Of a DNA stretch of 64,000 bases, positions 1 through 64,000 are shown piece after piece. The position numbers and the translations under genes are program-made. Numbering within the stretch: the first letter of the stretch is position 1; each line of letters begins with the position of its first letter. The stretch covers positions 11,348 through 75,347 of the forward strand of contig JABIAL010000007.1 of the NCBI GenBank assembly GCA_018653315.1, written 5' to 3'. The notes beneath the pieces were generated by a model that ran no database searches, was not told the origin of the DNA, and was given only the letters and a program-made list of their open reading frames with translations. The DNA comes from a bacterium. GTDB lineage: Bacteria > Patescibacteriota > Patescibacteriia > UBA1558 > GWA2-36-10.

Positions 1-270
1 ATCAATCATATACCGGAAGCTGAAAAAACAAGCTCTTGGGCAGTTGGCTTAGAACACATCTTGAAAATGTGGGAAACATTTTTGTCAGATCATAGTGTTA
101 CTCGTATCAAGACTTTAGGTGAAGAATTTAATCCTCATATTCACGAAGCTTTAGATCAAGTAAATGAGGAAGACAAAAAAGACCAAGAAATCGTTGAAGA
201 AAAACAAGCTGGTTTTATGCTCAATGAAGACGTCATAAGACCTGCCAAAGTTATTATAAATAATAAGTAA
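1..270 (+). CDS. grpE: GrpE nucleotide exchange factor, C-terminal part (the 5' end lies upstream of the window)
   Basis: Frame 1 is open from nt 1. The translation ends ...FNPHIHEAL...GFMLNEDVIRPAKV..., which is a typical GrpE C-terminus. dnaK and dnaJ follow. Confidence 0.75.
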   Translation: MNHIPEAEKTSSWAVGLEHILKMWETFLSDHSVTRIKTLGEEFNPHIHEALDQVNEEDKKDQEIVEEKQAGFMLNEDVIRPAKVIINNK

Positions 271-278
271 TAAATATT

Positions 279-668
279 ATGTCATTAATACCATGGAGTC
301 CCTTTTTGGACACTTTTGAAAATTTGGAAAATACAGATTTTTTGCCGGCTATCGATGTTTATGAAGATCATGATCAAGTCATAGTTGAGGCAAGTTTAGC
401 TGGTATTAGCCCGGAGGACGTCAATATTTCCGTTAAAGATGATATTTTCAATCTAGAAGGCACTCGTCGAGAAACTTCAGAGATAGATGAAAAAAACTAT
501 TACCGCAAAGAAGTGCGTACCGGGTCTTTTCATCGCTCAGTTATTTTGCCGGCTTCAGTACAAGCCGATAAAGCTGAGGCTAATTTTGATAACGGATTAT
601 TGAAAGTAGTTTTACCAAAAGAAGCTCACGCTAAATCTAAAAACATTGAGATTAAAATTAAAAAATAA
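279..668 (+). CDS. Hsp20/alpha-crystallin small heat-shock protein
   Basis: The alpha-crystallin-domain pattern is present (AIDVYEDHDQVIVEASLAGI...GSFHRSVILPASV...GLLKVVLPK). It lies between grpE and dnaK. Confidence 0.85.
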   Translation: MSLIPWSPFLDTFENLENTDFLPAIDVYEDHDQVIVEASLAGISPEDVNISVKDDIFNLEGTRRETSEIDEKNYYRKEVRTGSFHRSVILPASVQADKAEANFDNGLLKVVLPKEAHAKSKNIEIKIKK

Positions 669-1000
669 TGATAAATTCCAACAGTCCATTAAATATAAAG
701 TTGATCAAGAAATGTCCAGTTTGTGCTAGTGAGTACAATCAGTCTCAAATTCAAGTGCTACACGAAAGTGATTATGGATTATTGACTTATGCCACCTGTC
801 GCAAGTGTAGTTCAAATTTATTAACCAAGTTCTCTTCATTGCCACAAGGCATTGTCGGTAACGCCATTTTGACCGATTTGAAACCACAAGAAGTATTAGA
901 CTTTGCCATTGGCGATGATCTAGATGCCGATCAAGTTTTAGACATGCAAACAATGATAAAAAATAATCAATTAATAAATAATTTTAAAGAAATAATTTAA
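668..1000 (+). CDS. hypothetical protein with a CxxC...CxxC zinc-ribbon-like motif
   Basis: Contains CPVCASEY...CRKCSS. The ORF is 110 aa in the chaperone operon and runs into dnaK. No family was recognised. Confidence 0.4.
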
Positions 1001-1007
1001 AAAACAT

Positions 1008-2987
1008 ATGGGAAAAATTTTAGGAATCGATTTAGGTACTACTAATTCAGCCTTCGCTATTATCGAAGGTGGTCAACCAAAGATTTTGGAAAACAAAGAA
1101 GGTAGTAGAACTACTCCTTCTATGGTCGCTATTTCAAAAAATGGTGAACGCTTAGTAGGTATGCCGGCTAAACGTCAGGCAGTAACCAATCCAGAAAACA
1201 CAATTTTTTCAGTCAAGCGTTTGATCGGACGTAAATTTAGCGATGAGGCAGTAGCTGAAGATATCAAGACCGTGCCTTACAAAATTGTTCAGGATGGCGT
1301 GGGTGTAAAAGTTGCTATGAGTGGCAAAGATCATAGTCCACAAGAAATTTCTGCTATGATTTTGCAAAAGATCAAAGCTGATGCTGAAAGTAAATTAGGT
1401 GAACCAATCACCGAAGCTGTTATTACTGTGCCTGCTTATTTTGATGATTCACAAAGACAAGCTACCAAAGATGCTGGTAAAATTGCCGGTTTAGAAGTAA
1501 AAAGAATTATAAACGAACCAACAGCAGCAGCACTAGCTTATGGATTTGATAAAAAGAAAGATCAACAAGTAGTTGTTTATGATCTGGGTGGTGGTACTTT
1601 TGATGTTTCTGTTTTAGATGTTTCTGCAGATACTGTAGAGGTAAAGTCTACAAATGGCGATACTCATTTGGGTGGCGATGACTTTGATCAAGTTATTATC
1701 AAATGGATTTTGGAAGAATATAAAAAACAAGAAGGATTAGACTTATCCAATGATAATTTAGCTTTGCAAAGACTGAAAGAATCAGCTGAAAAAGCTAAGA
1801 TTGAGCTTTCTTCTTCTATGGAAACTGAAATCAATCAGCCATTTATCACTACTGATGAATCTGGTCCAAAGCATTTGGTGATGAAAATGACTCGTGCTCA
1901 ACTAGAAGATTTAGTTGGTGATTTAGTGACTAAGACTTTAGAGCCATGTAAAAAGGCTTTAGCTGATGCTAAATTAGAGGTCAAAGATATTGAGGAAGTT
2001 ATTATGGTTGGTGGTATGACTCGTATGCCACTTGTCCTAAAGAAAGTTGAAGAATTTTTTGGCAAAAAACCAAATGTTTCTGTAAACCCTGACGAAGTAG
2101 TAGCCTTAGGTGCAGCTGTACAAGCTGGAGTTTTGCAAGGTGATGTCAAAGATGTTTTATTGCTAGACGTAACTCCACTTACTTTGGGTATTGAAACTAT
2201 GGGTGGTGTCCGTACTCCATTGATTGATCGTAATACAACTATCCCAGCTTCAAAAACTCAGACCTTCTCTACTGCCGCTGATAGTCAGCCCAGTGTAGAG
2301 ATCCATGTCTTACAAGGTGAACGTGAGATGGCAGGGGATAATAAAACTTTAGGTAGATTTACTTTGACTGGTATTCCTCCAGCACCACGTGGTGTTCCTC
2401 AAATTGAAGTAAGTTTTGATATTGATGCTAATGGTATTTTGCATGTCAAAGCTGTAGATAAAGGAACTGGTACTGAACAAAAGATTACTATCCAAGCAAG
2501 CTCTGGTTTATCTGATGCTGATATTGAGAAAATGCAAAAGGATGCTGAGGTTCATGCTGATGAAGATAAGAAAAAGAAAGAAGCAGTGGAAACTCGTAAC
2601 TCTGCTGATAATATTGTTTTCCAAACTGAAAAATTTATCAAAGACAATGGAGATAAATTTAAAGAAGAAGATAAAAAAGAAATGGAAGACAAAACTGAAG
2701 CTCTTAAGAAAGTAAAAGACGGCGAAGATTTAGAAGCTATTAAAACTGCTACTAAAGATCTGGAAGAAGTTGTCCAAAAGATTGGGGCTGCAATGTATCA
2801 AAACCAATCAACCGAACAATCTAAGCCAGGTGAAGCTGATCCAAATGCAGATGCTGCTTCAGGTGAAGAGAAGAAAGAAGACACAGCTGAAGGCGACTTC
2901 GAAGATGTCAAACCATCCTCCGCCGAGGCTACGGATGGCAGGGAAGAAGACAAGAAAGAAGAAACTAAAACAGAAGAAACTAAATAA
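1008..2987 (+). CDS. dnaK: molecular chaperone DnaK (Hsp70)
   Basis: Hsp70 signatures are present: [24 protein letters not shown] and the [14 protein letters not shown] substrate-binding-domain motif. The protein is 659 aa. Confidence 0.97.
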
Positions 2988-4075
2988 TGTCCAAAGATTA
3001 TTACAAAATATTAGGCGTAGAAAAAAGTGCTTCGGCTGATGAAATAAAAAAAGCTTTTCGTAAAGTAGCTCATGAACATCATCCTGACAAAAATAATGGT
3101 CAAGATGAAAAGTTCAAAGAAGCCAATGAAGCTTATCAGACTTTGAGTGACAAAAGTAAACGCGCTCAATATGATCAATTTGGCAGTGCTTTTTCTGGTG
3201 GCCAAAGTGGTTTTGGCGGTGGTAATCCATTTGGGCAAGGCTTTGGCCAAGGTGGCGCTCAACAAACCGACTTTGATTTTGACTTAGGAGATATCTTTGG
3301 TAGTTTTTTTGGTGGACAAGGAGGCCAAGGTGGTGCAAGAGCTGGCCGGACTCAACGCGGATCTGATTTAGAAGTGAATTTAGAAATTACTTTGAAAGAA
3401 GCTGTCTTTGGTGTAAGTCACAATGTTTCTTTGCAAAGAAAAAGTCAGTGTCAGCCATGTCAGGGTACAGGTGCCAAAGAGGGTACTTCTTTTGATAAAT
3501 GTCCGACTTGTGATGGTGCCGGCCGAGTGACGACAACTATTTTGGGACAATTCCAGACACAGACTGCTTGTCCAGAATGTAGAGGCCAAGGTAAAAATAT
3601 TAAAGATAAATGTGGCGCTTGTAGTGGTCAAGGTATCACTGTCGAACATCAAGATATAAAAGTAGAGGTACCAGGTGGTATCGACACTGGTCAGTCTATT
3701 CGTCTCAGTGGACAAGGGGACAGTGGTGTTAATGGTGCGTCTGCTGGAGACTTGTATGTCAATATTCTCGTCAAACCTCAAGCTGATTTGGTGCGTGAAG
3801 GTTTTGATCTAATTTCTGAAATCAAAATTCCATTTACCATTGCAGCGATGGGCGGTGAAATAAAAGTAAATACAATAGACGGAAAAGTAAAATTAAAAAT
3901 CCCAACTGGTACTCAGAGTAATAAAAAATTTATTCTTCGCAATAAAGGTGTTACTAAATTGAAAAGCAGAGGACGAGGTGATCAGATTGTGATTATAGTT
4001 GTTGATGTGCCGACAAAACTGTCTAGAAAGCAGAAGAAACTTTTAGAAGAGTTGAGTAAAGAGTTGAATGATTAA
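2987..4075 (+). CDS. dnaJ: co-chaperone DnaJ
   Basis: It has a J domain with HPD (HHPDKN), a Gly/Phe-rich linker, four CxxCxGxG zinc-finger repeats and a C-terminal domain. Its start overlaps the dnaK stop. Confidence 0.95.
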
Positions 4076-4081
4076 AATAAA

Positions 4082-4107
4082 AGGCACCTTGGAAGAGGTG
4101 CTTTTTG
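4082..4107 (+). terminator. intrinsic terminator after dnaJ
   Basis: The GC stem ggcacc...ggtgc is followed by TTTTT immediately after the dnaJ stop. This argues that the next gene starts downstream of it. Confidence 0.6.
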
Positions 4108-4112
4108 TAAAT

Positions 4113-4140
4113 TGCTTGTTTATTTCAGTAGTGCTAAAAT
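4113..4140 (+). promoter_or_regulatory. sigma70-type promoter, copy 1 of a repeated plus-strand promoter cassette
   Basis: Reads TTGCTT-17-TAAAAT inside the conserved string aattgcYtgtttatttcagtRgtgSta(a/g)aat. Two further copies lie at 7376 and 10398. Confidence 0.6.
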
Positions 4141-4172
4141 ATACACAAGTTAATTTAACTCTAAGAAATATA

Positions 4173-4910
4173 ATGTGGTCAAAACAACAAATTGAATATC
4201 ATGAAAAAGCTGCGAAGTTGCTTATAAAAATCAAAGATTTAACATTTAAGCACATTCAAAACAACCGATCAATCTCTGAATATGAGATTCAGCAATTTGT
4301 GTTAGAAAAATTTCAGGAACATAACTTAGAAACAGACAAGTATCCGCCAATAGTTTCATATAACCAAAATTCTGCAACGCCTGAATTTTACCCTAAAAAA
4401 TCATCTGAAAAATTAAAAGATAATACTTTTATCTTAATTGATCTGTGGGCAAAATTAAAAATAAAAAATGCGCCTTTTGCGGATATCACTTGGCTTAGTT
4501 TTTATGGAAAAAAAGTTCCTACAGAGATTCAACAAGTATTTGATGTTGTCGTCACTGCTAGAGATGGAGCTCTAAAGTATATAGAAATACAATTAGAAAA
4601 TAATAAGATTCCAACAGGTAAGGATATTGAAAATGTTGCTTTTGAGATAATTAAAAAAGCCGGATTTGAAAAGAATATTTTACATGAACTGGGACACTCT
4701 TTGGGGATAGAACAAGATCATGGTCCTAAACCAAACTGGATTTATCAGAAAAATAAAAAGAGTCTTTTAAAAAATTTAGGCTACACGATTGAGCCAGGAA
4801 TTTATATTGAAAATAAATTTGGAATCCGTAGTGAAATTGATTTTTATATTTCAAGTGACGATAAATTGATTGTCACTACAGATTTGCAAAAAGAGATTAT
4901 CTTGTTATAA
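4173..4910 (+). CDS. M24 (pita-bread fold) metallopeptidase-like protein, possibly degenerate
   Basis: HELGHSLG...EPGIYIENKFGIRSEIDF resembles the C-terminal metal-ligand region of MetAP/Xaa-Pro peptidases. The track start at 4068 lies upstream of the dnaJ terminator and the promoter, so the internal ATG at 4173 was chosen. Confidence 0.4.
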   Translation: MWSKQQIEYHEKAAKLLIKIKDLTFKHIQNNRSISEYEIQQFVLEKFQEHNLETDKYPPIVSYNQNSATPEFYPKKSSEKLKDNTFILIDLWAKLKIKNAPFADITWLSFYGKKVPTEIQQVFDVVVTARDGALKYIEIQLENNKIPTGKDIENVAFEIIKKAGFEKNILHELGHSLGIEQDHGPKPNWIYQKNKKSLLKNLGYTIEPGIYIENKFGIRSEIDFYISSDDKLIVTTDLQKEIILL

Positions 4911-4961
4911 AATAACCCTACCCCTTTTTGATGCTTCATTAATTTAAATTTAAAATTTTTT

Positions 4962-5426
4962 ATGAACAAAGAATTTAAACCAGAAATTTCTTTTAGCAAA
5001 GACAAGAGTAATTTAGAAATGCTACAAAAATCTTTGGAGTCAGAGGAAATTGATAAGGATATAATTCCAATTCTTGAAAAGTTTTTTTCTCTACCAATTA
5101 CTCCTCACCAAAGTTGTTACGGACACGCAGAAACAAACAAAGAGCCGTATTTAAGCTACGTAGATGACGAAACAACAAATGAGTCGGAACTCAGCATTCA
5201 AAGAAATTTCAAAGAAAAAATTATCGAATTAGTTGCGAGAATAAATCAACAAATCGGTAGTGAGGCTGTAAATATAAGCTTAGAAGAAGTTGATCACAAA
5301 AGAGGACCGAAAGATTATACATTACGATTTGAAATAATTGATAAAAAATCTTTTCTACAAAATGGTAAAAAAATATTAGCTATTATTTGGGACGAATTTT
5401 CTAAATATCTTGATGAGTTGAAATAA
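4962..5426 (+). CDS. hypothetical protein
   Basis: A 154-aa ORF that is acidic/hydrophilic. No motif was recognised. Confidence 0.4.
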   Translation: MNKEFKPEISFSKDKSNLEMLQKSLESEEIDKDIIPILEKFFSLPITPHQSCYGHAETNKEPYLSYVDDETTNESELSIQRNFKEKIIELVARINQQIGSEAVNISLEEVDHKRGPKDYTLRFEIIDKKSFLQNGKKILAIIWDEFSKYLDELK

Positions 5427-5470
5427 AAAAATAAGCCACTCCTTTTTTACACGAATTAATTTAAAATGAA

Positions 5471-5503
5471 AAACCCTCGTCGTATAACACGCGAGGGTTT
5501 TGT
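5471..5503. terminator. bidirectional intrinsic terminator
   Basis: The stem accctcg...cgagggt has an A-run on the 5' side and a T-run on the 3' side. It sits between convergent genes. Confidence 0.6.
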
Positions 5504-5513
5504 GATTGGCTTA

Positions 5514-5864
5514 TTATAAGGTGAAGCCCAGAAAGCTACCACCCCTGATCATTGTAATAACAACAATCAGTATAAACTCGATTAGGCCTATGCCCATGGC
5601 CAGGAATATTCTCCAGTCTCGTTGCTTGACTCCATACAATGTAATGATTGAAAAATTGTATATCAGAAGCACATAGGTTTCAACTGAAATTCCTTCTACT
5701 GAACTTGCGTTGATTGCTTTCAGTAGTTGAGGAAATTGAGCAAGAGGACTGATGAAGACCGTGAGGCCAAATAAAATTTCGTACCACTTGGAATCAAGAA
5801 ACCATGACAGCCGATGATTCCAATAGTTGAAAAACGGTTCGAACAATAGCCGCATGGTATTCAT
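5514..5864 (-). CDS. PQ-loop / SemiSWEET-like small membrane protein
   Basis: Three predicted TM helices with a PQ motif (SPLAQFPQLLKAI) in about 100 aa. AGGAG sits 9 nt upstream of the start. It is probably co-transcribed with the upstream minus-strand gene. Confidence 0.5.
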   Translation of the reverse strand: MNTMRLLFEPFFNYWNHRLSWFLDSKWYEILFGLTVFISPLAQFPQLLKAINASSVEGISVETYVLLIYNFSIITLYGVKQRDWRIFLAMGIGLIEFILIVVITMIRGGSFLGFTL

Positions 5865-5919
5865 GGTTTACATTCTCCTATTTCGTTTTTTTTTGTTTTC
5901 ATTGAGGAGATGTCTCTGC

Positions 5920-6354
5920 TTACTTCCAAGTGAAGTATAACATCGGCATAATGATGACAAGGGATTGGATCGCCATCGACCAGATAGTATAGGCCTTAGG
6001 CAAGTCATTTTTTTTGGCATAATAGAGCGTGCGGAATATAAGCTCTATCGTGATGACAGTGATTAGCATGAGCGCGATAAATGCAGCTATAAAGAAGCGC
6101 TCTGAATTGATTGTAAAAGCTAATATAAAAAATGTAATAGCAATTACGATGAGCACAGAGTCCAATGCAACAAATGCAGTGATGAGAGCGTTAGCTGATG
6201 AGATGCATAGAGCGATTAATACAATAATGAGCGTAACAACGAATGGCGTAAAGATTTCGAATAGCACATTGTCATCTGTAATCTGTCTGGTAATAAAAAA
6301 TGTTGCCAGAGTAATTATTGTTATAATAATTTGCCACCAATTAAGCTTAGACAT
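5920..6354 (-). CDS. hypothetical polytopic membrane protein
   Basis: 144 aa with 4-5 hydrophobic helices. GAGGA lies upstream of the ATG, and a consensus promoter lies at 6408-6436. Confidence 0.5.
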   Translation of the reverse strand: MSKLNWWQIIITIITLATFFITRQITDDNVLFEIFTPFVVTLIIVLIALCISSANALITAFVALDSVLIVIAITFFILAFTINSERFFIAAFIALMLITVITIELIFRTLYYAKKNDLPKAYTIWSMAIQSLVIIMPMLYFTWK

Positions 6355-6407
6355 AATTGTTTCCTCTTACTTAAAATTGTAATGTACTTTGTATATAGTA
6401 ATATAAT

Positions 6408-6436
6408 AATATAGTATGTATTTGCTACTTTGTCAA
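6408..6436 (-). promoter_or_regulatory. sigma70 promoter (minus-strand promoter family, copy A)
   Basis: On the minus strand it reads TTGACA-17-TATATT. Confidence 0.6.
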
Positions 6437-6512
6437 GATTAGGAGAAAAGAAAAAGCCCTCCGTATATTTTTATACGAAGGGTCTTTGATTTTGAAATGA
6501 AGACTTGATCAT

Positions 6513-6818
6513 CTATGCGACGATCATGTTAAATTTCGATCCATGATTTTTGCAAAAGAGCATCTTGATTCCGTGAAAGAATAGCTTAATGCTATTTATC
6601 AATAGCCATACAAGAATAAATGCAATTCCTGAGAGGGGGCCACTAAAAAATATTAGAGCTTCGGCATCATTGCGTTCACGATGATAGCGCTGCCATTGGT
6701 CACTACTTGCACAAGGTCCGGGTTCTCGATCTGGTTGTAGCTTTTTAGCTAACCATAGGCTACACATGCCCATGGTAATCCAGCTAATCACACCGATGGT
6801 TAAGTAAATGTATTCCAT
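6513..6818 (-). CDS. hypothetical small membrane protein
   Basis: 101 aa with 3 TM helices. GGAG lies upstream, and a consensus promoter lies at 6861-6889. Confidence 0.5.
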   Translation of the reverse strand: MEYIYLTIGVISWITMGMCSLWLAKKLQPDREPGPCASSDQWQRYHRERNDAEALIFFSGPLSGIAFILVWLLINSIKLFFHGIKMLFCKNHGSKFNMIVA

Positions 6819-6860
6819 TTTCTTTCTCCAGCTTCGTTAATTGTTTGTGTTATGCTCTGA

Positions 6861-6889
6861 ATTATAGCATATATTATATATTTTGTCAA
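6861..6889 (-). promoter_or_regulatory. sigma70 promoter with extended -10 (copy B)
   Basis: On the minus strand it reads TTGACA-17-(TGc)TATAAT. The roughly 45-bp cassette is almost identical to copy C at 7326. Confidence 0.7.
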
Positions 6890-6938
6890 GGAGAGCAAAA
6901 AAAGCAGGACCACCTTGTGGGGTGACCCTGAGACATGT

Positions 6939-7292
6939 TTACGCTAATGCGTAAGGATGTAATATAACATCGAAACGGTGATGATTATGAATATAACCGA
7001 AGGTAAATTCATTGTTCAAGTCGTTTTTCTTTGTGCAATCAGATTCGTATAATGCGACGGCTAATGCAATTGCTAAGGTGGCGACGCATATGGTGACGAG
7101 TGTGGTGAGTGCAACGTTTGTGTCAGTGGGTTTGTCGAGTGCGACGAATATAACGACGAGTGCGACGGTGAGTATGACGGCGAATACTGAGGACATAATG
7201 TCATCATTTATGGCATTTGTTATAATAAAGACAGCCAAGGTGATGATGATTATTATCAAATACTGCCAAAATAATTTACGCTTCTGATCCAT
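6939..7292 (-). CDS. hypothetical small membrane protein
   Basis: The start is placed at MDQKRKL, with AGGAG upstream. The longer track start at 7325 would lie upstream of the predicted transcription start site of the promoter at 7326-7354. Confidence 0.5.
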   Translation of the reverse strand: MDQKRKLFWQYLIIIIITLAVFIITNAINDDIMSSVFAVILTVALVVIFVALDKPTDTNVALTTLVTICVATLAIALAVALYESDCTKKNDLNNEFTFGYIHNHHRFDVILHPYALA

Positions 7293-7325
7293 CTTTCTTA
7301 CTCCTAGTTTTAAAGAACATATCAT

Positions 7326-7354
7326 ATAATAGCATATATTGTATATTTTGTCAA
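7326..7354 (-). promoter_or_regulatory. sigma70 promoter with extended -10 (copy C)
   Basis: On the minus strand it reads TTGACA-17-(TGc)TATTAT. It is near-identical to copy B and includes the upstream T-rich ...CTCC element. Confidence 0.7.
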
Positions 7355-7375
7355 GGAGGGCAAAAAAAGATGTAA

Positions 7376-7404
7376 TTGCCTGTTTATTTCAGTGATGGTA
7401 GAAT
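7376..7404 (+). promoter_or_regulatory. sigma70 promoter, copy 2 of the plus-strand cassette; likely leaderless
   Basis: Reads TTGCCT-17-TAGAAT. The -10 ends 6 nt before the ATG at 7411. Confidence 0.55.
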
Positions 7405-7410
7405 TATGGT

Positions 7411-7917
7411 ATGAAAAAAATAAGTTTACAAGCTGAGCAAATCATGACAACCAATGATTTTCCAGTGCATAATGAGCAAGTTTTAAAGATATACTTTAAA
7501 ATTGCCAAAGCTAATCCAGAATTGTTACCAGTCACTCCAGTGATACATAAATCACTTGGCTTGTCAGTGTTAGGAGAAAAAGTTCAAAATTTTTTTGAAA
7601 AGAATTCGGAGCTGGAATATATCATGTGTGATGGTAGTCATAAGACCACTGCTTTGACTTTGACTGATAATCCCATCAACGCCATGTTGCTTGAGAGTGA
7701 TAATGATATAAAGGAGTTTAAAGCTTTGATAGACTCTGGAGAAATTTTTAGTTTTGCTTGTAGCGATTCAATAAAAGAGATATTAAAAGATAAGGCAGAG
7801 CATTTTGCTGAAGCTGAATTTTTTCAAACTGTAAAATCTAAGACTGACAGAATGGTTGATGAGAAAGTAATTCCTCAGTATATGATTGATTTTTATAAAA
7901 AAATAAAATTAACATAA
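7411..7917 (+). CDS. ParB/sulfiredoxin-fold (DGQHR-like) domain protein
   Basis: The motif IMCDGSHKTTALTL resembles the DG(Q/S)H(R/K)..A signature of ParB/Srx/DndB-like folds. The protein is 168 aa and lies 5 nt upstream of the next gene. Confidence 0.4.
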   Translation: MKKISLQAEQIMTTNDFPVHNEQVLKIYFKIAKANPELLPVTPVIHKSLGLSVLGEKVQNFFEKNSELEYIMCDGSHKTTALTLTDNPINAMLLESDNDIKEFKALIDSGEIFSFACSDSIKEILKDKAEHFAEAEFFQTVKSKTDRMVDEKVIPQYMIDFYKKIKLT

Positions 7918-7921
7918 AAAT

Positions 7922-8677
7922 ATGACTAAAGATTTAACGAATCAATTTTTTGACATTAATAAATTTCCGGCTGAAGAAGGATTAGTTGTTTTCCCTATAT
8001 CAATGAATCGTATTTCAAATCCATCTCAAGGTGCTCAGATTTATTATGAATATTTAGGGCATTTTAATCCTGATAAAATTGTAAAATCAAATCCCAACTC
8101 AAAAGCTGGCGGAGTTTTTGTTTATACTGATTTTTTATATTTATACTCAGAAGAGCCTGCTTATAAATTAAAATATCGTTTTACGGACTTGATGATCAGC
8201 CACATGAAATCTTTTCAGAATATCTTAAAAAAAGATAAACATGTGGTTCAAGATTCTTTTTCTTACACAACATGGAGCCAACTTTATTTAAATAGTAATT
8301 TTGTTAGTTTTTTTGATAAACTTAAAAATATATATAAAAAAGATAAAGAATTTCAGAAATATTTGAAAGAGGATTTTGATAATCTTAAAAATACTAAATT
8401 AAGTTTTGATGAAAAGCAAATCGATTTTTTCTTAGAAGAACATTTAATGGCGCATTTAATAACTAAGGGACAAGTTTCTCTTTATAATAAATTTATTGAT
8501 GGGCGTGAAAATTGGATATTATTAGCTTATCCAGATAAACCACCGAAAGCCCTGACTTATTTATACCAAAAAGATTTTTTAAAATTAGATAATCCAAAAA
8601 ATGTTTACCAAGACTCCTGGTATGATTTAGAAGAGAAAAAGCTTTATGATCATCATAAGATTAATTTAAATATATGA
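7922..8677 (+). CDS. hypothetical protein, paralog A of a tandemly duplicated family
   Basis: 251 aa starting MTKDLTNQFFDINKFP..., about 55% identical to the ORF at 10450-11217. No family was recognised. Confidence 0.55.
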   Translation: MTKDLTNQFFDINKFPAEEGLVVFPISMNRISNPSQGAQIYYEYLGHFNPDKIVKSNPNSKAGGVFVYTDFLYLYSEEPAYKLKYRFTDLMISHMKSFQNILKKDKHVVQDSFSYTTWSQLYLNSNFVSFFDKLKNIYKKDKEFQKYLKEDFDNLKNTKLSFDEKQIDFFLEEHLMAHLITKGQVSLYNKFIDGRENWILLAYPDKPPKALTYLYQKDFLKLDNPKNVYQDSWYDLEEKKLYDHHKINLNI

Positions 8678-8760
8678 CTAAAGATTTAACGAATCAATTT
8701 TTTGACATTAATAAACTTCCGGCTGAAGAAGGAATGCCTGTTTATTTTGTTTTAAAATAA
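8674..8760 (+). pseudogene. 28-codon N-terminal fragment of the MTKDLTNQFFDINK paralog family
   Basis: Translates to MTKDLTNQFFDINKLPAEEGMPVYFVLK*. It overlaps the previous stop as ATGA. Its 3' end (gaatgcctgtttatttt) is fused to a piece of the plus-strand promoter repeat. Confidence 0.6.
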
Positions 8761-8803
8761 AAACCCCGTCCCTTTCTGTCTAGAAGACAAATTAGGACGA
8801 GGT
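8761..8803. terminator. hairpin between convergent genes (putative bidirectional terminator)
   Basis: The stem cgtcc...ggacg has an internal tgtct-aga-agaca hairpin, with an A-run to the 5' side. Confidence 0.4.
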
Positions 8804-8834
8804 GACGCGCTGCAATGCACGCGGTTAGTGGTTA

Positions 8835-9704
8835 TTAGGATTCAGCAATGTCAAAGAGTGTTTGTAGAACAGCAGCTGGTTCAATGCCTTTGAGTTTGAC
8901 GTCAAAACATAGGAAGCCAGATGTCCAACCATCTTCTATTTTTTCAACTACTTCAGAAAATACCATTAACATAAAATGCAATCCAATCGTCAGATCTTCA
9001 AGGATAAAGTAGGCGCTAGCCTCATGTACTTGAATATCCAAGATTTTATGATGTTGGACTTCTCCTTCATTGTTTGGCTTGAAGGAGATTTCTCTGCCAA
9101 CTAGGTATTTTTTCAACCGAGCTTCCATCATAGCTGGAGTGAGTTCAATTGCATCAGGCTCTGTTTCGGGCATCTTCAGGGGGACTTCCAAGAGGTGTTT
9201 CAGGAGTTTGGCCCAGTTTTTGGCTTGAACAGAGAGGTTTTCCTCCTTGCACCATTCTTTCCGATCCATCTCATTGGCAAGATTGTCAGGTTGAAAATGG
9301 TTAATCCAGTTGCGAGTATTGCTCAGGACAACCTTGGCACCATTAACCATAAATGGTGTTGGCCAGCCCTCACCTTCATTAAAGGCATCGAAGCAAGCCG
9401 AAGCTGGATGTTGGTGATGGTTACTGTCGGAAAATACTGCTACATACTTAAAGCCACGGATACTTGCGAGCAAGGCAATAAAGATACCGACTGGCATTTC
9501 ATCGCGCCAGCGGTGTCGTTCACCTTGCGCTTGCAAGCTAGGCGGCATCAAGAGATCAGCTAGTAAGACATCGAATTCGTGCTCGGACAGGATGAGCTCC
9601 TGGGCTTCATCATAAGTAGATACAACAGTCAGATCGTGTTCTGCTAGTTGAGCTATTGCAGCTTCTCTATGAATAGCATTGTCATCAAGAACTAAGATTT
9701 TCAT
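8835..9704 (-). CDS. response regulator: REC receiver domain plus an uncharacterised C-terminal domain
   Basis: The REC motifs are KILVLDD, ...FDVLLADLLMP (phospho-acceptor Asp) and ...VAVFSDS...GAKVVL. The C-terminal ~150 aa is unknown. The start was taken at MKILVLDD, 2 nt after the upstream stop; the track start is 9746. GC is about 45%, against about 30% in the flanks. Confidence 0.6.
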   Translation of the reverse strand: MKILVLDDNAIHREAAIAQLAEHDLTVVSTYDEAQELILSEHEFDVLLADLLMPPSLQAQGERHRWRDEMPVGIFIALLASIRGFKYVAVFSDSNHHQHPASACFDAFNEGEGWPTPFMVNGAKVVLSNTRNWINHFQPDNLANEMDRKEWCKEENLSVQAKNWAKLLKHLLEVPLKMPETEPDAIELTPAMMEARLKKYLVGREISFKPNNEGEVQHHKILDIQVHEASAYFILEDLTIGLHFMLMVFSEVVEKIEDGWTSGFLCFDVKLKGIEPAAVLQTLFDIAES

Positions 9705-9705
9705 T

Positions 9706-10251
9706 TCATTTTCCATTTCTGTAGGTGACACCAAGCTTGAAGACATCTGTTAAGATTTCTTCGAATGCCTCAAGGCTATCCTGCATAAATTCCAGGCTGC
9801 ACATGAGATCAAAGGCGTCTCCAAGATCGTCTCTGGTGAAAGATTTGAACGCAATTACGTTTTCATCTCCACCGGCAAGCTTGATTTCTGTTTGAACTTT
9901 TTGGGGGGACGTAAATGGCGTAATAAACACATCAATGCTTCCGTCTAATTCGGAAGCAGCTAGATTGAAAGTGTCAGACACCTCTTCGTCCCTCGTTTCT
10001 CTCGTACTCGTTAGCTCTGCCTGAGCTACGGTCAGAATGCGAACATCTACTGCAACTGGGGTTTGCTTAGCTGATCCGATGACAAAGTCAACGTCGAGCC
10101 CTGAAGCAAGAGCTTTTTCACCTGAGAAGGCAATAAGCTTTTTACTGTTGAGCGGATGACCGTTTTCATTGACCCTGATTTTCCACAGTTTTTTGCCGTG
10201 GGCTCCAGGGTCTGATCCGACCACAAAACCTTTTACTCTTTCCTGAGTCAT
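9706..10251 (-). CDS. hypothetical protein (possible N-terminal OB-fold-like region, acidic C-terminus)
   Basis: 181 aa, translationally coupled to the REC gene and with the same high-GC composition. No confident family. Confidence 0.45.
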   Translation of the reverse strand: MTQERVKGFVVGSDPGAHGKKLWKIRVNENGHPLNSKKLIAFSGEKALASGLDVDFVIGSAKQTPVAVDVRILTVAQAELTSTRETRDEEVSDTFNLAASELDGSIDVFITPFTSPQKVQTEIKLAGGDENVIAFKSFTRDDLGDAFDLMCSLEFMQDSLEAFEEILTDVFKLGVTYRNGK

Positions 10252-10397
10252 GATTCTTTCTCCTTTTTCCTTTTTACCTTTTTCCTTTTGGACTACTGCC
10301 TGTAATCCACCTTTTTAAAGAGCTATTCCCAAACCGGGGAATAATCAAAAGTAACATTTTTGTTTAATTTTGTCAATAGTAGCTAAAAATGCTTGAA

Positions 10398-10426
10398 TTG
10401 CCTGTTTATTTCAGTGGTGGTAAAAT
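10398..10426 (+). promoter_or_regulatory. sigma70 promoter, copy 3 of the plus-strand cassette
   Basis: Reads TTGCCT-17-TAAAAT, 24 nt upstream of the ATG at 10450. Confidence 0.6.
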
Positions 10427-10449
10427 ATATGTAATATTAACATAAAAAT

Positions 10450-11217
10450 ATGACTAAAGATTTAACGAATCAATTCTTTGACATTAATAAATTTCCAACT
10501 GAGGAAGGAATGCTTGTTTTTCCTATCTCCATGAGTCGCATTAGCAATGAATCGCAAAACGCTAAGAAATACTGGGAATATGTTAATTTTATCAATCCGA
10601 GCAAAGTCGATAAATCAAAAGCCGAATCAAAGGTTGGAGTAATTTTTATTTATGGAGATTATTTGTATCTGCATTCAGATGAAAAAGCTAGCGTTCTCAA
10701 GAGAAGATATATGGATTTAGTAACTACCCACAGAAATTCTTTTGGAAATTTACTTAAAAGTGACTCCCATTTAATCAATGATGGTTTTTCATATAAAGTT
10801 TGGAATCAATTTTATGTTGACTATGGTAGATTCATTTATTATTTTGAAGAATTAAAAAAAATCTACCAAAAAGATAAAGAATTTCAAAAATACATAAAAG
10901 AAGATTTTGATAATTTAGATAATAAAGATCTTAAGCTTGATGATAACCAGATAAATTTTTTCTTAGAAGAGCACCTGATGCTTCATTTAATTACTAAAGG
11001 ACAGATGAAATTAGAGAATAAATTTATTGATGGGCGTGAAAAGTGGATTTTAATGTCTTACCCAGGCAAGCCACTCAAAGCTCATATTTATTTACATCAA
11101 AAGAATTTTTTCAAATTAGATAATCCAAAAAATGTTTATCAAGATTCGTGGTATGACTTAGAAGGTAAAAAACTTTATGATTATAAAAAAATAGATTTAG
11201 AAACTGTTAAATTATAA
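10450..11217 (+). CDS. hypothetical protein, paralog B of the MTKDLTNQFFDINK family
   Basis: 255 aa, colinear with the ORF at 7922-8677. Confidence 0.55.
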   Translation: MTKDLTNQFFDINKFPTEEGMLVFPISMSRISNESQNAKKYWEYVNFINPSKVDKSKAESKVGVIFIYGDYLYLHSDEKASVLKRRYMDLVTTHRNSFGNLLKSDSHLINDGFSYKVWNQFYVDYGRFIYYFEELKKIYQKDKEFQKYIKEDFDNLDNKDLKLDDNQINFFLEEHLMLHLITKGQMKLENKFIDGREKWILMSYPGKPLKAHIYLHQKNFFKLDNPKNVYQDSWYDLEGKKLYDYKKIDLETVKL

Positions 11218-11231
11218 GAAATAAAATTATT

Positions 11232-11546
11232 ATGGAAATAAAAGAATTACAAAAACAAGCCTCAGAAATTTTTATAAATAATTCTAAAAGAGATGGTATC
11301 AAAGTTGATACAGATTATTTAATTTTAAAATTAACAGAGGAGCTTGGCGAGTTTGTTCAATCTTATATAGTACACGAAAGAAGATGTCGTCCAGCAAAGT
11401 ATTTATCTGCAAAAGAAGCTAAAAGAGAATTATCTAAAGAGCTAGCCGATGTTTTGGGTTTAGTTTTTTCAATTGCAGACAAATGTGATATCGATATCGA
11501 AGAAGCTTTAGTTAAAAAATGGATAACCAAAGAGTGGATTAAATAA
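11232..11546 (+). CDS. MazG-like nucleotide pyrophosphohydrolase (small all-alpha NTP-PPase)
   Basis: Contains LTEELGEF...ELADVLG..., which is the EExGE / ExxD pattern of short MazG-type proteins. It is 104 aa. Confidence 0.5.
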   Translation: MEIKELQKQASEIFINNSKRDGIKVDTDYLILKLTEELGEFVQSYIVHERRCRPAKYLSAKEAKRELSKELADVLGLVFSIADKCDIDIEEALVKKWITKEWIK

Positions 11547-11552
11547 TATAAT

Positions 11553-11822
11553 ATGGAAATAAAATTAATAAAAAAAGACGAAAGAGGCACAAAATATCAA
11601 GCCGAAGGCTTTAAGATTTTTTATAGAGATAAAAATACCATTACCGGCGATAACGCTGAAAATGTAGCAGAGTTAATATACTTCATTACTGGTTCAGCAG
11701 AAATTACTTTAGAAGATAAAACTTGGGTAGTTGAAGCTCCGGCTAAAGTAGAATTTCCCGCCAAAACTTATCATAAAATCAAGGCTTTGACGGACGTAAG
11801 TTTTATTTTATTTGAGAAATAA
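11553..11822 (+). CDS. hypothetical small protein, cupin-like beta-barrel (weak)
   Basis: 89 aa. The residue pattern is compatible with a small cupin. Weak call. Confidence 0.3.
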   Translation: MEIKLIKKDERGTKYQAEGFKIFYRDKNTITGDNAENVAELIYFITGSAEITLEDKTWVVEAPAKVEFPAKTYHKIKALTDVSFILFEK

Positions 11823-12096
11823 AAATATGAATTCAGCAAAAGAACTAGAAAAGCAAATAGAGAAAATAAAAAAACGAAATCAACAAGTAGAGGCAGATAA
11901 GGCTTGGGAAATAAGTTGGACTCGTAGATTTGTGCTTCTTATTTTTACTTATATTGTGATTGTAATCTTTTTCTTTTTTGCTCAATTACCCAACCCATTT
12001 ATAAATGCCATAATAACAGCAGTTGCCTTTGTGATTTCTACATTGTCTGTGCCTTTATTTAAAAAATGGTGGTTAAGTAAATTTTATAGAAAATAA
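11812..12096 (+). CDS. hypothetical small membrane protein
   Basis: 94 aa with a basic N-terminus followed by 2 TM helices. Confidence 0.4.
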   Translation: MRNKNMNSAKELEKQIEKIKKRNQQVEADKAWEISWTRRFVLLIFTYIVIVIFFFFAQLPNPFINAIITAVAFVISTLSVPLFKKWWLSKFYRK

Positions 12097-12109
12097 AATT
12101 AATAAAAAT

Positions 12110-12544
12110 ATGTTATATAATCACACACAAGTTGGGCGTCTAATGGTTACTATTTTATTTATTATCGCTGTTTATTTTGGTTTTATTTTAAAGACAGTAG
12201 AATCTGATAGATCCATTATAACTGTATTAATTTTAGTTTCATTTATTTTACTTTCTTTTGTATCACTTAATGTAACGATTGATGAAAAGCATCTACGAAT
12301 TAAATTTGGTTATGGTATATTTAGAAAACATTTTGCGCTTTCAGAAATAATTTCTGTTAAATCTGTAAAAAATCATTGGTATTATGGCTGGGGCATTAGA
12401 GCATGGTTTTGGCCATATATGCGTATTTTTAATGTATCTGGTTTTGATGCAGTTGAGATCAGAATGAAAGATAGTAAAATATATAGAATAGGTACGGATG
12501 AATCTCAAAAGCTAGAGCTTGCTATTACGGAAGCTATTAAATAA
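12110..12544 (+). CDS. membrane-anchored bacterial PH-domain (bPH_2/YdbT-like) protein
   Basis: Two N-terminal TM helices are followed by a ~70-aa domain (HLRIKFGYGIFRKHFALSEI...IYRIGTDESQ) resembling bPH_2. Confidence 0.4.
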   Translation: MLYNHTQVGRLMVTILFIIAVYFGFILKTVESDRSIITVLILVSFILLSFVSLNVTIDEKHLRIKFGYGIFRKHFALSEIISVKSVKNHWYYGWGIRAWFWPYMRIFNVSGFDAVEIRMKDSKIYRIGTDESQKLELAITEAIK

Positions 12545-12614
12545 AATTAATAAAAAATAGTAAAAAAAGAGGGAGCTTAGTATTTCTACTAAACCCCCAA
12601 ATGACAGGTGGTTA

Positions 12615-12857
12615 TTAACCGCGACTTGAAGTCACGATTTTCGGTATGGCATACCAGCAAATGAATGCCATGATTGCTGCCGTGATTATTCCGGCTGGAA
12701 TAGCTTTAACGAAATACTGAAATTCCGTAGCCAGGCTTACTCCACTAAATTCCCAAGACATAGCAATATAGTTGATGTCGTGGAAGAGTGGTGTAATAAG
12801 AGCAGTGCACAGAGCTATCCAAATAATTCCGATTAGTGTAATTTTTAAAGTTTTCAT
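12615..12857 (-). CDS. hypothetical small membrane protein
   Basis: 80 aa with 2 TM helices. GAGGAG lies upstream, and a consensus promoter lies at 12907-12935. Confidence 0.5.
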   Translation of the reverse strand: MKTLKITLIGIIWIALCTALITPLFHDINYIAMSWEFSGVSLATEFQYFVKAIPAGIITAAIMAFICWYAIPKIVTSSRG

Positions 12858-12906
12858 GAAAAGAACTCCTCGTTACTTGAAATATTGGTTAAACTTGAAT
12901 AATGTC

Positions 12907-12935
12907 ATTATAGCATATATTCACTATTCTGTCAA
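12907..12935 (-). promoter_or_regulatory. sigma70 promoter with extended -10 (copy D)
   Basis: On the minus strand it reads TTGACA-17-(TGc)TATAAT. Confidence 0.65.
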
Positions 12936-12968
12936 TAGTAATAAATATAGTTGAAAGTAAGTAAAATC

Positions 12969-12997
12969 TTGACTATTTAAGCATTTTAGTCTATAAT
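12969..12997 (+). promoter_or_regulatory. consensus sigma70 promoter for the tRNA-Thr/rpmG/tRNA-Trp transcript
   Basis: Reads TTGACT-17-TATAAT, about 125 nt upstream of tRNA-Thr. Confidence 0.6.
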
Positions 12998-13125
12998 CTA
13001 CTTTGTAATTTTAAATACTGCCGGAATAGCTCCCTTCGACTCACTTCGTTCACTCAGGGCAGGCAGTTGAAATTATAAGCTGCGTACAGCCAAACAAACA
13101 GCGGTTTAAACTTCATTTTTTATCA

Positions 13126-13201
13126 GCCGGAATAGCTCAGTTGGTAGAGCAGTAGTTTTGTAAACTACGGGTCACGGGTTCGAGTCCTGTTTCCGGCTCC
13201 A
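13126..13201 (+). tRNA. tRNA-Thr (anticodon UGU), CCA encoded
   Basis: The cloverleaf was folded by hand: acceptor gccggaa/ttccggc, D arm gctc..gagc, anticodon stem gtagt/actac with loop tttgtaa, T arm acggg-ttcgagt-cctgt, then CCA. Confidence 0.85.
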
Positions 13202-13231
13202 TTCGATTTATATTAATTAAAGAATACACAG

Positions 13232-13387
13232 ATGTCACAAGATAACTTAGCAAAGTTGGAATGTACTGAATGTCACGGTATTAATTATTATTCTCATCGT
13301 AATAAGAAAGCTATTAAAGAACGATTAGAGTTAAAAAAATATTGTAACAAGTGTAAACAACATACTGCTCACAAAGAAACTAAATAA
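13232..13387 (+). CDS. rpmG: 50S ribosomal protein L33 (zinc-ribbon, Cys4 form)
   Basis: Translates to MSQDNLAKLECTECHGINYYSHRNKKAIKERLELKKYCNKCKQHTAHKETK (51 aa). It is absent from the ORF track because it is under 60 aa. The C..C...C..C plus YxxxxN...LEL.KYC..C..H pattern is L33. It lies between tRNA-Thr and tRNA-Trp, as in many bacteria. Confidence 0.8.
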   Translation: MSQDNLAKLECTECHGINYYSHRNKKAIKERLELKKYCNKCKQHTAHKETK

Positions 13388-13426
13388 TCCCGTCCAGAAA
13401 ATAATCTCGGTGGGATTATTTTACAA

Positions 13427-13500
13427 GGGGGCGTCGTATAGTGGTAGTACAGGGGTCTCCAAAACCTCTTGCGTGGGTTCGATTCCTACCGCCCCTGCCA
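13427..13500 (+). tRNA. tRNA-Trp (anticodon CCA), CCA encoded
   Basis: The cloverleaf was folded by hand: acceptor gggggcg/cgcccct (G1-U72), D stem gtat/gtac, anticodon stem ggggt/acctc with loop ctccaaa, T arm gtggg-ttcgatt-cctac, then CCA. Confidence 0.8.
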
Positions 13501-13645
13501 CTCGATTCATTTTTACTTTGTAAAAACTCACTCGTGGTCGCCGGTGTCTTAAAACACCTCTGACCGTTATATTTAATAGTCGAGTGTCTTGAGCGAATGT
13601 AATGAGTCGAAAGGCAAAGATTTACCCATTTAGGGTATTTTTTTG

Positions 13646-15229
13646 TTATTCGGAGTCTTTATGCTCGTTTTTTATTATCATTAGGTCGTCTACTTGGTTT
13701 AAGATTTTACTAGTCGAATATTGTGGAGGTAATTCTAATAAAGATTGTTTGCTCATAATAATCATTTTTCCTTCTTTCCAGACTTGTGCTAGATTCGCTT
13801 CATTAATAATGACCTCATGATTTATATTATTAGCTTTTAAATAAAAAATATTACTAGGGTTTAAATCAATCACGTAAACATTATGAATCAAGTCCCCGTA
13901 TACTGCTGTTTCTTGACCATTATAATTTTTAATAAGCTCATTAAATGGGGATGGCTGAGGGTATAATACATTATTTTTAATCCCTTGCCAGTTAATAATC
14001 AGACCGCCAGCAATTAGGCCAAATATAAGTGCGTTAACAATGCAGTCTATAGCTCTTTTCTTTTTATTAAGCAGGATCCAGCTAATTACTAAAACAATGA
14101 TTGTTACAATTATAAAATATTTGTTATTTATAGCATCAAAAGGATAAAAACCTACAATTAGAAGTCCTAGACTGGCCAGTTTTAGAGATAGCTTTTCTTT
14201 GGCTAAGTTCCAGACAAAATTAGCTAAAATCATTAACAAGGGAATAACTGCTGGTAAAATATGCCAATGCATTTTTGAGTGAACTAAACTGAATACAAAT
14301 AATATTGTTAAAAACCAAAGTAGTGGTACTGAATTTTTTTTAAATTTTTTAAAACTATTAATGATCGCTAGGATGCTTAGATAAAAAAACGGCGCTATTG
14401 ACCAAGACAAAAACCAGAAATACCACCAGATTGGTCGTAAGTGGTTACCAAAGCTAGGTTTAATTCTATTTGCAATTTGACTTTGCCAGAAATCATGAAT
14501 AAATACCTCTCGCAGAAAAATATAATTACCTATTAACCATGGGCTGATAAAAATTAAGCTCAAAAGAAAGGACCAAAATAGTTGCTTTATCAGTTTTTTA
14601 CTTCTGCTAGTTATTAGCCAATCAAAAAATATAATTAGAAAAATGGGGACTATCATCAGACTTTTTATCCAAAAACCTCCAGCAAGACCAATCGCAATTC
14701 CGAGTGCCCACCACTGCCATTTCTTCCCAGTTTTTAAATGCCAATACGAAAATAAAGCTATTAACTCAAAAAATATTAAAGCCATGTCGAAATCACCAGT
14801 TCGACCGATATGCTCAGTCACAAACAGTTGTGATATTATTAAAAAAATTATCGCTAGAAGTCCTGATTGGTTGTTCCAGATTTTTCTTGACCATAAATAT
14901 AACAATAGACAATTCAAAACAAGAAATAATGCAGGTATTATTCTAATTGCTAAGGCAGTTAGATCAAAAAATTTAAATGAAATTTGGTTAAGCCAGAAAT
15001 GCAGAGGTGGTTTCTCTAGCCATGGTTGCTCACTATACCTGGGAACTAGATAATCGCCAGTTTGCTGCATCTCTATACTAATTTTCGCGTATATTCCTTC
15101 ATCAGCGTTATTTATTTCCTGAACGCCTAGCTTATTAAAGCTAAAAAATACAACTACTGCAAAAACCAATATAAAACTTAATATTCGAAACAGTTTACTT
15201 GTAAATATATTGATAATAAATCTACTCAT
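13646..15229 (-). CDS. GT-C fold glycosyltransferase, ArnT/PMT (GT83/GT39)-like polyprenyl-phosphate-sugar transferase
   Basis: 527 aa with about 12 TM helices. The first-loop motif DEGIYA, a periplasmic loop and the PMT/ArnT topology are present. A TGcTATAAT -10 lies 6 nt from the ATG, so the mRNA is probably leaderless. Confidence 0.6.
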   Translation of the reverse strand: MSRFIINIFTSKLFRILSFILVFAVVVFFSFNKLGVQEINNADEGIYAKISIEMQQTGDYLVPRYSEQPWLEKPPLHFWLNQISFKFFDLTALAIRIIPALFLVLNCLLLYLWSRKIWNNQSGLLAIIFLIISQLFVTEHIGRTGDFDMALIFFELIALFSYWHLKTGKKWQWWALGIAIGLAGGFWIKSLMIVPIFLIIFFDWLITSRSKKLIKQLFWSFLLSLIFISPWLIGNYIFLREVFIHDFWQSQIANRIKPSFGNHLRPIWWYFWFLSWSIAPFFYLSILAIINSFKKFKKNSVPLLWFLTILFVFSLVHSKMHWHILPAVIPLLMILANFVWNLAKEKLSLKLASLGLLIVGFYPFDAINNKYFIIVTIIVLVISWILLNKKKRAIDCIVNALIFGLIAGGLIINWQGIKNNVLYPQPSPFNELIKNYNGQETAVYGDLIHNVYVIDLNPSNIFYLKANNINHEVIINEANLAQVWKEGKMIIMSKQSLLELPPQYSTSKILNQVDDLMIIKNEHKDSE

Positions 15230-15286
15230 AATTTGATTATAGCATATTGCATTCTCAAAAAGAACGATTAGAATTAGGGTATTTTT

Positions 15287-15535
15287 TTGTTTCTTTATTT
15301 CTTCAAAAGGCGTATAATAAAAGTATATTTAATAAGTAAACATAAAATTATGAACTTATTTAAAAACACTACTTGGAAGTGGTATGAACTCAAGTTTATC
15401 TCTTGGGGCGGAATATTCCTAGGTTTAGCACTAGGCACTTATTTTCATCAATGGCTAACCAATTGGTTGACATTAATTTGGATTATATTTGCTATCTTAT
15501 GGCTATACATCATAGTTGTTTGGTTTAAGAAGTAA
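15287..15535 (+). CDS. hypothetical small membrane protein
   Basis: 82 aa with 2 TM helices. Confidence 0.35.
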   Translation: MFLYFFKRRIIKVYLISKHKIMNLFKNTTWKWYELKFISWGGIFLGLALGTYFHQWLTNWLTLIWIIFAILWLYIIVVWFKK

Positions 15536-15547
15536 CATATAAAAATT

Positions 15548-15883
15548 ATGAAAATATGCATGGCTTGTGGTATGCCACTAAATAATTCTGATGATATTGG
15601 GATTGAAAATGAAACTGGTTTATTTTGCAAACACTGTATCAATGAAGACAAGAGCGTCAAAGGTTGTCAAGAGATTTTTGATGGCGGAGTACAATTTTTT
15701 ATGGAAGCAGTACCAAATACAGATAAAGAATTATCCGAACGTATAACTCGTAAAAATATGAATGCTTTAGCTTATTGGCAAGGCAAAGATCCTTCGACTA
15801 ATGCTCAGGATGAATGTTTAAAAGGCGATCAGGCTAGTGATGAAGAATTTCAAGTAGTTTTAACAAAATTAGCTAGTAAATAA
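15548..15883 (+). CDS. hypothetical protein with N-terminal CxxC...CxxC zinc-ribbon
   Basis: Contains CMACGMPL...FCKHC. It is 111 aa. Confidence 0.4.
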   Translation: MKICMACGMPLNNSDDIGIENETGLFCKHCINEDKSVKGCQEIFDGGVQFFMEAVPNTDKELSERITRKNMNALAYWQGKDPSTNAQDECLKGDQASDEEFQVVLTKLASK

Positions 15884-15931
15884 ATCATATTTTAATGTAT
15901 ATAATTAGTTTAATAAAATAATAAAAAATTT

Positions 15932-16138
15932 ATGGGTGAACAAAATCAAAATATACCTCAAGGTGAGACTAAGAAAGAAAAATGCACAAAAATGAAACCA
16001 CTTTGGTGCCAAGCTATATTTGGCGTATTAATTATCATATTAGTTTGGTGGTGGACTCCATCATGGGCTGATATTGCCATTACAGTCTTAGCTGCATTGA
16101 TAATTATTCGCTCATTTTGTGTAAAGAATCTTAAATAA
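15932..16138 (+). CDS. hypothetical small membrane protein
   Basis: 68 aa with a charged N-terminus followed by 2 TM helices. An intrinsic terminator follows it. Confidence 0.4.
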   Translation: MGEQNQNIPQGETKKEKCTKMKPLWCQAIFGVLIIILVWWWTPSWADIAITVLAALIIIRSFCVKNLK

Positions 16139-16163
16139 AAGAAAGTTAATTATTGTATTTTAT

Positions 16164-16196
16164 GCGCGGCCAGCATTGCTAGCCGCGCGTTTTTAT
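16164..16196 (+). terminator. intrinsic terminator
   Basis: The stem gcgcggc...gccgcgc is followed by TTTTTAT. Confidence 0.75.
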
Positions 16197-16217
16197 TTAA
16201 ATAAAGGCTTAATAACC

Positions 16218-16246
16218 TTGACAAAAACTTAATTTTAGCTTATAAT
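16218..16246 (+). promoter_or_regulatory. consensus sigma70 promoter for typA
   Basis: Reads TTGACA-17-TATAAT. It is followed by a leader hairpin, atccgcg-tttagc-cgcggat, and then a T-rich tract. Confidence 0.65.
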
Positions 16247-16304
16247 TCTGACCTATAAACCATCCGCGTTTAGCCGCGGATTTTAATTTACCGTAATTTA
16301 AGCT

Positions 16305-18077
16305 ATGGATATTCGTAATATTGCTATTATTGCTCACGTTGATCACGGAAAAACTACCTTAACTGATGCTATGATGCGTCAAACAGGTATGGTGGAAGAT
16401 GGTCAAAGCATGGATTCAAACGCTCTAGAACAAGAGCGTGGCATTACTATTTATGCTAAAAACGCTTCTTTGATCTATAAAGATACTAAGGTTAATATTG
16501 TAGATACTCCTGGTCATGCTGATTTTGGTTCAGAAGTGGAGCGTGTTTTGCGTTCTATTGATTCAGTTTTGTTAGTTGTTGATGCTCAAGAAGGTCCAAT
16601 GCCACAAACTAAGTTTGTGCTTAAGAAATCTTTAGAGCTAGGTTTAAGACCAATTGTAGTAATAAATAAAATAGATAAACCAGCCGCTGACGTAGCAACT
16701 TGCGAAGATAAAGTCTTGGAATTATTTATGGATTTAGGGGCTAGTAATGAACAATTAGCTTTTCATACTGTTTATGCTATTGGTATCCAAGGAGTAGCTA
16801 AACGAAATATAGAAGATGAATTTAAAGATTTATCTCCACTATTAGATTCTATTTTAGAACATGTTCCAGTTGCTCCACATAATATCGATACACCTTTGCG
16901 TATGCAACCATTTAATCTAGCCTATGATGACTATCTAGGACGATTAGCTATTGGTCGTATTTATGAAGGTATTATCAAACAAGGACAAAAAGTATTTATT
17001 AAAAATATAAAAGGCGAGTTACGTCATAGTAAAATTACTAAGCTTTATACTTTTCATGGTTTTGATCGTCAAGAAGTAGCTAGTGCTGAAGCTGGTGAGT
17101 TAGTTATGATTGCTGGTGTTGTCGATATAGATATTGGTGAAACTATTAGTGAGCTTGAAGATCAAGAGTCACTGCCAGCTATTCATGTTGATGAGCCAAC
17201 TATTTCTATGGATTTGATGATTAATAATTCTCCCTTTGCTGGGCGCGATGGAAAATATGTCACTAATTCAAAAATTAAAGAACGCTTACAAAAAGAATTA
17301 GAAGTTAATGTTGGTTTGAGGATTGATTTTGATTCTAGTGATTATTACAAAATATATGGACGTGGTGAAATGCATATTGCTATTTTATTAGAACAAATGC
17401 GTCGTGAGGGTTATGAGGTACAAGTTTCTCAGCCACATGCTATAATCAAAGAAGAGGATGGTCAAAAGTTAGAGCCATACGAGGAAGTAGTTGTTGATGT
17501 GCCGCATGATATGTCAGGTACTGTGATTGAAAAATTATCTCGTCGTAAAGGTGTAATGACTAATATTCAAACTGAGGCTACTACGCAAATGATTTTTGAA
17601 ATTCCAACTCGTGGTTTGTTGGGTTACCGAGGTGAGTTTGTAGTAGATACTAAAGGTGAGGGTATTATTGCTGCGCATGGTTTAGGATTTAAAAAACATG
17701 CTGGTAAGATTGATCACAAATATACTGGAGCAATGATTTCTATGATCGCTGGTAAAGCTTTAGGTTTTTCTTTATTTAATTTACAGGATAGAGGAGAATT
17801 ATACATTGGGCCGAACACTGAGGTTTATGAGGGTATGGTTATTGGTAATACAGCCAAAGGAGAGGCGATGACTGTAAATCCTACCAAAGGCAAGCAATTG
17901 TCTAATATGCGCTCTTCTGGAGCCGATGAGGCTATCAATTTGACCAAACCAATTGAGATTACTATTGAGCGTGGTCTAGAAATGATGTCAGATGATGAAT
18001 ATTTAGAGATTACTCCACATAATATACGTTTACGTAAACAAGTTCTTAATGAGGGCATGCGTAAAAAAACTAAATAA
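16305..18077 (+). CDS. typA: ribosome-associated translational GTPase TypA/BipA
   Basis: The G domain has AHVDHGKTT, DTPGH and NKID. The 590-aa length and the EF-G-like domains with a BipA-type C-terminus fit TypA. Confidence 0.9.
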   Translation: MDIRNIAIIAHVDHGKTTLTDAMMRQTGMVEDGQSMDSNALEQERGITIYAKNASLIYKDTKVNIVDTPGHADFGSEVERVLRSIDSVLLVVDAQEGPMPQTKFVLKKSLELGLRPIVVINKIDKPAADVATCEDKVLELFMDLGASNEQLAFHTVYAIGIQGVAKRNIEDEFKDLSPLLDSILEHVPVAPHNIDTPLRMQPFNLAYDDYLGRLAIGRIYEGIIKQGQKVFIKNIKGELRHSKITKLYTFHGFDRQEVASAEAGELVMIAGVVDIDIGETISELEDQESLPAIHVDEPTISMDLMINNSPFAGRDGKYVTNSKIKERLQKELEVNVGLRIDFDSSDYYKIYGRGEMHIAILLEQMRREGYEVQVSQPHAIIKEEDGQKLEPYEEVVVDVPHDMSGTVIEKLSRRKGVMTNIQTEATTQMIFEIPTRGLLGYRGEFVVDTKGEGIIAAHGLGFKKHAGKIDHKYTGAMISMIAGKALGFSLFNLQDRGELYIGPNTEVYEGMVIGNTAKGEAMTVNPTKGKQLSNMRSSGADEAINLTKPIEITIERGLEMMSDDEYLEITPHNIRLRKQVLNEGMRKKTK

Positions 18078-19082
18078 ATGAATTTAGATAATTTATACAA
18101 AGTTTTAGAAGGACAGCCAAAGTTTCGAGCTACTCAAGTTAAAGAAGCTATTTTTAAGCAACTCATAAAAGATTGGTCTGAGGCTAGTACTTTATCTTTA
18201 GATTTACGTCAAAAGTTAAATCAAGAATGTCCATTAGAGATTAATGCAGACATTTCTCAGTCAAAAGAAAAAGATACTAGCAAGGTTTTGATCAAGCTGG
18301 AAGATGGAGAAGAAATTGAGACTGTTTTAATGTCGCACAAAGATGGTCGACATACCGTTTGTGTTTCTTCACAGGTTGGTTGTGCCATGGCCTGTAAGTT
18401 TTGTGCCACTGGCCAGATGGGTTTCAAAAGAAATTTAACTGTAAGTGAAATATTAGAGCAGGTATTATTTTTTGCTAGACTCTTGAAAGAAAAAGGAGAG
18501 CGAGTTTCTAATGTTGTTTTCATGGGAATGGGTGAGCCATTTTTAAACTATGATAATGTAATGTCCGCTATTGATTATCTGAATGATGCTAATGGTTTAA
18601 ATATCGGTGCTCGTCGTATTTCTGTTTCTACTTGTGGTATTTTACCAGGGATCAAAAAATTTACTCAACAAAAATTACAGATTAATTTAGCAATTTCTTT
18701 GCATGCGCCAAATGATAAATTGCGTAGTGAATTGATGCCTATTAATCAGAAACAACCTTTGAAAAAATTGATGGCTGCGGTTGGTGAATATGTTCATAAA
18801 ACAGGACGTAAAGTTATGTTTGAATATCTAATGATCAAAGGAGTTAATGATTCAGTAAAGTATGCTCAACAATTAGCTACTTTGATGGCAGATCCATTGT
18901 TTATGGTTAATCTGATTCCATATAATCCAACTGGAGTGTATTTGCCTTCAGATAAAAAAACGATGAATACTTTTAGACAATATTTAGAACATAATGATAT
19001 AGAAGTTACCCAAAGATATGCTCTAGGACAAGATATAGATGCTGCCTGCGGACAACTAGCTAATAAAAAAAAGAACAAATAA
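18078..19082 (+). CDS. rlmN: radical-SAM 23S rRNA (A2503-C2)/tRNA methyltransferase RlmN
   Basis: The CAMACKFCATG CxxxCxxC radical-SAM motif and the RlmN/Cfr family layout are present, along with the conserved C-terminal Cys (ACGQL). Confidence 0.85.
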   Translation: MNLDNLYKVLEGQPKFRATQVKEAIFKQLIKDWSEASTLSLDLRQKLNQECPLEINADISQSKEKDTSKVLIKLEDGEEIETVLMSHKDGRHTVCVSSQVGCAMACKFCATGQMGFKRNLTVSEILEQVLFFARLLKEKGERVSNVVFMGMGEPFLNYDNVMSAIDYLNDANGLNIGARRISVSTCGILPGIKKFTQQKLQINLAISLHAPNDKLRSELMPINQKQPLKKLMAAVGEYVHKTGRKVMFEYLMIKGVNDSVKYAQQLATLMADPLFMVNLIPYNPTGVYLPSDKKTMNTFRQYLEHNDIEVTQRYALGQDIDAACGQLANKKKNK

Positions 19083-19110
19083 ACCGACACTAAAAGTGTC
19101 GGTTTATTTG
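19082..19110. terminator. bidirectional intrinsic terminator
   Basis: The stem aaccgacac...gtgtcggtt is flanked by an A-run and a T-run. It sits between convergent genes. Confidence 0.75.
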
Positions 19111-19146
19111 TTTCTAATATTATTTCGTTTTCTTTTTGATATATTT

Positions 19147-19512
19147 TTAGTTTATATTTTTAATATACTCAATAATTTCTTTAAGGTTAGAGTCTGATTT
19201 TACAAAATAATGTAAAACATCAAACTTATCAGCGATACCTCTACCTTCTCCTTGGCCTAAATTTGAAGTAATTATAACAGGAGTCTCATTACCATCGCCT
19301 CGTATTATTTCTAACAAAGAAAAACCATCCATTTTTGGCATTATGATATCTAATAATATTAGATCATATTTTTCTTTTTTTAGCATATCAATTGCTTCGC
19401 TCCCATTTTTTGCAATTGCTGTTGAAAAATTATTTTTTTGTAGCGATACATTTAATGCTTGAGCTAGATTTTCTTCATCTTCGACTATTAAAATATTGTT
19501 TATTTTCCCCAT
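19147..19512 (-). CDS. stand-alone response-regulator receiver (CheY-like) protein
   Basis: Contains ILIVEDE, ...YDLILLDIIMP and ...PVIITS...K. It is 121 aa with no output domain. Confidence 0.85.
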   Translation of the reverse strand: MGKINNILIVEDEENLAQALNVSLQKNNFSTAIAKNGSEAIDMLKKEKYDLILLDIIMPKMDGFSLLEIIRGDGNETPVIITSNLGQGEGRGIADKFDVLHYFVKSDSNLKEIIEYIKNIN

Positions 19513-19619
19513 AATAGTAGTTTAATTCTTTATTAGTATAGTATAACAAAAAAATGTTTGTTTACAAAGCATTAAAAAATAAAATCGCTAAAACAGCGAT
19601 TTTTTGTTATAATTAAAAC

Positions 19620-20369
19620 ATGAAATTTTTAACTATTAGTTTATTTATTTTATTATTTTTTAGCTCATCAAGTGCAGCTTTGGCTGATTGTTTTTATAAT
19701 TCTTGTGATACCGATGATGATGGTTTATTGAATGATGAGGAGGTAGATATTTATTATACTGATCCCTTAAATGCAGATACTGATGGTGATGGTTACAATG
19801 ATGGTCTTGAAATTGCTAGCTTGTATTCACCTAGACACGGAGGAGGAAAAAAACTTATAGAGGTAGATAGTGATAATGATGAGTTAAATGATTATTGGGA
19901 GCTTAAATTAGGAACAAATTTAATGAATGTAGATACTGATGGTGATTCTTATTCAGATGGAGTAGAAATGGCTACTAGCCATGATCCCTTAACCGACATC
20001 AAAGACATTCAAGAAAGATTGATAAAAGTAAACATTGCTGATCAATATTTAGAATATTATTTTGGCGATAAACTAATGGATGGTTTCGCTATTTCTAGCG
20101 GATTACCAGGTATGGATACACCAGAAGGACAATTTACCATTTTAGATAAACAACCAGTCAAGTATTATGGTGGGCCAGGCTATGATTTGCCAAATACAAA
20201 ATGGAACATGCATTTTACTACTCGTTCTTATCGTTATTGGATTCATGGCGCTTATTGGCATAACAATTTTGGTCAAAAAATGAGCCATGGTTGTGTTAAT
20301 GTAGATTATAAAGATATGGAACCATTATATAATTGGTCACAGATGGGCACTAAAGTTATTATTGATTAA
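19620..20369 (+). CDS. secreted L,D-transpeptidase (YkuD domain) with thrombospondin type-3-like Ca-binding repeats
   Basis: A signal peptide is present. There are four DxDxDGxxDxxE repeats. The catalytic motif is HGAYWHNNFGQKMSHGCVNV. A TGtTATAAT -10 ends 8 nt before the ATG, which suggests a leaderless mRNA. Confidence 0.75.
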   Translation: MKFLTISLFILLFFSSSSAALADCFYNSCDTDDDGLLNDEEVDIYYTDPLNADTDGDGYNDGLEIASLYSPRHGGGKKLIEVDSDNDELNDYWELKLGTNLMNVDTDGDSYSDGVEMATSHDPLTDIKDIQERLIKVNIADQYLEYYFGDKLMDGFAISSGLPGMDTPEGQFTILDKQPVKYYGGPGYDLPNTKWNMHFTTRSYRYWIHGAYWHNNFGQKMSHGCVNVDYKDMEPLYNWSQMGTKVIID

Positions 20370-20381
20370 TAAATAAATATT

Positions 20382-20651
20382 ATGGATTTAGATGTAAGTA
20401 AAATGTCCAAATTTACTTTGGATCAGCACAAAGCTATTATTTCTTTGCGAGAAGAATTAGATGCAATAGACTTATATCAGCAACGAGCTGATGTAACAGA
20501 AGATGCAGAACTTAAGGCAGTTTTAGAGCACAATAGAGATGAAGAGAAAGAACACGCAGCCATGTTGATCGAATGGTTACGTCGTAATGATGCTGTTTTT
20601 GAGAAAGAATTAAAAGATTATCTATTTACAGATAAACCTTTGAGTCACTAA
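20382..20651 (+). CDS. ferritin-like (half-ferritin/EncFtn-like) small protein
   Basis: 89 aa with an E...Y helix followed by ExxEEKEH, which is a di-iron ligand-like pattern. Confidence 0.35.
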   Translation: MDLDVSKMSKFTLDQHKAIISLREELDAIDLYQQRADVTEDAELKAVLEHNRDEEKEHAAMLIEWLRRNDAVFEKELKDYLFTDKPLSH

Positions 20652-20676
20652 ACAAAAAAATATTTTAACCCCCTAA

Positions 20677-20735
20677 ATCCCCCTTAACAGGGGGACTTTT
20701 CTATTTAAATAAATTCCTCCCCTGTTAAGGGGAGG
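20677..20735. terminator. back-to-back convergent intrinsic terminators
   Basis: The plus-strand terminator is ccccc-ttaaca-ggggg followed by a T-rich tract. The minus-strand terminator is cctcccc-tgttaa-ggggagg. An outer ttaacccc/ggggttaa inverted repeat encloses both. Confidence 0.6.
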
Positions 20736-20756
20736 TCAGGAGGGGTTAAAAGAGTT

Positions 20757-21395
20757 TTATAATTGGAATTTTATATAGTAGATTATTGTTCCAGCTATTT
20801 CTTTTTTTTCATAAGTAGTTTGAATATTCAGTGTAGGATTATCTTTCATCGCTTGTTTAATGCCACTATGGCTTTCTATTATTGTTCCAGCTTGTTCGGT
20901 AATAGTCTCCAAGCTATAGTCAAATAATATCTGATCATCAGTTTTTAAATGTACTAAGCCATTTGGTTTTAGTATTTTTTTATATAGATTTAAAAAGCGA
21001 GGAGAAGTTAGCCGTTTTTTTATATTTTTCTTCTTTAATTGTGGATCAGGAAAGCTTAACCAAATTTCTGATACAGAATGTTCTGGTAAATAGTCAGCTA
21101 TATGCTCTATTTGAAATCTTAAAAATAAAACATTGTTTAGATTGTTTTCTAAAGCTTCAGTGGCTCCATGCCATAGTCTTTCACCTTGAATATCTATGCC
21201 AATAAATTGACTTTGAGGAAATTCAGCTGCTAGCGCTAAAGAATATTCTCCTTTGCCACAGCCTAATTCTAGAATCAAACATTTTTCAGGGTCAATAAAA
21301 GCATCTAATTTTTCTTGGACATTATTCAAAGACACTTGTCCAACATTAGACAATTCATCTAAATCAGCAAATTTGATTAATTTTTTCCTAGCCAT
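20757..21395 (-). CDS. trmB: tRNA (guanine46-N7)-methyltransferase TrmB
   Basis: The SAM-binding motif LELGCGKGEY and the TrmB motif IWLSFPDPQLKKKN are present. The start was chosen at MARKKLI (21395). The track start at 21431 adds a 12-aa hydrophobic extension. Confidence 0.8.
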   Translation of the reverse strand: MARKKLIKFADLDELSNVGQVSLNNVQEKLDAFIDPEKCLILELGCGKGEYSLALAAEFPQSQFIGIDIQGERLWHGATEALENNLNNVLFLRFQIEHIADYLPEHSVSEIWLSFPDPQLKKKNIKKRLTSPRFLNLYKKILKPNGLVHLKTDDQILFDYSLETITEQAGTIIESHSGIKQAMKDNPTLNIQTTYEKKEIAGTIIYYIKFQL

Positions 21396-21433
21396 AATTA
21401 TAGTATAGGTAAAAAATAGGAAATAGGCCAATT

Positions 21434-21462
21434 TTGCTTTATTTTTATAATTAGATTATAAT
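21434..21462 (+). promoter_or_regulatory. sigma70 promoter of the metK leader
   Basis: Reads TTGCTT-17-TATAAT. Confidence 0.55.
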
Positions 21463-21469
21463 AGAGATA

Positions 21470-21632
21470 CAATTGAATAAGAATTATCAAGAGTACGGGG
21501 AGAGTTTTGGCTCAATGATCCGTCAGCAACCTGTTTTTTAAATAAGGTGCTAAGTCCAACCCTCAAGTGGGAAGATGATGTTTGGTCGTATTAACTTTCC
21601 TTTTGGGGAAAGATTTTTTAATTTTAAAATAA
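21470..21632 (+). promoter_or_regulatory. SAM-I (S-box) riboswitch with intrinsic terminator
   Basis: The S-box core matches: uUAUCAAGAG...GGGGAGAG..UGGCUCaAUGAuCCGuCAGCAACC...AAGGUGCUAAguCC...GAAGAUGAug. The P1 3' strand GAUGA pairs with UUAUC. The terminator is ctttcc-ttttgg-ggaaag followed by TTTTTTAATTTT, directly upstream of metK. Confidence 0.8.
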
Positions 21633-21638
21633 AAGATT

Positions 21639-22646
21639 ATGTTAAAGACAGCAGAAAATGTAACTTGGGGACATCCAGATAAAGTATGTGATCAAATATC
21701 TGATGCTATTTTAGATGAGTGTTTGCGTCAAGATAAAAATAGTCGAGTGGCTGTAGAAACGGTTGGTGGCCATGGTAAATTGTTTATTGTCGGTGAATTA
21801 ACTACATTGGCTAAATTTGATGCAGCCAAGATAACTCGACAAGTGTATAAAGATATTGGCTATACGGATGATTTAGATATTACTGTACATTTAGTACATC
21901 AGAGCCCAGATATCGCTCAGGGAGTCGACGTAGGGGGCGCAGGTGATCAAGGAATCATGGTCGGCTATGCTACAGCAGAAACTGTAGAAAATTTACCACT
22001 AGAACATGTTTTGGCAACAAAATTAATTCGTCGTTTAGAATTTGTGCGAGCAGATAAGAATAATCAATTATCTCAATTTTTAGGACCAGATGGTAAAGCT
22101 CAGGTGACTATAGAAGATGACAAAGTAAAGACAGTAGTTTTATCTACTCAACATACAGATAATATCAGCCAAGGTGTTTTGCGGCAGTTAATTATAAAAG
22201 AAGTTATTAAGCCAATCATTCCAGAATATGATGAGGTTCATATTAATCCGACTGGTATTTTTGTACAGGGTGGTTTTGAGGCTGATTCTGGTTTGACTGG
22301 CCGTAAAATAACGATCGATAATTATGGACCACAAGTGCCAGTCGGTGGCGGTGCTTTTTCTGGAAAAGATCCTTCAAAAGTAGATCGTTCAGCTGCTTAT
22401 ATGGCTAGATTTTTAGCGGTTAAATACCTAAAAAAATATCAAGCTAAAGAAGTGCTAGTAAAATTAGCTTATGCTATAGGTAAGAAAGAACCAGTGATGG
22501 CCATGGCTTTATTAGATGATAATCGGCTGATAAAAATAGAGGATCATGATTTATCTCCGCAGGGTATTATTGATTTTTTACGCTTAGATAAGCCACAATA
22601 TAGGGATCGGGCTCGCTTTGGTTTCTTTAAAAATTTTATTCAATAA
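21639..22646 (+). CDS. metK: S-adenosylmethionine synthetase (short form, 335 aa)
   Basis: Contains GHPDKVCDQISDAILD, GAGDQGIMVGYA and GGGAFSGKDPSKVDRSAAY. The C-terminal part is shorter than in E. coli MetK. Confidence 0.9.
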   Translation: MLKTAENVTWGHPDKVCDQISDAILDECLRQDKNSRVAVETVGGHGKLFIVGELTTLAKFDAAKITRQVYKDIGYTDDLDITVHLVHQSPDIAQGVDVGGAGDQGIMVGYATAETVENLPLEHVLATKLIRRLEFVRADKNNQLSQFLGPDGKAQVTIEDDKVKTVVLSTQHTDNISQGVLRQLIIKEVIKPIIPEYDEVHINPTGIFVQGGFEADSGLTGRKITIDNYGPQVPVGGGAFSGKDPSKVDRSAAYMARFLAVKYLKKYQAKEVLVKLAYAIGKKEPVMAMALLDDNRLIKIEDHDLSPQGIIDFLRLDKPQYRDRARFGFFKNFIQ

Positions 22647-22655
22647 AATTTATCA

Positions 22656-22685
22656 TTGACTTTTATTTTTTAGTATGTATATAAT
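22656..22685 (+). promoter_or_regulatory. sigma70 promoter for the HU gene
   Basis: Reads TTGACT-16/18-TATATAAT. Confidence 0.55.
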
Positions 22686-22780
22686 TTAAGTGATTTTACT
22701 TAGTAAATCTTCACAAAATTTAATATTTGTGTTAATATGCTAGAGTGAAATTAATTAATTAATTTTTAAGTCAAAAAAAT

Positions 22781-23062
22781 ATGGCAAAAATGACTAAAAC
22801 AGACATGCTTAACGCTTTAGCTGAGGCTACAGAATTAAGCAAAAAAGACGTAAAAAACTTCTTAGAGGTGTGGACAGCAATGGCTTACAGAGAAGTTGTT
22901 AATAACGGAGAGTTCTCTTTACCAGGCTTAGGTAAACTTGTAAAGGTTAACCGTAAGGCTCGTGAAGGACGTAATCCAGCCACAGGAGAATCAATTCATA
23001 TTCCTGCAAAAACAGTAGTAAAATTCCGTGTTGCTAAAGCAGCTAAGGAAGCAGTAATGTAA
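22781..23062 (+). CDS. hup: HU/IHF-family nucleoid DNA-binding protein
   Basis: The HU fold signature is present: ...GEFSLPGLGKLVKVNRKAREGRNPATGESIHIPAKTVVKFR.... It is 93 aa. Confidence 0.9.
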   Translation: MAKMTKTDMLNALAEATELSKKDVKNFLEVWTAMAYREVVNNGEFSLPGLGKLVKVNRKAREGRNPATGESIHIPAKTVVKFRVAKAAKEAVM

Positions 23063-23084
23063 ATTGTTGTAAATTCAACAAATT

Positions 23085-23113
23085 AAAAAACCTCCCTAGG
23101 TGGGAGGTTTTTT
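23085..23113. terminator. bidirectional intrinsic terminator
   Basis: An A6 run precedes cctccc-taggt-gggagg, which is followed by T6. Confidence 0.75.
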
Positions 23114-23145
23114 GTTATCCTGAGCGTCAGTCGAAGGATTATACT

Positions 23146-25323
23146 TTATTTTTGCTCGTAGTTATAAATAAAAATATAGGATTTATCTTGGCCAACTACA
23201 AAATAATCATCAGCTGTTTCTTTAGCTTGATTTATAGCTTGTTTAGCGGAGTGCCAGTAGTTATTAACTACAAAATATAATTTATTAACTCCAGCTTTAT
23301 CCATGGCCAGCTTAGCTTCTTGATGACTAGCTTGATGTTCGATCATATTTAGATAATTTTGATAAATATTATTATTACCTAAGGGCATGGAGTAATAAAA
23401 GTTGTCATTATAGTAATGTACAAAGCCATAGGCATCAATAGCAGCGGCTCCGACCATTTGATTAGCTAAAACGATATAATCTTGATCATTGGATGATTGT
23501 TCTATTAGACGGACAGTTTCCACATCGACAGCTGTGATGTTAAAACTTTTACTATTTGAGTGACGGTCGTAAGTAGGATAGCTAAAATAGGTACTGATTA
23601 TTATAATCATAACAGTAATTGCACCGATCCATATTTTATAACTCAAGTTTTTTTGTTTTGCTAAAATATTATGCCACCAAAAATACCAAGTGCTTAAAAA
23701 TATTGGCATTACACTCAACCCAATTAAATAAATGATTCTTAGTAAATAAGCATTCTGTTCATAGTCTATTTGATTTGAAAAAGAGATAAAGACACGAGCT
23801 AAGATGTAATTACTTAATAATATACTTAACAACAGCCAGTGTTTATTAAAAAATAAATACTTATGTTTTTTTACTATAATCAACCAGCCAAGTAAAACAA
23901 TTATTATAAAAATCAGAGCATAATTATTCCAGATATTATGTATCAAGTCGATAGGGAAATTATAACTATTAACTAGTTTCGGCCAAGACCAATCAATTAA
24001 TGGCCAAGGATGCCAAGTAAATATTCGTGACCAATTTTGTCCAGCTAATCTCTGATAAAGCGCAAGTGCTGTTGGTAAACTAATAGCTGATAAGAAAACT
24101 ATGATAGCATGGATGTATTTTTTGAATTTCTTTTTTATTTTCCAATAGCGGATAGATAATAGAAGACTCATGTATAAAATAGGAATACCACCCAGAGGAT
24201 GGATAGTTAGCGTTCCAAGACCAATAATCCAGCAAAAATATAGACATTGTTTATGTTTTTTGATTACAGGTAATATAAATATAAATGTAGCTACCAAAAG
24301 AAAAGCTAAGTTTTGAGGAGTGGTTATGATAGCGAAATTAAATCCAGCAAACAAACTTAGCAAAACAGCTAGTAAACTGATCTTGCGAGGCCAGCGAAAG
24401 CCTTTATTTAGGCCATAATACAGGCTATGTGGCCATAAAATACTAAAAGCGATTGGTAAGACCAGTTTGTTGATAGTAGCGATTGGGAGCTGCCACAGGG
24501 AGTGTAAAAAGAAAGTCCAACTATACTGACCTAGGTATAAAAATAAACGAGGTTGGATGGTACTAGTTTTGTCTATCACTTCCATGGCTGCTTGATGTAG
24601 AAATGGATCATAGCCAAAACCAAGTGGATAAACCAACCAGGCGACACTAGCTAAAATAAAAAAGTGAATACTAGTTAAAAATAGTACGATGGTTGATTTT
24701 TTATTTTGGATAGTCATGATGACTAGTAAAATGCTAGCCACGATAAGCAAAGTCCAAAATTTATAACCCAATAATTCCCAAGGAGAGCGAATTATTTCTA
24801 CACTAGATCTTCTGGTTAATAAAATAATGGTCAGTAGCTCTGTTATCAAAAAAAGAGTAGGTAGAATTATATTTTTGATATTAGCCAAGCGGATACTTGG
24901 GATATCCAAAGTAGTAAAAAAATAATGTTGTTTATTTAAACGCCAAGACCAGAATTCAATGATTAGAGGAACACTAATTAAGGCAAATAAAAAAGTAATG
25001 GCGTTGATTTGCCAAACATGATAAAAAAGAGTGTAAATAATACTAAAGTATAGTAGTATTGTTAACCAGCCCAAAACATTACGAAAATTCCCAGAGATAT
25101 GGATAAATAGAATGTCGCCTAATTTTTTGCTATTAAGAGTAAAAAATAATAAACTAACAATAATACCCAAAATGGGCCAATGTAAGAATTGCCAATTTAT
25201 AATTAATAAGGCCAAAGACAATGCCTGTAAACTTATATGTTGAGTTCTATTAAGGGTAATCATCACTAACAGTTTAACATAAGTTTGGTTTTTTGTTAAA
25301 ATAAAGATATGGTGTTTAAACAA
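23146..25323 (-). CDS. large polytopic membrane protein with C-terminal extracytoplasmic domain (possible GT-C-like glycosyltransferase or polymerase)
   Basis: 725 aa. At least 14 TM helices are followed by a ~170-aa soluble domain. No specific family was recognised. Confidence 0.35.
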   Translation of the reverse strand: MFKHHIFILTKNQTYVKLLVMITLNRTQHISLQALSLALLIINWQFLHWPILGIIVSLLFFTLNSKKLGDILFIHISGNFRNVLGWLTILLYFSIIYTLFYHVWQINAITFLFALISVPLIIEFWSWRLNKQHYFFTTLDIPSIRLANIKNIILPTLFLITELLTIILLTRRSSVEIIRSPWELLGYKFWTLLIVASILLVIMTIQNKKSTIVLFLTSIHFFILASVAWLVYPLGFGYDPFLHQAAMEVIDKTSTIQPRLFLYLGQYSWTFFLHSLWQLPIATINKLVLPIAFSILWPHSLYYGLNKGFRWPRKISLLAVLLSLFAGFNFAIITTPQNLAFLLVATFIFILPVIKKHKQCLYFCWIIGLGTLTIHPLGGIPILYMSLLLSIRYWKIKKKFKKYIHAIIVFLSAISLPTALALYQRLAGQNWSRIFTWHPWPLIDWSWPKLVNSYNFPIDLIHNIWNNYALIFIIIVLLGWLIIVKKHKYLFFNKHWLLLSILLSNYILARVFISFSNQIDYEQNAYLLRIIYLIGLSVMPIFLSTWYFWWHNILAKQKNLSYKIWIGAITVMIIIISTYFSYPTYDRHSNSKSFNITAVDVETVRLIEQSSNDQDYIVLANQMVGAAAIDAYGFVHYYNDNFYYSMPLGNNNIYQNYLNMIEHQASHQEAKLAMDKAGVNKLYFVVNNYWHSAKQAINQAKETADDYFVVGQDKSYIFIYNYEQK

Positions 25324-25809
25324 AAATATTTTATTCTGTTTTTTCGTTATTTATGGTTGCTTTTAGCCCTTATAGCGATTATTTTTATTATTAATAAAAA
25401 CATCTTGACTGATCAGTCATTGGTTTATCAGATTGATTTAAGTCAGGCAGTTACTACTGAGATCGAAGGACCTTATCCAAGAAATAGGGTTTTGTATGAT
25501 AGTCAATTAAATGTTTTGGCTGAGCCATTGTATATGCAAGCTTATTTACCAGGACATTTTACTGATTTGACAGTATCGGGTCAGCTTATTCTGGGAGAGC
25601 AGATTTTAGATTTAGGTTTAAAGCAGATAGATGGTAGTTGGCAATGGCAGACCATTGATGTGGAAAATTTTGAGGTTACTTTTGATTTAGCAAATGTATA
25701 TTTATCAGCTAATAAAATACAGTTGATTTTTTCTTGGCCAAACTTAAATAATCCAGATGAATTAAAGATTAAAAATTTACAATTAATTTTACACAATGAC
25801 AATTCTTAA
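25309..25809 (+). CDS. hypothetical membrane-anchored protein
   Basis: 166 aa with an N-terminal TM helix followed by a hydrophilic domain. Confidence 0.35.
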   Translation: MVFKQKYFILFFRYLWLLLALIAIIFIINKNILTDQSLVYQIDLSQAVTTEIEGPYPRNRVLYDSQLNVLAEPLYMQAYLPGHFTDLTVSGQLILGEQILDLGLKQIDGSWQWQTIDVENFEVTFDLANVYLSANKIQLIFSWPNLNNPDELKIKNLQLILHNDNS

Positions 25810-26034
25810 ATCAGCTATAAATGATTTATTTAAAACCAGTTTATTTTTGTGGTTGTTTTTATTGTTATTAGAATTTTGGCGTCCTGGTACCGTGCATCGT
25901 TTTGTTAATTTAGAATATTATTTTTATTTTTTATTATTATTTAGTTTGATTATAAAATTTGTTAATTTTTCTTTTAATACCTCTAGACGTTGATTTATGG
26001 TATAATAACCTTAAGTTTTTAAAAAAGGGGGAAC

Positions 26035-26115
26035 ATGAACAAGAAAAGAAAAATAGCGCAGAAAAAACATCGTCGTAAGCGCAATAAAGAGATAGCTAAT
26101 ATTCGCTATCGTTAA
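26035..26115 (+). CDS. 26-aa highly basic peptide (MNKKRKIAQKKHRRKRNKEIANIRYR)
   Basis: An unusually strong SD (AAGGGGGAA) lies 5 nt upstream. A TGgTATAAT extended -10 lies upstream of that. It ends 3 nt before the next gene. It is not in the ORF track because it is under 60 aa. Confidence 0.35.
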   Translation: MNKKRKIAQKKHRRKRNKEIANIRYR

Positions 26116-26118
26116 ATT

Positions 26119-27444
26119 ATGCAAAACAAAAAACAAAAAATGCATGTTGTTACTGTTGATATGGGTTACGGCCATCAACGAGCAGCTTATCCTTTAGCGT
26201 CAGTTAGCGCCGGAGGAGTTATTAATGCCAATCAATATAAAGGCATCTCTAAGAATGAGGAGCGTTCTTGGCAGAAGGGTCGTAAATGGTATGAAATAAT
26301 TTCTCGTTTTAAAAAAGTGCCTATTTTAGGTGCGGTTGCTTTTGCGATGATGGATAATTTTCAAAAGATAGAACCTTTTTATCCACGACGTGATTTGTCT
26401 AAAACTTCTTCTCAACAAAGATATTTTTATAAAAAAGTTAAAAAAGGTCTAGGTAAAGATCTTATTACTACTTTAAATAAAAAACCTATTCCATTGGTGA
26501 CTACTTTTTTTGTGCCAGCTTATTTTGCTGAATACTGTAATTATGAGGGACAAATTTATTGTGTGGTTTGTGATGCTGATGTAGCTAGAGCTTGGGCACC
26601 CCATGATGCTAGGCATAGTAAAGTCATTTATTTAGCGCCAAATAAGCGTGTTAAAGAGCGTTTACAGCTTTATGGTGTACGGCCAAACAAGATTTATGTT
26701 ACGGGCTTTCCTTTACCAAAAGAGAATATCGGTGGTTTGCAACAAAAGATTTTAAAAGCCGATCTTAAAGTTCGTTTGTGCAATTTAGACCCTAAAGGAA
26801 TTTATCGCCATAAGTACAAGAATTTAATTGGGGCATACCTGTGTCCAGTTAGTGAATTACGCGCTAAACCAAAAGGAGTAACGATTACCTTTGCCGTTGG
26901 TGGCGCTGGTGCTCAACGAGAAATCGGAGTCACTTTATTACGGGTGCTTAAAAAACATATTAAAGCTGGTCGAATAAATTTAAATTTAGTAGCTGGCGTG
27001 CGGAATGATATTTATCGTTTTTTTGAAGAGGCGGTCAAACGATATGGTTTAGCTAATGCTAATAATGTTAATATCATCTTTGCTAATAACAAATACGATT
27101 ATTTTAAGATTTTTAATCGAGCTTTAAGAACAACAGATATTTTATGGACCAAGCCATCTGAGTTAACTTTTTATAGCGGTCTTGGTTTGCCGATTATCAT
27201 GGCTCCACCGATTGGCTCACAGGAAAAGTATAATCGTGATTGGCTGCAAGCTTTGGGAGCTGGTATTGATTCTGAGAATCCAGAATATGTTGATGAGTGG
27301 CTTTTTGATTGGCTAGATTCTGGTTGGTTAGCAGAAGCGGCCATGCAGGGATATTTAGATGCTCCTAAAATGGGCACCTATCATATAGAAAATATTGTTT
27401 TACATAATAAAGTAGAGGAGATAAAAGATGTTCAATTGTTATAA
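26119..27444 (+). CDS. GT28-family glycosyltransferase, MGDG-synthase/UgtP-like (glycolipid synthase)
   Basis: The N-terminal motif is HVVTVDMGYGHQRAA (G-x-GH). Also present are IYVTGFPLP and the C-terminal GT28 pattern ITFAVGGAGAQ...TKPSELTFYSGLGLPII...GSQEKYNRDWLQALGAGI. Confidence 0.6.
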   Translation: MQNKKQKMHVVTVDMGYGHQRAAYPLASVSAGGVINANQYKGISKNEERSWQKGRKWYEIISRFKKVPILGAVAFAMMDNFQKIEPFYPRRDLSKTSSQQRYFYKKVKKGLGKDLITTLNKKPIPLVTTFFVPAYFAEYCNYEGQIYCVVCDADVARAWAPHDARHSKVIYLAPNKRVKERLQLYGVRPNKIYVTGFPLPKENIGGLQQKILKADLKVRLCNLDPKGIYRHKYKNLIGAYLCPVSELRAKPKGVTITFAVGGAGAQREIGVTLLRVLKKHIKAGRINLNLVAGVRNDIYRFFEEAVKRYGLANANNVNIIFANNKYDYFKIFNRALRTTDILWTKPSELTFYSGLGLPIIMAPPIGSQEKYNRDWLQALGAGIDSENPEYVDEWLFDWLDSGWLAEAAMQGYLDAPKMGTYHIENIVLHNKVEEIKDVQLL

Positions 27445-28781
27445 TGAAAATTACTACACTACATATTAATTTATACAAAAGCATCAAGCAACCGATTAGT
27501 TTTTCTGCTTTGCCGGTCAATATTTTGATTGGTCAAAATAATTGCGGTAAGAGTAATATCTTATATGCTATTGATTACTTATTTGATGTACAGGGAGTTA
27601 GTCCTATTTTAGAATATCCAGGAGCTGATATTGAAGTAGAATTAGTTTTCACAGAAGAAGAATTGGATAGATGGAATTTACCAAGTAAAACAGCTAGTTT
27701 AACTATTAAAGATGAAAAAAGAAAACTAGCCTTTTCTAATCAGATTGTAAATTATAATGGTAATTGGAAGGATTTATTATCAGTCAAAATTAAGCATTTA
27801 AATTATGATGCTTTTAATGATTTAGAAGCGGTCGATAAAGATTGGCAAAGTTTGCAACAGCACAAAGAACATTTTAATAAATTTAAACAACATTTAAAAA
27901 ACCATTTTCCTAAAATTAGTGCCAAAGAAAATGCTTTAGATATTCATTATGAGCATGCCGGTATAAAAGAGGGGACACGTAAAGCTACTATTGATCATTT
28001 AGGTTCTGGTTTTCGTCGTATTTTTACTACTTTATTGTATATTTTTCATCCAGATTATCACATAGTTATTTTAGATGAACCAGAAACACATTTGCATCCA
28101 GTGCTAGTTAAGAAACTTTTATGGGCCATGCAAAATGCAGAAGGTGGTGGACAAATATTTTTTACCACTCATTCTCCTTTATTTATTAATTCAGTCACTT
28201 TACCGCAGGTATTGCGAGTAGTTAAAGATAGTGCTACTACTAAAGCTTTTGGTTTGCCAGTTAAAAAACAGCATTATAGTTATAAGCGTTTGATCCAAGA
28301 ATTGAATGCCGACAATGTTGAGATGTTATTTTCTGATACAACTATTTTAGTAGAGGGTATTTCTGATCGTATATTATTACGTGGCTTGATCGATCATTTT
28401 TATCAAGGTAATAAAGATATTAAAGTTGTGCAAACACATGGTAAAGGTAATATTGCTTTGTATGTAGATTTGTTAAAAATTTTTCATATTAATTATATTA
28501 TTTTAGCTGATAGAGATATTATAAAATATCAATTAGATAGAGTGATAAGTCATTTAGGGATAAAACCAAAAGCACGTAAAGCTAATGATTTAATTATTGA
28601 GCTTAAAGAATACAATGTATTTATTTTACCAGGCGGTTCAATAGAAAAACACTATCCAAAGAAATATCAGCGTGATGATAAAAAAACACTTAATGCTTTG
28701 TATGCGGCAACTGCTATTACCAAGACAGAATTTAATTCAAAAATAATGAAACCCTTGAAAGAGATAATAGATAGATTATAA
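27444..28781 (+). CDS. OLD-family (overcoming lysogenization defect) ABC-ATPase + Toprim nuclease, class-1-like single gene
   Basis: Walker A is NILIGQNNCGKSNIL and Walker B is VILDEPETHLHP. The C-terminal Toprim has TILVEGISDRILL and ILADRDI (DxD). The start overlaps the upstream stop as TAATG. Confidence 0.7.
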   Translation: MKITTLHINLYKSIKQPISFSALPVNILIGQNNCGKSNILYAIDYLFDVQGVSPILEYPGADIEVELVFTEEELDRWNLPSKTASLTIKDEKRKLAFSNQIVNYNGNWKDLLSVKIKHLNYDAFNDLEAVDKDWQSLQQHKEHFNKFKQHLKNHFPKISAKENALDIHYEHAGIKEGTRKATIDHLGSGFRRIFTTLLYIFHPDYHIVILDEPETHLHPVLVKKLLWAMQNAEGGGQIFFTTHSPLFINSVTLPQVLRVVKDSATTKAFGLPVKKQHYSYKRLIQELNADNVEMLFSDTTILVEGISDRILLRGLIDHFYQGNKDIKVVQTHGKGNIALYVDLLKIFHINYIILADRDIIKYQLDRVISHLGIKPKARKANDLIIELKEYNVFILPGGSIEKHYPKKYQRDDKKTLNALYAATAITKTEFNSKIMKPLKEIIDRL

Positions 28782-28810
28782 ATATAAAATTTAATAATTA
28801 AAATATTATT

Positions 28811-28861
28811 ATGGAAACATGTCCAAATTGCGGTAATGATCCATGTACTTGCGGTGCATAA
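28811..28861 (+). CDS. possible 16-aa Cys-rich peptide (METCPNCGNDPCTCGA)
   Basis: It has four Cys in 16 aa and is followed directly by an intrinsic terminator. There is no SD. This is speculative. Confidence 0.2.
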   Translation: METCPNCGNDPCTCGA

Positions 28862-28870
28862 ATAAAAGAA

Positions 28871-28936
28871 CGGCCTCTTTATCAGAATGAGGCTGTTTTT
28901 TATTTGAGTAAAAAAAGCCCGTTTTCTTGACGGGCT
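28871..28936. terminator. two convergent intrinsic terminators
   Basis: The plus-strand terminator is cggcctc..gaggctg followed by T6. The minus-strand terminator is the reverse complement of agcccgt-tttcttg-acgggct preceded by A7. Confidence 0.7.
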
Positions 28937-29158
28937 TATGAGGGGTACTACCGTTGACAATCAGCGCTTTGCGTTATGCCGGTGGCATTGTCCATAATCA
29001 TTTCCGGGGTGTTGGCTGCGTTTTTCATTTCAGCATTGACCATCTTGGCCTGAGGAGGAATGAGTAAGTGCTTCAAAAGAAGCTCCCTTCTTTAATAAAA
29101 AGCTTGCCATGATCATAGAGGTTTTTCCTCTAGTATAAAAAATTGAGAGTACATTAAT
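28909..29158 (-). ncRNA. candidate small RNA (or micro-protein gene): a GC-rich ~250-nt transcription unit
   Basis: A minus-strand consensus promoter, TTGACA-17-TACAAT, lies at 29165-29193, and an intrinsic terminator lies at 28909-28936. The body is about 50% GC in a ~30% GC genome and has no ORF longer than 33 codons. Several local hairpins are present. Confidence 0.4.
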
Positions 29159-29164
29159 GCATTA

Positions 29165-29216
29165 ATTGTATTAAAAATTTATTTTTTTGTCAAAGTTAGG
29201 CAAAAAATGATATAAT
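29165..29216. promoter_or_regulatory. face-to-face divergent promoters sharing one -35 region
   Basis: The plus-strand promoter is TTGTCA-17-(TGa)TATAAT, driving the gene at 29243. The minus-strand promoter is TTGACA-17-TACAAT. The two -35 hexamers overlap at 29187-29193. Confidence 0.55.
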
Positions 29217-29242
29217 ATAAACAATCATTAAATCAAAATTTT

Positions 29243-30172
29243 ATGGATTGGTTAATTATTGCTATTGCTGCTTATTTAATTTTAGCAGTTGTCAATTTAG
29301 CAGATAAATTTTTATTAGAAAAGGTAGTTCCCAGTGCTAAGGCCTATACATTTTTAGTTGGCGTTTTAGGTTTAGCTGTGATTGTGATTGCGCCTTGGTT
29401 TTTAAGCTGGCCCGGGTGGTATTTATTATTTGGCAATTTAGCAATTGGTGCTTTATTTCCAGTAGCATTGTTATTGTTATATCATGCCTTAAAGATTGGT
29501 GATGTTTCCAAAATTATTCCATTAATTGGCGGAGCAGTTCCAATTTTTACACTTATTTTGGCCATGTTATTTTTGGGAGAAAGATTTTTATCAATGCAAT
29601 GGGTAGCAATTTTTTATTTATTGTTAGGAACAGTAATGTTAGCCTATTTGCCAACCGGCCATAATTTATGGAGTACAGTAAAATCATGGTTTGGTCTGAC
29701 TGGTCCAAAAAATAAACAAGCAGTAATGATAGCCATTGGAGCGGGTTTTGTATTTGCCGCTTTTTTTGTTGGTACTAAATTTTTGTATCTTCATCAGCCA
29801 TTTTTGAGTAGCTTTATTTGGATTAGAATTGGTACATTTTTGATAAGTTTAACTTTATTAATACCAAAAGATTTACGTAAAGAAATTTTTAAAGGACTTA
29901 AGAACATCAAAGGTAAAAATAGTGCATTGTTTTTTTCTAATCAAGGCATTGCCGCAATTGGATTTTTATTACAAAACTATGCTATTTTCTTAGGTTCGGT
30001 AGCCATAGTTAATGCTTTGCAGGGCGTGCAATTTGCCTTCCTATTAGTCTTAGGTGGATTGATTTCTGTCTTTTTCCCAAAATTACTCAAAGAAAATGTT
30101 TCTAAAATGGTTATTATTCAAAAGATTTTAGCGATTGTTTTGATTAGCTTGGGTTTGTATTTTATTATTTAG
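29243..30172 (+). CDS. DMT-superfamily (EamA-like) transporter
   Basis: 309 aa with 10 TM helices arranged as two EamA-like halves. Confidence 0.5.
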   Translation: MDWLIIAIAAYLILAVVNLADKFLLEKVVPSAKAYTFLVGVLGLAVIVIAPWFLSWPGWYLLFGNLAIGALFPVALLLLYHALKIGDVSKIIPLIGGAVPIFTLILAMLFLGERFLSMQWVAIFYLLLGTVMLAYLPTGHNLWSTVKSWFGLTGPKNKQAVMIAIGAGFVFAAFFVGTKFLYLHQPFLSSFIWIRIGTFLISLTLLIPKDLRKEIFKGLKNIKGKNSALFFSNQGIAAIGFLLQNYAIFLGSVAIVNALQGVQFAFLLVLGGLISVFFPKLLKENVSKMVIIQKILAIVLISLGLYFII

Positions 30173-30176
30173 TAAA

Positions 30177-31169
30177 ATGAAATTGTTGAAAATTATAATT
30201 ATAATTTTAATTGTTGTTTGGGCGATTTGGTTTGTTAAATTTTCTAAACATTATGTTCATAATGGCGAACTAAATGAAAATCCAGATTTGTGGGGAGTTA
30301 CTTTTTCTACTAAATTTGCTAGTGAATTAGATTTGGATATTGGTGAAACTTATAGGGCTATTTTAGATGATTTACAAGTAAGACAGATTAGATTACCTAT
30401 TTATTGGGATCAGATAGAAAAATATGAAAATGAATTTGATTTCTCATTGTTTGATCAATTGTTAGTAGAAGGTAAAAAAAGAGATGTAAAATTTATTGTT
30501 AATTTAGGTTGGCGTTTACCTCGTTGGCCAGAATGTCATGCTCCGCTTTGGGCTAAAGATATGTCAATTGAGGATGTTCAGGCCAAAACATTACGGATGT
30601 TGCGAGTTGCCGTGGGTCATTACAAAGGACATTCAGAAATAGTGGCCTGGCAAATAGAAAATGAGCCTTTAGTTGATTGGTTTGGTAAATGTCCAGCTGG
30701 TGATGAAGAATTTTTAAAGCAAGAAGTAGCTTTGGTAAAAAGTTTAGATGGTCGGCCGGTGATTGTCTCGGCTTCAGGTGAGCTTAGTTTTTGGCAAAGA
30801 GAAGCTGAAGTAGGCGATGTTTTAGCTACTACTGTTTATCGGGTGGTGTGGAATCCATGGTTCAAATATTTTCGTTATCCGTTGCCAGCTTGGTTTTATT
30901 CTTGGAAAGCAGGTCGTGTAGGAAAAACAGGAGAAAAAATGATAGTTAGTGAACTGCAGGCTGAGCCTTGGGTGATAGATGGTGGTATGAATAAAATAGA
31001 TCAAGCAGAAGTTGATAAGTCTATGAGTTTAGAACAATTTGAATCAAATTTAAAGTTTGCTCAAAAAATAAATTTTGATAAAAATTATCTATGGGGAGTA
31101 GAGTGGTGGTATTTGCAAAAAATCAACGGAAATGATGATTATTGGAATTTAGCTAAAAAACTTTTTTAG
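30177..31169 (+). CDS. membrane-anchored clan GH-A (GH5-like) glycoside hydrolase
   Basis: An N-terminal TM helix is followed by a TIM-barrel pattern with the catalytic acid/base motif WQIENEP and a later ELQAEPW nucleophile region. Confidence 0.5.
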   Translation: MKLLKIIIIILIVVWAIWFVKFSKHYVHNGELNENPDLWGVTFSTKFASELDLDIGETYRAILDDLQVRQIRLPIYWDQIEKYENEFDFSLFDQLLVEGKKRDVKFIVNLGWRLPRWPECHAPLWAKDMSIEDVQAKTLRMLRVAVGHYKGHSEIVAWQIENEPLVDWFGKCPAGDEEFLKQEVALVKSLDGRPVIVSASGELSFWQREAEVGDVLATTVYRVVWNPWFKYFRYPLPAWFYSWKAGRVGKTGEKMIVSELQAEPWVIDGGMNKIDQAEVDKSMSLEQFESNLKFAQKINFDKNYLWGVEWWYLQKINGNDDYWNLAKKLF

Positions 31170-31313
31170 TCAATCTTAGGCTTTTTAATATTTTAAAATC
31201 TACGTTTTTCAAGACGTGGATTTTTCTTGTTTTTCAAGGCCATTTCTGTTATAATTTAATCACAAATTCGCCAAAGGCGGAGTAAACAAATAAAAAATTA
31301 ATCGAATATTACA

Positions 31314-33335
31314 GTGCTTAAAAGAATTTTATTTACAGTTTTTATTGGTTTTGGTTTATGCGCATTTTATGTTCATGAAACTCAAGCTTTTAGTCAGGAT
31401 TATACACCAGTAGATCCTGGCGTGGTTTATCAAAATTATTTTGATTTGATCAATATTGAACCTAGCTGGTCCGATGATTTACAGGTTAATAAAGAGGTGA
31501 TTGTTGCAATTTTGGATTCTGGCATTGATTTAGATCATCCTGATTTAATAAGCAGTTTATGGTCAAATCATGGAGAGATCGCTGGTAACGGTCTTGATGA
31601 TGATCTTAATAGTTATATTGATGATGTTGTTGGTTGGGATTTTATTGATAGTGATAATATTCCAAAGCCAGAACTTATTGGTGATTATGACTTTGTAGCA
31701 GTTAATCATGGCACAGTGATTGCCGGTATAATTGCGGCTGCTCGTAATAACATTGGTATTGTTGGCATTGCTCCACAAGTTAAAATTATGCCTTTACGTA
31801 TTTTAGATCCGCGAGGTCAAGGAAATACCTTAGTATTATCACAGGCGATTGATTATGCTGTAGAGAATGGCGCAGATATTATAAATTTAAGTTTAGTTGG
31901 CGTGGGTTATGATGAGACTTTGAAGGGTTCTATTAAAAATGCTTATAATCAAGGTGTGATGATCGTAGCTGCATCTGGCAATGAAGAAGACGCAGGAATA
32001 GATTTAGATGAACATCCACGTTATCCAGTTTGTGAAATCAATGGCGTTAACAGAGTATTGGGTGTAGCTGCCGTTGATCAAACAAGTGTTTTGACAGATT
32101 TTTCTAATTTTGGACAGACCTGCATTGATGTTTCTGCTCCGGGTAGAAATTTTTATTCTACAGTTTATCAGGATAGTAGTAATAACCAGTTTAGTGAGTA
32201 TTACGCCAATGGTTGGTCAGGTACTTCTGTAGCGGCACCGGTAATATCTGCTACAGCAGCTTTGATAAAGATGCAGTATCCACAATTTAGACCTTATGAT
32301 ATTTATAATATTATTAGATCTAGTGCCTCAAGTTTGCAAATAAAAAATCCAAGTAATTATTTAGACTTAGGAAGTGGCTTGATTGATGTTGGTGCGGCTT
32401 TGAATTTAGCAGCTAGCAGACACTCTCAATCTCGACATCTTGTTTTAGCACCAGATAGAGGATTAGCACCAGAAATTTTTATCTTAGACGAAGATGGTAA
32501 TCAATTAGATAGTTGGTTAGCTTATGCAGAAAAGTTTACCGGCGGAGTGAATATTGCTGTCGGTGATGTTAATGGTGATGATGTAAAAGAAATAATCACT
32601 CCTCCTAAAGCGGGCGGTGGACCACATGTCCGTATTTTTAATGAAAGTGGTAATATATTATCTGAGTTTATGGCTTATGACACTAGATTTGAAGGCGGAG
32701 TGAATATTGCTGTCGGTGATGTAACAGGTGATGGACAATTAAATATTATTACAGCACCTTTATCAAATGGTGGGCCACATATCCGTATTTTTGATTGGCA
32801 AGGTAATTTGCGTCAACAATTTTTTGCTTATGATGATGACTATTTTGGCGGAGTGAATATTGCTGTCGGTGACGTTAATAATAGCGGCTATGATGAAGTT
32901 GTTACAATAAATAACACGGGCATAGCTAAAGTAAAAGTATTTGATAAATATCGTCGTCTTAGAGCTAGCTTTTTGCCTTATAGTAGTAATATGCTTAGCG
33001 GAGTTAATTTAACAATTGGAGATGTAAATAATGACGGTTGGCAGGAAATTATCACTGTGCCAGCCAAGGATCAAGTAGCTGATATTAAGATGTTTAGTCA
33101 AAAAGGACGATTAAAAGGTCAATTTACCGGTTTTAATAGCAGTTTGCGATCAGGTTTAGAAATTATTGCTCGTGATTTATCTGGAGATGGCCTACCTGAG
33201 ATTTTGGCCTTACCTCATAAAAATTCGGCTGCTTTATTAAAAATTTATGATCATTTAGGTTTAGAAAAGGATAGTTTTTATTTACGTGATGTTGGTGATA
33301 AAAATGGTTATCAGTTAGAAGTGTTAGCATATTAG
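31314..33335 (+). CDS. secreted subtilisin-like serine protease (S8) with C-terminal FG-GAP/VCBS-like repeats
   Basis: The catalytic triad motifs are AILDSGID, HGTVIAG and GTSVAAPVISA. There are at least five GGVNIAVGDVNGDG..EII repeats. It uses a GTG start with AAGGCGGAG as SD. Confidence 0.8.
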   Translation: MLKRILFTVFIGFGLCAFYVHETQAFSQDYTPVDPGVVYQNYFDLINIEPSWSDDLQVNKEVIVAILDSGIDLDHPDLISSLWSNHGEIAGNGLDDDLNSYIDDVVGWDFIDSDNIPKPELIGDYDFVAVNHGTVIAGIIAAARNNIGIVGIAPQVKIMPLRILDPRGQGNTLVLSQAIDYAVENGADIINLSLVGVGYDETLKGSIKNAYNQGVMIVAASGNEEDAGIDLDEHPRYPVCEINGVNRVLGVAAVDQTSVLTDFSNFGQTCIDVSAPGRNFYSTVYQDSSNNQFSEYYANGWSGTSVAAPVISATAALIKMQYPQFRPYDIYNIIRSSASSLQIKNPSNYLDLGSGLIDVGAALNLAASRHSQSRHLVLAPDRGLAPEIFILDEDGNQLDSWLAYAEKFTGGVNIAVGDVNGDDVKEIITPPKAGGGPHVRIFNESGNILSEFMAYDTRFEGGVNIAVGDVTGDGQLNIITAPLSNGGPHIRIFDWQGNLRQQFFAYDDDYFGGVNIAVGDVNNSGYDEVVTINNTGIAKVKVFDKYRRLRASFLPYSSNMLSGVNLTIGDVNNDGWQEIITVPAKDQVADIKMFSQKGRLKGQFTGFNSSLRSGLEIIARDLSGDGLPEILALPHKNSAALLKIYDHLGLEKDSFYLRDVGDKNGYQLEVLAY

Positions 33336-33338
33336 TCT

Positions 33339-33767
33339 ATGGAATGGTATCAGGATATTGTTATTATAAAATTTTTGAATAGTCGTCCAGTTTTAAAACA
33401 ATTTATTAAATTTAGTTTAATTGGTGCTTTAAATACGATTGTTGACTTTGTGGCTTATCTATTTTTTACTCGTGTTTTATCTTGGCATTATTTATTAGCT
33501 GCTTTTCTGGCTTTTTCATTGGCTGCTACTTCTAGTTTTTTACTCAATCGTTATTGGACTTTTAAGTTGGAAAATAAATTTTCAGCCACAGAGTATGCTA
33601 AGTTTATTTTAGTGGCAGTAGGTGGATTATTATTAACCATGCTTTTTTTATATATCTTGGTCGATGTGTTTTTCTGGTATGATTTATGGGCCAAATTAAT
33701 AATCGTAGTTATTGTTGTAAATTATAATTTTTGGATGCAAAAACTTTGGACTTTTAAGATAAAATAA
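33339..33767 (+). CDS. GtrA-family membrane protein (polyprenol-sugar translocation accessory)
   Basis: Four TM helices and the KFSLIGALNTIVDF...LLNRYWTF signature. Confidence 0.75.
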   Translation: MEWYQDIVIIKFLNSRPVLKQFIKFSLIGALNTIVDFVAYLFFTRVLSWHYLLAAFLAFSLAATSSFLLNRYWTFKLENKFSATEYAKFILVAVGGLLLTMLFLYILVDVFFWYDLWAKLIIVVIVVNYNFWMQKLWTFKIK

Positions 33768-33768
33768 A

Positions 33769-34470
33769 ATGCAGTTAAGTGTAGTAATACCAGTTTTTAA
33801 TGAAGCCAAACTTATCGCAAGTACACTTGCTAAGACAAGTAATTGGCTAGAAAAGAAATTCACTAGTTTTGAGATTATTGTTGTTGATGATGCCTCGACT
33901 GATGGTACCTTAGAAATCGTTAAAAAGATTCCAGACATCAAAGTTTTAGTTAATTTGACCAATCATGGTAAAGGTTATACAGTGGCCAAAGGTATGCGAG
34001 CAGCTCAAGGTGATCTAGTGTTATTCATGGATGCTGATAATGCTACCACTATCGTAGAATTAGATAAATTATTACCATATACAAAGAAATATCCCATAAT
34101 CATTGCTTCTAGAGCTTTGGCTCAATCCAAAGTACATCAGTATCAACATTGGTTAAAAGTTAGTCTGGGGAATTTAGGTAATACTTTAATTAGATTGGTA
34201 CTTAATTTATCAATTAGGGATACTCAATGTGGTTTTAAGTTATTTAATCGTAGTGCCATAAAAGTATTTGATAAATTAACCATTAATCGTTGGGGTTTTG
34301 ATTTTGAATTGTTGTTTATAGCAAAATTGTATAATATTGCCGTCAAAGAAGTGGCGGTAGATTGGGCTGATTCTGAACAGGTATCTAAGGTAACACCTGC
34401 GTCTTACATAAAGACTTTACTTCACGTTTTTAAAGTGCGTATTAATCATTTATTAAATAAATATAAATAA
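33769..34470 (+). CDS. GT2 polyprenyl-phosphate glycosyltransferase (DPM1/GtrB-like)
   Basis: Contains SVVIPVFNE, VVDDASTDGT, DAD and QCGFK. Confidence 0.85.
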   Translation: MQLSVVIPVFNEAKLIASTLAKTSNWLEKKFTSFEIIVVDDASTDGTLEIVKKIPDIKVLVNLTNHGKGYTVAKGMRAAQGDLVLFMDADNATTIVELDKLLPYTKKYPIIIASRALAQSKVHQYQHWLKVSLGNLGNTLIRLVLNLSIRDTQCGFKLFNRSAIKVFDKLTINRWGFDFELLFIAKLYNIAVKEVAVDWADSEQVSKVTPASYIKTLLHVFKVRINHLLNKYK

Positions 34471-34492
34471 GCTAGGAATAAATAATAAAATT

Positions 34493-35527
34493 ATGTCAAA
34501 TAATAGTAACAAAAATATTTTAGTCTTAGGAGGAGCGGGCTTTATTGGCTCTCATTTATGTGAAGCTTTAGTGCAAAAAGGTAATAATGTGGTTTGTGTG
34601 GATAATTTCATATCTTCTAATGTTGAAAATATTAGAAGACTTTTGCAGTATCCAAGTTTTGCATTTATTCGACATGATGTTACAGAAAAAATTGACTTAA
34701 CTAGTTTACCAGGATTAAAGAAATTTAAAATTGAAGTTTACGGCTTTGCGGAGATTTATAATTTTGCTTGTCCTACTTCTGCTCGTGATTATACTAAGTT
34801 ACCAATAAAAACCGCTGTCTCAAATTCAATTGGTGTAATAAATGGTTTAGAATTAGCTAGAGAATTTAAAGCTAAATATTTATTGGCTTCAACATCGGCA
34901 GTTTATGGTCAACCTCCAAAAGATGACGCGAAAGTTAAAGAAGATTATTATGGTTTGTTGGATTTTTTAGGTCCACGAGCTTGTTATAATGAAGGTAAGA
35001 GATTTGCTGAAACATTAGTAACTACTTATCGTGATTTTTATAAATTAGATACCAAGATTGCTCGTATTTTTTCTACTTATGGTCCACGAATGTTAGAACA
35101 TGCTGGCCGTAGAATTCCAGATTATATTCAAGAAGCACTAAGCGGAAAAGAAGTAATGATTGCTGGTGATAAGCAATGGACTTCTACTTTTTGTTATGTT
35201 AAAGATGTAGTAGAAGGCGTGATAGCCTTGATGGATTCAAATGTAAAAGATCCTATAAATTTAGGGCACGATCAGGCTCATACGCTGACTGAGATTGCTC
35301 AAAAAATTATTGAGTTAACAAATTCTCAAGCTAAAATTGCTTACCAAGAAAATTTTGCTTATATTAATAAACCAGCTATACCAGATATTACTAAGGCTAA
35401 AACAGAATTAGGCTGGATGCCATTGATATCTTTAGAAGATGGTTTAAAACAGACTATAGATTATTTACGTTCTCAATCTAGATTGTATCAACCATTTTTT
35501 TCTGATGATGATAAAAAAGATGATTAA
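34493..35527 (+). CDS. NAD-dependent sugar-nucleotide epimerase/dehydratase (UDP-glucuronate decarboxylase UXS-like)
   Basis: The Rossmann motif is VLGGAGFIGSHL, and LASTSAVYG and the YxxxK region are present. The overall pattern is similar to UXS. Confidence 0.7.
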   Translation: MSNNSNKNILVLGGAGFIGSHLCEALVQKGNNVVCVDNFISSNVENIRRLLQYPSFAFIRHDVTEKIDLTSLPGLKKFKIEVYGFAEIYNFACPTSARDYTKLPIKTAVSNSIGVINGLELAREFKAKYLLASTSAVYGQPPKDDAKVKEDYYGLLDFLGPRACYNEGKRFAETLVTTYRDFYKLDTKIARIFSTYGPRMLEHAGRRIPDYIQEALSGKEVMIAGDKQWTSTFCYVKDVVEGVIALMDSNVKDPINLGHDQAHTLTEIAQKIIELTNSQAKIAYQENFAYINKPAIPDITKAKTELGWMPLISLEDGLKQTIDYLRSQSRLYQPFFSDDDKKDD

Positions 35528-35530
35528 ATT

Positions 35531-36193
35531 ATGAAAGTTTTCGTTATCATACCAGCTTTTAATGAAGAAGCACGAATCGGACAAGTTTTAACTGAATTGT
35601 CCGATTTGCCTTATAATGTAGTTATAGTAGATGATGCTTCTACTGATCAGACTAGTCGAGCGGCTAGTCAATTTAAGGTGACTGTTTTACGACATAGGAT
35701 AAACAGAGATCAAGGAGCTTCTTTGCAAACAGGCAATCAGTATGCCTTGAGTCAAGGTGCAGAAGTAATTGTACATTTTGACGCTGATGGGCAATTTTTA
35801 GTTTCTGAAATAAAAGATATTATCGGTCCAATTATAAATAATGATTACGATGTGGTATTTGGTTCTCGTTTTTTAGCTAAAAAGTCAGAGATGCCTTGGC
35901 TTAAAAAACATTTTGTTTTTCCTATTGCTAGATTGGTTAATTGGTTATTTTTTAGAATAAAATTTACTGATCCACAAAGTGGTTTTAGGGCTATGTCTAG
36001 ACGAGCTGCTCAAAAAATAATTATTGAGCAAGATGGCAAGGCTCATTGTAGTGAAATTTTATCTAAGGTTTTTAGTTTAAAATTAAAAGCCAAAGAAGTG
36101 CCAATGACTGTTATTTATCATCATTTTGGTCAAAATATTGGTGGCGGTTGGAAAATCGTTAAAGATTTATTATTTAGTAAATTAATAAAATAA
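35531..36193 (+). CDS. GT2 polyprenyl-phosphate glycosyltransferase
   Basis: Contains VIIPAFNEE, VVIVDDASTDQT and HFDADGQF. Confidence 0.8.
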   Translation: MKVFVIIPAFNEEARIGQVLTELSDLPYNVVIVDDASTDQTSRAASQFKVTVLRHRINRDQGASLQTGNQYALSQGAEVIVHFDADGQFLVSEIKDIIGPIINNDYDVVFGSRFLAKKSEMPWLKKHFVFPIARLVNWLFFRIKFTDPQSGFRAMSRRAAQKIIIEQDGKAHCSEILSKVFSLKLKAKEVPMTVIYHHFGQNIGGGWKIVKDLLFSKLIK

Positions 36194-36522
36194 TGTGGTT
36201 ACAAATATTAGTTACTTTATTCGTAGTAATAATTTTATTTAAATTATTTAAACAGCGACAAGCGGATAAGTTATCTTTGTCTAGTTTTTTTGCTTGGTTT
36301 ATTTTGTGGTTGATTGTCTTAGTAGTTTTCTGGCAGCCAAATACTGCATCTTATCTGGCAAATTTTTTAGGCATTGGTCGAGGAGCAGATTTGATAATTT
36401 ATTTATCAGTTATTGTTATTTTTTATTTATTATTCAAAATATTTGTTCGTCTTAATAAGATAGACAAAGAAATTACTAAGATAGTCAGAGAGGATGCAAT
36501 TAAAAATGTCAAAAAAAATTAA
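36193..36522 (+). CDS. small membrane protein, DUF2304-like (GT2-associated)
   Basis: 109 aa with 3 TM helices. Its position next to GT2 genes is typical of this family. Confidence 0.45.
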   Translation: MWLQILVTLFVVIILFKLFKQRQADKLSLSSFFAWFILWLIVLVVFWQPNTASYLANFLGIGRGADLIIYLSVIVIFYLLFKIFVRLNKIDKEITKIVREDAIKNVKKN

Positions 36523-37558
36523 AGTAATAATAATAATACCCAGTTTTAATGGTCAAAATTATTTGCAAGACCTATTACCGGATTTAGTGTCTGATGAATA
36601 TCAAGATTTTGATCTTGATGTTTTGGTAGTAGACAATAATTCTAGCGATGATTCAGTAGCTTATATTAGAGATAATTTTAGCCAAGTCAAAGTTATAGTA
36701 AATAAAAAAAATACTGGCTATGTTGGCGCTAATAATATTGCTTATCAATACGCCAAAGAGCATAAGGCTGATTTTATTTATCTTTTAAATCAAGATACAG
36801 AGATTAGTAAGGGATTTTTACAACCTCTTTATGATTTTGCCAAAAATAATAAATTTGGTAGTTTGCAATCCAAGCTTTTATTAAGTCCAGATAAAAATAA
36901 AATAAACTCATTGGGTAATGTTATTCATTTTTTAGGTTTTGGTTATAGTAGTCATTGCGGAGAAGAGGATAATGAAAAACAAAAAATTACTACTATCAAT
37001 TATTCTTCTGGAGCAGCAGTTTTTATTTCCATGGAAGCATTATCACGTCTAGAAAATCTGTTTGATGAAACTATGTTTATGTATTTAGAGGATTTGGATT
37101 TAGGATGGACATTACAATTATTGGGGTATCAAAATTATTTGATTCCAGATAGCGTGATTTATCATAAATATGAATTTGATCGCAGTATCAAGCAAGTGTA
37201 CTGGTTTGAACGTAATCGTTTATGGGTGATGCTAAAAAATTATAAGTTAGTTACTTTATTATTTTTATTTCCAGCAGGAGTTTTGATGGAGATTGCTCAA
37301 TTGTTTTATGCTTGGCAACATAAATATTTGAAGCAGAAACTAAAATCCTATAGCTGGTTATTCTCTCTGTCACAATGGAAAATATTAAGACAAAAAAGAA
37401 AATTTATCCAACAACATCGAGTAACTAATGACCGTTTTATTTTAAAACAATTTTCTGGTAAAATACTATTTCAACCTTTAGAATCACAATCTTTAAAAAT
37501 AGCTAACGAAATTTTTGATTTATATTTTAAAATTATTAGATTGTTTATTTTTTGGTAA
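36506..37558 (+). CDS. GT2 glycosyltransferase (rhamnosyl/hexosyltransferase-like)
   Basis: Contains IIIPSFNGQNYL, VLVVDNNSSDDS, LNQDTE and YLEDLD. The start was taken at MSKKIKV. Confidence 0.75.
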   Translation: MSKKIKVIIIIPSFNGQNYLQDLLPDLVSDEYQDFDLDVLVVDNNSSDDSVAYIRDNFSQVKVIVNKKNTGYVGANNIAYQYAKEHKADFIYLLNQDTEISKGFLQPLYDFAKNNKFGSLQSKLLLSPDKNKINSLGNVIHFLGFGYSSHCGEEDNEKQKITTINYSSGAAVFISMEALSRLENLFDETMFMYLEDLDLGWTLQLLGYQNYLIPDSVIYHKYEFDRSIKQVYWFERNRLWVMLKNYKLVTLLFLFPAGVLMEIAQLFYAWQHKYLKQKLKSYSWLFSLSQWKILRQKRKFIQQHRVTNDRFILKQFSGKILFQPLESQSLKIANEIFDLYFKIIRLFIFW

Positions 37559-37584
37559 ACATTCTACAAATTCAGGATAATGAT

Positions 37585-38727
37585 ATGAAAATAGCAGAAG
37601 TTACATCTACTTTTCCACCATATAAAGCCGGCATTGGCAATGTTGCCTATCATAATGCTTGGTCTTTAGCTGCCTTGGGACATGAAGTGACAGTTTTTAC
37701 ACCACACTATAAAAAAATTAAGAGCACCGAGGAATTACCTTTTACAGTAAAACGTTTACGTCCTTGGTTTAAATATGGCAATGCCGGTATTTTGCCGCAG
37801 CTTTGGTGGCATTTACCTAAATTTGATGTCATTCATTTGCATTATCCATTTTTTGGTGGCGCAGAAACTATTTATTTTTTGGATAAAATAAAAGATATTA
37901 AATTAATAGTTACTTATCATATGGACGTGGTAGGTACTGGTTTAGTGGCCAAGTTTTTTCGTTGGCATACACAATACGTTTTACCAAAAATTTTGGATAG
38001 GGCAGATAAAATTATTGTTACCTCCAAAGATTATGCTCAGAGATCAAACTTGCAAGAACGTTTAAAAATAGAGCCAGAAAAATTTTTTGAGATTCCTTGT
38101 GGGGTTAATCATTTTTTATTCAAGCCTCGACCAAAAGATAAAGAGTTGATGAAAAAATACGATCTTTATGGTAAAAAGGTTATTTTATTTGTCGGTGGTT
38201 TAGATAAGGCTCATTATTTTAAAGGGATCAATATTTTGATTCAAGCCATGCAAAATTTTTCTGATAGCGATAAAGTACGTTGTTTGATTGTCGGTGATGG
38301 TGAGTTAAGAAGTAGTTATCAAAGTTTAGCCGATAGTTTTGGCTTGGGTAAAAAGCTAATTTTTGCTGGCTTTATCGAGGATAATATGTTGCCAAAATTT
38401 TATAATTTAGCCGATATGTTTGTCTTGCCATCTATTGATAAATCGGAAGCTTTTGGTATTGTGGCTTTAGAAGCTATGGCCTCAGGTGTCCCAGTGGTTG
38501 CTTCAGATTTACCAGGCGTACGTTCGGTAGTTGATAAAAAGAAAACAGGATTACTGGTCAAACCAGGTAGTGTAGATAATTTAGTACAGATGCTAGAATA
38601 TTTATTGAGTAATTCTAAAATAGCCAAACAATATGGACAAAATGGCAGGAAGAAGGTATTAGAAAAATATACATGGGATTCAGTTGGCTATAAGTTAGAG
38701 AATGTTATTAAAAGTTGTTGCAAATGA
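37585..38727 (+). CDS. GT4 (GT-B) glycosyltransferase
   Basis: The C-terminal motif is EAFGIVALEAMASGVPVVASDLPG. The start was taken at MKIAEV. Confidence 0.8.
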   Translation: MKIAEVTSTFPPYKAGIGNVAYHNAWSLAALGHEVTVFTPHYKKIKSTEELPFTVKRLRPWFKYGNAGILPQLWWHLPKFDVIHLHYPFFGGAETIYFLDKIKDIKLIVTYHMDVVGTGLVAKFFRWHTQYVLPKILDRADKIIVTSKDYAQRSNLQERLKIEPEKFFEIPCGVNHFLFKPRPKDKELMKKYDLYGKKVILFVGGLDKAHYFKGINILIQAMQNFSDSDKVRCLIVGDGELRSSYQSLADSFGLGKKLIFAGFIEDNMLPKFYNLADMFVLPSIDKSEAFGIVALEAMASGVPVVASDLPGVRSVVDKKKTGLLVKPGSVDNLVQMLEYLLSNSKIAKQYGQNGRKKVLEKYTWDSVGYKLENVIKSCCK

Positions 38728-39923
38728 AAATAGGAATTATATCCAATTTATACCCACCTTTAATTCGAGGTGGTGCAGAAGTAATAGCTGCTTTAGAAGC
38801 ACAAGGCTTAAAGGATGCTTGGCAGCATGTTTTTGTTATTAGCTCCAGACCTTATAATGGATTAAAGTCTTTGGCAATTAGTAAAAATGGCGATGCTGAT
38901 ATACCAGTTTATCGTTTTTATCCTTTGAATATTTATCATTATCTAAATGATTTTCGTTTTCCTGGATTTATTCGTTTACTCTGGCATCTTTTTGATAGTT
39001 TCAATATTTTTTCTTATTTTAAAATCAAAAAAATATTGTTAAAAGAAAAACCGGATGTGGTTATTACTCATAATATAATGGGTCTGGGGTTTTTAACTCC
39101 TGTATTATTACGTAGGTTAAAAATTAAACATATTCACACTTTGCATGATGTGCAATTAGCTACACCTTCTGGTTTAATTGTTTTTGGTCAAGAAAATTCT
39201 TGGCAGCATAAAATATTTAAATTTTTGGGCTATGTAAAATTGATGCGTTATTTATGGCAATCACCAGACATAGTTATTGCGCCTTCTCGTTTCTTATTAA
39301 ATTATTATAAAGATTTAGGATTTTTTAGTAAATCAAAACAAGTGGTTGTGCCAAATCCAGTCAAGAAATTATTTAAATTAAATAAGAAAGAAAGTTATAA
39401 TTTAGAATTATTATATTTAGGGCAGATTCATAAAGCCAAAGGTATCTTAGAATTAATTAAGACTGTTAAGTCTTTGAGTATATCATCATTGCGTTTAAGT
39501 ATTATTGGTGTTGGGCCAGATTTGGCGGAAGCAAAAAAAATAGCAGCTAAAGATAAGCGCATTAAATTTTATGGTTGGTTACAGCATAATGAAATGGTGC
39601 CAATAATTTCTAAAATGGATATTTTAGTTGTACCATCTTTGTGCTATGAAAATTCACCAACAGTTATTTATGAAATTTTAGCTTTGGGCTTACCGGTATT
39701 GGCAGCTAATATTGGCGGTGTGGCAGAACTTATTAGCGAAGGAAAAAATGGTTGGACATATCCTGCTGGTGATTTTAAAACCTTAAGTAAAAAAATTACC
39801 AGTATTCATAGACAACGAGATAAATTGGGTAACTTAGCTGATAATTGTCATCGTAGTGTTGGGCCATATTTATTAGAAAAATATATAGAGAAAGTTTTAG
39901 ATTTAGCCAATTCACCCCGTTAG
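38724..39923 (+). CDS. GT4 (GT-B) glycosyltransferase
   Basis: Contains YENSPTVIYEILALGLPVLAANIGG. The start overlaps the upstream stop as ATGA. Confidence 0.75.
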   Translation: MKIGIISNLYPPLIRGGAEVIAALEAQGLKDAWQHVFVISSRPYNGLKSLAISKNGDADIPVYRFYPLNIYHYLNDFRFPGFIRLLWHLFDSFNIFSYFKIKKILLKEKPDVVITHNIMGLGFLTPVLLRRLKIKHIHTLHDVQLATPSGLIVFGQENSWQHKIFKFLGYVKLMRYLWQSPDIVIAPSRFLLNYYKDLGFFSKSKQVVVPNPVKKLFKLNKKESYNLELLYLGQIHKAKGILELIKTVKSLSISSLRLSIIGVGPDLAEAKKIAAKDKRIKFYGWLQHNEMVPIISKMDILVVPSLCYENSPTVIYEILALGLPVLAANIGGVAELISEGKNGWTYPAGDFKTLSKKITSIHRQRDKLGNLADNCHRSVGPYLLEKYIEKVLDLANSPR

Positions 39924-40000
39924 ATAATTTATGGGGCATATGTAGAAGAAAAAAATAAAATATTTGTGTATGAAATTTATAATTACTAATATCTAACGGG

Positions 40001-41623
40001 GTGAAACAGAATAAATATTCTTTAATAGTATTGTTAGGCTGTATTATCTTCTTTTTTGTTTATAGTTTTACTAGCCTAACAGTTTGGTGGCCAAAATTTT
40101 TGGAGATTGGTCATCTAATTTTTAATTGGCCAGATGCTAATGCTAATTATTTTTTTAGTCAACTTTTTGCAAGTCAAGGACAATTTTCTATTTTAGAAGT
40201 TTTTAATCATTTTACGGATAATTTATTACATACTCGTAGCATTAATGTTATAAATGGCTTCTTGGTGCCGATGACTTTTTTGTGGCCAATAATTATTTTT
40301 GGTTCAATTTTTAAGGTTTTCGGTGGAGGATTGGTCTTGTTTTTTACACCATTATTAGCCAGCCTGACAGTCTTTATTTTGTATAAATTGTTTGGTCATA
40401 TTTTTTATGATCAAAAGATTGCTTTTATTACAGCGCTATTACTACTTCCTTTAGGGCCGTGGTTATTTTTTGCTAATGTAGTGATGTTACCAACTATATT
40501 ATTTATTTTTTTACTTAGCAGTGGTTTATTAGCATTAGTTGTTAGTATTAAAAATAATTCTAATCTTACATTTTTATTAGCTAGTTTATTAGTAATTTTG
40601 TCTTTATTTGTTAGGCCAACAGAATTTATTTGGGTAATAGTAATGCTTGCTCTTTTATATTATTTTAATTATAAAAAAATAAGCCATGCTAGATTAGCTA
40701 TTTTTATACTAATATTATTTATTTTTGCTTTTTTAACTTTATGGTTAAACAAATCAGTTTATGCTGGTTGGTTTAATTTTGGCTATCTAAATTTGCAAGC
40801 TAATTCTTTTACTACCGAAGTAGGAAGTCAAGAAAATAATATTTGGACTTGGTTTAAATTATTTATTTTACCTTTCGGTTGGAATACTAAAGTTTTTATA
40901 TTAAATATTTGGGAATATTTTATTAAAATTTTATGGCCTTATTGGCTATTAATTATCGCCGCTAGCTTCTTATTTTTTAGAAAAATTAAAACTAATAAAA
41001 TTTGGCGTCAATATTTTATTACTGCTAAAATAGTTGGAATATTATTATTGATTTATTATGCAAGTTGGGATTTAATTGATCCATTGGTCAAACAATATAA
41101 CACTGTTAGTATTTCTTATGTTAGATATTTTTTGCCTTTATATATTTTAGCCATGCCTATTGTAGCCTTAGCTCTTCAATCTTTATTTAATTTCAAAAAT
41201 AAAAAACAAGCCATTATTATTAAAACAGGCATAATAATTATTTTAAGTATTTTTTCTTTGCAGCTAGCTTTTCTGAGTCCTCATGACGGTTTGAAAAAAA
41301 ACAGAGAGACATTGTTAAATTATTATGATCAGTTTGATAAAGTACAAAAAATAGTGCCAGCTAATTCTGTAATCTTAACTGAGCGTAGTGATAAATTATT
41401 TTTTCCTTATTATAAAGTGATTGTGCCACAAGGAGATTTACCTTTATGGCCTCGGCTTGAGCGATTAGCTGTTGCAACTGATATTTTTTATTACTCTAGT
41501 TTGTCAGAAGAAAAAATAAAAGATGTACAGACAGAAGCAGCAGAATATAATTTGGATATTATTAGACTAGCTGAAATTAATCAGGATTTTAATTTATTTA
41601 AAATACAATTAATCAATAATTAA
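40001..41623 (+). CDS. large polytopic membrane protein (possible GT-C glycosyltransferase or polymerase)
   Basis: 540 aa with a GTG start and about 12 TM helices. Confidence 0.35.
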   Translation: MKQNKYSLIVLLGCIIFFFVYSFTSLTVWWPKFLEIGHLIFNWPDANANYFFSQLFASQGQFSILEVFNHFTDNLLHTRSINVINGFLVPMTFLWPIIIFGSIFKVFGGGLVLFFTPLLASLTVFILYKLFGHIFYDQKIAFITALLLLPLGPWLFFANVVMLPTILFIFLLSSGLLALVVSIKNNSNLTFLLASLLVILSLFVRPTEFIWVIVMLALLYYFNYKKISHARLAIFILILFIFAFLTLWLNKSVYAGWFNFGYLNLQANSFTTEVGSQENNIWTWFKLFILPFGWNTKVFILNIWEYFIKILWPYWLLIIAASFLFFRKIKTNKIWRQYFITAKIVGILLLIYYASWDLIDPLVKQYNTVSISYVRYFLPLYILAMPIVALALQSLFNFKNKKQAIIIKTGIIIILSIFSLQLAFLSPHDGLKKNRETLLNYYDQFDKVQKIVPANSVILTERSDKLFFPYYKVIVPQGDLPLWPRLERLAVATDIFYYSSLSEEKIKDVQTEAAEYNLDIIRLAEINQDFNLFKIQLINN

Positions 41624-41641
41624 TTAGCTAATAAAAAATAT

Positions 41642-42046
41642 ATGGATTGTCTTTTTTGTAAAATCATAAATAAAGAATTGCCAGCAAAAATTATTTATGA
41701 AGATGAAAAGTATTTAGCATTTTTGGACATCAATCCAATTACTGCTGGACATACATTACTTATTCTAAAAGATCATGTTGATAATTTTACGCATTTATCT
41801 GATCAACAAGCAGCTGATTTAGCTAGTATGATTCATAAAATAGCGCCGAAAATAATTGAGATTTTAGGAGCTGATGCTTATAATTTAGGAATTAATAATG
41901 GCGCGGCTGCTGGGCAGATTATCGATCATGTTCATTGGCATATTATTCCACGTTATTCAGATGATGCTTTAGTGCATTGGTCGTGTGATAATCAAGCCAA
42001 AGAACAACTTGATAATGTATTTAGTAAATTAGAAAATAAATTATAA
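41642..42046 (+). CDS. HIT-family (histidine triad) nucleotide hydrolase/transferase
   Basis: The HVHWHIIPR histidine-triad motif is present. Confidence 0.85.
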   Translation: MDCLFCKIINKELPAKIIYEDEKYLAFLDINPITAGHTLLILKDHVDNFTHLSDQQAADLASMIHKIAPKIIEILGADAYNLGINNGAAAGQIIDHVHWHIIPRYSDDALVHWSCDNQAKEQLDNVFSKLENKL

Positions 42047-42047
42047 T

Positions 42048-43013
42048 ATGAACTTATTAGTGACAGGTGGAGCTGGGTTTATTGGTTCAAATTTTATTTA
42101 TTACATTTTAGATAAATATCCAGAATATAAAATTATAAATTTAGATCTCTTAACTTACGCCGGAAATTTAGATAATTTAAAAAAACTACCAAAAGAGGCA
42201 AATCATAAATTTGTAAAAGGGGATATAAATGATTATGATTTGGTATCAAAAATTATTCAAGAAAATGATATTGACATGATTGTTCATTTTGCAGCCGAGT
42301 CTCATGTTGATAGATCAATTCAAGATCCGGATGTTTTTTTAAAGACTAATATTTTAGGAACTAGTACTTTGTTGAGAGCGGCTAAAGAAAATGGTAATAT
42401 TAGATTTCATCATATTTCTACTGATGAGGTTTATGGTAGCCTGGGCAAGACAGGTATTTTTACTGAAGACACAGCTTATGATCCTCGTAGTCCATATAGT
42501 GCTTCCAAGGCAGCTTCTGATCATTTAGTTCGTTCGTATTATCATACTTTTGCTTTACCGATTACGATTTCCAATTGCTCTAATAATTATGGGCCATATC
42601 AATTTCCAGAAAAATTAATTCCTTTGTTGGTTACTAATTTATTGCAAGATAAAAAAATTCCAATTTATGGTAAAGGAGAAAATATCAGAGACTGGATTCA
42701 TGTTTCTGATCATTGTCGGGCTATCGATTTGATTTTACATAAAGGTAAAATAGGGGAAACATATTGTGTTGGTGGAGAAAATGAAATGCATAATATAGAT
42801 ATAGCAAAGATGATTTTGCAAATTATGCATAAGAATGAAGAGATGATAGAGTATGTTCAAGATAGGCTTGGACATGATTATAGATACGCAATTAGTAACA
42901 AAAAAATAAACAAAGAATTAAACTGGAAACCAAAAATTGATTTTTCTACTGGACTTACTAATACAGTAGAGTGGTATAAAAATAATACTAATTGGTGGAA
43001 AAAATTAAAATAA
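42048..43013 (+). CDS. rfbB: dTDP-glucose 4,6-dehydratase
   Basis: Contains VTGGAGFIGSNF and YSASKAASDHLVRSY (YxxxK), and the RmlB-like pattern throughout. Confidence 0.85.
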   Translation: MNLLVTGGAGFIGSNFIYYILDKYPEYKIINLDLLTYAGNLDNLKKLPKEANHKFVKGDINDYDLVSKIIQENDIDMIVHFAAESHVDRSIQDPDVFLKTNILGTSTLLRAAKENGNIRFHHISTDEVYGSLGKTGIFTEDTAYDPRSPYSASKAASDHLVRSYYHTFALPITISNCSNNYGPYQFPEKLIPLLVTNLLQDKKIPIYGKGENIRDWIHVSDHCRAIDLILHKGKIGETYCVGGENEMHNIDIAKMILQIMHKNEEMIEYVQDRLGHDYRYAISNKKINKELNWKPKIDFSTGLTNTVEWYKNNTNWWKKLK

Positions 43014-43019
43014 TAAATT

Positions 43020-43748
43020 ATGAAGGGAATTATTTTAGCTGGCGGAGCCGGCACTAGACTTCATCCATTGACCAAAGTGACAAGTAAACAATTATTGCCT
43101 GTTTATGATCGGCCAATGATTTATTATCCTCTGGAAACCTTGATTAACGCTGGCATCAAAGAAATTTTGATTATTTCTGATCCAGTTAATATTGATAATT
43201 TTATAAAATTATTAGGTGATGGAAAAGATTTTGATATCACTATCACTTATAAAGTACAGGAAAAACCTGAGGGTTTAGCTCAGGCCTTTATAATTGCTGA
43301 GGACTTTATTGGCAATGATAATGTAACGATGATATTGGGCGATAATATTTTTATTGGGCAAGATGATGTATTAAAAAAAGCGGTTACTTCATTTAAAACT
43401 GGCGGTAAAATATTTGTAAAACAAGTGCCTGATCCACAGCGATTTGGGATAGCAGAATTTGATTCTGGCGGCCAAGTTATTAGTATAGAAGAAAAACCAG
43501 AATCCCCAAAAAGTGATTTTGCGGTTACTGGTTTATATATTTATGATTCAAGTGTAGTAAAAAGAGCTAAGGCTATTCAACCATCAGCTCGTGGTGAGTT
43601 AGAAATTACAGATGTGAATAATTTGTATTTAGCTGATAAACAACTAGACGTTGTTAGATATGAGGGATTTTGGCTAGACACTGGTACATTTGACACTTTA
43701 CTAGAAGCGGCTAATAAAGTCGCTGAATTAAGAAAGAATAAAATTTAA
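43020..43748 (+). CDS. rfbA: glucose-1-phosphate thymidylyltransferase (short form)
   Basis: Contains [18 protein letters not shown]...[16 protein letters not shown]. It is 242 aa. Confidence 0.85.
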
Positions 43749-43752
43749 ACTT

Positions 43753-43974
43753 ATGGATAAATTAAATAAAATTTTAGATAAAATTCGTCCTAGCTTACAG
43801 GCTGACGGAGGAGATATAAAATTAGTAAGCTATGATAAAGCTAAAGGGATAGTAGAAGTGGAATTACAAGGTGCCTGTAAAGGTTGCCCAATGGCTCAAT
43901 TTACTTTACAAGGATTAGTAGAGCAGGAAATAAAAAAAGAACTTCCTGAGGTTAAGGAAGTTCGAGCGGTTTAA
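43753..43974 (+). CDS. NifU-like (Nfu) Fe-S cluster scaffold/carrier domain protein
   Basis: Contains ...ADGGDIKLV...GACKGCPMAQFTL..., which is the CxxC Nfu motif. Confidence 0.8.
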   Translation: MDKLNKILDKIRPSLQADGGDIKLVSYDKAKGIVEVELQGACKGCPMAQFTLQGLVEQEIKKELPEVKEVRAV

Positions 43975-43980
43975 TTTTCT

Positions 43981-44847
43981 TTAAGCAATTTTAAATTTGT
44001 CGTCTTTTTGGACAATGGTGATTTTCAATACATTTTGTAAAATATAAGGATCAATGCCCCAATTAATTAAACACTCTAGGCCATTTTTTAAGTCACTATT
44101 TGGTAAATAAGCAATAACTAATTGATCGGTCATAGCAGCATTAATTGTAGATTTAGCTATTCGTGGACCAGTAATTTTTGATATCATTATTACATCTGGC
44201 TGGTGACGGAGTAATTTTTCTAAATGTTGGCAAACCTCATCGTCTTGCCAATTTTTTAATTGCTGTTGATGGATGCCAGGTAAAGGGCGCTCGATGAAAT
44301 CTTCTAAAGTAAAGATATCTAGGTGTTCATTATCTATTTGTTCTAATAAAGCATAAAGAATTTTATCTTTGTCTAATAATTTTATTTGAGTTAATAAAAT
44401 AAGCCCGTTTTTTTGTTTTAGAGTTTTTTGCATTTGCTCAAAATCTTTTTTACTAAGGGCTAACTTATTTAGCTTGTTATCATCCAAAATTTTGATCGTG
44501 ATTTTGTTACCTTGAAATTTTGGCCAAAAGCTAACAATTAGATTTTTATCAATTTTGCCAATTTTTATTTTAAATCGTCCTTCTTGCGGTAAATTTTGAT
44601 TATCTGAAAGATTAGCTAGTTTTTTTAGATGTACATCCAGGATATTTATCCAGGCTACTGGTAAATCTTTAATTTTTTGTAAGTGGCTAGCAATACGATA
44701 ACGTAAATTTAATTGATTATTATCATTTTCCAAATGAATACTGCTGGCTTGATTTTTTATAGCATCATTTAATAATGTATCTAAGATATTTTTAGCGGAT
44801 GATGATTTAGATTTTATCAAAGAGCTAAGGCTAACATTTTTATTCAT
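43981..44847 (-). CDS. PilB/GspE-like pseudo-ATPase (degenerate Walker A and B)
   Basis: It aligns by eye to the T2SS/T4P ATPase core: ASSIHLE (compare ASDIHIE) and ...PQEGRFKIKIG.... Where GPTGSGKT should be, it reads LTQIKLLDKDKILYALL. The Walker B aspartate box reads QPDVIMISKITG, with E changed to K. It is 288 aa, against about 560 aa for active enzymes. Confidence 0.5.
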   Translation of the reverse strand: MNKNVSLSSLIKSKSSSAKNILDTLLNDAIKNQASSIHLENDNNQLNLRYRIASHLQKIKDLPVAWINILDVHLKKLANLSDNQNLPQEGRFKIKIGKIDKNLIVSFWPKFQGNKITIKILDDNKLNKLALSKKDFEQMQKTLKQKNGLILLTQIKLLDKDKILYALLEQIDNEHLDIFTLEDFIERPLPGIHQQQLKNWQDDEVCQHLEKLLRHQPDVIMISKITGPRIAKSTINAAMTDQLVIAYLPNSDLKNGLECLINWGIDPYILQNVLKITIVQKDDKFKIA

Positions 44848-45009
44848 AGTTTTATATTATCTAGTCTAATAAGTATATTATACTTCTGTTTGTAAAATAT
44901 TACCACCCAATTTCAATTTAGACCTTTGTTTAGCTTATAAAATGGTATAATATTTTTGTTTTTTGGAGGATAGATTTTTTAAACAAAATATGTTAAAATA
45001 AGAATAAAT

Positions 45010-45369
45010 ATGCTGAAATTAAATAAATTTAAGGTTTTTTATAAAGACCGATTAAATTTTTGGCTGATAAATATTACAATGCTATTGGTGGTGGCCAGTT
45101 GGCTGGTATTTTTATTTAAACCATTAAAAGCTAGCCCTTTGGCTATTTTGCATTATAATATTTATTTTGGTTTTGATGTAGTTGGTAATTGGGTTTGGTT
45201 AATTTTGATTCCAGTTATTGTATTAGTATTGTCTTTGATTAATACATATTTAGCAGCTTATTTATGGACCAAAAAAGCTATTTGGAGTCATTTTTTATTG
45301 ACTCTAAATTTTTTGCTTAATTTTATGATTTTTATTTATCTTTTTAATATTTTAAATTACAACTTATGA
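45010..45369 (+). CDS. hypothetical small membrane protein
   Basis: 119 aa with 4 TM helices, located upstream of mraY. Confidence 0.4.
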   Translation: MLKLNKFKVFYKDRLNFWLINITMLLVVASWLVFLFKPLKASPLAILHYNIYFGFDVVGNWVWLILIPVIVLVLSLINTYLAAYLWTKKAIWSHFLLTLNFLLNFMIFIYLFNILNYNL

Positions 45370-46424
45370 TGCCCATCAACTTCATGGTTATTAAAATTTT
45401 AAGTCTTTCGGCGATTGCTTTTATTGTGGCTATTTTATGGACGCCAGCTTTGACACATTTTTTGTATAAATATCGTTTGGGTAAAAATATACGTAATTCT
45501 GGTAATACACCAATATTTTCTAAATTGCATGAAAAAAAATCTGGCACACCAACTATGGGCGGAGTATTGATTTGGTTGACTACTTTAGTTTTAGCTTTAG
45601 TTTTTTTCTGGATAGCTAAAATTTGGCCAAATTCTATTTTAGCGGGTTTTAATTTTTTAACTCGACCAGAAACTTATTTACCATTAGGTGCTTTGGTGGC
45701 TTCAGCTATAGTCGGTTTATTAGACGATTGGTTTAATGTTACACGTCAGGGTGGAGGTAAAGGAGGCGGCTTGACCATTAGACATCGTTTATTAATTTAT
45801 ACTTTAATTGCTTTATTTGGTGCTTGGTGGTTTTATTTCAAATTAGATTGGGATGTTGTTCGTGTACCTTTTGTTGGTTTATTTAACCTTGGTTGGTGGT
45901 TTATTCCTTTCTTTGTTTTTGTTATTGTGGCCACGGCTTTTTCAGTTAATGAAGCAGATGGTTTAGATGGTTTAGCTGGCGGTATTGTCTTAGCTGCTTT
46001 CGGGGCTTATGGTACAATTGCTTTTATGCAGGGCAGTTATAATTTAGCTGCTTTTTGTGGAGTTATTAGTGGTGGTTTATTGGCATTTCTATGGTTCAAT
46101 GTTAATCCAGCTAGATTTTTTATGGGTGACACAGGAGCGATGTCACTTGGCGTGTCCTTAGGCATTGTAGCTATGCTGACTGGCTATCCTTTGTTATTGC
46201 CGGTCATTGGTTTTTTGTTATTAGTAGAGTCACTTTCAGTAATTATTCAGATATCATCTAAAAAAATTCGTAAGAAAAAAGTATTTTTATCAGCGCCTAT
46301 TCATCATCATTTTGAGGCTAAAGGTTGGTCCGAACCAAAAATTGTAATGCGTTTTTGGATTATTGCTGGCGTGACAGCTGTTGTTGGTCTTATTTTAGCT
46401 ATTATTGACTTAGGTTTATGGTAA
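45366..46424 (+). CDS. mraY: phospho-N-acetylmuramoyl-pentapeptide transferase MraY
   Basis: Contains DDWFNV, NPARFFMGDTGAMSLG and PIHHHFE. Confidence 0.92.
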   Translation: MMPINFMVIKILSLSAIAFIVAILWTPALTHFLYKYRLGKNIRNSGNTPIFSKLHEKKSGTPTMGGVLIWLTTLVLALVFFWIAKIWPNSILAGFNFLTRPETYLPLGALVASAIVGLLDDWFNVTRQGGGKGGGLTIRHRLLIYTLIALFGAWWFYFKLDWDVVRVPFVGLFNLGWWFIPFFVFVIVATAFSVNEADGLDGLAGGIVLAAFGAYGTIAFMQGSYNLAAFCGVISGGLLAFLWFNVNPARFFMGDTGAMSLGVSLGIVAMLTGYPLLLPVIGFLLLVESLSVIIQISSKKIRKKKVFLSAPIHHHFEAKGWSEPKIVMRFWIIAGVTAVVGLILAIIDLGLW

Positions 46425-47830
46425 ATAATTGGCAAAATAAAAAAGTTTTAGTAATGGGTCTAGGCTTGCAGGGTGGAGGGTTTCAAGTTGTTAGTTGGCT
46501 TTTAAAACAAAAGGCACAAATTACAGTAACAGACTTGAAGACCAAGGCGCAGCTTAAGCTTACTTTAGATAAATTAGCCAAACTTAAAGGTTCTAAAAAT
46601 ATTCAATATGTTTTGGGTCAACATCGGGAAATAGATTTTGTGGATCAAGATTTAATTGTACAAAATCCAGGTGTACCACCACAATCAAAATATTTACAAA
46701 TTGCTCGTAAATTAAATATAAAAATAGTCAACGAGGCAACGATGTTTTTTGGTTTGTATGATGGGGATGTTATTGGTATTACTGGTACCCGTGGCAAATC
46801 AACAGTGTCTACTTTGTTGCATAAGATTTTAAAAACTAAAGTTTCAACTAACGTTGTGGCCGGAAACATTGCCACCACACCGATGTTTTCTATCTTAGAT
46901 AAATTAAAGAAAAATAGCTTGCCAGTTTTAGAATTGTCTAGTTGGCATTTAGAGAATTTGTTTGAGTATCAAAAATCGCCACACATTGCCGTAATTACTA
47001 ATATTTTAATTGATCATCTTAATCGTTATAAGAGTTTTACTGAGTACAAACAAGCTAAAATAGCAATTATCGCTAATCAAAATAAAAATGATTTTGCTAT
47101 TTTGAATGCTGATAATATTCATACTAAAAATTTAGCTAATAAAACTAAAGCTAAGGTTTTTTATTTTTCATTAAACAAAAAAGTAAAAGGAGTCTATTTG
47201 CAAGACGGTATTTTTTATTTTAATGATGGCCAGAAAATTAGTCGAGTAATGCTCAGTCAAAATGTTGGTATGATTGGTGAACATAATTTAGAGAATATAG
47301 CAGCAGCTATTTGTGTAGCCAAGATATTAAAGATTAGTAATAAAGATATTAAAAAAGTGGTTAGTAAATTTAAAAATCTTGAATATCGTTTACAGTCTTT
47401 AGGAAAATGGCAAGGGATAGAGATTTTTAATGATCCGACAGCTTCTACGCCTGATGCAACTTGTGCTGCTATTAATGCTATGGGTGATCAGAAAATTTTA
47501 TTAATTGCCGGTGGTGAAGATAAAGTTTTGGATTATACAGCTTTAGCTAAATTAATTAAACAAAAAGTAGATAAATTAATTTTATTTCCAGGATCTGGAA
47601 GTAAAAAGTTGTTGATTGAATTAAAAAAAGTCAAATATCCCAATGATCGCATAAGTATTGATATAAAAAATTTGCCATTAGCTTGGAGTATGGCACAAAA
47701 ATATGGTCAAGATATTGAGGTTATCTTATTTTCTCCAGCTGCAGCAAGTTTTAATATGTTTATCAATGAATTTGAACGGGCAAAAGTATTTGAAGAATTA
47801 GTAAAAAATGCTAAGAAAAAAATCCGCTAG
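46418..47830 (+). CDS. murD: UDP-N-acetylmuramoyl-L-alanine--D-glutamate ligase MurD
   Basis: The Mur ligase P-loop GITGTRGKSTV is present. The N-terminal Rossmann-like domain and the gene order fit MurD. Confidence 0.85.
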   Translation: MVNNWQNKKVLVMGLGLQGGGFQVVSWLLKQKAQITVTDLKTKAQLKLTLDKLAKLKGSKNIQYVLGQHREIDFVDQDLIVQNPGVPPQSKYLQIARKLNIKIVNEATMFFGLYDGDVIGITGTRGKSTVSTLLHKILKTKVSTNVVAGNIATTPMFSILDKLKKNSLPVLELSSWHLENLFEYQKSPHIAVITNILIDHLNRYKSFTEYKQAKIAIIANQNKNDFAILNADNIHTKNLANKTKAKVFYFSLNKKVKGVYLQDGIFYFNDGQKISRVMLSQNVGMIGEHNLENIAAAICVAKILKISNKDIKKVVSKFKNLEYRLQSLGKWQGIEIFNDPTASTPDATCAAINAMGDQKILLIAGGEDKVLDYTALAKLIKQKVDKLILFPGSGSKKLLIELKKVKYPNDRISIDIKNLPLAWSMAQKYGQDIEVILFSPAAASFNMFINEFERAKVFEELVKNAKKKIR

Positions 47831-48977
47831 AAACGGAATAAAAAAATGGTTATTAGCTCCTTTTTCAGTTGATCGTCAATCGCATCAGCCAGATTTTATT
47901 TTGTTGGCTGTAGTTGTCTTGCTCTTATTTCTTGGTTTGTTATTTTTATCTTCAGCATCTTCTTCATTAGCCTTTCATCAACGTGATCAAGATATTTATT
48001 TTTTTGTTAAACAACAAATTTTGCATGGTTTATTACCAGGTTTATTGTTGTTTTATATTACCTTGAGAACAAATTATCAAGTTTACCAAAAGTATTTTAA
48101 ATTATTTTTTATTATTTCCATTGTTTTGTTATTGCTAGTATTTATTCCAGGTTTACAATTAGAAGGAGCATCTGCTAAGTCTTGGATAAAATTAGGCAAT
48201 ATTTCCTTACAAACCAGTGAATTAGTTAAATTAAGTTTTATTTTATTTTTAGCGGCTTGGTTGTCTAAGACAGGCTTGAGTGTTAGAAACTGGCGTTTAG
48301 GAGCTTGGCCTTTTATTTCGTTTTTAGCTGTGATTGCAATATTGATCATTTTGCAACCAGACATAGGAACCTTGAGCATTATTATTTTAACTTCGTTGGC
48401 TATGTATTTTGTGGCTGGTGCTAGTTGGAAACATTTATCCGGTATTATAATGGCTGGATTATTTGGATTAGCATTAATGGTTAAGGCGGCGCCTTATAGA
48501 ATGAATCGTTTTCTAGCTTTTTTAGACCCAGAAAGAGATCCACTAGGCATTACTTATCAAATTAGACAAGCTTTAATTGCAGTTGGTTCTGGTGGTTTGT
48601 GGGGATTGGGCCTTGGTTATTCAAGACAAAAATTTAATTATTTACCAGAGCCAGCAGGGGATAGTGTTTTTGCTATTGTGTCTGAAGAGATTGGTTTTAT
48701 TTTCGTGACTTTATTTGTGCTTTTATTTGCTTTATTAATGATTAGAGGTTTTCATATTGTTCGGCATAGTACGGATAATTTTGCTAAATTAGTAGCTTTA
48801 GGCATTGTTGTTTGGTTATCAGCGCAAATATTTATAAACATTGCTAGTATCATTGGTTTATTGCCACTAACTGGTGTACCGTTGCCTTTTGTTTCTTTAG
48901 GTGGTACAAATTTATTAGTAACCTTATTGGGCATTGGTATTTTAGCTAATATATCAAGATTTACAGAAATAAAATAA
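47808..48977 (+). CDS. ftsW: SEDS-family peptidoglycan glycosyltransferase FtsW/RodA
   Basis: 10 TM helices with a SEDS periplasmic loop. It lies between murD and murG. Confidence 0.8.
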   Translation: MLRKKSARNGIKKWLLAPFSVDRQSHQPDFILLAVVVLLLFLGLLFLSSASSSLAFHQRDQDIYFFVKQQILHGLLPGLLLFYITLRTNYQVYQKYFKLFFIISIVLLLLVFIPGLQLEGASAKSWIKLGNISLQTSELVKLSFILFLAAWLSKTGLSVRNWRLGAWPFISFLAVIAILIILQPDIGTLSIIILTSLAMYFVAGASWKHLSGIIMAGLFGLALMVKAAPYRMNRFLAFLDPERDPLGITYQIRQALIAVGSGGLWGLGLGYSRQKFNYLPEPAGDSVFAIVSEEIGFIFVTLFVLLFALLMIRGFHIVRHSTDNFAKLVALGIVVWLSAQIFINIASIIGLLPLTGVPLPFVSLGGTNLLVTLLGIGILANISRFTEIK

Positions 48978-48987
48978 ATATAATTAT

Positions 48988-50013
48988 ATGAAATTATCTA
49001 ATAAAATTTTTCGGCTAAGCTCAAGACGGGTCGGGTTTACTCTGGTAGAGCTTTTAGTAGTGATTGGTATAATGGTTATTTTGTCAGGAGTCACTTATGT
49101 TGGTGTTTCAGAGATTAGACAAACAATTAGAGATAGTAAGCGTAAAGCAGATTTACATCAATTAGCTAGAGCCTTAGAGCTATTTAAAACAGATTATGGT
49201 CAATATCCATCTAATAATCATTATAGCATGCAAGAATATACTGGTGTTGATTGGGAAGAGGGTGCCAACGAAACTATGATGCCATTTTTAGTAGAAGGGG
49301 GAGAATTAACGTTAATCCATGGAACCATCAGTGGTCCTGTGCCCGAAAACACCACAGTTCAAGGTGGTTATCTTGATGACTACATCAAAGATCCGATTAA
49401 CCAACTAAATAGTTGGGATGCAGGTGACGACGACGATAACGTAATTCATCATCATGTTTATTTGTATTGGGGCCCAACTTATTGGGTTTTCGATGTTACA
49501 GAGTGGGCCTTTCCTTGGCCACTTGATTGTTCATCGCCAACTGCACCACCACCCGATGATTGTGGTGAATTAAATCCAAATAATGAAGCGGCTATCAATT
49601 ATCAAAATTGGAATAACTGTTGTGACAGTGGTTGTTTTGATTGTACTTTTACTGAGCCTTACTTGAGCTGGAATACTACAAATCAATCTGGGTTTTCTGA
49701 TTGGTGTTATGGTATGGATAGCAATCGCGTGCTAGTCCTTTTAGCTGCTGATTTAGAGAATGAATCAAAGCCGGAGGAGAGGATTAATAATGTATTGTCT
49801 TTTTGTCCAACAGCTAGTGGCACGCTTGAAGAACAAGCCTTATTTTTTAATTTTAAAAGATATTTTTATAGAGGAAAAGATTGTTATGAAGGTCCAGGTG
49901 GTGGTGCTACAAGTGGTGCTAGTTGTGACGATGGTGGTGGTGATTGGTCTTCTTGGGGCGGTAATAGACATAATTATTTTGTTCCTTTGACAGGAGAATA
50001 TGATCTAAACTAA
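48988..50013 (+). CDS. type IV pilin-like protein (class III signal peptide) with large Cys-rich C-terminal domain
   Basis: The N-terminus MKLSNKIFRLSSRRVG/FTLVELLVVIGIMVIL has G-1, F+1 and E+5. It is 341 aa with 14 Cys in the C-terminal half. It is embedded in the dcw cluster. Confidence 0.8.
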   Translation: MKLSNKIFRLSSRRVGFTLVELLVVIGIMVILSGVTYVGVSEIRQTIRDSKRKADLHQLARALELFKTDYGQYPSNNHYSMQEYTGVDWEEGANETMMPFLVEGGELTLIHGTISGPVPENTTVQGGYLDDYIKDPINQLNSWDAGDDDDNVIHHHVYLYWGPTYWVFDVTEWAFPWPLDCSSPTAPPPDDCGELNPNNEAAINYQNWNNCCDSGCFDCTFTEPYLSWNTTNQSGFSDWCYGMDSNRVLVLLAADLENESKPEERINNVLSFCPTASGTLEEQALFFNFKRYFYRGKDCYEGPGGGATSGASCDDGGGDWSSWGGNRHNYFVPLTGEYDLN

Positions 50014-51035
50014 TGAAACAAGATAAACATAAAAAAATATTATTAGTTGGTGGCGGAACCCTGGGCTCTGTTAGCCCACTTTTGGCTGTAGCAAATAAAT
50101 ATTCGGCTGATTATTTATTTATCGGTAGTCATCAGGGGCCAGAAAAAAATATGGTTGAAGCTGCTGGTTTAGAATTTAAGTCAATTAGCAGTGGGAAATT
50201 ACGTCGTTATTGGTCTTGGTCAAATTTTGTAGATTTATTTAAATTAAAATTAGCCTGGTGGCAAAGTATATTTTTGCTTGTTAAATTTAAGCCAGATATT
50301 GTATTGACTTCTGGAAGCTTTGTCGCTGTGCCAGTAGCTTGGGCTGCTTGGCTTTTGCGTATTCCCGTCATTGTTCATCAACAAGACATTGGAGTTGGTT
50401 TGGCAAATAAATTAATGGCGCCGGTTGCCAAAAAAATATCTGTTACTTTTGCTGCTAGCAAAAATTTATTTAAAGCCAATAAAGTTGTGGTGACTGGTAA
50501 TCCAGTGAGAGTGGATAATAAAAAAACCACTGATCAGCCAACTATTGTTATTACTGGTGGAGGATTAGGGGCCAGAGATTTTAATCAATTTTTAGCAGAA
50601 TTTATTCCACGGCTTACAGAAACCCATAAAATTCATCATATTTTAGGAACTAAAAATTATGATCAAGCTTTAGCTTTGCCAAATTATCAGCCTTACAAAT
50701 TTATTGAACAAGGAATGATAAATTTATTGGCTCAGGCTGATATTATTATTTCTAGAGCTGGACTTTCTTTAACTACTGAAGCAGCCGCGTTAAAAAAAGC
50801 ATTAATTATCATTCCTATTCCTGATAGTCACCAAGAAGATAATGCTAAATTTTTCGCTCAACATAATGCTGCCATTATGGTCAAACAGGGTAGTAGTCAA
50901 ATATTAGCTCGTTATTTAGATAAATTACTACCTAATAAAAAATTTCAGCAAGTTTTGGGTGAAAATTTATATAATTTATTTCCTAAAAATCCAGTTGACA
51001 AGTACATTAAATTAATAGAAGATGTGCTTAAATAA
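50013..51035 (+). CDS. murG: UDP-GlcNAc:lipid I N-acetylglucosaminyltransferase MurG
   Basis: The N-terminal motif is LVGGGTLGSVSP, and the GT28 C-terminal motifs are present. Confidence 0.85.
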   Translation: MKQDKHKKILLVGGGTLGSVSPLLAVANKYSADYLFIGSHQGPEKNMVEAAGLEFKSISSGKLRRYWSWSNFVDLFKLKLAWWQSIFLLVKFKPDIVLTSGSFVAVPVAWAAWLLRIPVIVHQQDIGVGLANKLMAPVAKKISVTFAASKNLFKANKVVVTGNPVRVDNKKTTDQPTIVITGGGLGARDFNQFLAEFIPRLTETHKIHHILGTKNYDQALALPNYQPYKFIEQGMINLLAQADIIISRAGLSLTTEAAALKKALIIIPIPDSHQEDNAKFFAQHNAAIMVKQGSSQILARYLDKLLPNKKFQQVLGENLYNLFPKNPVDKYIKLIEDVLK

Positions 51036-51044
51036 GCAAAAATA

Positions 51045-52406
51045 ATGGATTTAGACTTAAATAAAGTAAATAAAGTTTATTTAGCTGGCGTTGGCGGCAT
51101 TGGTTTGTCTGCTATTGCCTATTATTTTTTGCATCAAAAAAAGGAAGTTGAGGGTTCTGATAGTATAAAATCTGAAGTCACTAAGCGTTTAGAAGACAAG
51201 GGGGTTTATATAAATTATACTCAAAAAGCAGATAATATTAGTAATAATATTAGTTTATTTGTTTATACTTCTGCTTTACCAGATGATCATCCAGAACTTG
51301 CAAAGGCTCGTGAATTAAATATTCCAGTTCTTAGTTACTTTGAGTTTTTGGGACATTTAAGTAAAAACTACAAAACCATTGCTGTCACCGGCACAAACGG
51401 TAAAACAACAACTACTGCTATGCTTGGTTTGATTTTAGAAAAAGCTGGTTTAGATCCTACGGTTATTGTTGGTAGTTTAGTACCGCAATGGAATAGTAAT
51501 TTTAGAGCAGGTAAATCTGACATTTTAGTAGTAGAAGCTTGTGAATGGCAGGCGCATATGTTAGAAATAAATCCGGATGTTATTGTACTAACTAATATTG
51601 CGGAAGATCATTTAGATTTTTACAAAGATTTAGATGATATTAAAGATCACTTTCAAAAATTTGTTGATAAATTACCAAAAGATGGAATTTTGATTAAAAA
51701 TCGGGATGATAAAAATAGCGCAGATATTAAATCTAAAAATATTTTGACTTTTGGTCAGCAGCAAGCTGATTATTTATTTAGTGATTTACAAATAGAGCCA
51801 GGTAAACAAAATTTTGAGATTAATAAAAAAGGCGCTGACAAAATGCAATTTTCTCTTAATGCTCCAGGTTTATACAATGTATACAATGCTACTTCTGCTG
51901 TAGCGGCTGCTGGATATTTAGGTGTAAATAAACACCAGATTTGGAATGGCTTACATGAATTCAAAGGAACTTGGCGTAGATTTGAAAATTTGGGTAATTT
52001 TAAAACTAATATAGTTATTTCTGATTATGCTCATCATCCGGATGCAATAAAAGGCTTGTTAAAAGCGACTAAAGATTTTTATCCCGATCAGAAAATAATT
52101 AGCATATTCCAACCGCATCATCATAACAGAACCAAGACTTTGTTAGATGAGTTTGCTATTAGTTTTGATTTAGCAGATCATGTTATTATTTCAGAGATTT
52201 ATCAAGTTGGTGGCCGAGAAGATCAAGAACATGAAGATGTTAGTAGTCAAGACTTGATAAATAAAATGCAAAATTCACGGAAACATTATGCCAAAGATTT
52301 TGCCGCTGTAAAACAAATTATTCAAAAAATAAATCCAGTTGATTCAGTTTTACTGTTTATTGGTGCTGGAGATATTGACGATTTAGCTAGAGAGTTAATA
52401 GATTAA
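51045..52406 (+). CDS. murC: UDP-N-acetylmuramate--L-alanine ligase MurC
   Basis: Contains GVGGIGLSAIA and GTNGKTTTTAM. Confidence 0.88.
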   Translation: MDLDLNKVNKVYLAGVGGIGLSAIAYYFLHQKKEVEGSDSIKSEVTKRLEDKGVYINYTQKADNISNNISLFVYTSALPDDHPELAKARELNIPVLSYFEFLGHLSKNYKTIAVTGTNGKTTTTAMLGLILEKAGLDPTVIVGSLVPQWNSNFRAGKSDILVVEACEWQAHMLEINPDVIVLTNIAEDHLDFYKDLDDIKDHFQKFVDKLPKDGILIKNRDDKNSADIKSKNILTFGQQQADYLFSDLQIEPGKQNFEINKKGADKMQFSLNAPGLYNVYNATSAVAAAGYLGVNKHQIWNGLHEFKGTWRRFENLGNFKTNIVISDYAHHPDAIKGLLKATKDFYPDQKIISIFQPHHHNRTKTLLDEFAISFDLADHVIISEIYQVGGREDQEHEDVSSQDLINKMQNSRKHYAKDFAAVKQIIQKINPVDSVLLFIGAGDIDDLARELID

Positions 52407-52409
52407 ATT

Positions 52410-53330
52410 ATGGACATCCAAAAAAATATTTCATTAGCTCAATATACTACTTTTAAAATAGGTGGTCCTGCTGAAAATTTTGTTATTGTAAAAAGTATTA
52501 AGGAAGTGCAAGAAGCAATTAGTTTTGCCAAAGAAAATAATTTAGAAATCTTTATTTTGGGTGGTGGTAGTAATTTACTAATATCTGATCATGGAATTAA
52601 AGGCTTAGTAATTAAATTAGATTTGCAAAATATAGAGTTTAGTAATACACAGGTGATTGTTGGTGCTGGAGTCAGTTTGGCTTTTTTAGCAAGTCAGGCA
52701 TTGGATCAAGGATTGATTGGTTTAGAATTTACAGCAGGTATTCCAGGCACAGTCGGCGGAGCAGTACGTGGCAATGCTGGTACTTTTGGTCAAGGAATGA
52801 ATGTTGTCGTTGTTGGTGTTAAATATTTAGATGAAAATTTTAAATATCAAGAAATGACTAATAAACAAGCTGGCTTTGCTTATCGACATAGTATTTTTAA
52901 AGAAAAGCCATACATTATTCTAGAAACAAGCTTGGGCTTGCAAATGGGTGATGTAGCCACAGCTAAAAAATTAATGGCCGAAAGATTAACAGCTAGACGT
53001 ACAAATCATCCAAATCAGGCGTCTGCTGGGTGTATTTTTAAGAATATTGATTTTTCTACAGTTGATATTGATGATTTAAGTAAACGAGGAATTGAGATTG
53101 ATAAATTTACTAAACATCAAAAAATACCAGCTGGATATCTGATTGAAAAAGTTGGCTTAAAAGGTAAAATTATTGGCGGTGCTCAAGTCTCAGAAAAGCA
53201 TGCTAATTATATTATCAATGTAGATCAGGCTAGTGCTGAGGATGTGATTATGCTAACTAGTCTGATAAAGCAGCAAGTTCGGGGTAAATATGGCGTTCAG
53301 TTAATGGAAGAAGTACAGTTTGTTATTTAA
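52410..53330 (+). CDS. murB: UDP-N-acetylenolpyruvoylglucosamine reductase MurB
   Basis: The FAD-binding domain with ILGGGSNLL is present, and the C-terminal MurB pattern. Confidence 0.85.
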   Translation: MDIQKNISLAQYTTFKIGGPAENFVIVKSIKEVQEAISFAKENNLEIFILGGGSNLLISDHGIKGLVIKLDLQNIEFSNTQVIVGAGVSLAFLASQALDQGLIGLEFTAGIPGTVGGAVRGNAGTFGQGMNVVVVGVKYLDENFKYQEMTNKQAGFAYRHSIFKEKPYIILETSLGLQMGDVATAKKLMAERLTARRTNHPNQASAGCIFKNIDFSTVDIDDLSKRGIEIDKFTKHQKIPAGYLIEKVGLKGKIIGGAQVSEKHANYIINVDQASAEDVIMLTSLIKQQVRGKYGVQLMEEVQFVI

Positions 53331-53332
53331 AA

Positions 53333-53378
53333 TAAAAAAGTCCCTGTCTGCGGATGCAAACAAGGACTGAATTTCTTA
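53333..53378. terminator. hairpin between convergent genes
   Basis: The stem gtccctg...caaggac is preceded by an A-run. Confidence 0.45.
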
Positions 53379-53392
53379 AAAGAGCGAGGAGA

Positions 53393-54145
53393 TTATGAGG
53401 CAATCCTCTCGAAAACTTTTGGTTTTTGGGGGTTTTTGATGAAATAGATCGGGAAAAAGGCGATGAAGTAGATGATGGGCAAGGATATTCCAAAAGATAA
53501 TCCAATATCCACTGATTCAATTCTCCCGATAATGAATGTGAAAATAATCGCGCCAATTATCACGCCTATTGCAACAGTAATGGCTTCTTTGCCTTTTTGA
53601 GAGGTTCCCATGAATATCCCAAAAAGTATTCCTATAATTATACCAGTAATCGCCAAAACGATTACAAAAGTTTGGTTTTCTGGACTCAAGCCATTATGCC
53701 ATTCTATTACTTGATGTGAAAAGTAGCTGCCAATCATAATGGCAAACATCAGGCCGAGAAAGTAGGCGGCCCAGTTTCCAGGTATAGTTTTTCTTTCAAC
53801 ATGCCGAGTATCCCAAGGCTTGTAATGGGTTTTTATTAAGTAGGTTGGAAACAGGAAAACCATATAACTGGTCAAGAATACTAATGCTGCTGGCGAGCTA
53901 GCATGTATAGCCAAGACTGAACATACGATACCTGCGATGATACTGCCAGCTAAATTGCTTATAATAAAACCAAAGATTACACCGATAAGCGCACCGGTGA
54001 TTATGCCACCGAGTAGATCACTATACATTTCCATTCGGTTTACTCCCAGAGCATTGTACCATTCCAATGCCTGAGGTAAGAAGTAACCACCAAGAGCAAC
54101 GACAGCCATCAGGCTGATCAAATAAATAAACCATCTCTTAGACAT
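53393..54145 (-). CDS. hypothetical polytopic membrane protein with internal duplication
   Basis: 250 aa. Two homologous halves each carry ALEWYNALG / VIEWHNGLS followed by a Gly-rich TM helix. A consensus promoter lies at 54185-54213. Confidence 0.5.
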   Translation of the reverse strand: MSKRWFIYLISLMAVVALGGYFLPQALEWYNALGVNRMEMYSDLLGGIITGALIGVIFGFIISNLAGSIIAGIVCSVLAIHASSPAALVFLTSYMVFLFPTYLIKTHYKPWDTRHVERKTIPGNWAAYFLGLMFAIMIGSYFSHQVIEWHNGLSPENQTFVIVLAITGIIIGILFGIFMGTSQKGKEAITVAIGVIIGAIIFTFIIGRIESVDIGLSFGISLPIIYFIAFFPIYFIKNPQKPKVFERIAS

Positions 54146-54184
54146 TTGTCTCTCCTAATTTTTAACGAACTTATTTAATATAGA

Positions 54185-54213
54185 AATATAGCATATATCT
54201 AGCATTTTGTCAA
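54185..54213 (-). promoter_or_regulatory. sigma70 promoter with extended -10 (copy E)
   Basis: On the minus strand it reads TTGACA-17-(TGc)TATATT. Confidence 0.65.
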
Positions 54214-54327
54214 GTAATCAATACAAGTTTGCAGATCAAGAATTATTTAAAAAGCCCGTTTTTATTGACTTTTTCATGATTATTTTAAAATAGTCAGTAA
54301 TCATAGGCAAAAATAGCCCCTTATGGG

Positions 54328-54355
54328 TTGACAAATCAAAAAAAATCCGTATAAT
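54328..54355 (+). promoter_or_regulatory. sigma70 promoter for the infA / alpha-operon
   Basis: Reads TTGACA-16-TATAAT. Confidence 0.6.
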
Positions 54356-54451
54356 TAAGGGGCGTAAATTTTAAATAAAGAAAAGTATAAAGCTAGATTT
54401 TTATATAGTAAAGACTATGTAATTAATTTATTTTTTATTATTCATTTGTTA

Positions 54452-54688
54452 ATGAGCGAAGATACTACCAAAGTAAATAAAAAAGGATTTTTAGAAGTAG
54501 GTGGGGAAATAATAGAATTATTGCCTAATGCCACTTTTAAGGTTGTTTTGGAAAATGATCAGGAAATTTTGGCTCATTTATCAGGTAAAATGAGAATGTA
54601 TAAAATTCGTATTTTACCAGGTGATAAAGTGACTATTGAATTAAGTCCATACGATATGACCAAGGGTCGAATTATTTTTAGAAAATAA
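54452..54688 (+). CDS. infA: translation initiation factor IF-1
   Basis: The S1-like OB fold is present: ...[21 protein letters not shown]...[19 protein letters not shown]...RIIFR. Confidence 0.9.
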
Positions 54689-54759
54689 CACGATTCTGAT
54701 AAAATTTAAAAAATAAGATTAATTTAGATTCTGAAACAAGTTCAGAATGACAAATCAAT

Positions 54760-54873
54760 ATGAAAGTAAGAGCTTCAGTAAAAAAAATGTGTAAAGATTG
54801 TAAAGTTACTCGTCGTAAAAATCGAGTAGTTTGTAATTGTAAAAATCCTAAACATAAACAAAGACAAGGTTAA
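54760..54873 (+). CDS. rpmJ: 50S ribosomal protein L36
   Basis: Translates to [37 protein letters not shown] (37 aa). It is absent from the ORF track. Confidence 0.9.
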
Positions 54874-54907
54874 GTTTTTTTAACCTTATAAATTTAAACA
54901 AAATTTT

Positions 54908-55297
54908 ATGGCAAGAATTTCCGGAGTCAATATTCCTAACGACAAAAGAGCAGAAATAGCTTTAACTTATATCTATGGTGTTGGTTTAACAACCTCACAG
55001 AAGATTTTGAATTTACTGAAGATAGATAAAAATACTCGTGTTAAAGATATTTCGGAAGAAGATATTAACAGATTAAGACAAATAATTGAAAAAGATTTGA
55101 CGGTTGAAGGTGAATTACGTCGAACAAAGATATCTAATATTAAACGTTTGAAAGAAGTAAAGTCTTATCGTGGCTCACGTCATGCTAAGGGTTTACCAGC
55201 TAGGGGTCAACGTACTAAGACAAATTCACGTACAGTTAGAGGTAATAAAAGATTGACAATGGGTAGCGGAAAAACTAATGCTGCTCAGAAAACATAA
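54908..55297 (+). CDS. rpsM: 30S ribosomal protein S13
   Basis: Begins MARISGVNIPNDKRAEIALTYIYGVG.... Confidence 0.95.
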   Translation: MARISGVNIPNDKRAEIALTYIYGVGLTTSQKILNLLKIDKNTRVKDISEEDINRLRQIIEKDLTVEGELRRTKISNIKRLKEVKSYRGSRHAKGLPARGQRTKTNSRTVRGNKRLTMGSGKTNAAQKT

Positions 55298-55327
55298 TTA
55301 TATTTTTGAAATTCGTAGATTTGCAAT

Positions 55328-55711
55328 ATGAAAAAAATTGGTAAAAAAAAGAAATTAAAGAAAAAAGTAAGCCGTGGGCAAGCTCATATTCAGGCTACTT
55401 ATAATAACACTATCGTCAGTCTTACTGATGCTAATGGTAATATTATAGCTTGGTCTTCAGCCGGTGTTAATGGTTTTAAAGGACCAAAAAAAGCCACTCC
55501 TTATGCAGCTGGTATTATTGTTAAAAATGCAGCTGAAAAAGCTAAAGAATATGGTTTACAGGAAGTGGATGTATTTGTAAAAGGTGTTGGATCTGGCAGA
55601 GAGGCTGCTGTTCGTGCTTTACATGCAAATGGTATTACAGTGGCATCTATTAAGGATGTAACGCCAATTCCACACAATGGTTGTCGTCCTAAAAAAGTAA
55701 GAAGAGTATAA
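55328..55711 (+). CDS. rpsK: 30S ribosomal protein S11
   Basis: Contains ...[22 protein letters not shown]...SAG...[11 protein letters not shown].... Confidence 0.95.
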
Positions 55712-55738
55712 TTTTAGATAATAAACAATTAATCAGAT

Positions 55739-56353
55739 ATGGGTAGAAATCTTAAACCAAAACATAGAGCTAGTCGTCGTTTTAATGAAAACGTGGCTGA
55801 TACAGTCAAATCTCCACTGGATAAGCGTCCTTATCCGGCTGGTCAACATGGTCCTAAAAAAACTTTTGCTAAAGTTTCTGAATATGGCCGTCAATTGTTA
55901 GCCAAACAAAAAGCTAAGGCTATTTATGGTTTATTGGAAAAACAATTTTCTTTGACTTTCAAAAAGGCACAAAAAATGCCAGGAGATATTGGTAAAAATT
56001 TATTGACTTTGTTAGAGTCTCGTTTGGATAATGTTATTTTCAGATCAGGACTAGCTAATACTCATCGTTTAGCACGTCAATTAGTTAATCATGGACATTT
56101 TGAAGTTGATGGTATAAAGACTGACATTCCTTCTTTTAAGGTAAAAGTTGGTCAGGTTATTAAAGTTAAACCAAATAAACTAAAAAAAACTTATTGGACA
56201 AATTTAACAGAGATTTTAGATAAAGTAGAAACTGCTAGCTGGTTAGTATTAGATAAAAAAGAGATGACTATTACTATTGCTGGTTTACCAAATGATGATG
56301 ATCTACCACAAAATATTCAAACAAATTTAATCGTTGAGTTTTACTCACGATAA
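55739..56353 (+). CDS. rpsD: 30S ribosomal protein S4
   Basis: An S4 N-terminal domain plus an S4 RNA-binding domain (LESRLDNVIFRSGLA). Confidence 0.92.
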   Translation: MGRNLKPKHRASRRFNENVADTVKSPLDKRPYPAGQHGPKKTFAKVSEYGRQLLAKQKAKAIYGLLEKQFSLTFKKAQKMPGDIGKNLLTLLESRLDNVIFRSGLANTHRLARQLVNHGHFEVDGIKTDIPSFKVKVGQVIKVKPNKLKKTYWTNLTEILDKVETASWLVLDKKEMTITIAGLPNDDDLPQNIQTNLIVEFYSR

Positions 56354-56378
56354 TAAAATAAAAATTGAAAACAATTTT

Positions 56379-57164
56379 ATGGCCAATCAAATTTCTTTAC
56401 CAGACAAAATTAAAATCGAGGACAAAAAAGATAATCGCTATGAGGTGATTATTGAACCTTTTTATCCTGGATTTGGTGTAACCGTTGGCAATGCTTTGCG
56501 ACGTGTTTTGCTATCATCATTAGCTGGTGCTGCTGTTACTTCATTCAAAATTGATGGAGTACAACACGAATTTGATACTATCAATGGTGTCAAAGAAGAC
56601 GTAGTAGAAATTATGCTTAATTTGAAAAAATTGAGAATAAAACTTTTTTCTGATGAGCCAGTAAAATTACAGTTAAGCGCTAAAGGTGAAAAAGTTTTAA
56701 CAGCTGGTGATATTGCTAAAAATGCCGACGTAGAAGTAGCCAATACAGATTTAGTAATAGCTACTTTGACTGATAAAAGCAGCAATGTGAATATGGAAAT
56801 TACAGTTGAACAAGGCCTAGGCTATGTAACCGTAGAGCAACGTGAAAAAGAAAAAATGGAAATTGGTACTATTTTAGTAGATTCTAGTTTTTCTCCTGTT
56901 TTAAATGTTGGCTTTGATGTTTCTCATGTTCGAGTTGGTAAAATGACTAATTATGAAAAATTGACTTTTGATATATTAACAGATGGAACTGTTACAGCTG
57001 AGGAAGCCATTGTTAAAGCGTCTGCTACTCTAGCTAGTCATTTTGATTTATGGTCCGGAGACAGAACAATGCCAGAAGTAGCAGAAGAAGAAAATGAAGA
57101 CACATCTAAAACAGAAGACGAAGAAGATCCTTCGGCTAACGCTCAGGATGAAGATAAAAAGTAA
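56379..57164 (+). CDS. rpoA: DNA-directed RNA polymerase alpha subunit, N-terminal domain only (no alpha-CTD)
   Basis: Contains ...GFGVTVGNALRRVLLSSLAGAAVT...GVKEDVVEIMLNLK.... The protein ends in an acidic tail about 30 aa after the NTD/linker. The start was taken at MANQ; the track start is a TTG. Confidence 0.85.
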   Translation: MANQISLPDKIKIEDKKDNRYEVIIEPFYPGFGVTVGNALRRVLLSSLAGAAVTSFKIDGVQHEFDTINGVKEDVVEIMLNLKKLRIKLFSDEPVKLQLSAKGEKVLTAGDIAKNADVEVANTDLVIATLTDKSSNVNMEITVEQGLGYVTVEQREKEKMEIGTILVDSSFSPVLNVGFDVSHVRVGKMTNYEKLTFDILTDGTVTAEEAIVKASATLASHFDLWSGDRTMPEVAEEENEDTSKTEDEEDPSANAQDEDKK

Positions 57165-57173
57165 GAAAAAATC

Positions 57174-57524
57174 ATGCGACATCGTAAAGTAACCAAAATA
57201 TTAGATAGAAAAAAAGCCCCTCGTAAAGCTATGTTGGAAAATTTAGCTACTTCTTTGATTTTATATGAAAAGATCAAGACAACAGAAGCTAAGGCTAAGG
57301 TCATGAGACCATTTGTAGAAAAGTTAATTACTAGAGGCAAGGTTAAAACTGTAAATAATAAACAACGATTGGCTAGAGTTTTGCCAGACAAAAAAGCAGT
57401 CCAGAAAGTTTTGGATGTTTTAGGACCACGTTATAAAGATAGAAACGGTGGTTATTGTCGTATTATTAAAATGGGTGTTCGTCAGGGTGATGGCGCTCCT
57501 ATGGCCCAAATAGAATTAGTATAA
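57174..57524 (+). CDS. rplQ: 50S ribosomal protein L17
   Basis: Begins MRHRKVTKILDRKKAPRKAMLENLATSL.... Confidence 0.92.
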   Translation: MRHRKVTKILDRKKAPRKAMLENLATSLILYEKIKTTEAKAKVMRPFVEKLITRGKVKTVNNKQRLARVLPDKKAVQKVLDVLGPRYKDRNGGYCRIIKMGVRQGDGAPMAQIELV

Positions 57525-57528
57525 TTAT

Positions 57529-57876
57529 ATGGAAAGAACAACACACCAAATTGACGCAGACGGTAAAATTCTTGGTCGCTTAGCTTCACAGATTGCTGTT
57601 TTATTGCAAGGTAAAAATAAAGTTAGTTACCAAGCACATACAGATTGCGGTGATATCGTAGAAGTATCAAATATTTCTAAGTTTAAAGTTAGCGGTAAAA
57701 AATTAGAAGATAAAGTGTATTATCGTAATACTGGTTATCCAAGTGGTATTCGTACTACTAAATTATCTGATTTAATGGAAAATAATCCAGGTGAAGCGTT
57801 ACGTAAGACTATTTATAATATGTTACCAAAGAATAGATTACGAAATAATATGTTGAAAAGGTTAATTATCAAATAA
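57529..57876 (+). CDS. rplM: 50S ribosomal protein L13
   Basis: The L13 pattern ...DADGKILGRLASQIAVLLQGKNK... is present. It is short (115 aa). Confidence 0.85.
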   Translation: MERTTHQIDADGKILGRLASQIAVLLQGKNKVSYQAHTDCGDIVEVSNISKFKVSGKKLEDKVYYRNTGYPSGIRTTKLSDLMENNPGEALRKTIYNMLPKNRLRNNMLKRLIIK

Positions 57877-57880
57877 ACTC

Positions 57881-58294
57881 ATGATTAAAGACAAAGACAA
57901 TAAAGATTATATTCCAGCTGTTGGTAGAAGAAAGAGAGCAATTGCTCGCGTACGCCTTTTGAAAAAAACTGTCAAAGGTATTGAGATTACTATCAATGGT
58001 AAAGATTATAAAGAATACTTTCCTTACTTTGAATGGCAAGAAGCTGTTGTAGCCCCTATAAAGGTGGCTGGACGTGAAAATATTGCTTTTTCGGTCAGAG
58101 TATTAGGTGGCGGCCAAAAAGGTCAAGCTGAAGGAGTTAGACATGGTATTGCTCGTGCTTTACTTGCTTCTGATGAGGAACTAAAACCAAATCTAAAGAA
58201 AGAAGGTTTCTTGACTCGTGACTCTCGAAGAAAAGAAAGAAAGAAACCGGGTTTGAAAAAAGCTCGTCGTGCACCACAGTGGAGCAAGCGGTAA
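57881..58294 (+). CDS. rpsI: 30S ribosomal protein S9
   Basis: Contains ...GRRKRAIARVRL...GGGQKGQAEGVRHGIARAL...RDSRRKERKKPGLKKARRAPQWSKR. Confidence 0.93.
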   Translation: MIKDKDNKDYIPAVGRRKRAIARVRLLKKTVKGIEITINGKDYKEYFPYFEWQEAVVAPIKVAGRENIAFSVRVLGGGQKGQAEGVRHGIARALLASDEELKPNLKKEGFLTRDSRRKERKKPGLKKARRAPQWSKR

Positions 58295-58395
58295 GCTTGT
58301 GACACGCTGTCTTCGATTCCGAGGTCGCTCAGACTCGAGGAGAGCAAGGCCGAATGTATGGTCAAAACGTTAAAATTATATCATTTCTACTATAC

Positions 58396-58425
58396 AAAAA
58401 ACTCGCTTTTATAGCGAGTTTTTTG
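58396..58425 (+). terminator. intrinsic terminator of the ribosomal-protein operon
   Basis: The stem actcgct...agcgagt is followed by T6. It overlaps the -35 (TTGACA) of the next gene. Confidence 0.7.
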
Positions 58426-58488
58426 ACATTTAGAGTATTTAGTATTAAGATAATAAAAAAGTTCATACAACATAGCCTGGAGGGCACG

Positions 58489-58950
58489 ATGAGTTTAAAA
58501 ATTGGTGATATCGCGACTGTTATCTCAGAAGATAATCCTTTTGAAAGAGCTCAAGGCAAGATAGTTAGCATCAACGGAACAGAGGTGGAGTTCGAAATTG
58601 GTCCTGCAAAGCGTTTTTTATTGGATTATGAAATGCGGAGAGATGGTGATTTCACGGTTACTGTTGGTCTAGCTTCTTTGCGTAAAGATGAAGAATGGTC
58701 TTTGGATAACAGACTGAGCCATGCTTTTGGTAGCACCAAGTTTTTGCAGGTTTATACACTAACAGATGCTTTGGATCCAGAAAAACCATGCATGCGAGCT
58801 AATTGCAACGGCAAGCGTCAACAACGAATCATGGTTAATGTCTGGGGCAGTGCACTTGAATACGATGTTTGTGATACTTGTGCAGCACAGTTTCACGGGA
58901 AGTGGCTGGAGGAATTTCCAGTCAGACAAACAGACAAAAATCTGGCTTAA
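58489..58950 (+). CDS. hypothetical Cys-containing protein (CxxxxC...CxxC), higher-GC stand-alone gene
   Basis: The SD GGAGGG lies 5 nt upstream, and the gene has its own terminator. It is about 42% GC. The start was taken at MSLKIGD; the track start at 58354 lies upstream of the operon terminator. Confidence 0.5.
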   Translation: MSLKIGDIATVISEDNPFERAQGKIVSINGTEVEFEIGPAKRFLLDYEMRRDGDFTVTVGLASLRKDEEWSLDNRLSHAFGSTKFLQVYTLTDALDPEKPCMRANCNGKRQQRIMVNVWGSALEYDVCDTCAAQFHGKWLEEFPVRQTDKNLA

Positions 58951-58960
58951 TTTGAGCTGT

Positions 58961-58990
58961 AAGCGGTGAAATCTCACCGCTTTTATTTTT
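58961..58990 (+). terminator. intrinsic terminator
   Basis: The stem gcggtga-aatc-tcaccgc is followed by TTTTATTTTT. Confidence 0.8.
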
Positions 58991-59035
58991 CCCAGTTTTA
59001 CTAGCTTTTTTGCCTAATTTTGCTATACTTATTTC

Positions 59036-60475
59036 ATGTTAACTACCCGGAAAATCACTGCAAACTCCTCATTTTTCTTGACTGCTTTAGTACTTCAAAA
59101 GGTGCTTTCTTTTGTATACTTCACTATTTTGGCTCGTACTTTAGGCGCTGAATCTATCGGACAGTACTTTTTTGCTATCTCCTTTGCTACTATGTTTGCC
59201 GTTTTGATGGATTTTGGCTTGTCACCAGTGTTGACTCGAGAAGTAGCCAAAGATGATAGCGATAGTAAATTATGGTTCAAGCAAATATTTTCTCTTAAAC
59301 TAATAGCTACTCTGGCAGCTGTTGTTTTTTTATTAGTGCTAAATACTTTTGTTTTTGCTGGTGATGCTGTACGAGAGTTAATATATTTGACGACCATGAT
59401 TGTCGTGATCGATAGCTTCACTTTATTGTTCTATGCTTTTATTCGTGGCCAACAAAATCTAAAATTTGAAGCCCGTGGTACAATTATTTTCCAACTTATT
59501 GTCATGACCATTGGCTTAACTTTGTTGCAGTTCACTAATAATTTATTTTTAATTATTGGCGTTTTATTTATAGCCAGTTTATTTAATTTGATTTATTCTG
59601 GATTAGTTTTGTATTTTAAATATAAAGTCAAACCATTTTTTATTTGGAATAGAGGATTGATCAAAAAAATACTTTGGATCGCTTGGCCTTTCGCCGCGGC
59701 TGCTATTTTTGCTAAAGTTTATGCCTATATCGATACATTTTTAATTAAGTTATTTTTAGACGATGCTTCAGTTGGTTTTTATAGTGTCGCTTATAAAATA
59801 ACTTTTGCTTGGCAGTTTATTCCCTTGGCTTTCGTAGCTGCTTTGTATCCAGCTTTTTCTCATTTATTTAAACACAATAGAGAAGAATTAAAAAAAGTAT
59901 TTAATAAAGGTTTTGCTTATTTAGGATTTATTGCTTTACCGCTTAGTGTCGGCATTATTGTCTTGGCACCAGAGATCATTAACCAAGTTTATACTACAGA
60001 ATTTTCAGCTGCTATTTTACCTTTGCAAGTTTTGATCGCTTCAATTGCCTTTTTGTTTATGAACTTTGCTTTATCTAGCATGCTTAACGCTTGTGATAAG
60101 CAACTAGTAAATACCAGAAATTTGGGTATTACCATGATTTTAAATATAATATTTAATATAATATTTATTCAATATTGGGGTGTTTGGGGTGCAGCGCTAG
60201 CTTCTTCTATTAGTACCTTGATATTATTTATCTTAAATTTAAAAGCAGCTAATAGTTTAATAAAAATAAATTTCCAAGTTATTAAATCTTTGTTCATTGC
60301 TTTATTAGCTAGCATATTGATGGCTTATGTAGTTATTTATTTCAAAGATATTATTTGGTGGCCACTTACTATCTTGCTTGGCGGAGTAGTATATTTTGCT
60401 ATTATGTTTGTCACCAAAACATTAAGCTACAAAGAAATTATTTATTTAAAAAATTCTTTATTTCATAAAGAATAA
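59036..60475 (+). CDS. Wzx/MOP-superfamily oligosaccharide flippase-like membrane protein
   Basis: 479 aa with about 14 TM helices. Two-fold repeat architecture typical of polysaccharide biosynthesis (PST) proteins. Confidence 0.55.
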   Translation: MLTTRKITANSSFFLTALVLQKVLSFVYFTILARTLGAESIGQYFFAISFATMFAVLMDFGLSPVLTREVAKDDSDSKLWFKQIFSLKLIATLAAVVFLLVLNTFVFAGDAVRELIYLTTMIVVIDSFTLLFYAFIRGQQNLKFEARGTIIFQLIVMTIGLTLLQFTNNLFLIIGVLFIASLFNLIYSGLVLYFKYKVKPFFIWNRGLIKKILWIAWPFAAAAIFAKVYAYIDTFLIKLFLDDASVGFYSVAYKITFAWQFIPLAFVAALYPAFSHLFKHNREELKKVFNKGFAYLGFIALPLSVGIIVLAPEIINQVYTTEFSAAILPLQVLIASIAFLFMNFALSSMLNACDKQLVNTRNLGITMILNIIFNIIFIQYWGVWGAALASSISTLILFILNLKAANSLIKINFQVIKSLFIALLASILMAYVVIYFKDIIWWPLTILLGGVVYFAIMFVTKTLSYKEIIYLKNSLFHKE

Positions 60476-60484
60476 ATTATAGTA

Positions 60485-61579
60485 ATGAAAAAAACTTTGG
60501 TACTTACTCATGAATATTTTCCTTTTCCTGGCGGCGTTGCTCGTTATGTTTATAATTTATTTAAACATTTACCGCAAGATAAATATTTAGTTATTACTGA
60601 TAATGATCAAGTAAAAACTAAAGATAATATTTTAAATTTGCAATTAACAAGTAGTTTTTTGAAGCCAACTTGGTTGATGAGTTTTTTTAAGATACAAAAG
60701 ATCATCAAGGAAAATAAAATAGAACAAATTTTTACCCCTAATATTTTACCTTTTGGTAGTTTGAGTTATTTAATGTTTAAATTATATAAAATTCCCTATG
60801 TTATTTCTCTACATGGTTTAGATGTAAATCTAGCTTTAAAAAATAAATCTAGCTTAACTAAGAAAATTCTAGCTAATGCAAAATTAATTATTACTAATAG
60901 CCAAAATACTGCAAATTTAATTAAAGATTTAAATTTAGAAAAAAATAAAATAAAAGTGCTTTATCCCAGTTTTGATTTAGAAACTCATATTGATCAAGAT
61001 AAATTATTAAATTTAGAAAAAGAATTAAATATCACAGATGATAATTTGGTTTTATTAACAGTTGGCCGTCTAAATAAGCGAAAAGCTCATGATTTAGTTA
61101 TAGAAGCTATTGTTGAAAATAAAGATTTGCCTCTAAAGTATTTAATTGTAGGAGAAGGAGAAGAAAAAGAAAATCTTATAACATTAGTAAAAGAGCACGG
61201 AATAGAAGATAAGATTATCTGGGCTGGTCAGGTTGCAGATTCGGAGCTGATATACTATTATAAATTAGCTAACATCTTTGTTACTCCTCACCGAATGACC
61301 AATGTAGATGTCGAGGGATTTGGCTTGGTTTTCCTAGAAGCAGCTAATTGTCAGCTACCAATCATTGCCGGAAATAGCGGAGGAGTAAAAGAAATATTAA
61401 CTAATGAAGAAAATGCCTTATTAGTTGAAGCTGATAATTTAAATGAATTATCTAAAGCTATTAGATTATTTGCTAGTGATTGTGAACTTAGTTGGAAATT
61501 AGCTCAAAATGCTTATAAACGTAGTCAGGAGTTTCCATCTGCTAAAGAACAAAGTAAAAGATTAGAAGGGTGGTTATAA
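60485..61579 (+). CDS. GT4 (GT-B) glycosyltransferase
   Basis: Contains EGFGLVFLEAANCQLPIIAGNSGG. Confidence 0.8.
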   Translation: MKKTLVLTHEYFPFPGGVARYVYNLFKHLPQDKYLVITDNDQVKTKDNILNLQLTSSFLKPTWLMSFFKIQKIIKENKIEQIFTPNILPFGSLSYLMFKLYKIPYVISLHGLDVNLALKNKSSLTKKILANAKLIITNSQNTANLIKDLNLEKNKIKVLYPSFDLETHIDQDKLLNLEKELNITDDNLVLLTVGRLNKRKAHDLVIEAIVENKDLPLKYLIVGEGEEKENLITLVKEHGIEDKIIWAGQVADSELIYYYKLANIFVTPHRMTNVDVEGFGLVFLEAANCQLPIIAGNSGGVKEILTNEENALLVEADNLNELSKAIRLFASDCELSWKLAQNAYKRSQEFPSAKEQSKRLEGWL

Positions 61580-61588
61580 CATAAAAAT

Positions 61589-62758
61589 ATGAAAAAATTT
61601 GATGTCATCATGTTTAATATGTCTAGTTTCTCTGAATGGGAAGAGGGCGTATCAAATAGGAATTATCATGTGTTACAACAATTGTTGCAAAATGATCAGA
61701 TAGGTAAAATTTTAGCTGTTGATTATTTGCCTTTAAATTTTAAGAGGGCACTACGTAATTATAAAGAGAATATTGCCTTGAATCTTAAAGACGCCAAAGT
61801 AGTTAATAGAAAATGGACTAGCAAGGTAACTAAGGTGTCAGATAAATTGTATGTTTATTCTGGAGTTAATTTTTGTTTAAGGCCAAATAAAACTTTGAAT
61901 AATATAAAAAAAGTTGCCTTAGATCTTAATTTTGGCGATGTAGTAGTTTGGTCATTTTTTCCTTTTGTAGCTCCTTATTTAAATAATTTAGGTCAGAAAT
62001 TAACCGTTTTTGAAGCAGTAGATAATTGGTTGAATCATTCATCATATCAAAAATATCAACAACGATTAACTGAATCTTATAATATTTTTAAAAACCAAGC
62101 TGATCTTATTTTTACGGTTTCACAGAAGTTAGTTCATTTTTTTGATGATCAGCCAAATGTTTATTGGATACCAAATGGCGTGGACTACAAACATTATAAT
62201 CAAAAGTTTGCTTTGGTTAACCGAGACATTGCAGATATACCTAAGCCGATAATTGGTTATATTGGTGTTATTCAAGATAGAGTTGATTTAAAATTAATTG
62301 AACACTTGGCTCGTGCGAATCCCAAAAAATCTATTGTTTTAGTTGGTCCTGTTTGGAGCGAGCAAGATGAATTAAAAAAAGCGGTGAATAATTTAAAAAA
62401 TATTTATTTTTTGGGTTACAAATCGTATAATGAGGCACCGATGTATATTCAACAATTTGATATCGGAATTATCCCTCATCAACAGGCAGAATTCAGCGCT
62501 AGTACAAATCCAATGAAAATGTATGAATATTTAGCTTGTGGTAAGCCAGTGGTTGCTACTCAGAATTCAGGTACAGAAAATATTGAAGATATGATCGCAG
62601 TGGCTAATAACAGTGAAGATTTTAATGATAAATTAAATGATTTATTAAAATCTGATAATGACGATAAAAAGCAAGAGCGACAGGAATTCGTTAAAAAACA
62701 TTCTTGGATTAGTGCTGCAGATAAAATGATGGATTTGATTAATAAAAAGTTAAGCTAG
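61589..62758 (+). CDS. GT-B fold glycosyltransferase (GT4-like)
   Basis: The C-terminal pattern is STNPMKMYEYLACGKPVVATQNSG. Confidence 0.65.
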   Translation: MKKFDVIMFNMSSFSEWEEGVSNRNYHVLQQLLQNDQIGKILAVDYLPLNFKRALRNYKENIALNLKDAKVVNRKWTSKVTKVSDKLYVYSGVNFCLRPNKTLNNIKKVALDLNFGDVVVWSFFPFVAPYLNNLGQKLTVFEAVDNWLNHSSYQKYQQRLTESYNIFKNQADLIFTVSQKLVHFFDDQPNVYWIPNGVDYKHYNQKFALVNRDIADIPKPIIGYIGVIQDRVDLKLIEHLARANPKKSIVLVGPVWSEQDELKKAVNNLKNIYFLGYKSYNEAPMYIQQFDIGIIPHQQAEFSASTNPMKMYEYLACGKPVVATQNSGTENIEDMIAVANNSEDFNDKLNDLLKSDNDDKKQERQEFVKKHSWISAADKMMDLINKKLS

Positions 62759-62759
62759 C

Positions 62760-63632
62760 ATGGACAAGATTGATATTTCGATTGTTATTGTTAATTGGAA
62801 GGTTAGACCGCTTTTAGAAAAATGTCTGGATTCTATTATTGCTGATGTAAAAGATTTTGCAGCAGAGATTTTTGTGGTCGATAATGATTCTCGTGATAAC
62901 ACCTCAGAAATGGTTATGGCCAAATATCCACAAGTGACGATGATTGCTTTGTCTAGTAATAAAGGTTTTGCTACAGCTAATAATATTGCTTTAGCGCAAG
63001 CACGAGGTAAGTATATGTTTTTGTTGAATCCTGATACAGAGGTTGAGTCTGGATTTTTTAAAACTATTATCAATTACTTGGAACTACACACAGAGGTTGG
63101 TATTTTGGGTCCACAAATTTTAAATTCTGATCATAGTTTACAGCCATCAATTCGTCGTTTTCCGAAATTATTTTCACAGCTTTTTGTGTTATTGAAAATG
63201 ACTAATTTATATCCTAATAATAGGATATTTAAACATTATTTTGCTCAAGATCTTAATTATAATCAAGAACAAGACGTTGAACAGATTATGGGTGCGGCGA
63301 TGATTATTACTCGTTCAGCTTTTGAAAAAATAGGTTTTTTAGATGAGAAATTTTTTGTTTGGTTTGAAGAGGTAGATTATTGTAAACGAGCTAAAAAGAA
63401 GAATATTATTATTCGCTATTTGCCAACAGCTCATATTCTTCATCACAGCGGTACTAGTTTCGCTAAACAGAATATGTTACGTAAGCAATTATTTTTTGAT
63501 TTTAGTTTATTGCGTTATTTTATGAAACATCGACCCATTTGGGAAGTTGCTATTATAATTATTGTTATTCCTTTTAATTTATTTTTGACAGCTCTTTATG
63601 CTTGGGCGTTGAAGTATAAGAAAAAATCTTAA
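62760..63632 (+). CDS. GT2 glycosyltransferase
   Basis: Contains SIVIVNWKV, VVDNDSRDNT, LNPDTE and WFEEVDYC. Confidence 0.8.
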   Translation: MDKIDISIVIVNWKVRPLLEKCLDSIIADVKDFAAEIFVVDNDSRDNTSEMVMAKYPQVTMIALSSNKGFATANNIALAQARGKYMFLLNPDTEVESGFFKTIINYLELHTEVGILGPQILNSDHSLQPSIRRFPKLFSQLFVLLKMTNLYPNNRIFKHYFAQDLNYNQEQDVEQIMGAAMIITRSAFEKIGFLDEKFFVWFEEVDYCKRAKKKNIIIRYLPTAHILHHSGTSFAKQNMLRKQLFFDFSLLRYFMKHRPIWEVAIIIIVIPFNLFLTALYAWALKYKKKS

Positions 63633-64000
63633 TGACTAACAGACCAAAATTAACAATTAGCCTACTGACTTGGAATGGCGCACATTATCTCCCGTTGTTA
63701 CTTAAAAGTTTAACAGAGCAAACTTTTCAGGATTGGGAATTATTAGTATTGGACAATGCATCTGACGATGAATCAATAGCAACTATCAAAGAACATTATC
63801 CGCCAGCTAAAGTTATTCAACAAAAAATGAATTTAGGTTTTGCTAAAGGACATAATTTAATTATCAATTGGTCAAAGTCGGATTATATATTATTCTTAAA
63901 TCAGGATTTGATGTTGGCACCAAATTATTTAGAGGATGCTATAGCTTTTCTTGAAAAGAATCCCAATGTCGCCAGCGTCTCTGGCAAGCTTTTATACTGG
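63632..64000 (+). CDS. GT2 glycosyltransferase (3'-truncated by the window end)
   Basis: Contains LTISLLTWNG, LVLDNASDDES and LNQD. It overlaps the upstream stop as TAATG. Confidence 0.7.
   Translation, partial: MTNRPKLTISLLTWNGAHYLPLLLKSLTEQTFQDWELLVLDNASDDESIATIKEHYPPAKVIQQKMNLGFAKGHNLIINWSKSDYILFLNQDLMLAPNYLEDAIAFLEKNPNVASVSGKLLYW

Follow-up and report, generated by a model that had tools for sequence, protein, structure and literature searches.

A compact OLD-family ATPase-Toprim gene lodged in a glycosyltransferase operon of Patescibacteria, a putative stand-alone defence nuclease

The OLD family is central to phage defence (Gabija, PARIS, retrons), but its stand-alone proteins are the part that is least understood, and one archaeal member, Cran1, was recently shown to be a cell-cycle factor instead of a defence protein. 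Is a lone OLD gene of an ultra-small bacterium an immune gene or a housekeeping enzyme? We analysed a stretch of 64,000 nucleotides from a Patescibacteriota genome (the window), in which such a gene lies between genes for a glycosyltransferase (GT) and an EamA-family transporter (Table 1). The locus makes the question concrete and testable in hosts where hardly any defence or repair systems can be recognised. For the CPR/DPANN branch of the family it offers a clean natural comparison, as the same operon occurs with and without OLD and relatives sit in other core operons. By itself the gene is a fairly ordinary member of a known family, with no new domain or chemistry. Taken together, with a probability of roughly 0.5, we read it as a stand-alone OLD enzyme of the compact U2 branch, carried as an operon passenger, expressed by coupling and most likely acting as a defence or surveillance nuclease.

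Table 1. Features of the OLD locus, in window coordinates
Feature	Position	Strand	Basis or remark
Extended -10 promoter-like element TGgTATAAT	25998..26006	+	Read from sequence; ahead of transcription unit
Shine-Dalgarno (SD) AAGGGGGA of leader ORF	26025..26032	+	Anti-SD duplex score
Highly basic leader ORF, 26 aa, MNKKRKIAQKKHRRKRNKEIANIRYR	26035..26115	+	Stop 3 nt before GT ATG
GT, 441 aa, GT-B fold, DUF6938	26119..27444	+	Pfam, NCBIfam, PDB profile search
OLD-family ABC ATPase-Toprim nuclease gene, 445 aa	27444..28781	+	ORF, Pfam, PADLOC, PDB search, AF2/Foldseek
Walker A / P-loop GQNNCGKSN, aa 30-38	27531..27557	+	K36 = TsOLD K34 (6p74 alignment)
ABC-signature-like LGSGF, aa 186-190	27999..28013	+	About 20 aa ahead of Walker B
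Walker B and D-loop IVILDEPETHLHP, aa 207-219	28062..28100	+	Alignment to 6p74
H-loop TTHSP, aa 241-245	28164..28178	+	H243 within the THSP motif that holds TsOLD H310
Toprim ILVEGISD, aa 301-308	28344..28367	+	Residue-by-residue 6p74 alignment
Toprim DxD, LADRD, aa 354-358	28503..28517	+	D356/D358 = TsOLD D431/D433 (metal A)
SxE motif, aa 399-401	28638..28646	+	Proposed equivalent of TsOLD S478/E480 (metal B)
Four-cysteine mini-ORF, 16 aa, METCPNCGNDPCTCGA	28811..28861	+	Just 3' of OLD
Terminator-like hairpin GGCCTC...GAGGCT with T-run	28872..28905	+	Read from sequence
Promoter-like site TTGTCA-18-TATAAT with TG	29187..29216	+	11/12 matches; for EamA/GH genes
EamA-family transporter	29243-30172	+	Pfam EamA 2.2e-09
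GH-like protein	30177-31169	+	Weak Glyco_hydro_42 Pfam match

A small OLD protein with its catalytic residues

The sequence-only reading had assigned this gene to the OLD family, and Pfam, PADLOC, PDB and Foldseek searches bore this out. All three Pfam matches exceeded their gathering scores: AAA_21 (1.3e-26), AAA_15 (1.3e-21) and OLD-like_TOPRIM (PF20469, 1.2e-13; 51.8 bits versus a cut-off of 23.2). The proposed check against OLD, GajA and AriA models, made with PADLOC, gave Old as top model (1e-35) and AriA and GajA models next. In a sequence search of the PDB the best match was 6p74, the class 1 OLD of Thermus scotoductus (TsOLD; 2.6e-10). An AlphaFold2 model (pLDDT 86.9, pTM 0.84) likewise retrieved 6p74 first in Foldseek (3e-19, TM 0.60/0.53), with GajA and the retron Eco8 OLD after it, and the first 21 PDB matches were all TsOLD, GajA or retron Eco8 OLD (E-values 3e-19 to 1.5e-12). 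The modelled overall fold is OLD-like, and the product is predicted to be a small, complete OLD-type ABC ATPase fused to a Toprim nuclease.

Residue conservation was scored over 29 family members that are 47-78% identical. The roles of TsOLD residues, including those needed by mutation, have been described (PMC7049728), and most residues of the window protein map onto them. The Walker A CGKSN and Walker B DEPETHLHP sequences as well as the Toprim EGISD and DRD were found where the earlier reading had placed them. G30, N32, G35 and K36 of the P-loop are invariant. In the Walker B/D-loop core ILDEPETHLHP (aa 209-219), D211, E212 and H218 correspond to TsOLD E276, E277 and H283; E212, P213, E214 and H218 are invariant, whereas the acidic position 211, Glu in TsOLD, varies between D, N and S. 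T242, H243, S244 and P245 of the H-loop are also invariant, H243 being matched to TsOLD H310 through the shared THSP motif. The LGSGF motif lies at the N-terminus of helix 188-201 in the AF2 model, with G187 and G189 invariant and S188 present in at least 90% of the members. The window protein thus keeps a signature-like motif, whereas that of class 1 OLDs is described as degenerate (PMC7049728).

Within the Toprim part, VEGISD (aa 303-308) contributes E304 (TsOLD E377, metal A) and D308 (TsOLD D381, metal B), both invariant together with G305 and S307, and D356 and D358 of DRD (aa 356-358) are invariant as well. E401 of the SxE motif is invariant, and position 399, the sixth metal ligand, varies between S, A, D and C; the equivalence of this motif to TsOLD S478/E480 is suggested by motif order and spacing, not by alignment. 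The invariant catalytic set over 29 members comprises K36, E212, H218, H243, E304, D308, D356, D358 and E401. The Walker A Lys, the Walker B/catalytic Glu, the D-loop and the H-loop are all present in the ATPase, as are Glu plus DxD (metal A) and D308 plus E401 (metal B) in the Toprim domain. Loss of the Toprim E or DxD had been named as grounds for abandoning the assignment; these residues are present and invariant in the 29 members. With all ATPase and metal-binding residues kept, the protein is predicted to be catalytically competent.

The gene had also been called class-1-like, which holds for its context and its length but not for its phylogeny. Class 1 is defined by context as a single old gene (Schiltz et al. 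2019/2020; Dot et al. 2023), and no UvrD/PcrA/Rep-like helicase, retron or AriB adjoins the window OLD between about 18 and 37.5 kb. The class 1 OLDs TsOLD (6p74), P2 Old, Vibrio cholerae OLD and E. coli YbjD/OldB likewise are single genes with no helicase or retron partner. In the model only short helices follow the Toprim sheet, and the tail after DxD is 87 aa (95 in TsOLD), which leaves no room for the C-terminal helical domain of class 2. However, by the labels of Dataset EV1 of Yang et al. 2025 the nearest relatives belong to U2 and so lie outside the Class 1/2 clade of the OLD tree. Identity to TsOLD is only about 17%, and the window protein is about 83 aa shorter; 65 of these residues are lost from the stretch between the two Walker motifs, which in TsOLD holds the dimerisation domain. 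Class 1 OLDs are isolated, whereas the window OLD sits inside an operon.

U2 is an uncharacterised OLD clade of CPR and DPANN (Yang et al. 2025, EMBO Rep, PMC12796447, Dataset EV1). The window OLD is 35-36% identical over its full length to the U2 members OIP80295 (Parcubacteria) and MFA5030183 (Patescibacteria), and 39% identical to a Nanoarchaeota U2 member over the Walker B-to-Toprim segment; in the family tree, locus L017 stands right beside OIP80295. Common motifs are YKSI, IGxNNxGKSN, LGSGF, EPExHLHP, THSP, QELNADNxEMFFAD and LVEGxSD. By these sequence matches the gene appears to belong to clade U2. It differs from other U2 members in forming a tighter sub-clade (99% bootstrap) that is fixed between GT and EamA, and the DPANN members have an ATPase insertion that is larger by about 80 aa.

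Among systems with partners, GajA (Gabija, class 2) shares the two-domain fold (Foldseek 1e-16 to 1e-13) and many of its PADLOC models match. The window protein is, however, about 130 aa shorter, its post-DxD tail measures 87 versus about 143 aa, and neither the window nor any relative has an adjacent GajB/UvrD-like helicase. AriA models of PARIS (class 4) match the ATPase part only (1.3e-28). The claimed architecture of P2 Old, GajA and PARIS is therefore supported by the OLD, AriA and GajA models and fails for PARIS in that PARIS has separate ATPase and Toprim genes, which are fused in one 445-aa ORF here. The whole protein matches structures of the retron Eco8 OLD (class 3), but the window has no reverse transcriptase or retron ncRNA as in type I-B retrons, and the NCBIfam retron_eff_Eco8 score of 46.8 bits is far under the 250-bit equivalog cut-off.

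Probable expression from a leader ORF by translational coupling

A TGnTATAAT-type element occurs at the same relative position 5' of GT in 9 of the 11 related loci with readable upstream sequence (L001-L003, L006, L007, L010, L159-L161), and none was visible upstream of GT in L008 or L009. The window element was missed by a two-hexamer promoter scan because it lacks a good -35. Behind it, the leader ORF start has the best anti-SD pairing among 80 starts scored in the window (-10.9 kcal/mol), so that the basic 26-aa peptide with the window's strongest SD, as noted before, exists. At the starts of GT (+0.7 kcal/mol) and OLD (-1.1 kcal/mol) there is essentially no pairing. The leader is kept as a peptide in L001, L002, L003, L006 and L007; compared with L001, the window copy has six synonymous changes and one amino-acid change, counted by eye, codon by codon. 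Pfam gave no match for the peptide. The previously noted TAATG overlap is present at 27444, where ORF 26119..27444 ends in a TAA whose final A also begins the OLD ATG. Of 13 loci in which the GT-OLD spacing was measured, 10 have a value between -1 and +8 nt.

This tight spacing, the missing SD on GT and OLD and the strongest SD on the leader support translational coupling. Ribosomes would be brought onto the leader ORF by its strong SD, translation of GT would begin 3 nt past the leader stop codon, and that of OLD would start at the ATG overlapping the GT stop. We infer that OLD is expressed by this relay and has no promoter or ribosome-binding site of its own. Read in this way, OLD would neatly illustrate how a gene can be expressed through nothing but a coupling relay from a leader peptide.

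The four-cysteine mini-ORF is probably part of the same transcript as OLD. L004, L165, L003 (45 aa) and L020 (39 aa) have related Cys-rich ORFs at the corresponding place, the one in L001 is degenerate, and none was found in OLD-less loci. The mini-ORF has no SD, and the Cys-rich peptides have no Pfam match. The leader-GT-OLD unit likely ends at the hairpin, which was also caught, as terminator-shaped helices, by two weak Rfam sRNA alignments; a simple terminator scan missed it because its loop is 11 nt. As the sequence-only reading had stated, no UvrD/GajB partner follows: OLD is succeeded by the mini-ORF, a spacer and EamA. We searched this 461-nt spacer for an ncRNA partner with Rfam (gathering and E-value thresholds) and found nothing credible in the window or in L001; over the window, Rfam returned two tRNAs and a SAM riboswitch only. 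A minus-strand unit in the spacer folds no better than shuffles (z = -0.39).

A passenger in an older operon

The gene preceding OLD had been described as a UgtP-like GT28. That it is a glycosyltransferase stands, and its likeness to UgtP is only remote: Pfam gave DUF6938 (1.7e-12) and, below cut-off, MGDG_synth (0.0012), NCBIfam gave weak matches to diglucosyl-DAG synthase, and a PDB profile search gave UgtP (9wde, 1.1e-8) and MGD1 (0.048). PADLOC returned no match for GT. EamA and GH (29243..31169) are the conserved downstream partners of GT in OLD-less relatives. Among 80 metagenome loci found with GT as seed, 28 had GT followed directly by EamA/GH, 24 had other downstream genes and 4 contained OLD; none of the 52 OLD-less loci (28 + 24) had OLD within about 6 kb.

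In one clade, OLD lies between GT and EamA in 14 of 14 loci. In a distance-based bootstrap tree of EamA and GH, OLD-bearing loci are not monophyletic (2%), and the window's OLD clade pairs (97%) with a sister clade of 14 OLD-less loci (93%). In the OLD-only tree the union of the two OLD-bearing clades has 13% bootstrap, a value that does not tell one gain plus one loss from two gains. Elsewhere, family members are found as grpE-dnaK-OLD-dnaJ (without a gap), DSPc-OLD-mnmA and HD-OLD-MgsA, and beside RND/HlyD or MacB genes; in one case a DDE transposase (IS) gene precedes OLD by about 1 kb. Consistent association with lipid-synthesis genes had been named as an argument for a housekeeping SMC/RecF-like role. 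Here the outcome is mixed: the GT-OLD-EamA-GH order is kept throughout the clade, but the OLD-less sister clade, the 52 OLD-less GT loci and the other contexts speak against such an association. The GT-OLD association is thus positional and not functional, and a functional module of OLD with GT was rejected on the OLD-less operons. Because of the OLD-less loci, the EamA and GH tree, the unrelated housekeeping operons elsewhere and the small, patchy family, we conclude that OLD is a long-kept passenger inserted between GT and EamA of an older GT-EamA-GH operon.

The family is compact (about 420-480 aa), consists of Patescibacteria and DPANN relatives, and is a branch of OLD protein found only in ultra-small bacteria and archaea. 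It comprises about 30 clusters at 50% identity, versus 10,044 OLD-like representatives; members occurred in 21 of the species genomes returned and are rare across Patescibacteria species genomes. Such a patchy family common to CPR and DPANN suits an accessory gene. Within its clade, OLD is passed on vertically, and purifying selection on it is strong. Its pairwise identities rise and fall with those of the neighbouring genes (r = 0.87-0.88), and the flanking proteins of the 14-locus OLD clade differ so far that identity drops to about 50%. For the window and its closest relative, dN/dS was 0.069 for OLD, 0.055 for GT, 0.12 for EamA and 0.18 for GH, at a dS of about 1.0-1.3, near saturation, so that the ratios are comparative between neighbouring genes only. 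A scan of 2.9 million viral contigs returned no family member, on which grounds a phage origin of OLD was rejected; all that the contigs contained were partial OLD/AAA_21 relatives of no more than 50% identity, those with the best scores being 24-31% identical.

Defence partners were sought around the gene. Its neighbours within about 9 kb are RlmN, YkuD, TrmB, MetK, HU, GTs, EamA, S8, GtrA and an epimerase. All neighbours between about 18 and 37.5 kb were compared with PADLOC and Pfam. They are housekeeping or envelope genes, with neither a helicase nor a reverse transcriptase, AriB or any other defence gene among them; there was only a generic subtilase match and, 6 kb off, a TrmB-type methyltransferase matching the 'mad2' model. 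The suggested inspection of related genomes gave the same picture: family members had no such partner beside them in 21 genome loci and in 6 additional contexts.

Immune gene or housekeeping enzyme

By analogy with its family, in which all characterised bacterial members act in defence (PMC10568477, PMC12392090), the window OLD is probably a defence gene encoding a stand-alone ATP-gated nuclease, a reading to which we give about an even chance. ATP binding and hydrolysis in an ATPase dimer would gate the Toprim site, which would then nick or cleave nucleic acid, presumably DNA and possibly tRNA as for P2 Old. Made constitutively in small amounts, the protein would most likely serve as a one-gene nuclease for the surveillance of phages and other mobile DNA or for defence against them. 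CPR genomes seldom form defence islands (PMC12259885). The evolution of the gene is nevertheless atypical for a defence gene, being vertical, with a dN/dS of 0.07, no promoter or SD of its own and no viral copies, and it is unusual for a potentially toxic nuclease to be lodged in housekeeping operons without its own regulation.

These same features make for a serious, if less probable, rival reading, in which OLD is a domesticated genome-maintenance enzyme, a Cran1-like ATP-dependent nickase or exonuclease acting in chromosome relaxation, replication, repair or recombination in hosts with pared-down repair machinery and co-expressed constitutively with core genes. Cran1 (class 5, Sulfolobales) was spotted by the same lineage-restricted, vertical pattern and proved essential and not antiviral (PMC12796447); like the window OLD, it is strongly constrained and has no defence neighbours. 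Vertical co-inheritance with neighbouring genes, retention throughout a deep clade, purifying selection, a conserved tight junction with a housekeeping gene, repeated insertion into core operons (such as dnaK-OLD-dnaJ, or beside MgsA/RarA) and the empty viral scan are all consistent with such a role. Moreover, E. coli YbjD is a chromosomal stand-alone OLD with only weak phage phenotypes (PMC13261556). However, Cran1 belongs to clade U11 and the window OLD to U2, and in place of Cran1-type universality OLD is present in 14 of 14 loci of one clade, whereas the sister clade and 52 related GT loci lack it altogether and few genomes of the phylum have it. A core enzyme should be far more widely and uniformly present; here contexts differ by lineage, once close to the IS transposase gene, and occurrence in both CPR and DPANN suggests horizontal spread. 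It is less likely than not, though a real possibility, that the compact U2 OLDs of CPR and DPANN are not immune genes but nickases or exonucleases domesticated for chromosome maintenance, and so the bacterial counterpart of archaeal Cran1. Their place in core operons (envelope GT, dnaK-dnaJ) would then tie their production to growth, and they would make up for the few repair and topology enzymes of ultra-small symbionts.

It is improbable that the ATPase is the functional part and the Toprim domain secondary or regulatory, with OLD working as a sensor or toxic ATPase in analogy to YbjD. The Toprim domain of YbjD is indeed dispensable for its phage phenotypes (PMC13261556), and the window's family keeps a well-preserved LGSGF motif along with the catalytic Glu. 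Yet the Toprim ligands E304, D308, D356, D358 and E401 are invariant down to 47% identity, which argues for selection on nuclease chemistry.

Very unlikely, and largely refuted by the OLD-less operons, is a working envelope-operon component tied to the GT-EamA-GH glycolipid or glycan pathway, perhaps as a link between surface modification and the uptake or breakdown of DNA: the gene order and tight GT-OLD junction are kept across the whole clade and some other members adjoin membrane or envelope genes (CAP, YfhO, MacB/FtsX, HlyD), but the GT-EamA-GH trio is contiguous without OLD in 28 loci, including the 14-locus sister clade, other members lie in dnaK-dnaJ, mnmA and MgsA contexts, Pfam assigns the protein to no membrane or signal-peptide family and the model is that of a soluble OLD, and in the window the terminator-like hairpin and a separate promoter-like site part OLD from EamA/GH.

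Family, fold and catalytic residues of OLD

The window protein belongs to the CPR/DPANN U2 branch of the OLD family and is an ATPase-Toprim enzyme both complete and under constraint; this assignment is firmly supported. Its type, the name given to it by automated annotation and its clade in a published tree are known already; added here are the comparison of operons with and without OLD, its passenger pattern, the coupling relay from a leader ORF and data on constraint. The gene (445 aa) lies where the sequence-only reading had placed it, and the motifs quoted there were recovered as GQNNCGKSN (aa 30-38), ILDEPETHLHP (aa 209-219), VEGISD (aa 303-308) and DRD (aa 356-358). Pfam matched AAA_21 (1.3e-26), AAA_15 (1.3e-21) and OLD-like_TOPRIM (1.2e-13), each above its gathering score. 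In PADLOC the Old model came first (1e-35), with AriA and many GajA models ranking behind it. NCBIfam gave sub-threshold matches only; the retron Eco8 effector, for example, scored 46.8 bits (cut-off 250). By sequence, the closest solved structure was the class 1 OLD of Thermus scotoductus (TsOLD, PDB 6p74; 2.6e-10), GajA being next. An AlphaFold2 model built from 29 family members was confident (pLDDT 86.9, pTM 0.84); its top structural matches were 6p74 (E 3e-19), GajA and the retron Eco8 OLD, with SMC/Rad50 heads ranking lower.

We mapped catalytic residues by residue-by-residue alignment to 6p74 and the TsOLD mutational map (PMC7049728). The alignment equated K36 with TsOLD K34 (P-loop), D211/E212 with E276/E277 (Walker B), H218 with H283 (D-loop), E304, D356 and D358 with E377, D431 and D433 (metal A) and D308 with D381 (metal B). 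H243 corresponds to H310 (H-loop) by motif match rather than by alignment, and S399/E401 would correspond to S478/E480 (metal B) by motif order, outside the aligned region. Among 29 family members, 47-78% identical to the query, the mapped positions were invariant except 211 (D, N or S) and 399 (S, A, D or C). At position 211, the acidic position of Walker B just ahead of the catalytic Glu, the window has Asp, many members Ser or Asn, and TsOLD Glu. Conservation in the 29 members extends to an ABC-signature-like motif, LGSGF (aa 186-190); in class 1 OLDs the signature has been described as degenerate (PMC7049728).

TsOLD is 83 aa longer than the window protein, and alignment offsets place 65 of these residues between Walker A and Walker B, at the site of its four-helix dimerisation insert. 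Four short helices remain in the model at aa 106-154, and the loop after them has low confidence. Since only 87 aa follow the DxD motif (95 in TsOLD, about 143 in GajA), the window protein lacks the class 2 helical domain. OLD would dimerise through this shortened helical insertion (aa 104-185), with ATP gating a two-metal nuclease whose substrate could be DNA or, by analogy with P2 Old, tRNA.

Among 5.8 billion proteins searched, 652 matched at E <= 1e-5. The best 120 of these measured 422-462 aa, save one fragment of 332 aa, and shared 47% identity or more with the query; named sources among them were Patescibacteria (Komeilibacteria, Nomurabacteria, Parcubacteria), and several relatives already carry the JGI label "predicted ATP-dependent endonuclease of OLD family". 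When 1.84 billion cluster representatives were searched with a profile, 10,044 scored below 1e-10. The family itself proved small and sharply bounded, with about 30 full-length representatives (417-484 aa, and five of 526-538 aa); beyond it came OLDs of 600-720 aa that matched in the C-terminal half only. In the OLD phylogeny of the study on Cran1, a class 5 archaeal OLD, CPR bacteria and DPANN archaea together form U2, an uncharacterised clade (PMC12796447). Two CPR members of U2 share 36% and 35% identity with the window protein over the full length, a Nanoarchaeota member shares 39% over the Walker B-to-Toprim segment, and in the family tree a related locus, L017, adjoins the U2 sequence OIP80295; we therefore assign the gene to U2. 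The description "class-1-like" accordingly holds as regards the absence of a partner gene but not by clade, the nearest published relatives being U2.

The GT-OLD association and its expression

Upstream of OLD, starting at ~18 kb, lie genes for an RlmN-like radical SAM protein, a YkuD transpeptidase and a TrmB-type methyltransferase, then a SAM riboswitch and MetK, HU, a 725-aa membrane protein, two small proteins, a 26-aa ORF and the glycosyltransferase (GT). Downstream follow an EamA transporter, a GH-like protein, an S8 peptidase with FG-GAP repeats, GtrA, three GT2 enzymes, an epimerase/dehydratase and DUF2304, to ~37.5 kb. As first read from the sequence, no GajB partner follows OLD; none of these neighbours is a defence partner of any kind, and the absence of a partner gene is firmly supported. 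The naming of the upstream gene as UgtP-like GT28 stood less well: a UgtP/MGDG-synthase likeness exists but is only remote. GC is flat across OLD, at about 32%.

Features of the window around OLD
Feature	Position	Strand	Remark
SAM riboswitch	21481-21581	+	63.7 bits; directly 5' of the next gene, an ordinary arrangement
S-adenosylmethionine synthetase gene	21639-22646	+	
725-aa polytopic membrane protein	23146-25323	-	no Pfam or PADLOC match
Extended -10	25998-26006	+	TGgTATAAT
Shine-Dalgarno sequence (SD)	26025-32		AAGGGGGA; 3' of the -10 element
26-aa ORF	26035-26115	+	MNKKRKIAQKKHRRKRNKEIANIRYR; very basic; no Pfam match
GT	26119-27444		
OLD	27444-28781	+	
OLD codon 211	28074-28076		
Four-cysteine 16-aa ORF	28811-28861	+	METCPNCGNDPCTCGA; directly 3' of OLD
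Terminator-like hairpin	28872-28905	+	3' of the four-cysteine ORF
Minus-strand unit	28915-29193	-	
Its strong terminator	28937-28915		
Its near-consensus promoter	29193-29165		TTGACA-17-TACAAT
Separate near-consensus EamA promoter	29187-29216	+	3' of the hairpin

The membrane protein is kept upstream of the cluster in five relatives (44-76% identical) and is divergent to a conserved 166-aa protein of unknown function.

To ask how OLD is related to its neighbours, we matched the ORFs of 21 genome loci with full-length family members against those of the window. Order and strand of GT-OLD-EamA-GH were kept in 10 of the 21 (OLD 47-86% identical), OLD-EamA-GH followed a CAP-domain gene in five (39-40%), and in the remaining six (33-38%) the neighbours differed, among them a DSP phosphatase with MnmA, MacB/FtsX, HlyD and YfhO. 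OLD identities between pairs of loci correlate with EamA (r = 0.88) and GH (r = 0.87) identities, and the mean is equal (49% for OLD versus 48-50%). Against the closest relative, dN/dS was 0.055 for GT, 0.069 for OLD, 0.12 for EamA and 0.18 for GH, values that are comparative only because dS was about 1.0-1.3. By these sequence measures, OLD is vertically inherited and tightly constrained within its clade.

A metagenome scan seeded with GT returned 80 loci. OLD lay downstream in four; EamA/GH followed directly without OLD in 28, other genes without OLD in 24, and 24 were too short for judging. The family HMM (E < 1e-5) found no OLD-like ORF within about 6 kb in any of the 52 OLD-less loci. In a neighbour-joining tree of concatenated EamA and GH, the window's OLD-bearing clade (14 loci, 79% bootstrap) pairs with an OLD-less sister clade (14 loci, 93%; 97% for the pair), a second OLD-bearing clade (100%) branches outside this pair, deeper branches lack OLD, and monophyly of the OLD-bearing loci receives 2% support. 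From the OLD-less loci and this tree, GT-EamA-GH is the older unit, into which OLD was inserted upstream of EamA. The history would be either one gain and one loss or two gains, the OLD tree being compatible with both.

Representatives sampled elsewhere are likewise lodged beside unrelated genes. A 526-aa member sits in a grpE-dnaK-OLD-dnaJ operon (loci L243, L244 and L245: 3354-8709), its stop codon abutting the dnaJ start with a zero-base gap; others follow a DSP phosphatase gene, stand in the order HD-OLD-MgsA or adjoin an RND pump, and one copy lies downstream of a gene for a DDE transposase, about 1 kb away. That OLD is a positional passenger inside housekeeping operons is firmly supported.

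The SD of the 26-aa ORF, singled out earlier as the strongest in the window, was indeed the best anti-SD match of 80 starts scored (-10.9 kcal/mol), and the extended -10 recurs in 9 of 11 related loci with readable upstream sequence. Five relatives (L001, L002, L003, L006 and L007) retain the ORF as a peptide, its changes being mostly synonymous; read by eye against L001, it shows six synonymous changes and one amino-acid change. The GT ATG, without an SD, comes 3 nt past its stop codon. The OLD ATG, also without an SD, shares one base with the GT stop codon TAA (...TTATAATGAAA...), the overlap reported at first reading, and in 10 of 13 loci measured GT and OLD are -1 to +8 nt apart. The 26-aa ORF looks like a ribosome-loading leader, and a single loading site would supply leader, GT and OLD successively. 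In the window genome, insertion of OLD would have divided the old operon into two transcription units.

Cellular role of OLD

We place the probability of a defence role at about 0.5. Every characterised bacterial OLD acts in defence (PMC10568477, PMC12392090). This reading is further favoured by a family that is rare and patchy across the phylum and common to both domains (CPR bacteria, DPANN archaea), by contexts that differ between lineages, by the clean absence of OLD from a sister clade, and by the scarcity of defence islands in CPR genomes (PMC12259885). A maintenance enzyme like Cran1 is a tentative second choice. It would account for vertical retention over a long time, a dN/dS as low as that of the neighbours, the lack of regulation of its own and the absence of family members from 2.9 million viral contigs scanned. 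A role centred on the ATPase is unlikely, and a true function in an envelope pathway very improbable.

The OLD-EamA spacer and related loci

Versions of the four-cysteine ORF, of 17-45 aa, occur in four relatives (L004 2440, L165 2466, L003 11367, L020 11391), with a degenerate copy in L001; those of L003 and L020 are metallothionein-like. Examples come from both clades that carry OLD, and the scan of OLD-less loci turned up none. The window and L003 share a 33-nt stretch at 97% identity, although their OLD proteins have an identity of only 57%. The minus-strand unit, 77% conserved in L001, has a GC-richer body of about 240 nt; it had no Rfam match and folded no better than shuffles. In the L001 spacer (1.55 kb, 11339-12892) there are several GC-rich blocks of this kind, and each of them ends with a hairpin. 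The unit may represent a family of small RNA or small-protein genes in a variable spot.

Several MAG records with a clearly Patescibacteria-type locus (L001, L003, L004, L006, L009-L011, L015, L020 and L021) are titled 'uncultured Gammaproteobacteria bacterium', which looks like placeholder or mistaken taxonomy. The related locus L159 carries a 565-nt insert (7321-7885) between GT and OLD; the protein it encodes resembles type IV pilins at its N-terminus (KKQSGFTLIELLVVVFIIGVL).

Follow-up and report, generated by a model that had tools for sequence, protein, structure and literature searches.

The window, as we term the entire 64-kb stretch of DNA analysed here, contains a short intergenic region between an OLD-family ATPase-TOPRIM gene (27444-28781, plus strand) and an EamA/DMT transporter gene starting at 29243. 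The neighbouring genes encode an MGDG-synthase-like/DUF6938 protein, the OLD-family ATPase, EamA, a GH-like protein and an S8 peptidase, and all of them are kept in relatives that carry no small-gene cassette at this site. The closest relatives of the EamA/DMT protein were found in metagenome bins of Candidatus Komeilibacteria and other Patescibacteria (CPR); related loci are designated here by L numbers.

The OLD-family gene matched Pfam AAA_15, AAA_21 and OLD-like_TOPRIM as well as PADLOC Old (1e-35). Its 445-aa ATPase-TOPRIM product is a member of the OLD/Gabija-GajA/PARIS-AriA superfamily; typical Old or GajA proteins are longer (~570-630 aa). Across relatives, the OLD-family gene and the MGDG-synthase-like DUF6938 gene upstream of it are conserved together. 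Directly 3′ of the OLD-family gene lies a conserved 16-aa micro-ORF with four cysteines, METCPNCGNDPCTCGA (28811-28861, plus strand). The versions in relatives are MELCPECGNDPCTCEE (L092), MEPCPNCGNEPCTCGA (L090), MNEPCPSCGNEPCTCGQ (L089) and the in-frame shortened MESCICGA (L008), with synonymous differences among them; its product may be a mini zinc-knuckle peptide with a link to the OLD-type nuclease. Elsewhere, the window holds a SAM-I riboswitch (Rfam RF00162, 63.7 bits; 21481-21581, plus strand) upstream of an ORF at 21639-22646, and the plus-strand genes for tRNA-Thr(UGU) (13126-13201) and tRNA-Trp(CCA) (13427-13500).

A minus-strand transcription unit with its own promoter and terminator

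The first-pass annotation of this region had proposed a minus-strand transcription unit of its own, running from a near-consensus promoter to an intrinsic terminator. Our analysis confirmed this independent unit, and all of it is kept in the related genome L008. The promoter scan placed the −35 hexamer TTGACA at 29188..29193 and the −10 hexamer TACAAT at 29165..29170, spaced by 17 nt, such that the promoter (29193..29165) matches 11 of 12 consensus positions. The −35 hexamer is kept in unit B of L008, where the −10 column reads TATAAT. At the other end, the intrinsic terminator AAGCCCGUC-AAGAAAA-CGGGCUU with its U-run (28908..28937, minus strand) was also present, its stem (28937..28915) comprising eight pairs, five of them GC, followed by TTTTT; it is kept in L008 at 2475..2455.

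The scan also recovered the divergent promoter of the EamA/DMT gene, TTGTCA-18-TGaTATAAT with a TG extension (29187..29216, plus strand), which ends 27 nt ahead of the EamA start codon. The claim that the two divergent promoters have a −35 in common was borne out: the minus-strand TTGACA (29188..29193) and the EamA TTGTCA (29187-29192, plus strand) overlap by 5 bp within the heptamer TTGTCAA, and the stretch from 29181 to 29242 is 97% identical between the window and L008. With their −35 elements overlapping, the promoters of the small gene and of EamA probably compete for polymerase. The expected number of TTGACA-N16-18-TAYAAT sites in the 64-kb window is 0.14; five are present, a count that no shuffle out of 100 attained. 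Since this is far above expectation, such promoters are real signals in this genome.

From this promoter, housekeeping-sigma RNA polymerase would start near 29158, a position set from the usual −10 spacing, and would yield an mRNA of approximately 250 nt. The small transcription unit is probably strongly expressed.

A further terminator-like hairpin with a T-run, convergent to the unit, was read from the sequence at 28870..28901 on the plus strand. The operon that comprises the OLD-family ATPase gene and the 16-aa micro-ORF ends at this predicted terminator, which forms the far boundary of the unit. The pattern scan for terminators, which has a loop limit of 3-8 nt, made no call at this hairpin, probably since its loop, approximately 11 nt as read, exceeds that limit.

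A 42-codon open reading frame with a TTG start

The interval within the unit had been described as lacking any ORF longer than 33 codons. This holds for ATG starts only: the ORF list made with bacterial start codons contains a TTG-start ORF of 42 codons plus stop (28948..29076, minus strand), whose product is MKHLLIPPQAKMVNAEMKNAANTPEMIMDNATGITQSADCQR. The 31-codon ATG ORF singled out in the first-pass annotation is the 3′ part of this frame; as a gene in itself it was rejected, having no Shine-Dalgarno (SD) sequence of its own. A SD sequence, GGGAG (29083..29087, minus strand), lies 6 nt ahead of the TTG and would start translation of the 42-aa product, and transcription would end at the intrinsic terminator, the stem of which begins 11 nt past the stop codon. 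In L008, the matching column and spacing read AAGGAG-6 nt-ATG, compared with GGGAG-6 nt-TTG in the window. GGAG or GAGG precedes 5 of the 57 long ORFs in the window (background 3.9%) and is present at the window's other monocistronic small genes.

The base composition of the interval was likewise in part as described. Its GC content is locally high (0.49 at 28950-29049, against 0.33 window-wide) but not unique, as nearby coding sequence reaches 0.45-0.49 (27200-27349 and 30750-30849). Within the 42-codon ORF, GC1/GC2/GC3 are 0.50/0.38/0.57; since GC3 > GC1 > GC2, the composition varies by codon position. The GC3 of 0.57 compares with 0.24±0.07, and a maximum of 0.445, in the 57 long ORFs.

Other short ORFs on the locus were also rejected. 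The 28-codon ORF beginning MIMASF (29116..29030) has a seven-codon counterpart of unrelated sequence in L008, and the plus-strand ORFs of 37 and 25 aa are antisense frames that contain stops, show few synonymous changes and have no promoter. Gene callers run on other assemblies had picked up both versions, that of L008 as a protein of 42 aa and that of the window truncated to 31 aa (P0121, P0122). Candidate detectable peptides of the predicted 42-aa product are HLLIPPQAK, MVNAEMK and NAANTPEMIMDNATGITQSADCQR.

Two more monocistronic units of the window, at 6889-6457 and 12935-12571 (both minus strand), have perfect TTGACA-17-TATAAT promoters with a TG extension, a GGAG SD and an intrinsic terminator, and encode small membrane-like proteins of 101 and 80 aa with a raised GC3 of ~0.4. 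Because these genes show the same promoter-SD-ORF-terminator style, monocistronic small-protein genes are normal in this genome. All short monocistronic genes examined have a strong SD, compared with 5 of 57 long ORFs (GGAG or GAGG at −20 to −4); this suggests two translation-initiation modes in this genome, the long-ORF starts being mechanical first-start calls and the figure accordingly rough.

Comparison with a related genome

The genome L008, in which EamA is 82% identical, carries the same unit (nhmmer E=1e-33). Conservation extends from the −35 hexamer through the terminator and includes the promoter, the SD, the position of the start codon (TTG versus ATG), the length of 42 codons and the terminator itself. 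The L008 ortholog of the peptide is MKRLLIPPQIKMIVTNAATKNAAANTPKLDVDVAGRTQSANW, and all gaps in the peptide alignment correspond to whole codons (2, 1 and 1 codons). Nucleotide identity is 65% in the ORF and 68% in the 3′ end.

Among the 39 aligned codons, 14 are identical, 11 differ by synonymous changes only and 14 are non-synonymous, giving 25 changed codons. For this single species pair, dS was 1.06 and dN 0.226 (dN/dS 0.21, 39 codons). Random placement of the same substitutions gave 4.3±1.9 synonymous-only codons, compared with the 11 observed (P=0.0018). The 42-codon ORF is moreover the only one of the six frames that is free of stops, the other five containing 2-7 synonymous codons and 1-6 stops. 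The test rests on 39 codons because there are only two species-level orthologs and the copies are identical within each species; among same-species contigs, we detected no polymorphism in the unit, and the intergenic region is identical.

Within this one species pair, the codon comparison thus shows selection acting on the predicted peptide sequence. The first-pass annotation had called the unit ORF-less and had stated that a small ORF, conserved and under purifying selection, would overturn this view. Such an ORF was found, although it is the 42-codon TTG frame and not the 31-codon ATG frame. Taken together, the sequence features indicate that the unit is likely a monocistronic, previously unannotated orphan gene for a 42-aa protein in an uncultured Komeilibacteria-like CPR bacterium.

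Searches for an RNA family and for conserved structure

Prior to this comparison, the unit had been read as a purely non-coding structured or regulatory RNA in which any ORF is incidental. The GC-rich segment stands in an AT-rich genome, gene callers run on the window's own species called no 42-aa gene, and the peptide has no homologues beyond two species, all of which would suit such an RNA. The RNA-level searches pointed the other way. At gathering thresholds, Rfam gave no match at the site, and at E<=10 it returned only terminator look-alikes. The best sub-threshold matches, ncr1015 and ncr1175, scored 28-30 bits against a cut-off of 60, and the ncr1175 alignment displays the two back-to-back hairpins, namely that at 28870..28901 on the plus strand and the minus-strand terminator. 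The octamer GCAGCCAA, which had been likened to SRP helix 8, found no support, as SRP, 6S, tmRNA and RNase P were unmatched even at E<=10; ARAGORN detected no tmRNA, and Rfam had no match on the ortholog islands, including that of L008 (E<=0.1).

Folding gave a similar picture. The minimum free energy (MFE) of the unit equals that of shuffled sequences (z −0.64 on the minus strand and −0.76 on the plus strand), and the leaders alone ranged from +0.27 to −1.26 against shuffles. An alifold covariation check, which is weak in comprising two sequences only, predicted 37 pairs, of which one is compensatory. With neither an Rfam match, nor excess folding stability, nor more than this one compensatory pair in 37, the structured-RNA reading was not upheld. 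A non-coding role is further at odds with the excess of synonymous changes (P=0.002) in the sole open frame of six, with the conservation of the SD and start codon, and with peptide gaps in whole codons. We accordingly regard a purely non-coding RNA as highly improbable and favour the protein-coding gene.

The conserved 5′ end and the leader hairpins

The predicted mRNA would carry a 5′ leader of approximately 82 nt (29077..29158, minus strand), its start being the putative transcription start. The first 23 nt (29158..29136, AUUAAUGUACUCUCAAUUUUUUA) are identical at all 23 positions in L008, compared with 67% identity over the remaining leader; the most conserved part of the unit is thus the untranslated 5′ end and not the ORF. 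Folds of both species leave this 23-nt stretch unpaired.

Downstream of it, MFE and centroid folds of both species contain a hairpin, UAGAGG-AAAAA-CCUCUA (29132..29116, minus strand), followed by a U-rich spacer; the UAGAGG/CCUCUA stem is conserved without covariation. A second, 5-bp hairpin, GCUUC-UUUU-GAAGC (29070..29083, minus strand), includes the final G of the SD as well as the start-codon G. Its L008 counterpart is GCUUC-CUAU-GAAGC, the stem again being conserved without covariation, and from its position this GCUUC/GAAGC hairpin may modulate initiation.

The conserved, single-stranded 5′ end raises the question of whether the transcript is a dual-function RNA, which would be translated into the 42-aa peptide and would also act as a base-pairing riboregulator through that end. 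Identity of 100% over the first 23 nt, compared with 65-78% in the remainder, the unpaired state of the stretch in both species' folds, and the sRNA-like size with a strong promoter and terminator are all consistent with this idea, as is the appearance of unit C of L008 and unit u3 of L089, which show no visible SD-led ORF and look like plain sRNAs. Nevertheless, no base-pairing target was identified and the unit has no Rfam relative. The conserved 23 nt also adjoin the promoter and might just as well act at the DNA level, for example as an operator or an initial transcribed region. Moreover, a run of 23 matches at ~70% identity over 250 positions is only marginally surprising (estimate ~0.07). 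It is mainly because the first 23 nt are 100% identical that a dual-function or regulatory-leader reading is kept alive; we consider the dual-function reading unlikely, and the unit to be first of all the gene for a 42-aa protein.

Several other regulatory elements were considered. A palindrome at the transcription start, ATTAATGCATTAAT (L008 counterpart ATTAATATATTAAT), is not enriched in the window (7 occurrences against 3.1 expected, a number reached by 6 of 100 shuffles) and is kept as no more than a tentative operator candidate. Attenuation by a ribosome-masked terminator was set aside as the distance from stop codon to stem, 11 nt here and ~18 nt in L008, is not conserved. A leader-peptide attenuator was dismissed because no minus-strand gene follows, and what lies beyond the terminator is the convergent terminator and the 3′ ends of plus-strand genes.

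Properties of the predicted peptide

The 42-aa peptide is polar and non-hydrophobic, with neither a transmembrane segment nor a signal peptide. Its AlphaFold model (pLDDT 61) contains no helices and no defined fold. Given the non-hydrophobic sequence and the low-confidence, helix-free model, the peptide is probably disordered. A tentative best guess is that it acts as a small cytoplasmic binding or regulatory peptide. A type I toxin was rejected, the peptide being polar and the best plus-strand promoter-like site in 28940-29160 falling below the reporting threshold of the scan.

Searches for homologues returned the two orthologs only. Neither a profile search of 5.8 billion proteins nor an exhaustive HMMER search of 1.84 billion representative proteins found a homologue beyond them, and none was present among viral contigs and a phage genome collection. 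Pfam and PADLOC had no match to the peptide, and a peptide-pattern scan of metagenome contigs found nothing; scanning such contigs with 21 nt of the leader recovered the L008-type species only. Among 80 syntenic loci from other genomes, the unit was confined to L008 and L009 (the latter labelled Komeilibacteria SI047_bin69), which represent one species-level relative; the SI047 label may point to Saanich Inlet as its source. The loci of EamA relatives at 91, 80, 79 and 77% identity all lacked an ortholog of the L008 unit B type; one of these loci, L089, carries a short paralogue, and two have no island at all.

A variable island of small units

The site between the OLD-family gene and EamA varies in content among close relatives. 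L092 and L088 have no unit and an intergenic region of ~100 nt. The window has one unit, L090 one of another type (array span 1001-1734), L089 four (1797-3000) and L008 five (1448-3000, minus strand). Each unit of L008 and L089 has a TTGACA-16/18-TATAAT-like promoter, and nearly all have an intrinsic terminator that was detected by the scan or is visible. Related loci totalling 527 kb contain 12 perfect consensus promoters, seven of which lie inside these islands.

Short paralogues of the window peptide are encoded by unit A of L008 (MRKLPLIITLVTNTG) and unit u2 of L089 (MKRLNPPIITVTTMENAQMQS), each with a strong GAGGTGA SD. They share the N-terminus MK[RH]L..PP with the window peptide and differ in their tails and lengths; judged from these sequences, their C-terminal ends do not look conserved. 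Another type of unit carries an SD-led ORF of 39-43 codons (MINWFLTRLF...IDLRYEHPD) with 10-14 synonymous codon changes per pair. Units of this type are GC-rich and ~350-450 nt long (L008 ~1945-1554, L089 ~2225-1886 and L090 ~1530-1080, all minus strand), and have a long GC-rich 3′ part; in L008 and L090 this part includes an SD-led mini-ORF of seven codons, MRHLYPP and MRHMHPT, respectively. They matched no Rfam or tmRNA model, and the three sequences gave no clean consensus structure. In units C (2411..2202) and D (2183..2026) of L008 and u3 of L089 (2470..~2300), we saw no convincing SD-led ORF, and none matches Rfam; these units may encode sRNAs.

The GC3 of all island ORFs is 0.49-0.72, compared with 0.24±0.07 in the window's 57 long ORFs. 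Being so far above the long ORFs, the cassettes have atypical codon usage, which could reflect foreign origin, a strong expression bias or RNA-level constraint. Identity between the window and L008 runs up to GCCTAAC-TTTGACAAAAAA, after which they differ by one whole unit, a pattern that fits gain or loss by junction recombination. Cassettes are probably gained and lost by recombination at the repeated terminator/promoter junctions, in which a T-run is followed by TTGACAAAAAA. The 42-aa gene is one cassette of a fast-turnover small-gene island, each cassette bringing its own promoter and terminator.

The arrangement of the paralogues bears on one further interpretation of the peptide, namely that it is the precursor of a processed or exported peptide, RiPP-like or signalling, with MK[RH]L..PP as a 'leader' and the variable C-terminus as a 'core', exported and processed through the adjacent EamA transporter and the downstream S8 peptidase. 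The paralogues are alike at the N-terminus and completely different in C-terminus and length, the genes stand in tandem arrays, the promoter points away from that of EamA/DMT and overlaps it, and an S8 peptidase gene lies 2 kb away. However, cassette-less relatives such as L092 have kept the EamA, GH-like and S8 genes; as these persist without cassettes, they are not dedicated partners. Furthermore, Pfam searches of the tested neighbours and the gene tables revealed no recognisable modifying enzyme, C39 peptidase or ABC exporter, the peptide has no signal peptide, double-glycine motif or known leader motif, and its single Cys is not conserved. We consider a precursor, including its export by this route, to be very unlikely, and retain the reading of a gene for a 42-aa protein.

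Discussion

Micro-protein genes of fewer than 50 aa that annotation had missed have been catalogued for E. coli, Salmonella and S. aureus (PMC6001520, PMC8195425, sORFdb PMC11796252). Like these, the gene described here consists of one short ORF that stands alone with a promoter, an SD and a terminator of its own; it is also species-restricted, has no domain match and was skipped or truncated by gene callers. It differs from them in belonging to a tandem cassette array, in residing in a CPR bacterium and in having a codon usage foreign to its host. Many characterised micro-proteins are single-helix membrane proteins, whereas the window peptide is polar and predicted to be disordered.

Dual-function sRNAs include SR1/SR1P of B. 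subtilis (39 aa), RNAIII/hld of S. aureus (26 aa) and SgrS/SgrT of E. coli. Similar to these RNAs (~200-500 nt), the unit combines a strong promoter and an intrinsic terminator with a short, conserved SD-led ORF and a conserved untranslated segment; in contrast to them, it has no Rfam sequence or structure match to SR1, RNAIII or SgrS, and no base-pairing target was identified for it. Tandem units with small ORFs are also found at type I toxin-antitoxin loci (hok/sok, ldr, ibs/sib, fst, aapA/isoA), with which the island shares short ORFs, long structured leaders, tandem copies, variable copy number and strong promoters. It departs from them in that the peptide is not hydrophobic, the unit contains no convergent or antisense promoter, and no Rfam toxin or antitoxin RNA was matched. 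Tandem clusters of sRNA genes are exemplified by LhrC1-5 of Listeria and Qrr1-4 of Vibrio. As in those clusters, the short units stand in one intergenic region, each with its own promoter and terminator; however, several island units carry conserved ORFs that we read as translated, and the units are not copies of one RNA.

A broader interpretation is that the array of 0-5 autonomous micro-genes in this Komeilibacteria-like clade, each with a consensus promoter, leader hairpin, SD, ORF of 7-43 codons and terminator, constitutes an undescribed small-peptide diversification system. It would bring together the host-foreign codon usage and one peptide family with a conserved N-terminal 'leader' and hypervariable tails. 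We rate such a system as quite unlikely; if it were real, an episymbiotic CPR bacterium might use the diversified peptides as effectors against phages or defence systems, or in interaction with its host.

Collectively, our findings argue against automatically equating a GC-rich, seemingly ORF-less island of an AT-rich CPR genome with a structured RNA, and they correct what was likely a mis-call. Allowing TTG starts and comparing one relative were enough to expose the coding signature. Taken alone, the gene is ordinary and its evidence comes from two species, while the cassette-like island is the more unusual aspect. The likely gene would add a family of orphan micro-proteins to a phylum in which small proteins are essentially unexplored, and it places a compact, highly variable island of apparently strongly promoted mini-genes next to a defence-type nuclease.

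Follow-up and report, generated by a model that had tools for sequence, protein, structure and literature searches.

The locus and its genes

The window, a stretch of 64,000 nucleotides from contig JABIAL010000007.1, carries on its minus strand a complete gene, here called ORF X, whose product is a minimal and catalytically degenerate protein of the PilB/GspE family that consists of an N2 domain and a RecA-like core (Table 1). A preliminary description of this DNA had noted an intact 288-residue frame on the opposite strand between rfb/nfu genes and the dcw cluster, with a pilin gene nearby. The gene lies as described, with rmlA and nifU on one side and the gene for a conserved 119-residue protein, mraY, murD and ftsW on the other, and the nearby pilin is a pilin-like gene inserted between ftsW and murG. 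Only the clade with ORF X has this insertion, and one of its loci (L003) has ORF X but no dcw pilin. The end of the 119-residue gene overlaps the start of mraY, and the gene is divergent from ORF X in every genome that contains the latter. The order NifU, ORF X, 119-residue gene, mraY, murD and ftsW is invariant in all these genomes, down to orthologs of 34% identity. However, since the whole 20-kb region is collinear among them, the adjacency says little about the function of ORF X, and we have discounted synteny as functional evidence.

The terminator-like hairpin that follows the ORF X stop codon sits antisense within the 3' end of nifU and suggests that ORF X may form a monocistronic unit. 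In a small sample, it is present only in the window and in loci L008 and L001, that is, in the closest three genomes, and was therefore rejected as a family-wide feature; in L026, which is without ORF X but encodes the same NifU C-terminus, it is broken by synonymous changes. When the divergent intergenic region was scanned for promoters, only weak sigma-70-like matches came up, and these were no commoner than in shuffled sequence.

Table 1. Features of the ORF X locus, in window coordinates
Feature	Position	Strand	Basis
ORF X, complete, 288 aa, ATG start	43981..44847	-	ORF list, Pfam, PDB, AF2/Foldseek, conserved family, dN/dS
N2-domain part, residues ~1-125	44473..44847	-	GmPilB alignment, family columns; boundary approximate
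ATPase-domain core, truncated, residues ~126-288	43984..44472	-	alignments, AF2 model
Former Walker A, GPTGSGKT replaced by QIKLLDKD, residues 154-161	44365..44388	-	PDB alignment, family columns
Asp box, kept, LEDFIE, residues 181-186	44290..44307	-	GmPilB map, family columns
Former Walker B and catalytic Glu, RQDPDIIMIGEIRD replaced by HQPDVIMISKITG, residues 215-227	44167..44205	-	alignment, family columns
Former His box, TGHLVLSTLHTND replaced by TDQLVIAYLPNSD, residues 240-252	44092..44130	-	alignment, family columns
Terminator-like hairpin, 9-bp stem then T-run	43939..43963	-	18 nt past ORF X stop
Divergent intergenic region, 162 bp, ORF X versus 119-aa/mraY operon	44848..45009	.	promoter scan
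119-aa multi-TM protein, conserved, no Pfam match	45010..45369	+	context gene
Pilin-like gene, 341 aa, prepilin motif GFTLVELLVV	48988..50013	+	Pfam N_methyl 3.3e-5

Extent, family membership and fold

Compared with the PilB encoded in the same genome, ORF X is without about 165 residues at the N-terminus and about 115 at the C-terminus. Pfam gives no MshEN match to ORF X, and its alignment with the own-genome PilB begins at PilB residue 165. At the other end ORF X stops where the CxxC...CxxC region of that PilB starts, the missing part being the tetracysteine Zn-finger and the C-terminal helical subdomain, and it terminates in a short β-hairpin (VQKDDKFKIA) some 39 residues beyond the His-box position. 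The earlier view of an N1/N2 core that lacks its C-terminal half hence needs to be revised: N2 is indeed kept, but N1/MshEN is wholly absent, the rest is the RecA-like part with which the C-terminal ATPase domain begins, and the loss affects both ends, with positions 6-276 of the 370 of the Pfam profile covered. We rejected the idea that ORF X is half of a split gene, as no C-terminal half follows downstream, where the convergent nifU is 6 bp away; moreover, tblastn with ORF X as query did not find a second T2SSE fragment in the window.

Profile alignment and structure prediction, both proposed as checks in the preliminary description, place ORF X with PilB and GspE and bear out its colinearity with the T2SS/T4P assembly ATPases. 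ORF X matches Pfam PF00437 (T2SSE) with an E-value of 1.8e-39 (135.9 bits, gathering cutoff 24.9) and the PilB, GspE and PilF sequences in the PDB with E-values of 1e-26 to 1e-30. Its AF2 model (pLDDT 76) shows the two-domain fold of N2D and RecA-like CTD, and the best Foldseek matches of this model are PilB, EpsE and PilF, at a probability of 1.0 and TM scores that reach only 0.5-0.6 because domain orientation limits the score. The NCBIfam equivalog cutoffs for GspE, PilB and TfpB are not reached (150.6 versus 630, 144.3 versus 617, 143.7 versus 676 and 130.7 versus 850 bits). ORF X does not belong to PilT/PilU, scoring 44.4 bits against the TIGR01420 cutoff of 319.1, and PDB matches to PilT have E-values of 1e-4 or weaker. 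The NCBI record names the protein TadA, while among the NCBIfam matches to ORF X (E<=10) there is no TadA/CpaF model, the best being GspE, PilB and ComGA. Proteins of about 1000 residues with two T2SSE stretches gave the best deep-profile matches outside the family and were suspected to be fusions of an active and a dead PilB; this lead was abandoned, since Walker A is intact in both halves and the high score is the sum of two domains.

Residues lost and kept

Residue roles were assigned by alignment onto GmPilB (PMC5424180) together with the columns of the ORF X family. In GmPilB, R271 and R286 are the arginine fingers and E357 is the Mg-coordinating Glu of the Asp box; the open interface between subunits uses R257 and E357, and the closed, nucleotide-bound one R271, T327, H413 and H420 (PMC5424180). 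ORF X keeps the PilB hallmarks of N2D, namely ASSIHLE (residues 34-40), LRYRI, PQEGRFKIKIG (87-97) and GNKITIKIL, as well as the equivalent of R257 (R91; R or K in the family). Of the arginine fingers, R271 is replaced by I104 (I, G or S in the family) and R286 by K119, a Lys that is invariant across the family.

The replacement of Walker A noted earlier stands in the alignment. The motif GxxGxGK[ST] is absent from ORF X and degenerate in all family members, the three glycines having given way to Q, L and D/E, and a six-frame search of the gene found no G-x4-GK[ST]. The Lys at the Walker position (Lys160) is invariant; it is preceded by a conserved acidic residue and followed by N or D in place of the Mg-binding Thr of the P-loop. 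Further downstream, the reported exchange of the Walker B/Asp-box Glu for Lys has to be divided: K224 (K or N across the family) does replace the catalytic E395 after Walker B, but the Asp box is kept, E186 corresponding to E357 and being E or D in all family members. The pore-loop D398 is G227 in ORF X, an invariant Gly of the family, and the His-box residues H413 and H420 have become Q/N/T and, within an invariant YLP, P249, respectively. The replacements are themselves conserved and specific to the family (FWP, [DE]-K-[ND], GIHQQQ, H-x-PD, I-x-GP and YLP).

Judged from this anatomy, the ORF X protein should lack ATPase activity, and very probably it does not bind ATP either. It would appear to retain the fold and the open-interface residues, the equivalents of R257 and E357, and to have lost those of the closed interface (R271, T327, H413 and H420). 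In T2SS GspE the N1 domain binds GspL, and PDB entry 4PHT, which belongs to this context, is among the matches to ORF X. The conserved acidic pore loop of PilB, in turn, has been proposed to engage PilC (PMC5424180). As ORF X has neither N1 nor the acidic pore loop, canonical docking on the pilus machine is unlikely.

Conservation and selection

The family occurs in a single Parcubacteria (CPR) clade only. An identical ORF X protein is encoded on ten contigs from NCBI, JGI, ENA and Logan assemblies, two NCBI MAG records carry the identical sequence, and the contig of an independent assembly equals the window over 10,390 bp. Conservation in relatives, a further check named in the preliminary description, is evident: the orthologs, at 34-69% identity and 286-297 residues, are all intact and keep the replaced motifs and the position of the gene, with length, termini and new motifs conserved across the family and no frameshift or stop seen in more than ten divergent members. 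Against the closest genome dN/dS is 0.118, compared with 0.04-0.23 for housekeeping neighbours, and, given the base composition, 288 stop-free codons would survive neutrally with a probability of about 1e-11. ORF X is under purifying selection, and it can be taken neither for an error nor for a pseudogene in decay. Combined with the loss of catalytic residues, this selection and conservation would make the product a predicted pseudoenzyme. Its rate of evolution is one of the higher ones in the neighbourhood.

At least one genome nested inside the clade, L026, has lost ORF X cleanly while keeping the 119-residue gene and mraY, and unrelated ORFs take the place of ORF X in L029. Absence or frameshifting in relatives had been named beforehand as grounds for doubt; the former does occur in these two loci, the latter was never seen. 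The clean loss in L026 and the absence in L029 indicate that any role of ORF X is non-essential.

A canonical pilus cluster in the same genome

The question raised at the outset of whether an intact PilB exists elsewhere in the genome can be answered in the affirmative. A canonical PilB-PilC-pilins-PilM cluster lies about 62 kb from ORF X on the same contig, its 561-residue PilB having all motifs intact, and the sister genome shows the same arrangement. In this locus (L020), PilB is encoded at 279-1964, PilC at 1998-3203 and PilM at 10001-11740. It was reached via P0189, an exact member of the PilM cluster; the PilM representative P0161, which differs by one residue, led to a 2.3-kb contig only, and an exact-match DNA scan of JGI metagenomes for an upstream extension of the contig found nothing. 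ORF X is encoded apart from the T4P cluster and always beside cell-wall genes, which speaks against a role as an accessory of the pilus.

Discussion

Where did ORF X come from? In outgroups the slot divergent from the 119-residue gene/mraY operon is either empty or occupied, in the latter case by a canonical pilB operon or by a different degenerate T2SSE gene. In L086 and L087, pilB-pilC...pilM is directly divergent from a 120-residue gene/mraY operon, in L041 pilC-pilB is one gene away, and in L092 a different degenerate T2SSE occupies the equivalent position. Since outgroups keep a canonical pilB operon in this slot, ORF X is plausibly the remodelled descendant of a dcw-adjacent pilB. It is position that argues for this descent, as ORF X shares about 30% identity with every PilB compared, that of its own genome included. 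A recent duplication of the own-genome PilB was rejected, the identity of 28% being no higher than that to Geobacter PilB.

ORF X shares with PilB, GspE (EpsE) and PilF (PDB 5TSG/5TSH, 5ZFR, 1P9R and 5OIU) membership in PF00437, the colinear arrangement of N2D and RecA-like CTD at 26-32% identity, the N2D hallmarks, the Asp box and the R257 equivalent. It differs from them in being without N1/MshEN, Zn-finger and C-terminal helical subdomain, and in the replacement of the Walker A glycines, R271, catalytic Glu, pore-loop Asp and His-box histidines. In build it resembles ComGA (NF041000), the short T2SSE ATPase of the competence pilus, which likewise lacks N1 and which it matches from end to end (model positions 2-263 of 267, E=2.9e-34). 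However, ComGA is active as an ATPase and has its Walker motifs intact, whereas ORF X, at 118 bits against a cutoff of 300, has lost the catalytic motifs. A similar case is a 412-residue T2SSE protein of Candidatus Kerfeldbacteria (P0193/P0194; 67% identity between two genomes), a CPR PilB derivative without N1 and with a dead P-loop (GEDPRALKDT), encoded in the position equivalent to canonical pilB, upstream of the 119-residue gene/mraY operon. Different from ORF X, to which it is 26% identical, this protein has lost neither the catalytic Glu nor the His box nor the C-terminal subdomain, and with a score of 70 bits on the ORF X-family profile it falls below canonical PilBs (146-166 bits), which argues for independent degeneration.

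We believe that the findings as a whole are best explained by a lineage-specific PilB-type pseudo-ATPase that is an accessory to the pilus motor, does no catalysis and can be dispensed with, and we give this explanation about an even chance of being correct. Such a protein would act by protein-protein contacts rather than by ATP hydrolysis. It might insert into or cap PilB hexamers, or it might form a static ring that competes with PilB; in either case pilus extension would be modulated, not powered, by ORF X. PilZ, FimX and CpiA are cytoplasmic modulators of the extension motor (reviewed in PMC11656802; see also PMC8213720), and the mode proposed for ORF X is like theirs in that it modulates the extension motor without being one, although none of them is derived from the motor ATPase. 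TfpB, by comparison, is an active second extension motor, and ORF X reaches 131 bits against the TfpB cutoff of 850. A conceptual analogue is ArlH/FlaH, the RecA/KaiC-like non-motor partner of the ArlI motor in the archaellum, which binds ATP and is encoded in the archaellum operon; it too has a RecA fold with impaired catalysis beside a filament motor but is KaiC-like, not T2SSE.

Then again, ORF X might have been co-opted from pili to a role in the cell envelope or in division, together with the 119-residue protein and MraY and/or the dcw pilin-like protein, for instance as the cytoplasmic scaffold of a short pseudopilus tied to peptidoglycan synthesis. The never-varying gene order in carriers, the pilin insertion confined to the ORF X clade, the distance of the canonical T4P cluster and the missing docking determinants would all fit. 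But the collinearity of the entire region makes the adjacency weakly informative, and the outgroup pilB operons at the same spot mean that ancestry explains the position of ORF X. With 247 relatives, the 119-residue family reaches far beyond the carriers of ORF X and mostly has no T2SSE neighbour, L026 retains the 119-residue gene and mraY though ORF X is gone, and the co-distribution with the pilin, which L003 breaks, amounts to one phylogenetic event. We consider an envelope role unlikely.

Could the remodelled pocket instead bind a nucleotide or another small ligand, so that the protein is a sensor or switch and not an inert scaffold? The invariance of K160, the conservation of E186 (E/D), R91 (R/K) and K119 (for R286), and the invariant new residues around the former active site (YLP, GP, QQQ and FWP) point to selection on the pocket and not to neglect. 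However, all P-loop glycines have been replaced, an acidic residue precedes the Lys, N or D stands for the Mg-binding Thr, and R271 and both His-box histidines are gone. From P-loop chemistry, such changes in Walker A, His box and arginine finger should block phosphate binding, and ligand sensing appears distinctly improbable to us. Similarly a long shot is the proposal that ORF X and the dcw pilin represent a new T4P-derived module, in which a nucleotide-free mimic of open-state PilB would serve as a clutch or brake on PilB, for example to enable motor-independent retraction, or would couple a pseudopilus to peptidoglycan synthesis and division in these ultra-small episymbionts.

That ORF X is what remains of a former pilB, without function and slow to decay, seems very improbable. 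Its traceless loss in L026 and replacement in L029, its comparatively fast evolution within the neighbourhood, and the recurrence of degenerate T2SSE genes at the equivalent locus in CPR would agree with decay, yet a dN/dS of 0.12 equals that of essential neighbours, the divergent orthologs have remained free of frameshifts and stops against the neutral expectation, and length, termini and new motifs are conserved. Finally, a sequencing or assembly artefact that masks a canonical P-loop, the other ground for doubt named beforehand, is for all practical purposes ruled out by the identical sequence in independent assemblies and MAG records and by the degenerate motif in all orthologs.

Type IV pili are regarded as central to host attachment and exploitation by CPR/Patescibacteria, and the motor ATPases are their best-understood part. 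In the literature searched, whose coverage is incomplete, we found no precedent for a conserved, selection-maintained dead paralog of PilB, GspE or PilT, and the known regulators of PilB (PilZ, FimX and CpiA) are unrelated to the ATPase from which ORF X derives. The second, independent degenerate T2SSE in Kerfeldbacteria suggests that PilB paralogs have died repeatedly in CPR. Public records treat ORF X as an active ATPase, either TadA or PilB, and the number of pilus motors counted in CPR genomes is inflated as a result. If ORF X does mimic a conformational state of the motor, this would be a new principle in the regulation of type IV filament machines, and the protein would offer structural biologists a natural frozen PilB subunit.

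Results

ORF X, the degenerate PilB/GspE-like protein encoded beside the mraY-murD-ftsW-murG (dcw) cell-wall genes, is a conserved, selected and dispensable PilB derivative without catalytic apparatus, which occurs alongside a canonical T4P system. Our ORF call on the window recovered it as the intact minus-strand frame of the preliminary description (see table). The nifU gene is convergent to it at 6 bp; on its other side a gene for a 119-aa membrane protein, which overlaps mraY, is divergent at a gap of 162 bp.

Coordinates of the features discussed (window positions unless another sequence is named)
Feature	Sequence	Position	Strand	Remarks
HSP20 gene	window	279-668		last gene of the order that starts with the T4P cluster
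SAM riboswitch	window	21481-21581	+	Rfam RF00162, 63.7 bits
S-adenosylmethionine synthetase gene	window	21639-22646	+	directly 3' of the riboswitch
725-aa ORF	window	23146-25323	-	no Pfam match at E<=0.01
DUF6938 protein	window	26119-27444	+	441 aa
OLD-like nuclease	window	27444-28781	+	445 aa; AAA_21/AAA_15 + TOPRIM
Hairpin and T-run	window	43939-43963	-	18 nt beyond the ORF X stop
ORF X	window	43981-44847	-	288 codons, ATG start
119-aa protein gene	window	45010-45369	+	multi-TM; no Pfam match
Pilin-like gene	window	48988-50013	+	341 aa; prepilin motif GFTLVELLVV
T4P cluster with preceding response regulator	L020 (contig upstream of window)	1-9945		response regulator has a Zn-ribbon
Degenerate T2SSE	L092 (Candidatus Kerfeldbacteria)	2943-4181	-	412 aa

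Both profile alignment and structure prediction upheld the proposed homology. ORF X matches Pfam T2SSE (PF00437) with E=1.8e-39 over profile positions 6-276 of 370, in the PDB it comes closest to the cores of PilB, GspE and PilF (E ~1e-30), and Foldseek, given an AF2 model derived from the family alignment (pLDDT 76), retrieved PilB, EpsE and PilF with probability 1.0. The best NCBIfam models are GspE, PilB and ComGA, every score lying far under the equivalog cutoff; public annotation names the protein 'Flp pilus assembly complex ATPase component TadA' or 'PilB'. The domain content departs from the earlier account of an N1/N2 core lacking the C-terminal half: ORF X consists of the N2 domain and the RecA-like core of the ATPase domain, N1/MshEN is absent, and the C-terminal deficit is confined to the Zn-finger and the C-terminal helical subdomain (~115 aa).

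Functional residues of Geobacter metallireducens PilB (GmPilB), with roles taken from PMC5424180, were mapped by HMMER alignment onto ORF X and its short-form orthologs (the family). The P-loop is indeed replaced, Walker A G325-T332 (GPTGSGKT) aligning with Q154-D161 (QIKLLDKD) and three glycines being lost. Lost as well are the Arg finger R271 (I, G or S in the family), the catalytic E395 (K224; K or N), the pore-loop D398 (invariant Gly) and the His-box residues H413 (Q, N or T) and H420 (invariant Pro). The reported Glu-to-Lys change is thus real, but it affects the catalytic Glu after Walker B and not the Asp box, which is retained in its Mg-coordinating residue E357 (E186; E or D). Also retained are the Walker Lys (K160, invariant) and R257 (R91; R or K), and the Arg finger R286 is conservatively replaced by an invariant Lys. 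The motifs FWP, [DE]-K-[ND], GIHQQQ, H-x-PD, I-x-GP and YLP show no or almost no variation family-wide, and the replacements are non-random. In GmPilB, R257-E357 forms an open-interface contact, whereas R271, T327, T411, H413 and H420 work at the closed, nucleotide-bound interface (PMC5424180). The pattern of kept and lost residues in ORF X would be that of a subunit locked in an open conformation resembling the nucleotide-free one.

An intact PilB is encoded on the same contig. From the T4P cluster upstream of the window into the window itself, the genes in order are a response regulator, PilB, PilC, four pilin-like/Laminin-G proteins, PilM, two pilins, an ABC/FtsX exporter, HrcA, GrpE and HSP20, and the match of HSP20 to the window places PilB ~17-18.5 kb before window position 1 and ~62 kb from ORF X. 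This PilB (561 aa, MshEN + T2SSE) has all canonical motifs (GPTGSGKTT, EDPVEY, DPDIMMVGEIRD, TGHLVLSTLHTND, CxxC...CxxC and GRMGIFEV) and shares 53% identity with the Geobacter core but only 28% with ORF X. A sister genome carries the matching cluster on one 318-kb contig together with an ORF X ortholog (60% identity). The response regulator preceding the cluster has a Zn-ribbon, and a CheA-like kinase is found there in the sister genome; the four Laminin_G_3 proteins between pilC and pilM are very large (440-682 aa).

In a search of 1.84 billion representatives the short form fell into only three 50%-identity clusters, with named records in Parcubacteria (e.g. Parcubacteria group bacterium GW2011_GWA2_36_10). 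Two family-bearing MAGs (L008, L009) are filed as 'uncultured Gammaproteobacteria', their gene content and relatives being Parcubacteria-like. As the preliminary description had asked, we find ORF X conserved in relatives: ten further 90%-identity clusters are 39-69% identical to it, most at 288-297 aa, and a remoter member (P0027; 286 aa, 34% identity) shares its ends and degenerate motifs. In another ortholog, P0005 (322 aa), a thioredoxin-reductase-like FAD-binding N-terminus (MYDIIIIGSGPAGWTAA...) replaces the first ~35 residues, which is either a real fusion/truncation or an assembly chimera.

All short-form carriers show the order nifU, short ORF, 119-aa gene-mraY-murD-ftsW. A JGI metagenome scan with the aligned 119-aa neighbour gave 247 relatives, a family far broader than that of ORF X, and 80 loci were inspected. 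Within the clade the slot facing the 119-aa gene holds the short ORF except in L026, where HIT-nifU is followed after 43 bp by 119-aa-mraY, and in L029, which has unrelated small ORFs there. Since L026 is nested in the ORF-bearing clade in a neighbour-joining tree of MraY, its lack of the gene is a secondary loss. In the outgroups L086 and L087 the gene divergent from the 120-aa/mraY operon encodes a canonical PilB of 574 aa, with PilC and PilM after it; in L041 pilC-pilB lies at a distance of one glycosyltransferase gene, and in L057 and L068 the slot has no T2SSE gene. The most economical reading is that ORF X is a remodelled descendant of a dcw-adjacent pilB, a descent that sequence similarity is unable to confirm because ORF X is equidistant from all PilBs (28-32% identity).

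The 119-aa protein itself belongs to a broad CPR family (loci L026-L105). At almost all loci mraY follows directly or a MraY/WecA-like glycosyl-1-phosphate transferase lies ~2.2 kb downstream, and the protein could act with polyprenyl-phosphate transferases as a small, hitherto overlooked partner. Only the ORF-bearing clade has a pilin-like gene as an insertion between ftsW and murG (outgroup gap 21-66 bp), and L003 has the ORF X ortholog without this pilin. The hairpin beyond ORF X is antisense to the last nifU codons (ELPEVKEV); it is retained in the three closest genomes and broken by synonymous changes in L026, a small sample that is suggestive of a dedicated ORF X terminator.

A different degenerate T2SSE occupies the equivalent place in Candidatus Kerfeldbacteria (L092), the spot of the canonical pilB in the related L041, and a second genome conserves a 67%-identical copy (P0193, P0194; 412-431 aa). 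Its P-loop is dead (GEDPRALKDT) and the Cys4 motif is missing, while the catalytic Glu, the His box and the C-terminal subdomain are kept; it is a second degenerate form, independent of ORF X. Among other unusual PilBs, P0013-P0026 (~1000 aa) contain two complete units in tandem, each with Walker A and Cys4 intact, and are covalently duplicated pilus motors. P0028 (573 aa) has an internally duplicated N2 domain, an intact P-loop (GPEGSGKT) and a degenerate Walker B/catalytic Glu (VVMIVDISRPE) and His box (LAGLTSS), and is another partly dead variant.

Elsewhere in the window, the DUF6938 protein and the OLD-like nuclease, which holds the window's only canonical G-x4-GK[ST] motif, may form a two-gene defence module.

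Discussion

The known system to which ORF X is referred, in way of working as in descent, is PilB/GspE, but ORF X fails on most of the traits that define active members: it lacks an intact Walker A, the catalytic Glu, an Arg finger, the His box, the Zn motif and the N1 domain, and its scores stay under the equivalog cutoffs. It should properly be filed as a T2SSE-family pseudoenzyme and not as PilB, TadA or ComGA. Such a protein would not hydrolyse ATP and probably would not bind it; it would work via protein-protein contacts on the preserved N2D/CTD scaffold, as a mixed-ring or capping subunit of the pilus motor or as a competing static ring. We are highly confident of the identity of ORF X, and give about an even chance to the whole statement that it serves the motor in a non-catalytic role, accessory or regulatory. 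Against this reading, ORF X has lost both elements known to serve in docking, namely the N1 domain and the acidic pore loop, and it lies constantly beside cell-wall genes. The latter association favours co-option to an envelope role, which we nevertheless consider unlikely, and less probable still is a ligand-sensing pocket. A functionless relic is very improbable: the orthologs are intact, dN/dS against the closest genome is 0.118 (neighbouring housekeeping genes 0.04-0.23), and the neutral chance of a 288-codon frame staying open at this base composition is ~1e-11, although ORF X is among the faster-evolving genes of its neighbourhood and is missing from L026 and L029. An artefact has practically no probability, as assemblies at NCBI, JGI, ENA and Logan contain the identical protein on 10 contigs (NCBI MBT4349296.1, MBT4649493.1) and an independent-assembly contig equals the window over 10,390 bp without difference; the same 10 contigs, with the degenerate motifs of the orthologs, rule out a sequencing error masking a canonical P-loop. 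ORF X is neither an error nor a decaying pseudogene.

In the literature found, whose coverage is incomplete, no dead PilB, GspE or PilT paralog is described. The uncultivated hosts and the non-essential nature of the gene limit the weight of ORF X; it is, even so, a clean and apparently unreported pseudoenzyme in an interesting evolutionary setting.
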